Assembly: GCA_012295275.1 (NCBI GenBank)
Contig: CM022672.1
Coordinates: 33,356,001-33,420,000 of the forward strand
Reading direction: 5' to 3'
From: Chrysomallon squamiferum
Lineage: Eukaryota; Animalia; Mollusca
DNA length: 64,000 bases
Shown here in pieces: positions 1 through 64,000 of this stretch. The notes beneath the pieces were generated by a model, which was not told the origin of the DNA, did not search any database, and saw only the letters and a program-made list of their open reading frames with translations. The position numbers were made by a program, and so were the translations under genes. The first letter of the stretch is position 1, and each line of letters begins with the position of its first letter.

Positions 1-236
1 TCGACATGTTTACAAAACCATAGAATATATTCTTCGTTTAATTAGAACATTCTGGAATATAACTGTAATTGTTATTGATGTCGCTTTTTATTTCTTTGGC
101 GATAACTGTAGCAAACGTGTTTTCATTTGATTGAGGGTGCATTCAACGTTTTAGTCCATTCGACTGGTGAGTTTATTCTCTTTTCGAATAAAAGTAAAAT
201 TTAACGTTTGGCCGTGCTTCAGGTAAGGGAGATAAT

Positions 237-605
237 TTACACACTTCTGCCGTAGCGAAGCAGAGTTGACCCCTGTTCGCTCCCGGTTTGCGACGGGTAC
301 AGTTTGCTGCCAAAAGATGCAAATCTCGGCTGAATGGGAATTCCAAGAACGGGCCAGCCAGAGCTTCGTTTCAGAAAACCCGTTTCAGGCTGGGTCCTCG
401 TGTTTTCCATCGAGTTGTGTCCCTTCCCATCTGGCATCCTGTTCCGGGCTAAAACTCGCAGAACGCGGAGAAAATCAAGTCGAGGCTGTCCCAGTTCGTC
501 GCGGCCGCCATTTTGATTCGACTTCTGCCAGGAGTAACTGATGTTCCCGTTCGCCATCGTTACCATGGTGATTATTGCGAAGAACACCAATATTAAGCGA
601 GCCAT
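237..605 (-). CDS. Neuropeptide precursor, RYamide type (NKY/LFRYamide-like), 122 aa, single coding exon
   Basis: Hydrophobic signal peptide (MARLILVFFAIITMVTMANG), dibasic KR, then a 38-aa peptide SSGWPVLGIPIQPRFASFGSKLYPSQTGSEQGSTLLRY followed by G-R (amidation plus cleavage). A polypyrimidine/CAG acceptor lies directly before the ATG, implying an upstream non-coding exon. Family assignment is from recalled molluscan precursor architecture, not a search. Confidence 0.85.
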   Translation of the reverse strand: MARLILVFFAIITMVTMANGNISYSWQKSNQNGGRDELGQPRLDFLRVLRVLARNRMPDGKGHNSMENTRTQPETGFLKRSSGWPVLGIPIQPRFASFGSKLYPSQTGSEQGSTLLRYGRSV

Positions 606-782
606 CTGAAAAAAAGAAAAAAAAGATAAATGAATGAATGAATGAATAAAATAGATAAACAGAAAATGAAGAAACAGAGAGTGAGATTTGGAGAGAAATA
701 TTTATAAGATAGATCGAATAATTCATTGACAGGGACAGATCGATAAATGGACAGATGGTTGTTACACATTTATCAGACATAC

Positions 783-847
<65 letters not shown>

Positions 848-1630
848 TAATAATTATAATAACAGTAATGATAATGATAATTATAATAACAATAACAACA
901 ATAACAATAATAAATGTTAACTAATAAAACATCAAATAAAGGAAAAAAGATTAAAATATAAATGATATGAAAGAAAAATTAGAAAAGAAAAGAACAAAAC
1001 TAAAGAGATAGTGAATAGAATGTAAAAAAATATATATATTTGTTTTACTGCTTGCTCAAGCAAACTTAGTAATCAATACAATAATAAAATGAAAACAATG
1101 GTTCTTTCACGAAACTATAGATGATTGTAATACATGATGGCGTATAGTTTACTCAAGCTCATATACGTTCTTGCTTCTGATACATTCACTCTTTACGTAA
1201 CCTATATAGGAAAGGCTAGACACAAAGACATGAACACCATGCTAAATTAGGCCCGATTCGCAATTAAAATGAGAAATAAACTTTATATCAGACTTCAGAT
1301 TTGACTTGTATTAAATCTTACATTAATGATATTTCAATAACTAACATGTTAAACCTAATTATTTAAAATTAGAAACTGTTGTTTTTGACTATACGAATCT
1401 CGGCTCGATTTGACTTGTATTAATCTTGCATTAATGATGTTTCAGTATTTTAACATATACAGAATTATATAAAACTGCATTTCATTAAAATATTGAGGAC
1501 TGAGATATGGAAGAGGCAAACAAAAAATAAAAAATAAATAAAGACCTATATAAAACAAACAAAAATATAAAAAGTAGATAAGTTAAAAAAAAAAGGTACT
1601 TGAGCTATAAAAACATTTCAGAAACAAAAC

Positions 1631-2781
<1,151 letters not shown>

Positions 2782-4253
2782 AAAGTAAATGAAACGAAAA
2801 AAGTTAAAGTATTAGAAAACTGAAACGATCTTTTCTCTTGAAGATTTTTGTCTGATTTTGCGTTCTTCCTGTTGTTTATTTTAGAAAGGCTTCTTGTATT
2901 AACTGCCCTTTTTCACTGGTTTTCTTTTCACGGCAATAGCTTCTTTTCAAATATTATTAAACCTGTTTAAAAAGTCGTATTTTGAATTTTCCCAAACTTA
3001 TCTGTACGGCTTTCTTGCGTGTGTTTGAAGTCATTACCGAGACGTTACAAATTCTCATTTACTCTCTCTCATTCTTATTCTCCAGTTGCGTAAATTTTTC
3101 ATTTGTAATTTGGATATTATCTGCTTCAATAGCTTCACTATCAGTTTTAAGAATATATTTTTAGTAAGATCGCCGGACGCATTAAAATCAATAATGAACT
3201 AATGCTGGACAAAATTCCGGACACCTTTCATGTTGTTTTTTTGGTGATTGTTCGTTCTGCCCCATCCCTCCCACACTTCAATTTCGTTCGACGGTCGAAT
3301 ATTTTAAACTGATTTTTAAGAAATAAACGCTCATATTTCAAAAACGAAACAGAGAAAAGAAAAAGGGTTTAAAGTTCGAAAATCCGTAGTTTTGTGAAGT
3401 GATAATTCGTAAAGTAGGTTTAGTAATAACTAGCAATCTTTCTACATCTTGTTAGATACGTTTTACTGCTTGTATTCAAATGCATGCGTACAGTTCATCA
3501 TTGACAGGGAGCCTACACAACTTTAACATTTCGAAAACTCTGTTTATAGCCTGTCTGTTATATATATATACGTTGGTATATATATTATCCATATTACAGG
3601 CAAATGCATGAAGATTCTTTAGCATAACAATTTAATCATTTTAAAGTAGCAGAACAAAATTTAACAGAGATCAAGAATAGTCATTAATAAATACAAATAA
3701 CTGAAGTCATGTTTATGAATGTTTTATTAGGAAAATGAGATGATGTACCTAAATATCTTCTGTTTCAGTTTGTGTGTGGATTCTTCTGTTTTTCCATTTC
3801 CCCGTACTAATCTACGTAGTCAACTCGAATATCTGTTTATCTACGTCACCACATACGCTATCCTATCTATTGTTTTATTTAAACTACTGAAATCCCGTAA
3901 ATATTTATCGATCTACTCACTAGCATACAGGTTTAGCTATGTATACTCACTTCCAAACATATTTTGAATCTACTATTTTCCATCCATATTTCTCTGTCTA
4001 CTCACTTTACTCACACATCTATCTGTTTACTTCACGTAGACTGTTATCTATGAAATCACTTCCCGCACGTATTTCTCAAGCCACTCATTTTCCATACTTA
4101 TTATATCTACTTAAACATTTCACATATATCTTTAGGCACACAAATCTCTATGGGGGATACAATTTATAGAGACACGAACATGTTTGCAAGTGAGTAGGTA
4201 GATAATTAGATAATAAAGAGATTAGCTAGAAAATGAGACAAGTGTTTTGTTTG

Positions 4254-4384
<131 letters not shown>

Positions 4385-4528
4385 CTGTATATACAGGTAA
4401 GCGTATGCATTTCGTTATGTCAGGCATAAAGGTTGCTACGTGGGATTTAAAACTGATAACGAATTCGTCCTCCATGTTTTAAATAAATGTCAAACAAAAC
4501 GAAATACAGTTTGTAAATTAAAATATTT

Positions 4529-4617
<89 letters not shown>

Positions 4618-4767
4618 GAATTAATTTTACAACAAATTATTCATGCCAGCGTACCTTCGCAGTTAATATTATTATTGTGTGTATATGTTTGTAGGTGTGT
4701 GTGTGTGTGTGTATTTTCCTTTTTTTCACATGTCTTTTTACCTCTTTCGATTTTAAATCCTGCATTA

Positions 4768-4801
<34 letters not shown>

Positions 4802-5208
4802 TTTAGGATTTTATAGGGAATACGTTATGAAGATTCTGTTCAGTTTTAAATATAATGAAAATCATTTTAGAGCAATGAAAAATTAGCCACAATCTTAACT
4901 GTCTGAAATCCACGAACAAACGCAAAAAAAACAAATACAGCAGCTGGTGAATGTGTTCATCTCAGAACGATAAGATACTGACACAGAAATTAACAGTTTG
5001 TTTCTCAATAGCTACATCATTCTAGAAAGTAATTAAAGAAAACATAACTGTGAACTGAATCAATAACAGGATAAATAATTACAGAAAATATTTAATAACA
5101 TTGCACGAAACGTAAATAAAATTCTTCATCCAGCCAAAGTGTGTTTATTTAGGAGAGTTTAAAAACCGCGCTCCCATTTACTGTTGGTCCTTGTTAAACA
5201 TGATACAT

Positions 5209-8200
5209 ACTATATACACTGTCATTTATATACACTGCCATTTATATACACATTGTCATTTATATACACACTGTCATTTATATACACACTGTCATTTATA
5301 TACACCCTGTCATTTATATACACATTGTCATTTATATATTGCCATTTATATACACCCTGTCATTTATATACACCCTGTCATTTATATACACTGCCATTTA
5401 TATGTACACTGTCATTTATATACACACTGTCATTTATATACACACTGTCATTTATATACACACTGTCATTTATATACACACTGTCATTTATATAAAACTG
5501 TCATTTATATAAAACTGTCATTTATATACACACTGTCATTTATATACACACTGTCATTTATATAAAACTGTCATTTATATAAAACTGTCATTTATATACA
5601 CCCTGTCATTTATATACACACTGTCATTTATATACACCCTGTCATTTATATAAAACTGTCATTTATATACACACTGTCATTTATATACACACTGTCATTT
5701 ATATACACCCTGTCATTTATATACACATTGTCATTTATATATACACTGTCATTTATATACACACTGTCATTTATTGTCATATACACACTGTCATTTATAT
5801 ACACACTGTCATTTATATATACACTGTCATTTATATACACACTGTCATTTATATACACACTGTCATTTATATACACACTGTCATTTATATACACACTGTC
5901 ATTTATATACACACTGTCATTTATATACACTGTCATTTATATACACTGTCATTTATATACACACTGTCATTTATATACACACTGTCATTTATATACACAC
6001 TGTCATTTATATACTGTCATTTATATACAAACTGTCATTTATATACACACTGTCATTTATATACACACTGTCATTTATATACACACACTGTCATTTATAT
6101 ACACACTGTCATTTATATACACACTGTCATTTTATATTTATATACACTGTCATTTATATACACACTGTCATTTATATACACACTGTCATTTATATACACT
6201 GTCATTTATATACACACTGTCATTTATATACACACTGTCATTTATATACACACTGTCATTTATATACACACTGTCATTTATATACACTGTCATTTATATA
6301 CACTGTCATTTATATACACACTGTCATTTATATACACACTGTCATTTATATACACACTGTCATTTATATACACTGTCATTTATATTATGTCATTTATATA
6401 CACTGTCATTTTATATACACTGTCATTTATATACACACTGTCATTTATATACACACTGTCATTTATATACACACACTGTCATTTATATACACTGTCATTT
6501 ATATGTACACTGTCATTTATATACACATTTTATATACTGTCATTTATATACACACTGTCATTTATATACACACTGTCATTTATATACACACTGTCATTTA
6601 TATACACACTGTCATTTATATGTACACTGTCATTTATATACACACTGTCATTTATATGTACACTGTCATTTATATACACACTGTCATTTATATACACACT
6701 GTCATTTATATACACTGTCATTTATATACACACTGTCATTTATATACACACTGTCATTTATATACACACTGTCATTTATATACACTGTCATTTATATATA
6801 CACTGTCATTTATATACACATTCATTTATATACACTGTCATTTATATACACACTGTCATTTATATACACTGTCATTTATACACACTGTCATTTATATACA
6901 CACTGTCATTTATATACACTGTCATGTCATTTATATACACACTGTCATTTATATACACACTGTCATTTATATACACTGTCATTTATATACACACTGTCAT
7001 TTATACACACTGTCATTTATATACACACTGTCATTTATATACACTGTCATTTATATACACTGTCATTTATATACACACTGTCATTTATATACACACTGTC
7101 ATTTATATACACACTGTCATTTATATACACACTGTCATTTATATACACACTGTCATTTATATACACACTGTCATTTATATACACACTGTCATTTATATAC
7201 ACTGTCATTTATATACACACTGTCATTTATATACACTGTCATTTATATACACACTGTCATTTATATACACACTGTCATTTATATACACTGTCATTTATAT
7301 ACACTGTCATTTATATACACACTGTCATTTATATACACACTGTCATTTATATTGTCATTTATATACACACTGTCATTGTCATTTATATACACTGTCATTT
7401 ATATACACACTGTCATTTATATACACACTGTCATTTATATACACACTGTCATTTATATACACTGTCATTTATATACACACTGTCATTTATATACACTGTC
7501 ATTTATATACACTGTCATTTATATACACACTGTCATTTATATACACTGTCATTTATATACACACTGTCATTTATATACACACTGTCATTTATATACACAC
7601 TGTCATTTATATACACACTGTCATTTATATACACACTGTCATTTATATACACACTGTCATTTATATACACACTGTCATTTTATATACACTGTCATTTATA
7701 TATGTCATTTATATACACACTGTCATTTATATATATACACACTGTCATTTATATACACTGTCATTTATATATACACACTGTCATTTATATACACTGTCAT
7801 TTATATACACTGTCATTTATATACACTGTCATTTATATACACACTGTCATTTATATACACACTGTCATTTATATACACTGTCATTTATATACACTGTCAT
7901 TTATATACACACTGTCATTTATACACACTGTCATTTATATACACACTGTCATTTATATACACACTGTCATTTTATATACACACTGTCATTCATTTATATA
8001 CACACTGTCATTTATATACACACTGTCATTTATATACACTGTCATTTATATACACTGTCATTTATATACACTGTCATTTATACACACTGTCATTTATATA
8101 CACACTGTCATTTACTGTATATACACACTGTCATTTATATACACACTGTCATTTATACACACTGTCATTTATATACACACTGTCATTTATATACACACTG

Positions 8201-8311
8201 TCATTTATATACACTGCCATTTATATACACTGTCATTTATATATACACTGTCATTTATATACACTGTCATTTATATACACACTGTCATTATATACACACT
8301 GTCATTTATTA
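5209..8311. repeat. Minisatellite, 16-18 bp unit CACTGTCATTTATATACA, ~3.1 kb, truncated by the gap
   Basis: Directly visible tandem array. It accounts for the spurious 734-977 aa ORFs. Confidence 0.98.
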
Positions 8312-8511
8312 NNNNNNNNNNNNNNNNNNNNNNNNNNNNNNNNNNNNNNNNNNNNNNNNNNNNNNNNNNNNNNNNNNNNNNNNNNNNNNNNNNNNNNNNN
8401 NNNNNNNNNNNNNNNNNNNNNNNNNNNNNNNNNNNNNNNNNNNNNNNNNNNNNNNNNNNNNNNNNNNNNNNNNNNNNNNNNNNNNNNNNNNNNNNNNNNN
8501 NNNNNNNNNNN
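8312..8511. other. Assembly gap (200 N)
   Basis: Run of exactly 200 N. Confidence 1.
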
Positions 8512-11500
8512 TGAGTGTACTCTCTGTTCAGTTACGTGGGCGCTATTTCGTGGTTCTTCAACTGAGATGCATCTTCCTTCTGATGTTGTGAATATTTTCA
8601 GTAGTCTTAATGTTCTTTTTCCACTGAATGATATATCTGTGCATAAAGATAGGAATTCCACAAACTTATTTTTCATAAATTCATCTGCTGTATCATTGAA
8701 ATTCTGAATGTTTTCCTTTGAAACCTGACACAGTGTCTTAATAACACCTTGTGGAGTGGGATAAGGAATCATGCTGCCTACTGGTAGGACCCACTGAACA
8801 TAATTAGGAACTGAAGGCAAGACTACAACTCCTAATTTCTGTAAGCACTGGCAAATCTCTTCGGAAAGATTTTCAAACCCCACAAATGTTGCTGCAATGA
8901 AGTTGTCTGTCAAAGGATGTAATATAATTTTATCTTGTTTATATTCTGGTACTAGAGTCATATCTTGCATTGATGACATCATATCTACCCCTAATTCTTT
9001 GGCTAAAATCCATAAATCTTTGAGCCACTTTTCACCTAATGTGGGTGATGATTTCTGCAAATATTTTGAATCATAAAGTTTGTTGTTACTGAAACACAGT
9101 TTGACCATTTCTGGAAATTTCTCAGCAGTGACTTGAGAAATGTTGTTGCATCCTAAAAATAAAAAAAAAACATCCAAATAAATATAGCTTGAACATTTTA
9201 CTTTATTAAAACATTTTATTTTTCGTACATTGAAATATAAATCTATTTCATTTAGTAAGAAAGTTAGAAATAGAAAACAATACAAAATATACTCTTCCAA
9301 AGAAGAAACGCAAAATGGTTGATTTCTTAGATAACTATTGTGAATTGAGACATATCACTTGGCATTATTACTACAGACAGAGTGGGCCACCATTTCACAA
9401 GGTGTAATTCGTAATGTCATTACTGCCATGGGAAGAAGATGTCAGGTAGTTCTGAACTCCGATGGTAGGCACAAGGTATTGATATTATACTGTTATAACC
9501 TTGAACTTTAACCTTTTTAATTTAAAACCATCAATATTAATCAATTGCGAAAGTGTATGTAAAATGTGAACATTCTGCTGCTTTCTGTTGATCCATTAGA
9601 TAGATATTCCCAATGTCAATAAAATCTACTTTTGCGTTTCTTTTTCGGGAGAGTATATAAAACATAGAACATTGCCTTGTATACAGTTAAGCTCCATATT
9701 CCATGTTTGCTATTTCACATAACTGATGAAGTACAATACTTATTAATGACAATACACATCTCATGCCTCGACCATTAAGAAGTTGTCAAGTAATTAACAA
9801 AAGTTATTTTCCTTTTGTTTTAACCAATAATAAATTATATCAATATATTACAGAAAGAGTTCCATAATCTTTTAATACTTTCCTTGTATATTTCAAGTGA
9901 TAGTTCTTACCTTTCTTTGCCATATCAGCAAACTCTTTTTGGACAAAGTGGTCAACAGTCGCACTGACAAGAATACCTTCCAAACTTGGAAATATGTGAA
10001 TTTTCTCTGGACAGAAAAGTATAGTTTGCTTTGCAAATGTCTGGAATGATCCATTGGCCACAGGAAGCAAAGCCAGTCCTTTAAGACAAGTGTATGAAGA
10101 TGAAAGGAGAGCATATCTCAGAAGATGGTGTTTTTTATAGTCACTGTAGCGAATGTACTGATCTGAAGTTTTCAGCAACTTACAGAGCCCTTTTGGACTG
10201 ACTTTGGACTCGCATCTCACAATTATTTTCACAGTGTGATCTGGAAGCTTCACAACATTCTTTCCATAATCCAGATAAGTCTTTGTGACTGTATTGAAAA
10301 CTGATGGTTCAACTGATGGTTGCTCATTCAGAGCAAGAATAATATCTTTCATTAGAAGCCATTTTCCCCCATCTACTTCACTGAAAAATGCTTTTGTTTT
10401 AAACAGTTTTTTGTAAAATGGCTTCAAGAAATCTTTCCAATGAGCAGTAAGCTTTGAATCATCAGGAAATGAACCATAAAAGAGATCAACATCTTCAGTG
10501 GAATTATTTCTTTCCTTGGATAGTTTTCTGAGTTCTTTAATGAGTATAACGTAAGCTTCTGGAAGAGCTTCTGAAATCAGACAGTGATTCCATTCATCTT
10601 GTTTTTCCTCATCTTGTGACCATTTAACTTCTCTGCGATCTTGTGTTAATGCGAAAAAGCCATTGACGTGAACAGGCAAGCCTGTATTATTTTCTGCACT
10701 AAGAGGCAGAGGTAGAAAACAAAAAATATGTCCTTTCATTAGGTCTTCGTCTGTCAGAGGATAAGCAACACCAACATAAGGTGAGTAAGAGAGGTCAGTA
10801 TCATAACAAAGATTTCTGAGGGTCTGAGATACTGGTTCTCCCATGTAGAAATTCACCACCATCCAGTCACGTGAGTTCAATAGGGTAGGATGTCCAGAAC
10901 TAAACTTTACTGTTTCAACAGAAAACCGATATGTAGAATGAAATGACTTAGGTGGGATCTTGCCACTGATATGTTCAATTTCCATTTGGAATAGTTTTCT
11001 TTCTCTACGAACACGATTTAAATACTGTGGTGCTATGTTGACAGTATAAATTGTTTCTGCATTCGACAAGGAGCCAGCTCTACTAAAAAGAGATATTTTC
11101 TCAAGAGACTTTAGAAAGAGAAGAATGATTTCTGCCTCGGAAATGAAATTTTCAAAGATATTTGTTATATTTTCTTCTGTATAGACGTTTTCCGAAAGAT
11201 CGGATTTAACCAGTCGCAGTGGAAACCAAAATAAAGTGCCATTGTAGAATCCAGTATTTAGACAAGATTGTGAACAATCAAATGTTCCGCCAAAGACATT
11301 AATAAGTGCTTCCAGTGTGTGATCATCCAAGTTCTCAAGTTTTCTCATGAGACAGACTTCATCTTTTGGTTGATGTGGATTAATAAAAAGGATCCATTCC
11401 CCACTGACAATGCAAAGCCAGTCTGAAATAAAACATAGCTATTTTGAATCTGTTGAACAGACCTGGCCAACATTTCTTTAAACGATGATTAAATTGAAGA

Positions 11501-13286
11501 CAAACAACAGGAAGAAGATGTAGAAGGCAGCAAAATCAATTTAAAAACTATCATGTGCAAATGTGTACTGCTTTAAACAAAAACTTTATTTTTTCTTTTA
11601 ATTTCTCTCTGAGTTAGATTTATTTTAATAAAGAGATAAAAAAAAAAAAGATAAGAAAACAGTTAAAAGAGAAGTAAAAATTTATTGCGTGATATAACAC
11701 TGAAATAGTTATCTTCCATAACCTATTTTATATTGGAATAGTCGATTGCATTTTATTAATGTAAGTGAGTGATGGGTTTAATGCATAAACAAGGCCTATT
11801 CATGTTTCATAGAGTGACAATACATTTGACCATTGTTATTATCTGGATAAGTTTCTATTTGTACCTGTGAAGTGAAATACAGATTTGAAACCCAGTCCAT
11901 AGCGTCCTACTTTAAGACGGTCTTTTTCTTTGATGCTGCTCTGGATCATCTGGATTCCTAACCAGTCTTTTTCAGTGAACAGTGCATCATTGAACACACA
12001 GAGGCCAGGACCCTGTAGTAAGAGAAACAAGTGTATTGAATAGTTTTATTTTTTCATATAGAATTTCCACCAGTAGATTATGTTCGTAATATATTTAAAA
12101 ATTTAAATAAAGAAAGAAAGAATGCAAATGTTTTTGATATTTTTACATTTTCCTACCACGACAGAGATTGCTTTGCATGTAATATACATTCCATGGTTAG
12201 AAGAATATTTTTGTCAAACTGTAAATGAGTCTTCACAATGGGGCAAAAATATAGGCAGTTTTATGAATCATTGAGAACAGGAAGAGGGAACATTTTGTAG
12301 TCTGTGTCAGCCACATTTTCCGACTCTTTATGTTAAAATGTAATTTTATCATAGAATACTACGTTTAGAATCTGTCCTTTTGGATCCTGGTCCAGTACTG
12401 ATTTCAGCTGCTTGATGAGACTAGGCTGTTTTGATATTGTTATCGGAAAGCATTTTCTTTTTTATTTTGCTATGTTTTATTCTGGCTCTTACTCAAATGT
12501 GTTAGTAAGAAAACACTTTTTAAATAAAGAAAATGTCAAGCAACAGACTGAAGTTAGACTGTTTTCCATAATGTTTGGCTACACAGCTGATTTATATTAT
12601 ATCATTTTCCTTGTTGGTGAACAATGATTATTTCCAATATCATTATCAATAATAATTACAACAATAACAACAGCAATACAACAACAATAACAACAACAAT
12701 AATGACAACGTTTGATGTTTAAGAATATTTAAACATTATCACAATCTTACATTCAGCTATACAGTGCACCCATTCAGCTCAGCCAGACATATGTTGTTAC
12801 TATGTTCTTCATACACTCAAACATCATTTAGACTTCATTTCACATACCTGCAGTGCTTTCACATGACATGGATTTTCCAGCTTAGCCAAGTCTTCTGACT
12901 TGTTACACTGCTGTTTTTCATATAACACTTTCACCTCCCTAGCACCTGCATCTTCAGCATTCTGTATGATTTCCTGTAAAACAGTAGTAATAACAGGTGT
13001 CATTGCAAAGGAAACAAAAAGCAGTAGAGGTAGTAACAGTAAAAGTATCATAGTGTAGAAGCGACAGAAAAGGTTTGAAAGTCAGCTTTTACATTTTATT
13101 TTATTAATATTAAAGATCAGACTTCAAAAATTTGGAACTTCTTTGAATTTATAATTTTATCATATAATACTACCTTTAGAATCTGTCCTTTTGGATACTG
13201 ATCCAGTACTGCTTTCAGCTGCTTGATGAGACTAGGCTGTTTCATGCAAGCCAGTCCTTCCTTTAGTTTGCTAGAACCAGAGGAAG
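8512..13286 (-). CDS. Sacsin-like protein, N-terminal part (~845 aa visible); exons 13286-13174, 12973-12848, 12012-11865, 11422-9911, 9152-<8512
   Basis: All visible introns are GT-AG with consistent phases (0,0,1,1). Spliced protein reads MKQPSLIKQLKAVLDQYPKGQILK|EIIQNAEDAGA...|GPGLCVFNDALF...KVGRYGLGFKSVFHFT|D...GTLFWFPLR...GHIFCFLPLP...TGLPVHVNGFFALTQDRR...WN. These are the Hsp90-like/Bergerat motifs of a sacsin repeating region. The 3' end is lost in the gap. Confidence 0.93.
9292..9653 (+). mobile_element. Internally deleted Tc1/mariner element in a sacsin intron
   Basis: 24-bp TIRs CTCTTCCAAAGAAGAAACGCAAAA / CTCTCCCGAAAAAGAAACGCAAAA (3 mismatches), with TA on both flanks. The interior encodes a Tc1 transposase C-terminus (DEWATISQGVIRNVITAMGRRCQVVLNSDGRH). 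Confidence 0.85.
12341..12431 (-). pseudogene. Partial duplicate of sacsin exon 13286-13174 inside a downstream intron
   Basis: Matches 13152-13242. Encodes KQPSLIKQLKSVLDQDPKGQILN and keeps the donor-side intron sequence, but lacks the exon's 5' part and acceptor. Confidence 0.85.
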
Positions 13287-13516
13287 CTGAAATTGCTCAC
13301 ATTAATTAGAAAAGATAAGTCATTTTAACAAGAATAGTATTAAGTAATAACCTTTAAAAGAACATAAAATATAAAAATAAAAGTATGTGTGTGAGTTTTT
13401 CAAACAGAATTTAAAATAAAAAAAAAAGTAATTGATCAGAAATAATAAAAATGTAATTGAAATTCAAGTGTGTGCTGTTTATTCTATTTTTAATTTCATT
13501 ACTTGTATATATATAA

Positions 13517-13548
13517 ATATCTATTCGAGTTTAATGAACCTGTATGTG

Positions 13549-13579
<31 letters not shown>

Positions 13580-13604
13580 AGGTTCATTAAACTCGAATAG
13601 ATAT
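13517..13604. repeat. Perfect 33-bp inverted repeat around a (TA)n spacer
   Basis: ATATCTATTCGAGTTTAATGAACCTGTATGTGT ... ACACATACAGGTTCATTAAACTCGAATAGATAT. Confidence 0.9.
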
Positions 13605-13829
13605 ACAAATGATAAATTAATGATGAACAGATCTGCATTAAAAAATAAACTAATACGAGAATGTTGGTATTTAAAAAGCGAAACAGAAATAAACATATCC
13701 ACATACCCATTTGGCTGTCTTTATAGTGCACACTCTCTCCTTATTATGTCATGATAAATGTTGCTAATTCTGAAGAAAAGACAGAGAAAAAGTAAATGTT
13801 ATGTACGACTGAAAATCTATTGTTTTTAC

Positions 13830-14940
13830 ATCTATAATTAATAACAGATCAGTTTGAATTACTGGAAACAAATGAGCCTGGTTCTCGACAAGTTTATTCT
13901 ATAACTGAGTACAGCATACTTTATTAGAATTACTAAAAAGAACAAAAAATATGTACTATGTTTCTATTGATTTTGAAAAAGCTTTGATTCTGTTACTAAA
14001 ATGAAATATTAAGTTATGATATTAATGGGAAATGTTTCATAATAATATTTAACATGTTTGATGGTATAAAATCAAGAATTGTACATAAAGCTGTAAATCT
14101 GAATATTTTACAGTAAGACAACAGGAAAATTCAACACCTTTTTTATTTATTCTAATAATTTAGTAAATCGTTTAGTCACAGAAAACTGTAAAGGTATTCA
14201 ATCCAATATCAGATTTTTTTGCTAAAAATATTAATGTATGTCTCTAATATTTTTTAGAGATAGATCTAGATATACGTGTCTGTATGTATATGTGTGTGTA
14301 TGTGTGTTTGTGTGGGTGTATCTCGTGTATAGATAATAATATGGAAGTAGAAATTCTTACTGAGTTTACATACCTTGGATTTGTTTTAAGTAAATTTGGA
14401 TCCTTCATAAATACTAAGAAAGATTTAATGAACCGAACTACAATGTCAGTGGTTGATGTATAAAAAGAAAATGTAGAAAATTTGATATATCAATCGACTG
14501 TCAGATTTGTTTGACCATATTATAAAACCACTATTATTATATGGGTGTGAAATCTGGTGGTTTAGTAATTTAAATGTAATTGAAATACTTCATCTCAAGT
14601 TTTACAAATAGGTATTATGTCTTAATAAGTGAACACTTAACTTTATGGTTTATGCTGAATTACGGAGATATCCATTATCTAAAAGTGTTAAGGTAACAAT
14701 GCTTATATTTTGGGCAAAGGTTGTTAACAGTAAAGAGTATAAAATATCTCATCTTGTTATCATTTAACCAGAGTTTAAAAGCTGTATCACATCCTTGGTT
14801 ATTTTGTATAAAAACTACACTAGATGAATGTGGTTTATATAACATATATTCATGTCTTCAAGTGAACGTCTTGTGGATAAAATATGCTGTTAAAAAACCC
14901 TTAAAATATCAGTTCTTACAAAAATTACAATTTCTTTTTT
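13830..14940 (+). mobile_element. Decayed non-LTR retrotransposon (RT and post-RT region; RTE-X/CR1-like)
   Basis: Frameshifted motifs IDFEKA(F)DSV, FNMFDGIKSRI, VRQ..ENSTPFLF, FTYLGFVLSKFGS, LFDHIIKPLLLYGCEIW and NFMVYAELRRYPL. Confidence 0.8.
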
Positions 14941-17174
14941 AAAATTGAATGTAACAAGATTTCTCCCAGTAATAATATACAGAGATACTCAAAAGTGATA
15001 CTCTTTTGAAGAAATATCACAAGGTTGACTCCTAACTGTAATTGCAGATCGTTTTACCCAGAAAAAAATTCAAAGCTGTTAGAGAATAGTTCCAAAGATA
15101 TTAATTTATTTAATGCTTACACTTTTTGAGGTGAACAAACAGAAGGGAACAAAAGATATTTACAGTCTTGTAAACAGTCTAAATATATTTCCAAGAGAAA
15201 AGAAATATATCTGTTTTATAAATGAGAAAGTTCATATGGATCTGATTTTCTTTAAGACAAAACGTGATTTTCTTTTTCAGAAATACAAGTTTGACTCCTA
15301 ACTGTAATTGTTGATCTTTTTACCCTGATAAAAATGTCAAGGCTGTCAGTCAATTGTTCCAAAGATATCAATTTCTTTAATGCTTACTTTTTTCAGTTTT
15401 GGAATAATTTCAGTTTTCAAGGGCCTATTCTCAAGCAAAATTGACATAGCTTATTTCATAATATGTCAATAGTATATTTTCTAAAGATCCCTTTTTTTTT
15501 TTCATAACTGTGGAAAGTATATTTCCAATCATATGTCAAACCAAATTTGGTAGAATCATTCATCTGCACTAAAGAAGAAACATAATAATAAAAAAAATCT
15601 TCGAGAATTGATAACTTCACGTCTACATACTTTTAATGCCAAACTGATCAGATTCAAAAGATGTATATCATGAAGTGTATTTAGAAGTGACAAAGTAAAA
15701 ATATTTTTTCTTTTAACAAGTTATAGTTCTCGAGGTATCATGTTCATGCTAATAAAGTGTCTATAATAATAAAAATCATTTGTTGAGTAACTTTTTTCTC
15801 ATTGCCACATCAGCAATTAAAAAGCTAAATACTACTGAATAAACAATCACAAATAAGAAGGATATTTGTATATCATAACAACAATTGAGAAACTGAAGTC
15901 TTGTGACCAAATATTTACTTTTGTTCAGAAATAAATAAATTGTTTAAAACCTTTACAGGTGTTGTGCTGAAGGCCTCCATGACTGTGTGTAATTAATATT
16001 ATGTTTGAGAAATGAGATCGCTAAATAACTGTGATGATTTATTAACCACACTCAGTCGATATATATAAAACTGGTTTCAAAATTATTTCAGCACAGATGT
16101 AATCTATTAAATCGACGTTTTATTAAGATAATCATAATTTTTCATTACAAAACAAGAACCTTCATTCAGAATTCAGGAAGTTCTAGTAGTGAAGAATTGG
16201 CTTGTTCGGTTCCTTTCTGACTCAGAAGTGAATCGACTTCATTGGCCAAGAAAAATGCATGGTTCATCAGAAAATATGCTTTGATCGCATCCCCATCAGT
16301 TAGGGCGGGCGGGTAGTCGTATAACTGCTTTAAGCTTTAATTATACTGTTCTGTAAAAGATACTGTCTTTCTGAAAGGGCTCACTTTTGAGTGACCTAAC
16401 ACGTCTACATTGGACAAGCAACTGCTTTTCTGTGGTCAAGTTTGTTTGCAGGAAGAAAGCTCATAGAGTTAAACTCGTGAATGTAAAACCTAGTGTATGA
16501 GTGAGGTTCACAATCTACATTTCAAGACATATAGCAAGATGATAGCTACCCCACGGTCCTTCTGATTGAAATTACATTTTTGGGGTTTTTTTTGTTTTGT
16601 TTCTTTGTTTCTTTGGGGTTTTTTATTATTATTATTATTATTATTAGCCGGTAGCTATCCCTCTTTATATCGGTGATAACCGCGGTCAGGTGGTACAGGA
16701 GGAAATATTTCCGGTTTTCTGAGAAAACACTGATCCTCTTCAATGAGCCACTGTATGTCTTAAACGAGGTCTTTTTTTGACCGGTGTGCATTCCTAAAAT
16801 GAAATTATGTTACGTTGTCTGAGGGCCGTCTGCAAGCCGGTAGCTATCCCTTTTATATCGGTGAGGCAAAGGACCACTCAGGTAATGGTAATTATGGTTT
16901 AAATGTTGTTGTTTTTTGTATATGTAACAAAATATGTATATGTATAATGTATATGTATAACATATATGTTGATTGATTGGGATAGCTAAATCTATTGTTG
17001 GATATTTCATTGTGTTATTCTGTGGTACATACTTAAGCTTAAACACAAAGATTACGTATGATAATAACTAAAATATTAGTTAGAACGTTTAAGTAACCAA
17101 CTGGACGTAACTAGTTTAGTAGTATCTATGAAAGCTATTTACTTTTATATTGTATCCTTAGAAGTCTTGTTTGC

Positions 17175-18465
17175 GTTACTGTTCTCTAATGAGTACAGAA
17201 TAGTAATTTAGTAATTTAAGCTGTCTCAGATAACAAAAACACTTTGTCGCGTGACGTTATTATAGTCTGCTACCCGTTAGACAGGACGAGCCAAATTTGA
17301 GGTATTAATACCACTCAGACTAGTCACCGTGACAGTACTTGATCTTTAACTTTTGAAGTAAGATTTTAAAATAAGACGACATTCAATTTTTGGGATACTG
17401 ACCCATAATTTGGCCGCATTTGCCGACCTGACGATCTGTCATTTTGAGCCCTGCTCCAACTAACTAACTAACTAACTAACTAAACTAACTAACTAACTAA
17501 CTAAATAACTAAACTAACTAACTAACTAAACTAACTAACTAACTAACTAAATAACTAAACTAACTAACTAACTAAACTAACTAACTAAACTAACTAACTA
17601 ACTAAACTAACTAAATAACTAAACTAACTAACTAACTAAACTAACTAACTAACTAACTAAATAACTAAACTAACTAACTAACTAAACTAACTAACTAAAC
17701 TAACTAACTAACTAAACTAACTAAATAACTAAACTAACTAACTAACTAAACTAACTAACTAAACTAACTAACTAAACTAACTAACAAACTAACTAACTAA
17801 CTAAACTAAACTAACTAACTAACTAAACTAACTAAACTAACTAACTAAACTAACTAACTAACTAACTAACTAAACTAACTAACTAACTAACTAAACTAAC
17901 TAACTAACTAAACTAACTAAATAAATAAATAAATAAATGACAATAGATAAATTAATCAATAAATAATGCACTAATACAACCAAATGTCAGTTAAGAATCA
18001 ATTAAACTACTGTTTACGTAGGATGTCTCTTATATAATTAAATATCATTTGACATTATTGCTCATCTGTTATTTTCATCGTTTAGAAAGTCCACATTGTT
18101 CTGCTAATTACATATTTAAAACTAAAAACAAAAAGTATGTCCTAATAAAATATTTAAACATTATCTTGTTGGTGAAGAAACTCACTGGTTCTTGTATAAC
18201 AATTTGAAAGTCGTGTTCTGAAAAGGTTTAAGTTGTTTGTGACTGGTAGCTATGGCAGGTCTACTTCGTTCACCTCACTTGAAGGCAGGACACAGATACG
18301 TATTTTCAGTGCGATGATTTATAGCTAAAGCAACGTTAGCTACGTTAACCTTCATACAATTGTTCAAATATATTTCCGCCTGTAGTTTCCAAAATCAACG
18401 CCATTTTGTATCCTAAAAGTCGTACCGATTAAATTATATTCTACGATTCATGGTTAAGTGATGTG

Positions 18466-18519
<54 letters not shown>

Positions 18520-19402
18520 ATTACGTATATACATTTTTTTTTTTCGTTATTGTTCTCTAGTGAATACAGAATACTCATTTATTAGTTTAAGATGGCTCAG
18601 ATAATTAACACTTTGTCACCTGACGCTATTATAATCTGCTACCCTTTAGACGGGACGAGCCAAATTTGAGGTATTAATACCACTCAGACTAGTCACCTTG
18701 ACAGTACTTGATCTTTAACTTTTGAAGTAAGATTTAAAAATAAGACGACATTCAAGATGACCCGAATGGTCACGATCAGTTTAACAAGATACGGGATCAG
18801 TCAGACATGGTTTTCGTTCTCAAGATTACAATTAACTACACACATATTCGATCCACAAAATTTGTGTGACATTTTGATGTGAAATAAATATTTGCGATAA
18901 AATGATTAACAGTGAGTCTTGTGTTATAACTTACAGAAGAATAAAAAAAGGTCGCCCGAATAAAAATTTTGGGATACTGACCCATAATTTTGGCCGCATT
19001 TGCCGACCTGACGATCTCTCATTTCGAGCCCTGCTCCAACTAACTAACTAACTAACTAACTAACTAAACTAACTAACTAACTAACTAAACTAACTAACTA
19101 ACTAAACTAACTAACTAACTAAACTAACTAACTAACTAAATAACTAACTAACTAACTAAATAACTAACTAAATAAAAATAACTAACTAACTAACTAAATA
19201 ACTAAACTAACTAACTAACTAAACTAACTAAAACTAAACTAACTAACTAAAAACTAACTAAATAACTAAAACTAACTAAATAAACTAAACTAACTAACTA
19301 AAAAACTAACTAAACTAAACTAACTAACAAACTAAACTAACTAAAACTAAACTAAACTAACTAACTAAACTAAACTAACTAAACTAACTAACTAAACTAA
19401 CT

Positions 19403-19437
<35 letters not shown>

Positions 19438-19440
19438 ACT

Positions 19441-19471
<31 letters not shown>

Positions 19472-20715
19472 AACTAAACTAAATAAATAAATAAATAAAT
19501 AAATGACAATAGATAAATTAATCAATAAATAATGCACTAATACAACCAAATGTCAGTTAAGAATCAATTAAACTACTGTTTACGTAGGATGTCTCTTATA
19601 TAATTAAATATCATTTGACATTATTGCTCATCTGTTATTTTCATCGTTTAGAAAGTCCACATTGTTCTGCTAATTACATATTTAAAACTAAAACAAAAAG
19701 TATGTCCTAATAAAATATTTAAACATTATCTTGTTGGTGAAGAAACTCACTGGTTCTTGTATAACAATTTGAAAGTCGTGTTCTGAAAAGGTTTAAGTTG
19801 TTTGTGACTGGTAGCTATGGCAGGTCTATATCGTTCACCTCACTTGAATGCAGGACACACATACGTATTTTCAGTGCGATGATTTATAGCTAAAGCAACG
19901 TTAGCTACGTTAACCTTCATACAATTGTTCAAATATATTTCCGCCTGTAGTTTCCAAAATCAACGCCATTTTGTATCCTAAAAGTCGTACCGATTAAATT
20001 ATATTCTACGATTCATGGTTAAGTGATGTGAAATATATATATATATATATATAAAACAATTACGTATATACATTTTTTTTTTTCGTTATTGTTCTCTAGT
20101 GAATACAGAATACTCATTTATTAGTTTAAGATGGCTCAGATAATTAACACTTTGTCACCTGACGCTATTATAATCTGCTACCCTTTAGACGGGACGAGCC
20201 AAATTTGAGGTATTAATACCACTCAGACTAGTCACCTTGACAGTACTTGATCTTTAACTTTTGAAGTAAGATTTAAAAATAAGACGACATTCAAGATGAC
20301 CCGAATGGTCACGATCAGTTTAACAAGATACGGGATCAGTCAGACATGGTTTTCGTTCTCAAGATTACAATTAACTACACACATATTCGATCCACAAAAT
20401 TTGTGTGACATTTTGATGTGAAATAAATATTTGCGATAAAATGATTAACAGTGAGTCTTGTGTTATAACTTACAGAAGAATAAAAAAAGTCGCCCGAATA
20501 AAAATGTTGGGATACTGACCCATAATTTTGGCCGCATTTGCCGACCTGACGATCTCTCATTTCGAGCCCTGCTCCAACTAACTAACTAACTAACTAACTA
20601 AACTAACTAACTAACTAACTAAACTAACTAACTAACTAAAAACTAACTAACTAACTAAACTAACTAACTAACTAAATAACTAACTAAATAAACTAACTAA
20701 CTAAACTAACTAACT

Positions 20716-20790
<75 letters not shown>

Positions 20791-20850
20791 ATAACTAACT
20801 AAACTAACTAAATAACTAAACTAACTAACTAAATAACTAACTAACTAACT

Positions 20851-20918
<68 letters not shown>

Positions 20919-21197
20919 ATAACTAACTAAATAACTAAATAACTAAACTAACTAAACTAACTAACTAAACTAACTAACTAAACTAACTAACTAAACTAAC
21001 TAAATAACTAAACTAACTAAACTAACTAACTAAATAACTAACTAAATAACTAACTAACTAACTAAACTAACTAACTAACTAAATAAAACTAACTAACTAA
21101 CTAAACTAACTAACTAACTAAATAACTAACTAAACTAACTAACTAAATAACTAACTAACTAACTAACTAACTAAACTAACTAACTAACTAACTAACT

Positions 21198-21257
<60 letters not shown>

Positions 21258-21765
21258 ACTAACTAACTAACTAAATAAACTACGTAAATAAATAAATATA
21301 TAATACTTAAATAAATAAATAAATGACAATAGATAAATTAATCAATAAATAATGCACTAATACAACTAAATGTCAGTTAAAAATCAATTAAACTACTTTT
21401 TACATAGAGTGTGTCTAATGTAATTAGATATCATTTGAAATTACTGCTCACCTGTTATTTTCATCGTTTAGAAAGTCCACATTGTTTTGCTAATTACATA
21501 TTTCAAACAAAAAACAAAAAATGTCCTAATAAAATATTTAAACATTATCTTGTTGGTGAAGAAACTCAGTGGTTCTTGTATAACAATTTGAACGTCGTCT
21601 TCTAAAAAGGTTAAAGTTGTTTGTTTGTGACTGGTAGCTATGGCAGGTCTACTTGGTTCACGTCACTTGATTGCAGGACTCACATACGTAATTTGAGTGC
21701 GATAACTTGTAGATAAAGCAACGTTAGTAACGTTAACCTTCATAAAATTGTTCAGCTATATCTTC
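17175..21765. repeat. Three tandem ~1.4-1.7 kb units, each containing an (ACTA/ACTAA)n array
   Basis: Units start near 17175, 18546 and 20085. Arrays lie at ~17458-17920, ~19038-19480 and ~20576-21280. Unit 1 lacks ~210 bp present in units 2 and 3. Confidence 0.92.
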
Positions 21766-21924
21766 CAGTATCTAAAGACTGTTGAAGAATTATATGTTTC
21801 TTTAACTTTTTAACCGTATTATATTTTTATATTTTGTCATAAAAGCATACACATGTAAACAATGACATTATACATAAATCTGTTTTCTTATTATTATTAT
21901 TTGTATATATAATTTCGTTGTATT

Positions 21925-21956
<32 letters not shown>

Positions 21957-22351
21957 TATTTATTTATTTATTAACTACAAATAAATTATGTTTGCCTGGT
22001 CTTACCTTCCTGTTAATCACTATCCAATGAATTTCACCTCTCCATACATTTCCACGCTCCCATCATTTTGTTTCTCTCAGTGTAAACGTTGTTAGAGGTT
22101 TCTGCTGTAGATTTAATATGAAACGAAGCAGTTTATTACCTTTTATGGATACGCGGGGTTAATGTTTTCCAAGAAAAGACAAAGCTCTTTGTCATGTATT
22201 TTTTCTTGGTAAAACAAAGTAGCCTGTATTTGATTGGTTGCACAGTTCATGGAGACTCTGTGTTATTCAATGGATGAGAAATATGATACACCCTACACAC
22301 AAACGAGTCATTAAATAGTAAAAAACAAAAAAAGAACCACATATTAGTGAC

Positions 22352-22408
<57 letters not shown>

Positions 22409-24770
22409 TGTGTTAGTGTATTTATAACTATACCCTTGATGAAACGAATAAGCGAGGGGTCAACCATGATCAAAATATCGAAATCAATGTTTTCATAATA
22501 TGTACTTCTTTTTCTGTTCTCTTAACTTTGGAAAATGTGTGACTCTGTGGAACATGATATCATGCACAGTTACTTTTTTCCTTTACTATATGAAAGCGAG
22601 CTAACCCTAATGAGTCATAACAAACCTCCTCTGGTCTCTCAAATGTGACCCGATTTGTCAGGTGTAACAGTTAGAAGTACGATGACACAGACAAATCGTT
22701 ATATAGAAAACAGCTCAACCGTAGAGAAACTTTAAACAACTTTAAATGTATGCTAGTTTTATTTTATTTTTAAATTATTATTAATAGTAGTATTACCTAC
22801 TAGTAGTAGTGGGTAGTAGTAGTAGCAGTAGTAGTAATACTATACTATTACTACAACTACTACTAGTAATAGTATACTACTACTATTACTACAACTACTA
22901 CTAGTAATAGTATACTACTACTATTACTAGTATTACTATTATTATTATTATCAGTTTATTTCTTTTTCTCTTTTTTCTTTTGTTTTGTTCTTACTTTTTT
23001 GTTCTGCTTTACTTTTATTATCTTTTTTGTTTATTGTTTTATATTTAATATTATTTTATATTTTTCTCCGTTTATAATGTTAATAGTTGTTATCTTTGAG
23101 GAAGATTTCGATTTTTTATATATTTCGTTCTTTATTTACTCGTTTGGTTTTTTAAATTATTATTCTTTTTTATTTGTTTTTATTATTTTTTTTTTATTAT
23201 TTTATTTGATCACCTATTTTAACTTATTAATTTAAGTAAAAGAAGCACTCGGTACTTAAAGTTTAATCATACCTCCGACAAAAACCAATCATGGTGAGAT
23301 TTGTCTCCATCAGTTTATTTGCTTTTTTGTGCATTTTAAAAGTTTAAGCAAACAGACATCTGCAGCGAAGCGTTTGGACTTTAACTAGTAAACATGATAC
23401 AAGCAGAGTTCACTTAATTGGATGCCTTCTACTTTTGCTGAACTATCAATGAATTGTCATGATTACATAAATTAAGCCTTGTAACTTCAGATTTAGCAAG
23501 TTTTATTTTATAATGGTTGGCGTGTTCCCAGTGAACGAATAAAGCCGCCTAACACAAAACAATAATACACTCGAATGACTCAGCAGTGTAAAGTTTCGTC
23601 ACAGCAGTGTAAAGTTTCGTCACAGAAGGCAGGTTCGACTTCGACAAAACAATGAACTGAGTTGCATACATGAGCTGCTGAACGTAATGTTAAAAATAAA
23701 TGACAGGTTTTAATGTCAGTCTGTATCTATGCCTTTACCAGATATATTTTGATCAAAACAAATTTGAAAATTTGTTCTGCTTTTGAAACTTTAAAAACAG
23801 ATACACTATTTGAAGTTGCATGTTCATTCGTGTTCAGATTCTTTTTGATTTTGTTTCTAACCCCGTAGTTACAACTTTTGTCTGGGTGTGGGTGTATGTG
23901 TGTGTGTATGTATGAAAAATAATAACATAAATACTAACTAAATAAACGAAATACTGTTTTAAAACAGACATTCAGTAACAGATGTCATTTTATGACTAAT
24001 AATAATAAAAATAAAAATATATAAATATAGAAGAAAAACAGAAACACAGAATTAAAATTAAAGAGAAAAATAAAAATAAAGAGAAGAAAAATAAGAGTCT
24101 TTATTGTTGTTCGATATTTATTTTTTTATTTATTCATTCATTCAGTTAGATAGTTAATCAATTATTGTTCTTAACTAAATTTGAAAAAAAAACACCACAA
24201 AATACCTTACAAAAAAGAATAAAACAAAGAAAATAATAAATAAATAAATAAATAAAATAAATAATGAAGTATATTTAAATTCAGTTATACATTAGTACCT
24301 GGATAACTCGACAGCTAATATGAATCGTTCTTAACACAGGTAGCAATAACAGCTGACTTATAAAAATAAAACTGTCGTGTCGCGATGTGTCACACGGCTG
24401 ACAAATATTATATCAACAATGCGTGCACCATTTCTCGTTCAGGTGACAAATCATAAACAGACATCTGCATGATTTCTCAACAAAATGTCTCAATACCACA
24501 CGTACCTTTTTAAAAATGTTTTTAATCTCTTAATGCCTGCATGACTTTGTGAGAGACTGATAAATCGCGACGTTACTGTCGCCATTGTGATACAAGGAAG
24601 CCAGCTGCTGTAGCAGAGTATTGCTCAATGAAAGAGTTGAAGTGTCTGTTTCACACAAATAAATCAGTATCACCAAATCTTTAGCTAGCTAAAGTCAGTG
24701 ACAGAAAATTTGGGTTGTTGTTACTCCTTATCGGTGTGGCGTGCAGTCATTTTAAAAAAAGACTTGAGTG

Positions 24771-24919
<149 letters not shown>

Positions 24920-26169
24920 AGATGCTGCAAACACAGCATTAAAATACACACAAAAACTAGGATAGTACACCTATTTTAGATCTCGAGATGAAGGATACAG
25001 GTTGTCTATGGCAGATGATAGACAAGACAAAGTTCAAACGATTATATAAAATTTGTGACAGTGTATGAATTTGCTTCCTGGTCATTAAGCGAATTAAAAT
25101 GAAAATTGTTTTATGCATTTTAAAAAAGAAACTGTCATGTTAAACACTTAATTAGAATTGCTAATTTATTATTTGACAATATCCTGTTTAATAAAAATTA
25201 TTTTCACCAAATGATCTAGCTTCAGAGATCTGAAGAGAAATTGCAAAAGGCGATCAGCCATTTTTAAGATAATTGACCATTTTACGAAAACCTTCACAGC
25301 TGCTCATAGAAAAACTGTTTATACTTATAGAGACATTATTGTTTTCGATTAAAATATAGAGTTTGACAGGTTTTCTTCAGCAACGTCGTTATGTTAAACA
25401 CTTTATTAACATGGGTCGTGATAACCACCGGCCCGCAGGGTAAGGGATCCTGTGGGTCATCATCTCAAACAGTGAAACCACCTAAAAACAACACACAGTA
25501 AATCTTTTTAAATTATTCATCTCCTCAATTGGATTTGAGGTGCAATGAACTAAGGGGAGAAATACATTTTCAAAGCAAGGCTAAAGTTTTAAGTGACCTC
25601 CGTGATCATGAAACGGAACCACTGTCTTCTGCAACCTCCCGCTACCCGTTTCTACTTCGTCACACCCAGAACCAGAGCCTGGACACAAATCCCGGATAGA
25701 TTCCTGAGGACTTTGGTGAAACCCGTGGAATTAAAGAGGAAAGAGAAACCATTAGGTGGGACAAATTTCAAAGCTGTTTTAGTTCGTCATACAAAATTGG
25801 CCGCTAATTACTGTAACTTCAAAATTTAAATATTCGTCCTCGCTTCTATTCATGTAAAAAGAACTTGATTCTCGCATATATTGGCAGTTAGATACAGATT
25901 ATTTACTTATTATAATCATCAATACATATTTAATATTTGTCCTTACATCATCTTTTCTTGATTTCATATACAGAGCCTAGATTATCTCAAGAATATCCAC
26001 ATACAAATTAGTACTTTAATAATATATACATATTTACTTAGTTAAAAGAACTGTGTCTAACGAAATACAGCTTCACAGATAAACGGGTTTTACATTAAAC
26101 AAAGGCAAGAGTGTCTATCTTCATCGCAATTCTACTGTTTCACGTTTCAAGCAGCTGGAGAGGTAACTT

Positions 26170-29019
26170 ATTATCAATTCAAAGCTGTTAGAGAATAGTT
26201 TCAAAATTGTGTCTGACAAAATGTATTTCATAATGTGTCAATACTATGTGTTCCAAATATTCCTAATGTTGTTTTTTTTTCTAACTGCGCAAAGTATATT
26301 TCCAATGATATGTGAAACCAAAGTTGGTAAAATCATTCATCTGCACTAAAGAAAATAATAATAATAATAAAAAAATCTTTGAAAATTCATAACTTAACTT
26401 CTACTTGTACTACAAACATAGTTTTTAATGCGAAACCGATCAGATTCAAAAGATCCATATGATGAAATACATTCAGAAGTGAGAAATTAGGAAATATGAA
26501 ATGTTATTTTTCCTTTAACAAGTTATAGGTCTCTTCAGCATCAAGGTACAATCTTTGTGCTAATAAAGTCTATATAATAATAAAAATCAATTCTTGAATA
26601 ACCTTTACTCCGGAAAGCGGGTCTCAAAGCACTTAACAATGAGATTATATTAAAAACAAGCTGACAAAAACTGAATCGATAGATAATTACAGTGTAATAG
26701 TATTTACAAAAGTTACATGTAAAAGAAGCAGAAGGTGATTTTCACTTGGATTAGATGTAAGAAGTTACTTTTGAATACATTTCCGAGAAACTGCTTGAAG
26801 GTGTACATGTTATGAGGACAGTGTAAAACCAAATGGAGAGTTATAGCGAGGAAAATATTAAGCTTGTTACATTTAAAACATGTTACATACATAATTAATA
26901 ATAAAATAGGTCATTCTCTTATTCAGTCATCATTTCCAGGGCATTGCCACATCAGCAATAGGATAAAATAAAAAGCTAAATATTACTCAGTAAATAATCA
27001 AAAATAAGGAGGCTATTTGTACTTCATAGCAATGGTTGACATACTAAAGTCATGTGACCAAATATTTTGTTTTGTTTTTTTGAGAATATATTTCTCTAAT
27101 ACAACGAAATGTCAGTTACAAATCAGTTAAACTAGTTTTTACATAGAATGTCTTTAATCTAAATAGATATCATTTGACATTATTGCTCACCCGTTATTTT
27201 TATAATTTAGGAAGTACATATTGTTCTGCTAATTACATATTTCAAACCAAAAAGAAAAAGTATGTCCTAATAAAATATTTAAATAAACATTATTTTGTCT
27301 GTTGGTGAAGAAAGTCACTGGTTCTTGTATAACAATTTGAACGTCGTGTTCTGTAAAGGTTTAAGTTGTTTGTTTGTGACTGGTAGCTATGGCAGGTCTA
27401 CATCGTTCACCTCACTTGAATGCAGGACACACATACGTATTTTCAGTGCGATGATTTATAGCTAAAGCAACGTTAGCAACGTTAACCTTCATAAAATTGT
27501 TCTAATATATCACGGACTAAAAACAGAGAACATTTGAGTACGTAATATATACGATGAATGTACGTAGAAGATCACACTTACTTTTTCTGTGTTAAAACAC
27601 TGAAATAATGCAATCTTCAGTATTAGATGTTTCAGTATTTCTTTGTCTAATTCATCCATGCAATAGCTTATCAGACTCTTTTATTTCTTTTTTTTATTTC
27701 CGATGCGTTTATTTATTCAAATATTAAAATATATTCTTTACTGTGAATTTTGTTAGTCAACAAACATCATTTCAAATATTTCCATGTATTTAATAACAGA
27801 ATATAGTGTGGGAAAATAATAATAATGAATAAATCAACAACAAAACAACAACAAACAAAAAAATGATACCCTGAGCTACTGAATGAGAGTTATATTCTGA
27901 ATATACAGCATATCTGAGTTAAAATAAAATAAAATAAAATAAAGTAAAGTAAAATAAAATAAAATAAAATGAAATAAAATAAAGTAAAATAAAATAAAAT
28001 AAAATAAAGTAAAATAAAATAAAATAAAATTGAATAAAATAAAGTAAAATAAAATAAAATAAAATGAAATAAAATAAAGTAAAATAAAATAAAATAAAAT
28101 AAATGAATAAATAAACGACAACAGATACATTAATAAATAAATGATTCTCTAATGCAACCAAACGTTAGTTAAAAATCAACTAAACTAGTTTTTACATAGA
28201 ATGTCTTTAATGTAATTAGATATCATTTGAAATTATTGCTCACCTGTTATGTTCATAGTTTTGAAACTCCACATTGTTCTGCTAATTACATATTTCAAAC
28301 TAAAAACAAAATGTATGTCCTAATAAAATATTTAAATAAACATTATCTTGTTCGTGTAGACATTCACTGGTTCTTGCGAAACAAATCTTGCATTCAGCCG
28401 ATATTACTGTATAACAATTTGAACGTCTGCTTCTAAAAATGTTTATATTGTTCGTTTGTCAGTCGTAGCTATGGTAGGTCTACTTCGTTCACGTCACTTG
28501 AATGCGGTACACAAACAGCTATTTTGAGTGGAGTGATATATAGATAAAGCAACGTTTACAACAAATATCACTAATCCTATTTGATTCTTTGAATGAGAAA
28601 ATAAAATTCAATGGCTGTTATGTACACGGTTAAGTACTATGACTTGCATATTTACACCACATAATTAGTTAAATAAATTAGACTGTGTTCCATAGTAATT
28701 CACAGAAATCCATTCCATTTAATGCATTCTATACAAATAGCTACTATGATATTCAGAATTTCGCAGCAACAGCGAAAACACACAGAGTGTGAGAATCGTA
28801 TTACAATTTCTTCCCAGGGTATCTTTACAAAAGAGTTCATGTATGAGTTCGTGCGCATTCACCAATATCTAAAGACAGTGTTCAAGAATTGTATGCTTCT
28901 TTAACTTCTAAATGTACTATATTTTAAAATGCTGTCATAAAAAAACATATACATACAAACAAAGACATTGTATATAGATATATATTTAGTATTATTAGTT
29001 TTATGATTATTATTATTAC

Positions 29020-29055
<36 letters not shown>

Positions 29056-30018
29056 TTTTAATTGTATATGTATTAGACTGTATTGTATTTGTTTATTTCT
29101 CATTTCTTAACTACAAATAAAATACTTTTACCATGTCAGTAAGTCCATTATGACTGATCATTTTATACAGAAATGAACGCAGCTAAATTTAGTCTAATGG
29201 TTAAGAACTATTTCCTCGTAGTATTAATACACAGACACTGTAAAAAAATGTTAATTTTATCTGTAGACTTGCCTACTTATAGACGCAGTTAAAACAAGTT
29301 CAAATTAAAATATTGCATTTGGAACGCCACAAATCAATTAAATGAAAATAGTGTCAGCGTAGTTGTAGCTATCATAGCGGAATAAATTAACTGTGCATTG
29401 TGAAAAGAGCTTTTGTGTGAGTATGTCATGTATGTGTAATAATTATGTATTTAATATGTGTATGTTCAGAAAATAACAAAATAATGTTTGGCCACCATTA
29501 GCATTGAGACAGACTCGGCAATAGGTCCGTACAGACAAAAAAAAAACAGACGGTTTGTGCAGCCTGGGCAAGCATTACCGGTTCGTTCTCGTAAACGTTG
29601 CTACTTTTCATTCCAGACACGTTCAGTCGGCGAGAGTTTCTGAGAAACAGCTTATCAAGAAAGAACATCAATGTTTTGTGTTCTGTACATGTCTGTGTGC
29701 AGCTAGGTGGGCTGGCGTTGTCCTGCTGTAATACAATGTTAAGTCCTTGCACTTGAGTAAAAGGTAGAACGTAAGGACGAATGAACGTCATGTCGGTAAT
29801 GTATGAAATGTAATGTATGCAATGTAATACTACACCAAACCAAGACGTTGGTTTTCAGAAACACGTGATATGATGCAACCTTCGTATACTACTAAATTAT
29901 TTACGGGATTACCGCCGTAAAGTCGAAACGGCCCACTGTATTCATACATACATACATACATACATACATACATACATACATACACACACACACATACATA
30001 CATACATACATACACACA

Positions 30019-30052
<34 letters not shown>

Positions 30053-30360
30053 CATACACACATACATACATAAATGACCCATTAGCACTAATACAGGCTT
30101 CGCAACGGCTCCATATAAACAACTACGCTCAAAAAGACTTGTGGTATGGAGTATCATGTGGCCCAAAAACAGGCAAAATACAATTGTGAACACTGCATAT
30201 AACGCACATGCAAGGAACGAAAAAATATCGAAATCAGTGCTTTCATGAATATGAACTGATTTTTCCCGCCTTTAACAATTAGAAGCACGATAACACAGAG
30301 AAACAGCTGACCCGTAGAGAAACTTTAAACAAATTTCAATGCACGCTAGTTTTAGTTTAG

Positions 30361-30399
<39 letters not shown>

Positions 30400-31110
30400 G
30401 TTATCGTGGGTTTTATTTTCTTTACTTTTTTCAGCTTTCCTTTTTTCTTTTTATATTAAATATTATTATTTATTTTTATTTAATCGTTATTTTCATTTGT
30501 AATGTAACGAGTGTTTTTATTTTCAAAGTCATTTCTTATTTTTGTTTTTGTTTCCTTCTTTATTTGTTTACTTTATTAACTTTCTTTATAATGATAATAA
30601 TAATACCTCTTATACGTTATTAATTTAAGTACTCGTTGTATAAAATGGGAACCATTCTGCCAATGAAAAAGAAACACTCATATTTATGTTTGCTTTTTCG
30701 CGCCTTTCAATGGTTTAAGCTGGCACACGTGTTTAGCGAAGCGTTTAGACTTTAATAAACATGACAAAAGCATACTTCGCTTAGCTCGATTCCTTCTACT
30801 TTTGCTGAACGGTCACTGAGTTTTTTACGACTACACAAATTAGCGATTACAATTCCAGCTTCGGCAAGTTTCTTTCTAATGGTTGGCGTATTTCCAGTGA
30901 ACAAATAAAGCCGCCTAACACAAATATAATAATGACACTCGTATGAGTCAGCAGTGTAAAGTTTTGTCACAGCAGGCAGGTTCGACTCTGACAAAAGAAT
31001 GAACTGACTTTCACGTATGAGCTGCTAAACGTAAAGTTGAAAGTAAATGACATTTTTTCTTATATCATTCTGTATAATGCCTTTACTAGATATATTTTGA
31101 TCAGTAAGTA
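26170..31110 (+). repeat. Older diverged direct duplication of blocks 15040-15950, ~17950-18370 and 21330-23800
   Basis: 26170-27070 matches 15040-15950. 27095-27510 and 28150-28560 match the module that follows the ACTA arrays. 28860-31110 matches 21760-23800 with indels. Confidence 0.75.
29500..29800 (-). mobile_element. Tc1 transposase fragment
   Basis: IRPYVLPF...VLQQDNASP and, after a frameshift, LSPTERVWNE. These are the second-D and E regions of a DD34E catalytic domain. Confidence 0.7.
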
Positions 31111-31413
31111 TTTTTTTTTTTTTTTTTTTTTGAAATTTTTTTTTAGAAATACAGCCACAAAAAAAGTCGCTATGAGTAATGTAAATTTTATTTTATTGCG
31201 GCGTATTTTTATACTGTTATGTCAGAAGGAAGAAGAATGGATACAGTAGTTGCGAACTGGTGTCGCTAGTTCTACTTACAGTGTGAACAGTTACGTCATT
31301 TACAGTCGAAGGTTTACTACATGAAGTAGTAAATATAAATATAAATAAATAAATAGTAAATAAACAAACAAACAAACAAATAGTTTTTATTATTATTACT
31401 ACTACTACTACTG

Positions 31414-31444
<31 letters not shown>

Positions 31445-31783
31445 CAGAATCACGACCACTATTACTAAAATTGTAATTCTGTAGACTCAGTGATTTTTGC
31501 ACTTGAGTGCGACACAAGAGGCATTTTCATATCAGCAAAAAAAACAAAACAACAATAAAAACAAAGAGGCTCTGTATAAACGATTTTGACAATGTTCTTC
31601 AGAACGTTTTTATTTACTGCCATGTGTCAGAAGTGTACAGCATTTTTTTCATACCTCACGAATAAAAAGTTAAAATAAAAGTAACAAACAGAACAATTAG
31701 CATTTACAAGAATTCATTTGTTTTATATATGTGAGTGTGTGCATGTGTGGGTCTGTATTAAGCTGTTTGTGTGTAATATTGTC

Positions 31784-31847
<64 letters not shown>

Positions 31848-31875
31848 AATTATAAAAATATAACATTGTTAATGA

Positions 31876-31926
<51 letters not shown>

Positions 31927-32116
31927 TTTCTTCTTTCCTTCTAACGCTCACTCACTGTTTCTGTCCTTCCTTGACGAACTCAGAATACACAAGCAAAGGT
32001 TGAAAAAGAAAAAGGAAAACAAATAAAAAGAAGAAAACAACATATGGTTATTTCCTTATCTTTTCTAAGTTCAGTAAGTTCGACGGTCATAAAAACATCG
32101 AGTGAGAGAAGCAAAC

Positions 32117-33280
32117 ATGTTGGTTTTCGCTGTCCTAACGTTTTCTGCGTTTCTTTACACTTCAGATTCTTTCTGTCTGATGGACAGGTTAAAAATCAAC
32201 ATGACAGGTACGTTAATCATTTCTGTAGTCCGACATTCAAACCAAGGTGTCTTTACAACAAACGTATGTTATTAGTAGTATAGCTTATCTTCTTTGTCTT
32301 CGTTAATTAATTAATATTTATATATATGTCAGCTTGTAAGGAAACTTATGTCTGGTTTTTTTTTTTTTTTTTTTTTTTAGTAAATATCTAGTTAAAACTA
32401 GGGAATTTTATGAATGTGACATTAAAAACCTGGCTGACAGGTGGAAAGAGGACACCGAGAAGAATCATGACTGTAACATATATTTCATATTACCTGTTTT
32501 CAAAAGGGCAGAAACGATAAGGTTGAACATTTACTAAAAGGTGCTGTTTGTATATGTTTACTGATGTCAAAAGAAAGTGAATCTACATTTGTTTATTATT
32601 GTTAAATAAAAAAAAAAGAGAAACCAATGATGATTTTATTTGTTTATTGGCGCTAAAAGGTAATGTTTGTATTTGTTTATTATTCGTAAATGTTATCAGC
32701 TCGTTTTATTAACAATTTAGGCAATTTATATAAATGTATGTGTGTGTGGGTAGTAAAAGATATATATCTATATGTATGTGTGTGTGTATATATATAATAT
32801 ATCCCTCAGCAACAAACACGTACAACACACAGACAGTCAAACACGCACGCACACGCACACACACACACACACACACACAAACAAATGCTATCACTTGTAT
32901 CTAGGACGCGATAAGAAAGAAAAAAGATTAAATATGTTCTTAGGGAGCAAAGATTAACATAGTTTCAGTCATATTATCATAATATGAGAGTGTACTTAAA
33001 TTGGACATTTACTAAATTATTGCTGTTGTTGTAGGTGACGGACAGATGAAAACGTACTGCCAGTTTGACGGTGTTGTGATGTCACTGGGAGATTCTGTTA
33101 AATTCGAGAATAAATGTGTAGAGTGTGAATGTTCATATCATGGACTTTCATGTTGCGGGTATGTATTGTCCTGTATTGGTCAAACAAATAAACTCATTTT
33201 AAATTTCTAAAAACAAATGATGATCAAGATAACGAAGATTATGATGATGACGATGATGATGGTCATGATGATGATTCTTA

Positions 33281-33336
<56 letters not shown>

Positions 33337-33619
33337 TATTATTATTATTATTATTTAGTTTTATTATTATTATTATATCTTATGTATTCACTATCACCTC
33401 GAAGATAAACAGGACCAGTCCCATCGTAATGACACTCCCTCTATCAGATGGCAACACCTTCTTGAAAAAAACACACAAAAAAACCAGCCTCCATTCGTTA
33501 TGGTCTTCATATGAAACGTGACCCCTAAAACTACTACTACTACTACTATTATCACCATCATCATCATTATTGTTATTATTATAATAATAATAATAATTAT
33601 TATTATTATTATTATTATT

Positions 33620-33652
<33 letters not shown>

Positions 33653-33796
33653 ATTGTCGATGTACACAGATATGGTATCAGTGCGGGAGTAATTCAACCT
33701 CCAAACGGATGCATCGTCAAAGCAGACGGTTGCAAAGCTCTGCTGGTGAAGGCTGACGATACGTCACGTGACTGCTCGACGGGAGAGTTACTATGA
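32117..33796 (+). CDS. Beta-microseminoprotein (MSMB/PSP94)-like secreted protein, subtype B, intact, 113 aa; exons 32117-32207, 33035-33158, 33670-33796
   Basis: GT-AG introns in phases 1 and 2. Protein MLVFAVLTFSAFLYTSDSFCLMDRLKINMTGDGQMKTYCQFDGVVMSLGDSVKFENKCVECECSYHGLSCCGYGISAGVIQPPNGCIVKADGCKALLVKADDTSRDCSTGELL has a signal peptide and 10 Cys in the C..C..CxxCxC..CC..C..C..C pattern of MSMB. AATAAA at 33842-33847. Confidence 0.9.
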
Positions 33797-35238
33797 AAGT
33801 GAAAGAACTTTTTCGTATCTGTAAAACGAAAGTAAAACTGAAATAAAATATTTTGCTAGCTGAATTTTTTTAACTCATGTAGTCATTTTGTTCAAGCTTA
33901 TTAATATTCAGTCGGGGGGTATGTTTGATCATAGAATTTTTTTAATTTCTTTTTATTATGTCAAGCCAGGATGATTTGACCATATCATTTCACGTTGTAT
34001 ATTCTAATCTTTTTTGTTATAAAAGAAATGATTTCCTAGTTTACAGTTATACTGTTCCTGTATCTGGAATCTGCTGTTGGTGTCTAAAGGTTTGATGTTC
34101 CTTATTTAGTGCTGATAAATGAAGTTTAAGACACACATACATATACTGAGAAACTGCAGGTGACACCTCCTCACCCTTCTGCATACAGAGATGTAGAGAT
34201 ATATATTTTTTTAAATTAATATATTTTTGTGTATTGTAATTTAAATTATACGTGTGTGAATCTCTCCGGTTCGCTACCTTAGCAAACATCTTTCTGATAC
34301 AGTTTATGGTAACTTACGGTATATTTTTCCAAGTTGACTAAGTTAGAAATGTCACATAGGTATAGAAGAATGTTTCTGTTCGTTCTTCTCAGTTTGGACA
34401 TTTAGAATGTGTATAACGTATGAGTTTGTGTCTGTGTTTCAATGATTATATGTGCATATTTACGTATATGTGCTTGTTTGACGTGTATTTTTATGCACAA
34501 TCCATACACACACCGACAGACAAACACATAGACATACACACACACACAGTCATATGAAGTATATATACTTTGCTTATTCTATCACCCATCGGCTTTTCTT
34601 GAATGGTTTGTTGTATAACGATTTATCATCCCATCACGAGTTCCTGCACGAGTGATGTGTCTCTATAGCAATCTATATGTGTTATATATACACATTTCCA
34701 TCTGTCCGTGCGATTTCTGTCTGTTTCTCTATCTGCCTTTCTTTTTCCTTTCTGTCTATCTAGCCGCCTGCATAACTAACTACCTGTCTATAATCTCTAT
34801 CTTTCTGTATGTGTGTCTGAGTATCAATCTTTTTTATTGTTCTTTGTTTCGTTCCTTCTTTTAACTTTTTTCTCATTTGTTTCTTTCTGTCTTGTGTAAG
34901 TGTATATAAATCGATATTTCAGTCTGCATACTGTGTACATGTATGTACTGTATTTGTTTATGACTCAGGGTTCGTTAAATAAAAATAATAATATAAATAC
35001 TACGTAAAGAAACGAAATACTATTTAAAAATAGACATTCAGTAACAGATGTCATTTTATGACTAAATAAATCTAAATAAATTAAAAAATAAATAAATAAA
35101 TAAACACAAACATAGAAATAAAAATTAAACAGAAAAATAAAGAGAAGAAAAATAAGCGTCGATTTTACCCCTGTTTATTTATTTACGTATTCATTCAGTT
35201 AGATAGTTAATAAATTATTAGTATTAACTAAATTTGAG

Positions 35239-35270
<32 letters not shown>

Positions 35271-35291
35271 AAAAAAAAAAACAACAACGAA

Positions 35292-35334
<43 letters not shown>

Positions 35335-37099
35335 GAAATAATGATCTAACAAAGAAGCAAATAAATAAACACAGTATATTTAAATTCAGTTATACATTAG
35401 TACCTAGATAACTCGATAGCTAATATGAATCATTTTTAACACCGGTAGCAATAAGAGTTGACTTATAAAAATAAAACTGTCGTGTCGCGATGTGTCAGAC
35501 GACTGACAAATATTATACAACAATGCGTACACCATTTCTCGTATAGGTGACAAACCATTCTGCTGAGGAAAGAGTTCAAGTGTCAGTTGCAAGGGGCGAT
35601 CTGCCATTTCTAAGATAATAGGCCATTTCATGAAAACGTTCGTATCTGCTGTCAGAAAAACTGATGATGTTTATAGAGGCATTATTTCTTTTGATTAAAA
35701 TACAGAGTTTGATAGGTTTTCTTCAACTACATCGTTATGTTAAACATTTTATTAACATAGGTGGTGATAACCCACCAGGCTCCAGGGTAACGGATCCTGT
35801 GGGTCATGATCTCAAACAGTAAAACTACCTAGAAACAATATACATCAAACTTACTACTAAATTGTATGAGAAGACACCTCTCACTTTCTTCCGTATTTTC
35901 TTTTTTATACGACATACACCACTCTAGTCTATCATCAAGTAAAGTAATACCAGTAATTAAGAATCTAACAGTTATCTGTTCGTTTGAAATGCAGTGGCAT
36001 CCAATCAGCCACCTGACCATGGGACACCATAGTAGTCTCCTACAGAAAATGGCTTATTGGTCACCAACTCCACATTCATTATGTTCGCCCAGTGTACCAG
36101 CGAACCATATGGCTGATCGAAGAAAACTGCATTAAGAAGTGAACAGAAATTTCTAACAAAAACCCAACCCTTTACAGCATCTATGAAATATGTGTTATCA
36201 CCTCAATCGATCCCAGTTTCTCCTATCATACCAGATCCCGCTGCAAAATGCTCATGAAAGCAAGTCTAAAGTTTCAAGTTATCTCCGTGACCTCCGTGAT
36301 CATCAAACGGAACCGCTGTCTTCTCCAACCGCCCGCTTCCCGCTTCTCCCTCCATACCCAGAACCAGAGCCTGGACTCAAACCTGATTGAGTTTCTGAGG
36401 ACGTTGGTGAATCCCGAGGAACCAAAGAGAAAAGAGAAACCATTAGGCGGGTCAAATTTCAAAGGTGCTTTAGTTCCTCAAACAAAACTGATCGCTATTT
36501 AATGTAACTTCAAAATTTAAAAACTCGGTTTTGTGTATATTCGTGTAAAAGAACTAATTATTAGCAGATGTTGACAGTCAGAAACAGATTATTTACATAT
36601 TATTACTATCAATACATGTTTAACATCTGTCGTTACTTCATCTTTTCTTTATTTCGTATACAGAGGCTAGATTATCTCAAGAATATACAAATAAAAATTA
36701 ATACTTTAATAATATAAACATAGTTAGTTAAAAGAACTGTGTCTAATGAAATACAGTTTCATAGATAACCGGGTTTTACGTTAAACAAAGACAAGGTCGT
36801 CTATCTTCCTCACCACTCTACTCTGTTTCATGTTTCACGCAAAGAGAATTGGCTCTGTCTTTCCCAGGTGCAGAGACAATTTATTATCAATTAGCAACGC
36901 AATGTTCATTCTAGTCCATTTTAAAGTTATTGCTGAATTTCTGTTGTGTTTCTCTCTAGCAATAGCAGTGCAGTCGTCGGTATAGAATTATAATTTACCC
37001 TAGACTTCTAATGGGATATCGTTGTGTGTGAGTATATATATATGTATGTGTATATTATATGTATGTAGGTATTTATGTATGTATGCATCAATATATGTA

Positions 37100-37144
<45 letters not shown>

Positions 37145-37404
37145 TTGATACACACAGACAAACACAAACACACATAAATTCATACACATATGTACATTTA
37201 TATACATAAATACATACGTACATCCATAAATATGTATGTGTGTGTGAATATATACATATACATCAACATATACGCATACGCACTCGTTCTACGTGGATAA
37301 TGATAATAATAACAGAGCACATGGTATTAGAAGAAGTAGAAAAAGAAGAAGAAGAAGAAATGGAAGAAGCATAAGAAGAAAACGAATAAGAAAAAAAGAG
37401 AAAG

Positions 37405-37436
<32 letters not shown>

Positions 37437-37460
37437 AGAAGAGCAAGAAACAGTAATAAC

Positions 37461-37913
37461 CCGCAACATGAGAGGCCAAAACCAGTGCATGTGCACTTTG
37501 TACACTTCTCCTCTACTTTATACGTGTCGCCAACGTCTGATTGTCTACCATCTTCATCTTTACAGTGTTTACCCACAGAACCTGTACATAAAATAATATA
37601 AATATGCACTGTTTATTCCGCCATTATTAAAATTAACATGATCATACTGACGAAAATTATGTTGTTGATGATGACGTTTTATAGAGGTAGTAGGAGTGGT
37701 AGTAGTAATAATGATAATGATCATGATAATTATGATGTTGGTGATGAAGATAGTAGTAGCAGTAGTAGTAGTAATAGTAAGTAGATGAAAATAGTAGTAG
37801 CAGTAGTAGTATTAATAGTAAGTAGATGAACATTGCAGTAGCTGTAGTAGTAGCAGTCATGTAAAAAAGGAGACATAGTAGTACCAGCAGTAGTAGTAAC
37901 TTGGGTGATAATA

Positions 37914-37944
<31 letters not shown>

Positions 37945-38280
37945 ACATCGGCAGCAACAACAATAACAATTATTATTATAACATTAATCTATGTTTAGAA
38001 GTATTGGAAGTAGCAATTTACTAGTAGTGGATAATAGTAGCCGTAGTGGTAGTAGTAGTAGTAGTTATCGACGCAGTGGTGATCGTTGCAGTGGTATAAG
38101 TAGTAGTAGTCGTAATAATAATGGAACAGCATCAGCAACTTATTGAACCTATTTTCCAAAGACTGCAGTAATATAAATTATTATGTTCTACTTACCGAAT
38201 GGTTTAGGGCTGTAAAGTAAACAGCTTGAATCCGTACTTGTAAGAGAATTTAAAACACATAGCAGAATGAAAAGCAACAT
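37461..38280 (-). pseudogene. MSMB-like subtype A copy lacking exon 3; exons 38280-38196 and 37581-37461
   Basis: MLLFILLCVLNSLTSTDSSCLLYSPKPF|GSVGKHCKDEDGRQSDVGDTYKVEEKCTKCTCTGFGLSCCG with intact splice sites. Intron 2 is cut at ~37020 and no minus-strand exon 3 follows in the window. Confidence 0.8.
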
Positions 38281-38838
38281 TTCTTCAGATCTTAGTCTGA
38301 CCTTTCTATTCCTGAACTGCTGTTGCGGATTTTGTGAAGCATTTATTGTAGATAATTGTTTGGTTTTTTTTTTTTTTTTTTTAGTAATACGAAGCAAACA
38401 AAAATAGCACATTTCTTTGTGAAATGCTTAATTAAAAGAAAACAAACACCGCTGACTGAATAACAAAAACAATCAACAGAGGATTATTATTATTCTTATT
38501 TCTCTTTTTTTTTTTTTTTTTTTTCGTTCTTGCTTTGTGCTAGGATATCTTGTAATGCATTAATTACTGTATATTTCTAATTTAGTGTCCGTTTCTGGAT
38601 TTCTCTATGTCCGTGTGAATATGTTAATTTAGAATGTGTATAACGTATGGGTTTGTGTTATATTTCAATTCTTATATGTGCATCTTTTCGTTTATGTGCT
38701 TGTTTGATGTGTGTTTTTATGCACAATCCATACACATACCGACACACAAACACAAACACACAATCACACACACACACAAACACACAGACACACACTCACA
38801 CAGTCATCTCAAGTGTACATACACACACCGACAGAGAA

Positions 38839-38869
<31 letters not shown>

Positions 38870-39263
38870 GTCTGATGGGTCAGTAGACTACAAAATTGGC
38901 TTGGTTAAATCAAGCAGTGGTTAATAAACCAATATGCTCGATTATATTTAATCACTTAATTTCATATCCTAATACAGAAAATGTATTGGATCATATGAAG
39001 AGGAAGTATCTTGGCTATAAATTGTTTTTGTTAATATTTGAATTAATATTTAATCTGCAGAAAAAGAAATGATTTCTTTTCTATATCTCTGAACCTATAA
39101 AAAGTTAGAACACTGATGACTCTAACAAATATTTTCTAAGACTAAAGACTATCGTAAACTCACCATATAATAATACCACATTACCACGTGCTTCAGGAGA
39201 ATCTGGTTTAAGTTTGTAAAAAAAAAATTTCATGTTATATTATGTGTATATTATGAGAATAGG

Positions 39264-39361
<98 letters not shown>

Positions 39362-39385
39362 TAACAATAATAATAATAATAATAC

Positions 39386-39431
<46 letters not shown>

Positions 39432-40499
39432 CATAAACATATTCATATTAAGTAAATTTAAGAAAAAAAGAAAAAAAGAAAGGAAAAGAAAAGAATTTAT
39501 TAAATGAAACAGTTGTCAAAACTTACCTCGTATAGACAGTTTAAAATACAGTTGGATGGTGCGACCGAGTACGGGATTATCGTAAAATAGTTTTTCATGT
39601 TTCTAATCATCTCGTATTTACTTTTTTATCGTCTGCTTCGTTCACCTACTTTATAAACTAGAGTTACCTCCCTTCCTTTACAAACGAAGACCTTATTCTT
39701 ACAGTATGTTTTATTTTTAGTTGAGTTCGATATCATATATATATATATAACTTTTTATATAATTTTTTGTTTTTTATTTTTTAAACGTTATGATTTTTTG
39801 TTTATATAAATCATTGACTTATTTACTTATTGTAGTCGTCTGCTTCCTTGAACTACTTATTATCTAGAGTTACTTCCCTTCTGTCAATAACAAAATATTT
39901 TATTTTTTCATCGATGTTCGATATCTAATAAAAATAAATATGTTATTGCAAATTGAATAACGATGATTATGAGTAAATAACTAGGTCGTAACTAACATGG
40001 CTAATCGATTAGAAAACATTTAAGCTAATTTAAGTTTTTACTTTTAATATGTTATTGCTTGAATAACGATGATTAAAATAACTAACGTATTCGATTAAAA
40101 ACATTTAGTTAAAATATTTAATTTAGAAAAAATATATTATGCTTACTTTTATTTTTCTTTGTATTCTTCGTTTTAATACTTTAATTATTTATCTTCAGTG
40201 TAAATTATATCGATAATAATGTGTGCTAAGTAATAAATAAATATAGACAAAAAAAAATGTTTATTTATTTTATTAAAATGTATTTTGATTCTTAACATCG
40301 TCTATTTTCAATCGTTCTTTTTTGACTGAGACCATTTTGGAAAAATTAACGATAGGAGAAAAAGCAAGAACAAAACAAAGGAAATTATGTAGGTGTGTAA
40401 CAGTTTTCTGATATGGTTGAACATGGCGTTTTGATCCAGATAATGAAAGCTCTAGACTCAATAATTCAGACTAAACTGGTTTCGATCCTATTTTCGTGA

Positions 40500-40760
40500 G
40501 TGGCACGATGTGGAAGAAATTGGTGACGTTACTTCCATCATGGGTCGCATATTCTTTTTCATCTAATGTGAACGATATCCCATTAGAAGTCTAGGGTAAA
40601 TTATAATTCTATACCGACGACTGCACTGCTATTGCTAGACAGAAACACAACAGAATTTCAGCAATAACTTTAAAATGGACTAGAATGAACACGGCGTTGC
40701 TAATTGATAATAAATTGTCTCTGCACCTGGGAAAGACAGAGTCAATTCTCTTTGCGTCAA
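40500..40760 (+). mobile_element. CR1/L2-type LINE RT fragment (further copies on the minus strand at ~36840-37020 and ~56330-56590)
   Basis: VNDIPLEV*GKL*FYTDDCTAIA...LIDNKLSLHLGKTESILFAS, i.e. the YxDD catalytic region and the following NKLSLHLGKTE motif. Confidence 0.8.
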
Positions 40761-43407
40761 ATATGAAACAGAGCAGAGGGGTGAGGAAGAGAGACGATCT
40801 TGTCTTTGTTTAACGTAAAACCCGGTTATCCATGAAAGTTTAGTTCATTTGACACAGTTCTTTTAACTAACTATGTTTATATTATTAAAGTATTAATTTT
40901 TATTTGTATATTCTTGAGATAATCTAATCTCTGTATATGAAATAAAGAAAAGATGAAGTAACGACAGATGTTAAACATGTATTCATAGTAATAATATGTA
41001 AATAATCTGTTTCTGACTGTCAACATCTGCTAATAATTAGTTCTTTTACACGAATATTCGCAATATCGAGTTTTTAAATTTTGAAGTTACATTAAATAGC
41101 GATCAATTTTGTTTGAGGAAGTAAAGTACTTTTGAAATTTGACCCACCTAATGGTTTCTCTTTTCTCTTTGATTCCACGGGACTCACCAACGTCCTCAGA
41201 AACTCAATCGAGGTTTGAGTGTAGGCTCTGGTTCTGGGTATGGAGGGAGAAGCGGGAAGCGGGCGGTTGCAGAAGACAGCGGATCCGTTTGATGATCACG
41301 GAGGTCACGGTGACAACTTGAAACTTTAGCCTTGCTTTGATCAGCGTTTTGCAGCGGGATCTCGTATGATAGGAGAAACTGGGGGTCGATTGAGGTGATA
41401 ACAGATATTTTATAGATCCTGTAAAAGGTTGTGTTTTTGTTAGAAATTTCTTTTCACTTCTTAATGCAGTTTTCGTTGATCAGCCATGTAGTTCTCTGGT
41501 ACACTGGTTAAAATAATGAATGTTCTGTTGGTGACCAATGAGCCAGTTTCTGTAGAGACTACTATAGTGTCCCATGGTCAGGTGGCTCATTGGATCCCAC
41601 TGCATTTCAAACGAAAAGACAACTGATAGATAATTCATAGATGATTTATTATGGTATTATTTTACTTGAGGAGAAATGAGACTGCGGTAACTGGTATAAA
41701 AATAATGCCTAGAGATAAAGAACGGCAGAAGTGAATGATACGATTCAGCGGCAGTGTTGATGGGTTCCATCTGGAATACGATTCAGCATTAGCTTAGGGC
41801 TCTTGGAAGTACGCTGAAACCATAGATACTGAGTCAGTGGCGCAGTATGCTTTAGACTGAGGTCAGTGTATTGAAAATGTAGTTCACCCTTTAGTTTAAT
41901 TCACCTCAAATGAAATTTATGAGAGTAATAATAAAAAAGATTTACATATGTGTTGTTTCTAGGTAGATTTGCTGTTTGATATCATCACCCACAGGATCCC
42001 TTACCCTGGGGCCTGGTGGGTTATCACGACCCATGTTAATAAAGTGTTTAACATAACGATGTAGTTGAAGAAAACCTATCAAACTCTATATTTTAATCAA
42101 AAGAAATAATGCCTCTATAAACATCATCAGTTTTTCTGACAGCAGATACGAACGTTTTCATGAAATGGCCAATTATCTTAGAAATGGCAGATCGCCCCTT
42201 GCAACTGACACTTGAACTCTTTCCTTAGCAGAATGAAATCTGTGAGAGGAGTAGCAATACACTGCTACAGCAGCTGGCTTCCTTGCATCACAATGGCGAC
42301 TGTAGCGTCACGATTTGTCAGTCTCTCACAAAGTGATGCAGGCATTAAGAGATTAAAAACATTTTTAAAAAGGTACGTGTGGTATTGAGACATTTTGTTG
42401 AGAAATCATGCAGATGTCTGTTTATGATTTGTCACCTGAACGAGAAATGGTGCACGCATTGTTGTATAATATTTGTCAGCCGTGTGACACATCGCGACAC
42501 GACAGTTTTATTTTGTATAAGTCAGCTGTTATTGCTACCTGTGTTAAAAACGATTCATATTAGCTGTCGAGTTATCCAGGTACTAATGTACAACTGAATT
42601 TAAATATACTGTGTTTATTTATTTGTTTCTTTGTTAGATCATTATTTGTTATTTCATTTATTTATTTATTCGTTTACTTTTTTTTTGTAAGTTTATATGT
42701 TTTTTTTGGTCAAATGTAGTTAATACTAATAATTTATTAACTATGTAACTGAATGAATACATAAATAAATAAACAGTGGTAAAAACGACGCTTATTTTTC
42801 TTCTCTTTATTTTTCTGTTTAATTTTTATTTCTGTGTTTGTGTTTATTTATTTATTTATTTTTTATTTATTTAGATTTATTTAGTCATAAAATGACATCT
42901 GTTACTGAATGTCTATTTTTAAATAGTATTTCGTTTCTTTACGTAGTATTTATATTATTACTTTTATTTAACGAACCATGACTCATAAACAAATACAGTA
43001 CATACATGTACACTGTATGCAGACTGAAATATCGATTTATATACACTTACACACGACAGAAAGAAACAAAACAGAAAAAAGTTAAAAGAACGAACGAAAG
43101 AAAGAACTATAAAAAAGATTGATACTCAGACAGACACACATACAGAAAGATAGAGATTATAGACAGGTAGTTAGTTATGCAGGCGGCTAGACAGAAAGGA
43201 AAAAGAAAGGCAGATAGAGAAGCTGACAGAAATCGCACGGACAGATGGAAATGTGTATATATAAGACATATAGATTGCTATAGAGACAGATCACTCGTGC
43301 AGGAACTCGTGATGGGATGATAAATCGTTATACAACAAACCATTCAACCAAAGCCGATGGGTGATAGAATAAGCAAAGTATATAAACTTGATATGATTCT
43401 GTGTGTG

Positions 43408-43461
<54 letters not shown>

Positions 43462-43841
43462 GGTGTGTGTATGGATTGTGCATAGAAATACACGTCAAAC
43501 AAGCACATATAATCATTGAAACACAGACACAAACTCATACGTTATACACATTCTAAATTAACATAACACATGGATATATAGAAAACGGAAAACGTACACA
43601 AAATTACAACTATACATGTCCAAACTGAGAAGAACGAACAGAAACATTCTTCTATACCTATGTGACATTTCTAACTTAGTCAACTTGGAAAAAGATACCG
43701 TAAGTTACCATAAATTGTATCAGAAAGATGTTTGCTAAGCAGGTAGCGAAGCGGAGAGATTCAAAACGTATAATGTAAATTACAGTACACAAAAATATAT
43801 CAATTTAAAACAAAAAAAACAAAAAAATCTCTCTACATCTC

Positions 43842-43892
<51 letters not shown>

Positions 43893-44384
43893 GCACACAA
43901 ATATATATAATAGAATCTTTTTACTCTCTCTCTCTCTCTCTCTGTCTCTCAAAGACACACACACAAACACCCGAACAGATACACGATTCAACATAATAAT
44001 TATGTATGTCTTATTGATTTGATTTAATTTAATTTTTATTTTACCTTATTTATCTTATTTTTATTTTTTATTTTTTATTATTATTACTTTTTTTTAACAT
44101 ATTTTAATTTATCCTTTTTCAATTTAAATTGATTTTTATTTCTATTTCATTTCCATTATTCAAGATTATTTTTTTTACATTTTGTTTTCATTTCTACTTG
44201 AAATCTAATCTTTAGTTTTATTTATTATTTTTTTTTTTGCAAATTTATTTTTTTATTTATTTAATTTTTAGAACATTTTTAATTTATTCGATATTATTAT
44301 TATTGGGTTTTTTTTTTTTTTCATGCTGTCGTAACTGGGCAGCTGCTGTGATGTTGGAATGATGATGATCGCTATTATTATCAC

Positions 44385-44454
<70 letters not shown>

Positions 44455-45230
44455 GTGATTCTGTGGACCAAGTCGATTGGCAAATTTAACTGAATTTTTA
44501 TGTGTGAATTTGTTGTTCTTATAAACACTTTTACTTAAACAGTAGGATTAGCACCGTGCAGCAGATGTTGTATTGATTTTAAGTATTTTAAACTATGTCA
44601 CCAAAAAGAAATTATAATAATACAAATTAAAATCAAATAAATTGAAATGAAATAAAAACTAAATTGAAAAAAAAAAGAAACAAGAAAATAATTATAAAAT
44701 TAAAATTAAAAGGTCAATAATCTATTTCATGATGGTATAATACTATCGTCATCATACTATACAGAACAAGCTTTCATTCCTGTTTCTATCTCATCTAGTT
44801 ACGATGGATTTATCACCCTAGCAGAAGGGTGAGGAGATGTCACCCGCAGTTTCTCAATATATGTATGTGTGTCTTAAACTTCATTTAACAGCACTAAATA
44901 AGAAACAGCAAACCGTTAGACACCAACAGTAGACTCCAGATACAGGAACAGTATAACTATAAACTGGCAAATCATTTCTTTTATAACACAAAAGATTAGA
45001 ATATACAACATGAAATGATATGGTCGAATCATCCTGATTTGACATAAAAAAAAACATAAAGAAATAAAAAAAAAATTATGATGAAACATACGCCCCAACT
45101 GAATATTAATAAGCTTGAACAAAATGACTACATGAGTTAGAAAAATTCAGCTAGCAAAATATTTTATTTCAGTTTTACTTTCGTTTTACAGTTACGCAAA
45201 AGTTCTTTCACTTTCATAGTAACTTTCCCG

Positions 45231-46032
45231 TCAAGCGTCACGTGACGTATCGTCAGCCTTCACCAGCAGAGCTTTGCAACCGTCTGCTTTGACGATGCAT
45301 CCGTTTGGAGGTTGAATTACTCCCGCACTGATACCATATCTGTGTACAACGACAATAACAACAACAACAACAACAACAACAACAATAATAATAATAATAA
45401 TAATAATAACAATAATGATGATGATAGTCATAATAGTAGTAGTAGTAGCAGAAGTAGTAGTAGTAATGGTGATGGCAGTAGTGTTAGTAATATGTACGCA
45501 CACACACACACACGGGTTTTGCAGTTATGAAAATTGAAAAGTAGCTTCACTTTCAACTGGTTTATATATATATAAAAAAAAAAAAAAAATGTTTTAGGGG
45601 TCACGTTTCATGTGAAGACCATAACGAATGGAGGCTGGTTTTTTGTGTGTTTTTTTCCAGAAGGTGTTGCCATCTGATAGAGGGAGTGTCATTATGATAG
45701 GACTGGTCCTGTTTATCTTCGAGGTCATAGTAAATACATAATATTATAATAATAATAAAACTGAATAATAATAATAATAATAATGATAAGAATCATCATC
45801 ATGAACATCATCATCGTCATCATCATAATCTTCGTTATCTTGATCATCATTTGTTTTTAGAAATTTAAAATGATTTTATTTGTTTGACCAATACAGGACA
45901 GTACATACCCGCAACATGAAAGTCCCTGATATGAACAGTGACACTCTATACATTGATTCTCGAATTTAACAGAATCTCCCGGTGACATCACAACACCGTC
46001 AAACTGGCAGTACGGTTTCATATGTCCGTCAC
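45231..46032 (-). pseudogene. MSMB-like subtype B copy without exon 1; exons 46032-45909 and 45339-45231
   Basis: DGHMKPYCQFDGVVMSPGDSVKFENQCIECHCSYQGLSCCG|YGISAG...TSRDA*. A 1-bp deletion removes the tenth Cys, and intron 1 homology breaks at ~46280. Confidence 0.82.
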
Positions 46033-47763
46033 CTACAACAACAGCAATAATTTAGTAAATGTCCAGTTTAACTACACTCTCATATTATGATAATGTGACT
46101 GAAATTATGTTAATCTTTGCTCCCTAAGCACATATTTAATCTTTTTTCTTTCTTATCGCGTCCTAGATACAAGCGACGGCATTTGTGTGTGTGTGTTGTA
46201 CGTGTTTGTCGCTGAGGGATATATAGATATATATCTTTTACTATTCACATACACAGATATATATATATATATATATAAATTGACCATCATCATCGTCATC
46301 GACAGTTTTATTTTGATAAGTCAGCTGTTATTGCTACCGGTGTTAAGAACGATTCATATTAGCTGTCGAGTTATCCAGGTACTAATGTATAACTGAAATT
46401 AAATATACTGTGTTTATTTATTTGTTTCTTTGTTAGATCATTATTTCTTATTTATTTATTTATTTATTCATTCTTTCTTCTTTTTTTCTGTAACTTTTTT
46501 TACAAATTTAGTTAATACTAAACATGAAAAAATGAATACAAATAATAAATAATAAAAAAATAAACAGTAATAATAACGTTTCTCATTTTTCTTCTCTTTA
46601 TTTTTATTTTTCTGTTTAATTTTTAATTCTGTATTTGTATTTTGCTACCATATTTATTTATTTTTTACTTTTTTGGATATTTTTTAGTAATAAAATGACA
46701 TCTGTTACTGAATGTCTATTTTTGAATAGTATTTCGTTTCTTTACGTAGTATTTATATTATTATTTTTATTTAACGAACCATGACTCATAAACAAATACA
46801 GTACATACATGTACACCGTATGGAGACTGAAATATCGATTTATATACACTTACACACGACAGAAAGAAAGAAAAGAGAAAAAAGTTAAAAGAACGAACGA
46901 AGGAAAGAACAACAAAAAAAAGACTGATACTCAGACAGACACACATACAGAAATATAGAGATTATAGACAGGTAGTTAGTTATGGAGGCGGCTAGACAGA
47001 AAGAAAAAAGAAAGGCAGATAGAGAAGCTGACAGAAATCGCACGGACAGATGGAAATGTGTCTTTATAAGACATATAGATTGCTATAGAGACACATCACT
47101 CGTGCAGGAACTCGTGATGGGATGATAAATCGTTATACAACTAACCATTCAACAAAAGCCGATGGGTGATAGAATGAACAAACTATATATACTTGATATG
47201 ACTCTGTGTGTGTGTATGTCTATGTGTTTGTCTGTCGGTGTGTGTATGTATACTTGAGATGACTGTGTGAGTGTGTGTGTGTGTGATTGTGTGTGTGTGT
47301 GTTTGTGTCTCGGTATGTGTATGAATTGTGGATAAAAACACATGTCAAACAAGCACATAAACGTAAAGATGCACATATAAGAATTCAAATATAACACAAA
47401 CCCATACGTTATACACATTCTAAATTAACATATACACACGGACATAGAGAAATCCAGAAACGGACACTAAATTAGAAATATACTGTAATTAATATATTAC
47501 AAGATATCCTAGCACAAAGCAAGAAAAAAAAAGAGAAATAAGAATAATAATAATCCTCTGTTGATTGTTTTTGTTATTCAGTCAGCGGTGTTTGTTTTCT
47601 TTTAATTAATCATTTCACAATGAAATATGCTATTTTTCTTTGTTTCGTATTACTAAAAAAAGCAAAAAAAACCCCAACAAAACAACAATTATCTACAATA
47701 AATGCTTCACAAAATCCGCAACAGCAGTTCAGGAATAGAAAGGTCAGAGTAAGATCTGAAGAA

Positions 47764-48095
47764 ATGTTGCTTTTCATTCTGCTATGTGTTTTAGATTTTC
47801 TTACAAGTACGGATTCAAGCTGTGTCGATTACACACCTCAAACATCCAGTAAGTAGAACATGATAATTTATATTACTGCAGTTTTTGGAAAATAGGTTCG
47901 ATAAGTTGCTGATGCTGTTCCATTATTACTACGACTACTACTACTTATACCACTGCAACTATCACCACTGCATCGATACCTACTACTACTACCACTACGG
48001 CTACTATTATCCACTACTAGTAAATTGCTACTTCCAATACTTCTAAACATAGATTAATGTTATAATAATAATTGTTATTCTTGTTGCTGCCGATG

Positions 48096-48163
<68 letters not shown>

Positions 48164-48987
48164 TATTATCACCCAAGTTACTACTACTGCTGGTACTACT
48201 ATGTCTCCTTTTTTATATGACTGCTACTACTACAGCTACTGCAATGTTCATCTACTTACTATTACTACTACTACTGCTGCTACTATCTTCATCATCAACA
48301 ACATAATTTTCGTCAGTATGATCATGTTCATTTTAATAATGGCGGAATAAACAGTGCATATTTATATTATTTTATGTACAGGTTCTGTGGGTAAACACTG
48401 TAAAGATAAAGATGGTAGACAATCAGACGTTGGCGACACGTATAAAGTAGTGCACATGCACTGGTTTTGGCCTCTCATGTTGCGGGTTATTACTATTTCT
48501 TGCTCTTCTGTTTTGTTTGTTTGTTTTTTTGGTTCTTGCTCTTTTTTTCTTATTCGTTTTCTTCTTATACTTCTTTCATTGTTTCTTCATCTTCTTTTTC
48601 TACTTCTTCTAATACCATGTGCTCTGTTATTATAATCATTATCCACGTAGAATGAGTGCATGCATATGTATGCATGTGTATGCGTATATGTATATGTAGA
48701 TGTATGTGTATATATTCACACACACATACATATTTATGTATGTACATATGTATTTATGTATATAAATGTACATATGTGTATGAATTTATGTCTGTTTGTG
48801 TTTTTGTGTGTGTATCAAACCAGTTGAAAGTAAAACTACTTTTCAATTTTCATAACTGCAAAACCCGTGTGTGTGTGTGTGTCTGTGTGTGTGTGCGCGT
48901 ACATATTACTAACACTACTGCAATCACCATTATTACTACTAATTCTGCTACTACTACTACTATTATCACCATCATCATCATTATTGA

Positions 48988-49039
<52 letters not shown>

Positions 49040-49217
49040 TATTGTTGTTGTTGTTGTTGTTGTTGTTCTTGTTATTGTCGTTGTACACTGATATGGTATC
49101 AGTGCGGGAGCAATTCAACCTCCAGACGGATGCATCGTCAAAGCAGACGGTTGCACACCTCTGCTGGTGAAGGCTGACGATACGTCACGTGACTGCTTGA
49201 CAGGAGAGTTACTATGA
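47764..49217 (+). pseudogene. Chimeric MSMB-like copy (exons 1A' 47764-47848, 2A 48382-48485, 3B 49091-49217)
   Basis: Exon 1 is intact (…SSCVDYTPQTS). Exon 2 has a 17-bp frameshifting deletion, and the exon 3 acceptor is AG>TG. Intron 2 switches from A-type to B-type sequence at ~48815. Confidence 0.85.
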
Positions 49218-50196
49218 AAGTGAAAGAACTTTTGCGTAACTGTAAAACGAAAGTAAAACTGAAATAAAATATTTTGCTAGCTGAATTTTTCTAACTCATG
49301 TAGTCATTTTGTTCACGCTTATTAATATTCAGTCGGGGTATATGTTTGATCATAGAATTTATTATTTGTTTTATATTTGTTTATGTCAAGCCAGGATGAT
49401 TCGACCATATCATTCAGAGAGGACTATGTCAATGAAACTTTGAAAATAACAGCCTTTTCATAATCATTTATTTATTGCCAGTGTGTTCCAACAAAGATAT
49501 ATATTTTTAATAATGCAAATTTCATGTTGTATATTCTAATCTTTTGTGTTATAAAAGAAATTATTTGCTAGTTTACAGTTATACTGTTCCTGTATCTGGA
49601 ATCTACTGTTGGTGTCTAACGGTTTGCTGTTTCTTATTTAGTGCTGTTAAATGATGTTTAAGACACACATACATATATTGAGAAACTGCGGGTGACATCT
49701 CCTCACCCTTCTGCTAGGGTGATAAATCCATCGTAACTAGATGAGATAGAAACAGGAATGAAATATTGTTCTGTATAGTATGATGACGATAGTATTATAC
49801 CATCATGAAATAGATTATTGACAATTTAATTTTAATTTTATTATTATTTTCTTGTTCCTTTTTTTCAATTTAGTTTTTATTTCATTTTAATTTATTTAAT
49901 TTTATTTTTTACTATTATTTCATTTTAATTTATTTAATTTTAATTTTTATTATTATTTCATTTTAATTTATTTAATTTTAATTTTTATTATTATTTCATT
50001 TTAATTTATTTAATTTTAATTTTTATTATTATTTCTTTTTGGTGACATAGTTTAAAATACTTAAAATCAATACAACATCTGCTGCACGGTGCTAACCCTA
50101 CTGTATAAGTGAAAGTGTTTATAAGAACAACAAATTCACACATAAAAATTTTGTTAAATTTGCCAGTCATACAATCGACTGGGTCTACAGAATGAC

Positions 50197-50333
<137 letters not shown>

Positions 50334-50664
50334 AATGATAATAATAGCATCCATAATCATTCCAACATCACTCCAGCTGCCCAGCTACGACAGCAACAAA
50401 AACAATAAATAAAACAATAATAATAATATCAAATAAATTTTAAATTTTAAATAAATAAAAAAATAATTTAAAAAAAAAGAAAACGAAAGATTAGATTTGA
50501 TCTAGCAATGCAAAAATTATGTTTAAAAAAATGATAATAATACAAAATAAAAAATAAAAATAAGATAAATAAGGTAAAATAAAAATTAAATTAAATCAAA
50601 TCAATAACACATATATAATAATTATGTTGCAACATGTATCTTTCCAGGTGTTTGTGAGTGTGTC

Positions 50665-50765
<101 letters not shown>

Positions 50766-51154
50766 AGTTTATTTTAATTTTTTTAAATTAATATATTTTG
50801 TGTGCTGTACTATAATTTACATCATACGTGTGTAAATCTTCTTATATATCAACTCTGGTTCGCTACCTGCTTAGCAAACATCTTTCTGTTACAGTTTATG
50901 GTAACTTAGGGTATCTTTTTCCAAGTTGACTAAGTTAGAAATGTCACATAGGTATAGAAGAACGTTTCTGTTCGTTCTTCTCAGTTTTGCTGATGTTCTC
51001 GTAACCTTGGATGCAGGCTGCTTGATAATGACAATTGTTACGTTCAGAACAGGTCAACTATTTTAATGATATTCGATTTAGTATATACGTGTATGTAAGT
51101 ATGTATGTATATATGTATTATGTATGTATCATCTATCTATCTATCCATCCATCC

Positions 51155-51232
<78 letters not shown>

Positions 51233-51980
51233 ATTATATTAATTAGTTTTGAAAAGTTCAGCGTTTTAGTGATAAGGATTTTTGCAACATCCAGGTAGAT
51301 CAAAATATAAAGTTAAATAAATTTAAAAACAAAAATGAAATGAAATGAAGCATAATAGCACATACCCACACAAGCACAAAACAAATATCACCTCTCTTTG
51401 CAATCTATCTTTATATATGCTGTTATTTATCTGTGTGTTTGATTGTCTGCTTTTCTGTCTGCCTGTCGTTTTCATATATTATCTGTATTCCTTATTAACA
51501 TCTAGACACTATAAAAATATTAGATACATGAAAAATTTTACGAGCATAGTTAAAAATAATAATAGTAGTAGTAGTAGTAGTATCATAATTATTATTACAG
51601 TAATAATGGTAATGATTATAACAATAACAGTAATAATAATAACAATAATAAATTAAAATATGTTTTTCATTGTAGAATAGGACTGTTAGGTTATGCTGGC
51701 CGGCGAATATGTTAAAACTAGATAATAAATATTTATACTGCTACTGCAGAGCCAACTTCCTATCTTGCTGTTGGTTGCCTTTCATTGATGTTTCATGAAA
51801 TCATTTCTGATATACAATATAAAGCTATTTTTCTTGTTGTTGCTGCTGCATACGATGATGATGACAATGATGACGATGATGGTTGCAGTTTCAAAACTAA
51901 CACAAAAGAAACAGATAAAGAAGGAAACAGGAGATAAACGTTATTTTTTGTTTTCAACCAACTGTTCGGATTCATCTATG

Positions 51981-52101
51981 CTAATTAAAGTTGCATTTTC
52001 GAGTGGTGTTGTTCTTATCCATTAACATCGGTTTGCAGTTGTCTCCCTTTTTCACGATACATCCTTCAGGAACGAAAATTGCAACACCGGCAACACCATA
52101 C
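51981..52101 (-). pseudogene. Orphan MSMB-like exon 3C
   Basis: YGVAGVAIFVPEGCIVKKGDNCKPMLMDKNNTTRKCNFN*. Homology to 60150-60279 ends at the exon's first base, so the acceptor is lost. Confidence 0.8.
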
Positions 52102-52822
52102 TTAATTACAAATAAAATACGTTTGTCTTCGTAAATTAATTAATATTTATATATATGCCAGGATGTAAGGAAACTTATATCTGTATTTTTATTTTTTAAG
52201 AGAATATCTAGTTAAAACAAAGGAATTTTATGAATGTGACATTAAAAACCTGGCTGACAGGTGCAAAGTGGACTCAGAGAAGAATGATGACTGTAACATA
52301 TATTTCATATTACCTGTTTTCAAAAGGGCAGAAACGATAAGGTTGAACGTTTACTAAAAGGTGCTGTTTGTATATGTTTACTGGTGTTAAAAGAAAGTGA
52401 ATCTACATTTGTTTATTATTGTTAAAAAAAAAAAAGAGAAACCAATGTTGATTGTATTTGTTTATTGTTATAAAGTAATGTTTGTATTTGTTTATTATTC
52501 GTAAAGGTTATCGGCTCGTTTTATTAACAATTTAGGCAATTTATATAAATGTATGTGTGTGTGCGTAGTAAAAGATATATATCTATATGTATGTGTGTGT
52601 GTATATATATACATATCCCTTAGCAACAAACACGTACAACACAGAGACAGTCAAACACACACACACACACATATGCTGTCACTTGTATCTAGGACAAGAT
52701 AAGAAAGAAAAAAGATTAAATATGTTCTTAGGGAGCAAAGATTAACATAGTTTCAGTCATATTATCATAATATGAGAGTGTAGTTAAATTGGACATTTAC
52801 TAAATTATTGCTATTGTTGTAG

Positions 52823-53330
52823 GTGACGGACATATTAAACCGTACTGCCAGTTTGACGGTGTTGTGATGTCACCGGGAGATTCTGTTAAATTCGAGAATA
52901 AATGTATAGAGTGTCACTGTTCATATCAGGGACTTTCATGTTGCGGGTATGTACTGTCCTGTATTGGTCAAACAAATAAAATCATTTTAAAGTTCTAAAA
53001 ACAAATGATGATCAAGATAACGAAGATTATGATGATGACGATTATGATGGTCATGATGATGATTCTTATCATTATTATTATTATTATTATTATTCAGTTT
53101 TATTATTATTATAATATTATGTATTTACTATGACCTCGAAGATAAACAGGACCAGTCCCATCGTAATGAAACTCCCTCTATCAGATGGCAACACCTTCTT
53201 GAAAAAGACACACAAAAAACCCAGCCTCCATTCGTTATGGTCTTCATATGAAACGAGACTCCTAAAACTACTACTACTACTACTATTATCACCATCATCA
53301 TCATTATTGTTATTATTATAATTATTATTA

Positions 53331-53392
<62 letters not shown>

Positions 53393-53560
53393 GTTGTTGT
53401 TGTTGTTGTTCTTGTTATTGTCGTTGTACACAGATATGGTATCAGAGCGGGAGCAATTCAACCTCCAGACGGATGCATCGTCAAAGCAGACGGTTGCAAA
53501 CCTCTGCTGGTGAAGGCTGACGATACGTCACGTGACTGCTTCACAGGAGAGTTACTATGA
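52823..53560 (+). CDS. MSMB-like subtype B exons 2 and 3 (52823-52946, 53434-53560), open and spliceable but without their own exon 1
   Basis: DGHIKPYCQFDGVVMSPGDSVKFENKCIECHCSYQGLSCCG|YGIRAGAIQPPDGCIVKADGCKPLLVKADDTSRDCFTGELL* with intact AG/GT sites and a downstream AATAAA. Homology to gene 32117 starts at ~52120, within intron 1. May be a pseudogene. Confidence 0.6.
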
Positions 53561-53906
53561 AAGTGAAAGAACTTTTCCGTAACTGTAAAACGAAAGTAAA
53601 ATTGAAATAAAATATTTTGCTAGCTGAAATTTTCTAACTCATGTAGTCATTTTGTTCACGCTTATTAATATTCAGTCGGGGCGTATGTTTGATCATAGAA
53701 TTTTTTTTATATTCTTTTATTATGTCAAGCCGAAATGATTTGCTAGTTTACAGTTATACTGTTCCTGTATCTGGAATCTGCTGTTGGTGTCTAAAGGTTT
53801 GCTGTTCCTTATTTAGTGCTGATAAATGAAGTTTAAGACACACATACATATACTGAGAAACTGCAGGTGACATCTTCTCACCCTTCTGCATACAGAGATG
53901 TAGAGC

Positions 53907-53937
<31 letters not shown>

Positions 53938-53989
53938 TATATTTTTGTTTACTGTCATTTAAATTATAGGTGTGTGAATCTCTCCGGTT

Positions 53990-56900
53990 CGCTACCTTAG
54001 CAAACATCTTTCTGATACAGTTTATGGTAACTTACGGTATCTTTTTCGGAGTTGACTAAGTTAGAAATGTCACATAGGTATAGAAGAATGTTTCTGTTCG
54101 TTCTTCTCAGTTTGGACATTTAGAATGTGTATAACGTATGAGTTTGTGTCTGTGTTTCAATGATTATATGTGCATCTTTACGTATATGTGCTTGTTTGAC
54201 GTGTATTTTTATGCACAATCCATACACACACCGACAGACAAACACATAGACATACACACACACACAGTCATATCAAGTATATATACTTTGCTTATTCTAT
54301 CACCCATCGGTTTTTGTTGAATGGTTTGTTGTATAACGATTTATCATCCCATCACGAGTTCCTGCACGAGTGATCTGTCTCTATAGCAATCTATATGTCT
54401 TATATATACACATTTCCATCTGTCCGATTTCTGTCTGTTTCTCTATCTGCCTTTCTTTTTCCTTTCTGTCTATCTAGCTGCCTGCATAACTAACTACCTG
54501 TCTGTAATCTATATCTTTCTGTATGTGTGTCTGAGTATCAATCTTTTTTATTGTTCTTTCTTTCGTTCGTTCTTTTAACTTTTTTCGTTCTCTTTTCTTT
54601 CTTTCTGTCTCGAGTAAGTGTATATAAATCGATATTTCAGTCTGCATACTGTGTACATGTATGTACTGTATTTGTTTATGACTCAAAGTTCGGTAAATAA
54701 AAATAATAATATAAATACTACGTAAAGAAACGAAATACTATTTAAAAATAGACATTCAGTAACAGATGTCATTTTATGACTAAATACATCTAAATATAAA
54801 AAATAAATAAATAAATAAACACAAACACAGAAATAAAAATTAAACAGAAAAATAAAGAGAAGAAAACGAATAAATAAATAAATAAATAACAAATAATGAT
54901 CTAACAAAGAAACAAATAAATAAACACAGTATATTTAAATTCAGTTGTACATTAGTACCTGGATAACTCGACAGCTAATATGAATCGTTCTTAACACCGG
55001 TAGCAATAACAGCTGACTTATAAAAATAAAACTGTCGTGTCGCGATGTGTCACACGGCTGACAAATATTATATCAACAATGCGTGCACCATTTCTCGTTC
55101 AGGTGACAAATCATAATTTCTGCATGATTTCTCAACAAAATGTCTCAATACCACACGTACCTTTTTAAAAATGTTTTTAATCTCTTAATGCCTGCATGAC
55201 TTTGTGACAGACTGACAAATCGTGACGCTACAGTCGCCATTGTGATGCAAGGAAGCCAGCTGCTGTAGCAGTGTATTGCTACTCCTCTCACAGATTTCAT
55301 TCTGCTAAGGAAATAGTTCAAGTGTCAGTTGCAAGGGGCGATCTGCCATTTCTAAGATAATTGGCCATTTCATGAAAACGTTCGTATCTGCTGTCAGAAA
55401 AACTGCTGATGTTTATAGAGGCATTATTTCTTTTTATTGAAATATAGAGTTTGATAGGTTTTCTTCAACAACATCGTTATAGTAAATACTTTATTAACAT
55501 GGGTCGTGATAACCCACCAGGCCCCAGGGTAAGGGATCCTGTGGGTGATGATATCAAACAGCAAATCTACCTAGAAACAACACATATGTAAATCTTTTTT
55601 ATTATTACTCTCATAAATTTCATTTGAGGTGAATTAAACTAAAGGGTGAACTACATTTTCATCACACTGACCTCAGTCTAAAGCATACTGCGCCATTGAT
55701 TCAGTATCTGTGGTTTCAGTGTACTTCCAAGAGCCCTAAGCTAATGCTGAATCGTATTCCAGATGGAACCCATCAACACTGCCGCTGAATCGTATCGTTC
55801 ACTTCTGCCGTTCTTTATCTCTAGGCATTATTTTTATACCAGTTACCGCAGTCTCATTTCTCTTCAAGTAAAATAATAAATGATCTATGAATTATCTATC
55901 AGTTGTCTGTTCGTTTGAAATGCAGTGGGATCCATTGAGCAACCTGACCATGGGACACCATAGAAGCTCATCGTCTCCTACAGAAAATGGCTCATTGTTC
56001 CCCAACTTCTCATTCATTATGTTCGCCCAGTGTACCAGAGAACCATTTGGCTGAGCGACGAAAACTGCACTAAGAGGTGAAAAGAAATTTCTAACAAAAA
56101 ACACAACCCTTTACAGGATCTATAAAATATGTGTTTTCACCTCAATCGATCCTAGTTTCTATCATACGAGATCCCGCTGCAAAACGGTGATCAAAGCAAG
56201 GCTAAAGTTTCAAGTTCTCTCCGTGACCTCCGTGACCATCAAACGGAACCGCTGTCTTCTGCAACCGCCCGCTTCCCGCTTCTCCCTCCATACCCAGAAC
56301 CAGAGCCTACACTCAAACACTCAAAGAGAATTGACTCCAGGTGAGAAATTTCCAGGTGAGAAAGAAAGTTTATTATCAATTAGCAACGCCCTATTCATTC
56401 TAGTTCATTTCAAAGTTATTGCTGAATTTCTGTTGTGTTTCTGTCTAGCAATAGCAGTGCAGTCGTCGGTATAGAATAATAATTTATCCTGGACATCTAA
56501 TGGGATATCGTTCACATTAGATGAAAAAGAATATGCGACCCATGGTGGAAGTAACGTCACCAATTTCTTCCACATCATGTCACTCACGTAAGTAGGATCG
56601 AAACCAGTTTAGTCTGAATTATTGAGTCTAGAGCTTCTATTATCTGGATCAAAACGCCATGTTCAACCATATCAGAGGCCTGTTACATACCTACATAATT
56701 TCCTTTGTTTTGTCCTAGCTTTCTGTCCTATCATTAATTTTTCCAAAATGGTCTCAGTCAAAAAAGAACGATTGAAAATAGACGATGTTAAGAATCAAAA
56801 TACATTTTAACAAAATAAACAAACATTTTTTTTCTCTATATTTATTTATTACTTAGCACACATTATTATCGATATAATTTACAGTGAAGATAAATAATTA

Positions 56901-57604
56901 AAGTAGTAAAACGAACAATACAAAGAAAAAGAAAAGTAAGTATAATATAATTTTTCTAAATTAAATATTTTAACGACAGTGACAATAAAAGTAAAAATTT
57001 AAATTAGCTTAAATGTTTTCTAATCGATTAGCTACGTTAGTTACGACCTAGTTAGTTACTCATAATCATCGTTATTCAATTTGCAATAACATATTTATTT
57101 TTATTATATATCGAACATCGATGAAAAAATAAAATATTTTGTTATTGACAGAAGGGAAGTAACTCTAGATAATAAGTAGTTCAAGGAAGCAGACGACTAC
57201 AATAAGTAAATAAGTCAATGATTTATATAAACAAAAAATCATAACGTTTAAAAAATAAAAAACAAAAAATTATATAAAAAGTTATATATATATATATATG
57301 ATATCGAACTCAAGTAAAAATAAAACATACTGTAAGAATAAGATCTTCGTTAGTAAAGGAGGGGAAGTAACTCTAGTTTATAAGTAGGTGATCGAAGCAG
57401 ACGATAAAAAAGTAAATACGAGATGATCAGAAACATGAAAAACTATTTTACGATAACCCCGTACTCGGTCGCACCATCCAACTGTATTTTAAACTGTCTA
57501 TACGAGGTAAGTTTTGACAACTGTTCTATTTAATAAATTCTTTTCTTTTCCTTTCTTTTTTTCTTTTTTTCTTAATGTTACTTAATATGAATATGTTTAT
57601 GATA

Positions 57605-57647
<43 letters not shown>

Positions 57648-57671
57648 GTATTATTATTATTATTATTGTTA

Positions 57672-57763
<92 letters not shown>

Positions 57764-58150
57764 CCTATTCTCATAATATACACATGTGAAAATTTTCTTT
57801 TTACAATCTTAAACAAGATTCTCCTGAAGCACGTGGTAATGTGGTATTATTATATGAATAGTTTACAATAGTCTTTTGTCTTAGAAAATATTTGTTAGAG
57901 TCATCAGTGTTCTAACTTTTTATATGTTCAGAGATATAGAAAAGAAATCATTTCTTTTTCTGCAGATTAAATATTAATTCAAATATTAACAAAAACAATT
58001 TATAGCCAAGATACTTCCTCTTCATATGATCCAATACATTTTCTGTATTAGGATATGAAATTAAGTGATTAAATATAATCGAGCATATTGGTTTATTAAC
58101 CACTGCTTGATTTAACCAAGCCAATTTTGTAGTCTACTGACCCATCAGAC

Positions 58151-58181
<31 letters not shown>

Positions 58182-59062
58182 TTGTCTGTCGGTGTGTGTA
58201 TGTATTCTTGAGATGACTGTGTGAGTGTGTGTCTGTGTGTTGGTGTGTGTGTGTGATTGTGTGTTTGTGTTTGTGTGTCGGTATGTGTATGGATTGTGTA
58301 TAAAAACACACATCAAACAAGCACATAAACGTAAAGATGCACATATAAGAATTCAAATATAACACAAACCCATACGTTATACACATTCTATATTAACATA
58401 TTCACACGGACATAGAGAAATCCAGAAACGGACATTAAATTAGAAATATACTGTAATTAATGTACTACAAGATATCCTAGCACAAAGCAAGAAAAAAAAA
58501 GAGAAATAAGAATAATAATAATCCTCTGTTGATTGTTTTTGTTATTCAGTCAGCGGTGTTTGTTTTCTTTTAATTAAGCATTTCACAAAGAAATATGCTA
58601 TTTTTCTTTGTTTCGTATTACTAAAAAAAGCAAAAAAAACCCAACAAAACAACAATTATCTACAATAAATGCTTCACAAAATCCGCATCAGCAGTTCAGG
58701 AATAGAAAGGTCAGAGTAAGATCTGAAGAAATGTTGCTTTTCATTCTGCTATGTGTTTTAAATTCTCTTACAAGTACGGATTCAAGCTGTTTACTTTACA
58801 GCCCTAAACCATTCGTTAAGTAGAACATGATAATTTATATTACTGCAGGTTTTGGAAAATAGGTTCGATAAGTTGCTGATGCTGTTCCATTATTACTACG
58901 ACCACTACTACTTATACCACTGCAACTATCACCACTGCATCGATAACTACTACTACTACCACTACGGCTACTATTATCCACTACTAGTAAATTGCTACTT
59001 CCAATACTTCTAAACATAGATTAATGTTATAATAATAATTGTTATTGTTGTTGCTGCCGATG

Positions 59063-59102
<40 letters not shown>

Positions 59103-59950
59103 TATTATCACCCAAGTTACTACTACTGCTGGTACTACTATGTCTCCTTTTTTACATGACTGCTACTACTACAGCTACTGCAATGTTCATCTACTTCCTA
59201 TTAATAGTACTACTGCTACTACTATTTTCATCTACTTACTATTAATACTACTACTGTTACTACTAACTTCATCACTAACATCATAATTATCATGATCATT
59301 ATCATTATTACTACTACCACTCCTACTACCTCTATAAAACGTCATCATCAACAACATCATTTTTGTCAGTATGATCATGTTAATTTTAATAATGGCGGAA
59401 TAAACAGTGCATATTTATATGATTTTATATACAGGTTCTGTGGGTAAACACTGTAAAGATAAAGATGGTAGACAATCAGACGTTGGCGACACGTATAAAG
59501 TAGAGGAGAAGTGTACAAAGTGCACATGCACTGGTTTTGGCCTCTCATGTTGCGGGTTATTACTATTTCTTGCTCTTCTTCTGTTGTTGTTTTTTTTTTT
59601 TTTTCTGACTCTTTTTTTCTTATTCGTTTTCTTCTTATGCTTCTTCCATTGCTTCTTCTTCTTCTTTTTCTACTTCTTCTAATACCATGTGCTCTGTTAT
59701 TATTATCATTATCCACGTAGAATGAGTGCATGCATATGTATACATGTGTATGCGTATATGTAGATGTATGTGTATATATTCACACACACATACATATTTT
59801 TGTATGTACGTATGTATTTATTTATCTAAATGTACATATGTGTATGAATTTATGTGTGTTTGTGTCTGTGTGTGTGTATCAATATATATATATATATTGA
59901 TGCATACATACCTAAATACCTACATACATATAATATATAGACACACATAT
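53990..59950. repeat. Inverted duplicate of ~37050-43760; 52120-55100 is also a direct duplicate of ~32290-35530
   Basis: Colinear high-identity matches, including the LINE fragment, microsatellites and type-A exons. Confidence 0.82.
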
Positions 59951-60279
59951 ATATATATACACACACAGAGAAACACAAACGCACATAATTTCATACACAT
60001 ATTTACATTTATGTACAAAAATACATACGTACATATATATATGAATTTGTTTCTTATCGGTTTAATATAGTTGATTATAATAGTAGGTCTTTCTGTGTGT
60101 AATTATTTTATGTATTTTTTGAAATCATTAAAATATTATAAAAGTACAGGTATGGTGTTGCCGGTGTTGCAATTTTCGTTCCTGAAGGATGTATCGTGAA
60201 AAAGGGAGACGACTGCAAACCGATGTTAATGGATAAGAACAACATCACTCAAAAATGCAACTTTAATTGGCGTAGATGA
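58731..60279 (+). pseudogene. MSMB-like subtype A, all three exons (58731-58815, 59435-59555, 60150-60279), intron 1 donor GT>TT
   Basis: Would encode 111 aa: MLLFILLCVLNSLTSTDSSCLLYSPKPFGSVGKHCKDKDGRQSDVGDTYKVEEKCTKCTCTGFGLSCCGYGVAGVAIFVPEGCIVKKGDDCKPMLMDKNNITQKCNFNWRR, with 10 mature Cys. The donor reads G|TTAAGT versus G|GTAAGT in the 38196 copy. Confidence 0.78.
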
Positions 60280-60683
60280 ATCCGAACAGTCTGTTGAAAA
60301 AAACAAAATAAAACAAAATAAAATTGTCTCCTGTTTCGTTCTTTATTTGTTTCTTTTATGTTAATTTTGAAACTGTAATCATCATCGTCATCATTATCAT
60401 CATCATCATACGCAGCAGCAACAACGACAGCAACAAGAAAAGCTTTATATTGTCTACCACAAATGGTTTGATGAAACATTAATGGATGCCAATACAGACC
60501 GACAAGAAAGGAAATTGGCTCAGCAGTAGCAGTGTAAACATTTATTCTCTTGTTTTAACATATTCGCCCGCCAGCATAACATAATAGTCATATTGTTTTA
60601 ATTTATTGTTATCACCATCATCATCATCATGATCATTATCACAGTTGTTATTATTATTATTATAATAATAATGATACAACTAT

Positions 60684-60765
<82 letters not shown>

Positions 60766-61091
60766 TATGCTCGTGAGACTTTTCATGTATCTAATCATTT
60801 TTATTGTGTCTGGATGTCAATAAAACATATAAGGATAATGTATGAAAAATACAGACAACAGAAAAACAGACAATGACACAGATAACTAACAGAATATAAA
60901 GATAGATTACGAAGAGAGGTGATATTTGTTTTGTGCTTGTGTGTGTTTGTGCTATTTTGCTTCATTTCATTTTCTTTATTTTTTTTATTTTTTTTCATTT
61001 ACTTCATTTTATATTTTGATCTACCTGGATGTTGCAAAAATCCTTATCACTAAAACGCTGACCTTTTCAAAACAAATTAATATATATATAC

Positions 61092-61138
<47 letters not shown>

Positions 61139-61528
61139 TATATATACATACATACATACATACATATATACACGTATACACTAAATCGAATATCATTAAA
61201 ATAGTTGTCGTCGTTTCACCGTTGTTTAACACACAGACCTGTTCTGAAGGTATCAGTTCTCATTATCAAACAGCATGCATCCAAGGTTACGAGAACATCA
61301 GCAAAACCGAGAAGAACGAACAGAAACATTCTTCTATACCTATGTGACATTTCTAACTTAGTCAACTTGGAAAAAGATACCCTAAGTTACCATAAACTGT
61401 AACAGAAAGATGTTTGCTAAGCAGGTAGCGAACCAGAGTTGATATATAAGAAGGAGATTTACACACGTATGATGTAAATTATAGTACAGCACACAAAATA
61501 TATTAATTTAAAAAAATTAAAATAAAAT

Positions 61529-61678
<150 letters not shown>

Positions 61679-62014
61679 AAAGACACACTCACAAACACCT
61701 GGAAAGATGCATGTTGTAACATAATTATTATATATGTGTTATTGATTTGATTTAATTTAATTTTTATTTTACCTTATTTATCTTATTTTTATTTTTTATT
61801 TTGTATTATTATCATTTTTTTAAACATAATTTTTTCATTGCTAGATCAAATCTAATCTTTCCTTTTCTTTTTCTTTAAATTCTTTTTTTTATTTATTTAA
61901 AATTTAAAATTTATTTGTTATTATTATTGTTTTATTTATTGTTTTTGTTGCTGTCGTAGCTGGGCAGCTGGAGTGATGTTGGAATGATGATGGATGCTAT
62001 TATTATCATTATTA

Positions 62015-62145
<131 letters not shown>

Positions 62146-63103
62146 GTCATTCTGTAGACCCAGTCGATTGTATGACTGGCAAATTTAACTAAATTTTTAT
62201 GTGTGAATGTGTTGTTCTTATAAACACTTTTACTTATACAGAAGGGTTAGCACCGTGCAGCAGATGTTGTATTGATTTTAAGTATTTTAAACTATGTCAC
62301 CAAAAAGAAATAATAATAAAAATTAAAATTAAATAAATTAAAATGAAATAATAATAAAAATTAAAATTAAATAAATTAAAATGAAATAATAATAAAAATT
62401 AAAATTAAATAAATTAAAATGAAATAAAAACTAAATTGAAAAAAAGGAACAAAAATAATAATAAAATTAAAATTAAATTGTCAATAATCTATTTCATGAT
62501 GGTATAATACTATCGTCATCATACTATACAGAACAACCTTTCATTCCTGTTTCTGTCTCATCTAGTTACGATGGATTTATCACCCTAGCAGAAGAGTGAG
62601 GAGATGTCACCTGCAGTTTCTCAATATATGTATTTGTGTCTTAAACATCATTTATCAGCACTAAATAAGAAACAGCAAACCGTTAGACACCAGCAGTAGA
62701 TTCCAGATACAGGAACAGTATAACTGTAAACTAGCAAATCATTTCTTTTAGAACACAAAAGATTAGAATATACAACATGAAATTTGCATTATTATAAATA
62801 TATATGTTTGTTGGAACACACTGGCAATAAATAAAAAGGCTGATTATTATAAAAAGGCTGTTAGTTTCAAAGTTTCAAAGTTTCATTGACATAGTTCTGT
62901 CTGAATGATATGGTCGAATCATCCTGGCTTGACACAAAAAAAATCAAAAAATATAAAAAAATGTTCTATGATCAAACATACGCCCCGACTGAATATTAAT
63001 AAGCGTGAACAAAATGACTACATGAGTTAGAAAAATTCAGGTAGCAAAATATTTTATTTCAGTTTTACTTTCGTTTTACAGTTACGCAAAAGTTCTTTCA
63101 CTT

Positions 63104-63230
63104 TCATAGTAATTCTCCCGTCCAGCAGTCACGTGACGTATCGTCAGCCTTCACCAGCAGAACTTTGCAACCGTCTGCTTTGACGATGCATCCGTCTGGA
63201 GGTTGAATTACTCCCGCACTGATACCATAT
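63104..63230 (-). CDS. MSMB-like exon 3B of a further copy whose 5' exons probably lie beyond the window
   Basis: Intact CAG acceptor; YGISAGVIQPPDGCIVKADGCKVLLVKADDTSRDCWTGELL*; downstream AATAAA. Confidence 0.75.
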
Positions 63231-63519
63231 CTGTGTACAACGACAATAACAACAGCACAAAAAACAACAACAACAACAACAATAATAATAATAATAATAA
63301 TAATCATAATAAGAACAATAATGACGATGATGGTGATAATAGTAGTAGTAGTAGTAGTAGTAGTAGAAGTAGTAGTAGTAATGGTGATGGCAGTAGTGTT
63401 AGTAATATGTACGCGCACACACACAGACACACACACATACACGGGTTTTGCAGTTATGAAAATTGAAAAGTAGCTTCACTTTCAACTGGTTTATAAAAAG
63501 TAAAAAAAAAATGTTTCAG

Positions 63520-63965
63520 TGGTCACGTTTCATATGAAGAGGATAACGAATGGAGGCTGTTTTTTTTTTTTGTTTTTTGTTTTCCAGAAGATGTTGCCGT
63601 CTGATGGAGGGTGTGTCATTATGATGGGAGTGGTCCATTGGGCACGTGAGGACACCACAGGTCATCGTTAACGAAAGGTTAAGGGAAAACGGTTACATCG
63701 ACATTCTGCTTCCTTTGATTTTTCTGACCCAGCCACGTGATATCATTTATCAGCATGACAGTGCCAAAGCCCATACAGCCAGAATCGTAGACATCTTCGT
63801 TAGTGTAGCAACGTCAACGTGGTGTAATCATTGCCTGCTTAACAGAGATGTCGCAAGGAAAACACCAGTGGGATGTCATTACTCGCCGTGTGCGACAACA
63901 TCCTCAGGCGTCAACTTGTATTTTACACAGGCTTTGTTGCAGGGGTTTGTGGGTTTTTTAAATTA
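63520..63965 (+). mobile_element. Tc1 transposase remnant in intron 2 of the last MSMB-like copy
   Basis: KMLPSDGGCVIMMG (cf. GGGSVMVWG), RTPQVIVNERL...YIDIL and IIYQHDSAKAHTARIV (cf. FQxDNAxxHxAR). Confidence 0.72.
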
Positions 63966-64000
63966 TCATCATCAATAAAGTCATTATCATTATTATTATC

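What the first reader, a model, noticed from the sequence alone, without database searches (positions are those of the whole stretch)
48790..48860. A/B exon-shuffling breakpoint in intron 2
Intron 2 follows A-type sequence (as at 59556-59880) up to ...GTGTGTATC at ~48815. It then continues as B-type intron (AAACCAGTTGAAAGT..., as on the minus strand at ~45560 and ~63490), putting exon 3B behind exon 2A. Both subtypes share intron phases 1 and 2, so any intronic recombination keeps the frame, giving a combinatorial 2x2x2 exon system.
Basis: partly seen in the sequence, partly recalled or inferred. Interest (0 to 1): 0.7.

Follow-up and report, generated by a model that had tools for sequence, protein, structure and literature searches.

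The report
Broken hybrid gene at inversion join
Two related genes for small secreted proteins are joined inside an intron, likely because a hairpin-forming stretch of DNA broke and a segment flipped; the hybrid gene is damaged in two places, so it is likely ordinary debris of a reshuffled gene cluster and not an exon-mixing system.

Summary
The join is real; the combinatorial reading is not supported. At 48816/48817 an A-type intron 2 switches to B-type with a 2-nt overlap, and public contigs carry the join. The genes are beta-microseminoprotein (PSP94)-like. The hybrid is broken: a 17-nt deletion frameshifts exon 2, and the exon-3 acceptor reads CTG; no AG yields a ten-cysteine product. The join is the left end of an inverted block: 48817-52101 is the reverse complement of 60150-63493 and still carries the orphaned A exon 3. 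A and B introns are unrelated, so homologous shuffling is unlikely; shared phases are expected of paralogues. Only 1 of 6 mixed A/B orders exists, and it is 1 of 7 joins examined. A intron 2 holds the strongest hairpin of 319 windows, and both joins that cut this intron lie 9 and 20 nt from its loop: likely hairpin-tip breakage with end joining or template switching. Variation between copies is mostly amino-acid substitution. Open lead: exon A'1 could splice in frame to the promoterless B2-B3 downstream; untested.

The parts
47764..47848 (+). A' exon 1 (signal peptide, first mature Cys); ATG and GT donor intact; last 28 nt differ at 10 sites from both other A copies
48382..48485 (+). A exon 2 with a 17-nt frameshifting deletion; otherwise identical to the 59435 copy (0/104)
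48486..48816 (+). 5' part of A intron 2, ending at the inner end of the left arm of the intron's inverted repeat
48817..48818 (.). A/B join: 2-nt overlap shared by both donors
   Evidence: public contigs
48817..49090 (+). 3' part of B intron 2; ends in CTG instead of CAG
49091..49217 (+). B exon 3, open frame, without a canonical acceptor
48817..52101 (.). inverted block, reverse complement of 60150-63493 (B3, C1, C2, A3)
50962..51052 (+). subtype C exon 1, start codon reads ACG
51676..51773 (+). subtype C exon 2 relic
51972..52101 (-). orphan A exon 3, cut at its first base, early stop near the end; likely the original exon 3 of A'
   Evidence: assignment inferred
52102..52121 (.). right end of the inverted block: 20-nt filler of unknown origin, then B intron 1 on plus
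52823..53560 (+). B exons 2 (52823-52946) and 3 (53434-53560), intact splice sites, no exon 1 of their own
58731..60279 (+). full A gene (58731-58815, 59435-59555, 60150-60279); exon-1 donor reads TT
59796..60042 (.). inverted repeat in A intron 2: 96-nt arms, 83% complementary, 55-nt spacer; whole only in this copy
60500..61329 (-). second subtype C copy: exon 1 (61329-61239) and exon 2 relic (about 60620-60500); no C exon 3 found
63104..63230 (-). B exon 3 convergent with the A gene; its intron 2 leaves B sequence at 63636
32117..33796 (+). B gene with all splice sites and frame intact (32117-32207, 33035-33158, 33670-33796), 113 aa, ten Cys
37023..38280 (-). A exons 1 and 2 (38280-38196, 37581-37461); intron 2 cut at 37023, again in the inverted repeat; no exon 3
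45214..46032 (-). B exons 2 and 3, no exon 1, 1-nt gap in exon 3

Best explanation
The join is the left end of an inverted 3.3-kb block in a cluster of beta-microseminoprotein-like genes, likely made when an inverted repeat in A intron 2 broke near its hairpin tip and was rejoined to unrelated B intron 2 DNA, leaving a hybrid that is frameshifted, lacks its last acceptor and is likely a pseudogene. Shown: the join, the 2-nt overlap, the inverted block, both lesions, the hairpin-capable repeat, two independent cuts beside its loop. Inferred: a duplicate of the convergent unit A-> <-C <-B held a complete, diverged A' gene; the break removed 267 nt of A intron 2 with the exon-3 acceptor and flipped the B3-C-A3 segment, by end joining or replication template switching (these two cannot be told apart here); a further join attached the right end to B intron 1. 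That B3 fell in phase behind A2 is a by-product of ancestral intron phases. The family appears to diversify by duplication and amino-acid substitution (inferred).
For: Inverted block and neighbouring direct and inverted duplications. 2-nt overlap here; 1-nt overlap, or 4, 20 and 27-nt fillers, at four other joins, the pattern described for NHEJ/FoSTeS in PMC2583991 (passages). No A/B intron homology: intron 2 score 34 against shuffle maximum 37; intron 1 score 38 against 37, in a (TA)n tract; exons only 51-58% identical. Lesions, and no AG giving a ten-Cys product, 0 of 14. Hairpin -63.7 kcal/mol, z -11.2, 0 of 200 shuffles, strongest of 319 windows. 2 of 3 A copies are cut 9 and 20 nt from its spacer. 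Breakage at palindrome centres is described in PMC4940405 (passages). The orphan A3 sits at the far end of the block.
Against: The hairpin link rests on two cuts, noticed after the fact (chance about 2.7%); the repeat is imperfect and has a 55-nt spacer, unlike the near-perfect spacerless human palindromes. The right end does not continue into B intron 2 as a simple inversion would, so more than one step is needed. Hybrid exon 2 has 0/104 substitutions (P=0.058 at 2.7%) and exon 3B an open frame, which would also fit a spell as a working hybrid. The order of join and lesions is unknown. The two lesions were not checked in reads.
Confidence: 0.77

Rival explanations
1. The same accident made a working A'1-A2-B3 hybrid protein that decayed later, or is still intact in other individuals.
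For: Phases match; exon 3B is open and exon 2 unchanged apart from the deletion; A' exon 1 diverged fast, 10/28 against 26/959 in flanks, P=9e-9.
Against: Two separate lesions. The orphan A3 also carries only amino-acid changes (5 of 5 codons), which fits a complete A' gene before the inversion equally well.
Confidence: 0.1
2. The A2/B3 join lies inside a long first intron: A' exon 1 is spliced to the promoterless B2-B3 at 52823-53560, giving an A'1-B2-B3 protein. Compatible with the origin given in the best explanation.
For: All splice sites canonical; 111 aa, ten Cys, native C-terminus. A'1 is intact and fast-evolving; B2-B3 are intact but lack exon 1.
Against: Needs skipping of the damaged exon 2, whose splice sites are intact, and passing 14 AATAAA motifs between 47849 and 53600, among them the one conserved after every B3. 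Any phase-1 pair of paralogous exons gives such a frame. Another orphan B3 is also intact, so intactness says little.
Confidence: 0.07
3. A combinatorial 2x2x2 exon system: recurring intronic recombination between A and B makes mixed genes.
For: One A-A-B order exists and phases are shared.
Against: 1 of 6 mixed orders, and broken; no intron homology; the other 6 of 7 joins do not put one subtype's exon behind the preceding exon of another.
Confidence: 0.03
4. Assembly error joining two paralogues.
For: Repeat-rich region with inverted copies; no long read was examined.
Against: Contigs of 2 of 4 runs carry the join with 0 differences; flanks differ from all other copies by about 2-6%, so it is not a collapsed copy.
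Confidence: 0.03

Closest known systems
Beta-microseminoprotein / PSP94 family (Pfam PF05825; MSMB, MSMP, USM); nearest protein found XP_013382441.1 of Lingula anatina (P0002)
   Same: Ten Cys with matching spacing; 41-46% identity of P0002 to B exons 2 and 3 in order; three coding exons as in MSMP; tandem clusters and fast change (PMC3268785 passages; PMC5638244 passages).
   Different: A hybrid of two subtypes was not seen in the listings or passages read; no close relative was found.
[quoted passage not shown]
   Same: Same family; array with an inverted segment, inactive fragments and accelerated evolution (PMC6609765 and PMC7150969 passages).
   Different: There the inversion moved whole genes; 'chimeric' does not occur in either main text.
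Complex rearrangements by NHEJ or FoSTeS/MMBIR; palindrome-mediated (PATRR) breakage
   Same: Short overlaps or fillers, mixed orientations (PMC2583991); cuts near the centre of an AT-rich inverted repeat (PMC4940405).
   Different: Repeat is 83% complementary with a 55-nt spacer, on one partner only; the B side is a T-run/(TA)n tract; germ-line events in an invertebrate cluster.
Chimeric fusion genes and pseudogenes in tandem clusters (HBD/HBB, CYP21A1P/A2)
   Same: 5' part of one paralogue joined to the 3' part of another (listings and abstract starts only).
   Different: The globin fusions arise by conversion and unequal crossing-over between homologous sequence (abstract start); here the introns are unrelated and the join is an inversion end.

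Membership tests
Beta-microseminoprotein / PSP94 | Ten conserved Cys in the mature protein | tested here: met
   B gaps 18,18,2,1,6,0,14,6,13; A 14,19,2,1,6,0,14,7,13; P0002 24,18,2,1,6,0,13,7,13. Not met by the hybrid as it stands.
Beta-microseminoprotein / PSP94 | Pfam PF05825 above its cut-off | tested here: inconclusive
   Single exons only: 17.2-17.8 bits against 22; 2 of 5 exon-2 copies match. The best relative P0002 passes, 23.5 bits. Whole spliced proteins were not scanned.
Beta-microseminoprotein / PSP94 | Closest relative is a named member | tested here: met
   3 hits at E<=0.001: P0002 beta-microseminoprotein-like, P0003 PSP94-positive, P0001 an unrelated-looking repeat protein.
Beta-microseminoprotein / PSP94 | Signal peptide and two-domain beta fold | tested here: inconclusive
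   Hydrophobic N-terminus seen by eye; no predictor or fold run.
Combinatorial exon-shuffling system | Compatible intron phases | tested here: met
   Phases 1 and 2 in A and B.
Combinatorial exon-shuffling system | Several mixed exon orders | tested here: not met
   1 of 6 mixed A/B orders among 10 gene units in the window; rest of genome not held.
Combinatorial exon-shuffling system | Mixed gene keeps frame and splice sites | tested here: not met
Combinatorial exon-shuffling system | Shared intron homology or a recurring recombination signal | tested here: not met
Combinatorial exon-shuffling system | Mixed transcripts expressed | not tested
   No RNA was laid.
NHEJ/FoSTeS-type complex rearrangement | Joins with 0-5 nt overlap or short filler, no long homology | tested here: met
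   5 of 7 joins resolved to this pattern; one lies in a (TG)n tract, one has no second donor in the window.
Palindrome-mediated breakage | Cuts at the centre of an AT-rich inverted repeat | tested here: inconclusive
   2 of 2 cuts 9 and 20 nt from the spacer; small number, imperfect repeat.
Palindrome-mediated breakage | Hairpin or cruciform forms in vivo | not testable with these tools
   Only predicted.

The most novel reading that the evidence does not exclude
A fragile intronic hairpin repeatedly re-plumbs this cluster, and one product works: the fast-evolving A' exon 1 is spliced past the dead A2/B3 exons to the promoterless B2-B3 (or on to A2/A3 at 59-60 kb), so one promoter makes hybrid microseminoproteins with a new N-terminal binding strand; or the A-A-B hybrid is intact in other individuals.
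Probability: 0.12. Interest if true: 0.6.

Novelty: new member of a known kind. Interest (0 to 1): 0.27.

Why it matters
As read here it is a clear example of birth and death in a PSP94-like cluster, with a candidate cause for recurrent breakage (an intronic hairpin cut in 2 of 3 copies), and a warning that an in-phase exon order is no evidence of exon shuffling. If the read-through or intact-allele case held, it would show hybrid PSP94-type proteins with swapped terminal strands, the surface that binds CRISP partners in vertebrate members (PMC7150914 passages).

Tried and rejected
No whole genome held. Word-based homologue searches with exon 2B, exon 2A and the exon-3 alignment found nothing (weak by the tool's own note), so mixed proteins in relatives could not be sought. 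Atlas hits 0.84 to PSP94 clusters are leads only. PDB hits were above E=0.01, SSP-2 at 0.18-0.21. No RNA holder listed. Runs X1 and X6 show no contig over the join, but a filter drops records and they show no A-type intron piece longer than 31 letters there, so this is no evidence of absence. Contig depths were not used as copy number. Fillers have no template longer than 8 nt within 400 nt. Microsatellites do not mark joins in general: 3 of 13 donor ends lie within 10 nt, against 16% of the region. A Tc1-like reading of 63625-63975 (recalled motif) was not confirmed by Pfam. The route A'1-A2-C2-B3 meets a stop at the last joint and is not among the native-ended products. Earlier findings: none by place, words or sequence. 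Simple reciprocal inversion rejected because the right end joins B intron 1 on plus.

Full report
Setting. The window is 30% G+C, microsatellite-rich DNA with one 200-N gap; no whole genome is held. It is animal DNA, likely a mollusc (inference from the family's range and the look of the DNA; not tested). From 32 to 64 kb it holds a cluster of three-exon genes for small Cys-rich proteins.

Family. Exon 2A matches Pfam PSP94 below the cut-off (E=0.0076, 17.2 bits against 22). A profile of five exon-2 copies found 3 proteins among 1.84 billion. P0002 is a beta-microseminoprotein-like protein of Lingula anatina, passes the PSP94 cut-off and aligns in order to B exons 2 and 3 at 41-46%. P0003 is PSP94-positive; P0001 is a repeat protein hit over 13 positions and set aside. 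Both full-length readings have ten mature Cys with P0002's spacing. The ten-Cys pattern, tandem clusters, fast change and mollusc members are described in PMC3268785 (passages and section 10) and a tandem array in PMC5638244 (passages).

Inventory. DNA profiles of each exon give ten gene units: B1B2B3 (32117, intact), A1A2 (38280, minus), B2B3 (46032, minus, 1-nt gap), the hybrid A'1A2B3 (47764), C1C2 (50962), A3 (52101, minus), B2B3 (52823), A1A2A3 (58731, exon-1 donor TT), C1C2 (61329, minus) and B3 (63230, minus), plus three stubs of C exon 1. C is a third subtype with no exon 3 in the window. One of ten units has every signal intact (C copies and the orphans lack exons).

The observation. 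A-type intron 2 runs to 48818 and B-type starts at 48817, with two shared bases. Exon trees place hybrid exon 2 with A and exon 3 with B. Of 4 runs laid, X5 spans the join in one 0-difference contig, X7 in two overlapping ones; both belong to one study and either may be the window's source. No long read was examined.

Why it is not a combinatorial system. The hybrid's exon 2 lacks 17 nt, which shifts the frame and turns the exon end to phase 0, and intron 2 ends in CTG; none of 14 AG sites from the donor to the end of exon 3 gives a ten-Cys protein with the B C-terminus. These lesions were not checked in reads. One of six mixed A/B orders is present. A and B introns do not align beyond shuffles except in a (TA)n tract and exons are 51-58% identical. 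Shared phases 1 and 2 are what paralogues inherit (inference; a search for MSMB with 'intron phase' gave 0 papers).

What the join is. 48817-52101 is the reverse complement of 60150-63493; 47221-48816 is a direct copy of 58175-59880. So a duplicate of the convergent unit A-> <-C <-B has its inner part flipped, 267 nt of A intron 2 are gone, and A exon 3 lies reversed at the far end, cut at its first base, followed by a 20-nt filler and B intron 1 on plus. The region also holds a direct copy (32.4-37.0 kb) and an inverted copy (37.0-46.2 kb) of the unit at 52-60 kb. Seven joins were examined: five show a 1-2 nt overlap or a 4-27 nt filler, one lies in a (TG)n tract and one has no second donor here. 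This fits end joining or template switching as reviewed in PMC2583991 (passages).

Likely trigger. A intron 2 holds an inverted repeat with 96-nt arms, 83% complementary, 55 nt apart. It folds at -63.7 kcal/mol, z -11.2, and is the strongest of 319 windows of 280 nt (median -19.8; next -43.0, its own cut copy). The finding's join cuts at the 59882 equivalent and the independent join at 37023 at the 59967 equivalent, 9 and 20 nt from the spacer on opposite arms. Two of three A copies are cut there; the third keeps the repeat. Chance is about 2.7%, computed after the fact on two events. Breakage at the centre of AT-rich palindromes with end joining is described in PMC4940405 (passages), for more perfect repeats. 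On the B side the cut follows a T-run, 28 nt from the start of a 140-nt deletion found in two other B copies.

How the family varies. 27 of 29 variable codons among same-subtype exons change the residue, one to a stop (crude P=0.029, inflated by codons with several changes). A' exon 1 differs at 10 of its last 28 nt against 26 of 959 in flanks (P=9e-9); the orphan A3 differs mostly near its C-terminus, and four B3 copies have four different residues after the last Cys. In vertebrate PSP94 the N- and C-terminal strands form the binding edge (PMC7150914 passages). I infer that A' was a complete, diverged gene that the inversion destroyed; a short conversion tract from an unseen paralogue would also explain exon 1.

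What stays open. The order of join and lesions is unknown, so a once-working hybrid is not excluded. A'1 joined to B2-B3 at 52823 would give 111 aa with ten Cys through canonical sites, as would three longer routes to A3, but needs exon skipping and passage of 14 AATAAA motifs. No RNA was tested.

Literature. Nine searches; in the listings and in passages of seven papers I saw no hybrid MSMB-like gene. Snake SSP arrays have inversions, fragments and accelerated evolution (PMC6609765, PMC7150969 passages). No supplements were read; the library lacks most subscription papers.

Verdict. A real join and a likely pseudogene in a rearranged PSP94-like cluster, with a candidate fragile hairpin. New member of a known kind; interest 0.27.

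Noticed in passing
47821-47848: Mature part of A' exon 1 differs at 10 of 28 nt from both other A copies, all changed codons altering the residue, amid flanks at 2.7%: selection or a short conversion tract.
   Followed up: partly
50962-51773 and 61329-60500: Third subtype C (exons 1 and 2, no exon 3); a join cuts C exon 1 in three further copies (34395, 43622, 54113).
   Followed up: partly
58816-58817: Exon-1 donor of the only full A gene reads TT; real lesion or base error.
   Followed up: no
52101-52122: Right end of the inverted block falls exactly at the first base of A exon 3, with a 20-nt filler of unknown origin.
   Followed up: partly
49091-49217: Hybrid exon 3 is closest to the 53434 copy (3/126) while its flanks are closest to the 63 kb copy: likely conversion among B copies.
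   Followed up: partly
51017-52017: Divergence from the 60-61 kb copy rises to 8-19% around C exon 2, against 0-6% in the rest of the block.
   Followed up: no
8512-11438: Two long minus-strand ORFs; the 532-aa one has a sacsin domain (PF25794, E=3e-13).
   Followed up: partly
5203-8311: Long short-unit tandem satellite running into the 200-N gap.
   Followed up: no
63625-63978 and 29498-29854: Short ORFs recalling Tc1/mariner transposase motifs (from memory); no Pfam support.
   Followed up: partly
15452-31102: Further local duplications (e.g. 17942-18461 with 19509-20026, 99%) and pieces shared with the spacer at 35-36.8 kb; no family exon found there.
   Followed up: no
237-701 minus: Frame with a signal-peptide-like stretch; no Pfam match.
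   Followed up: no
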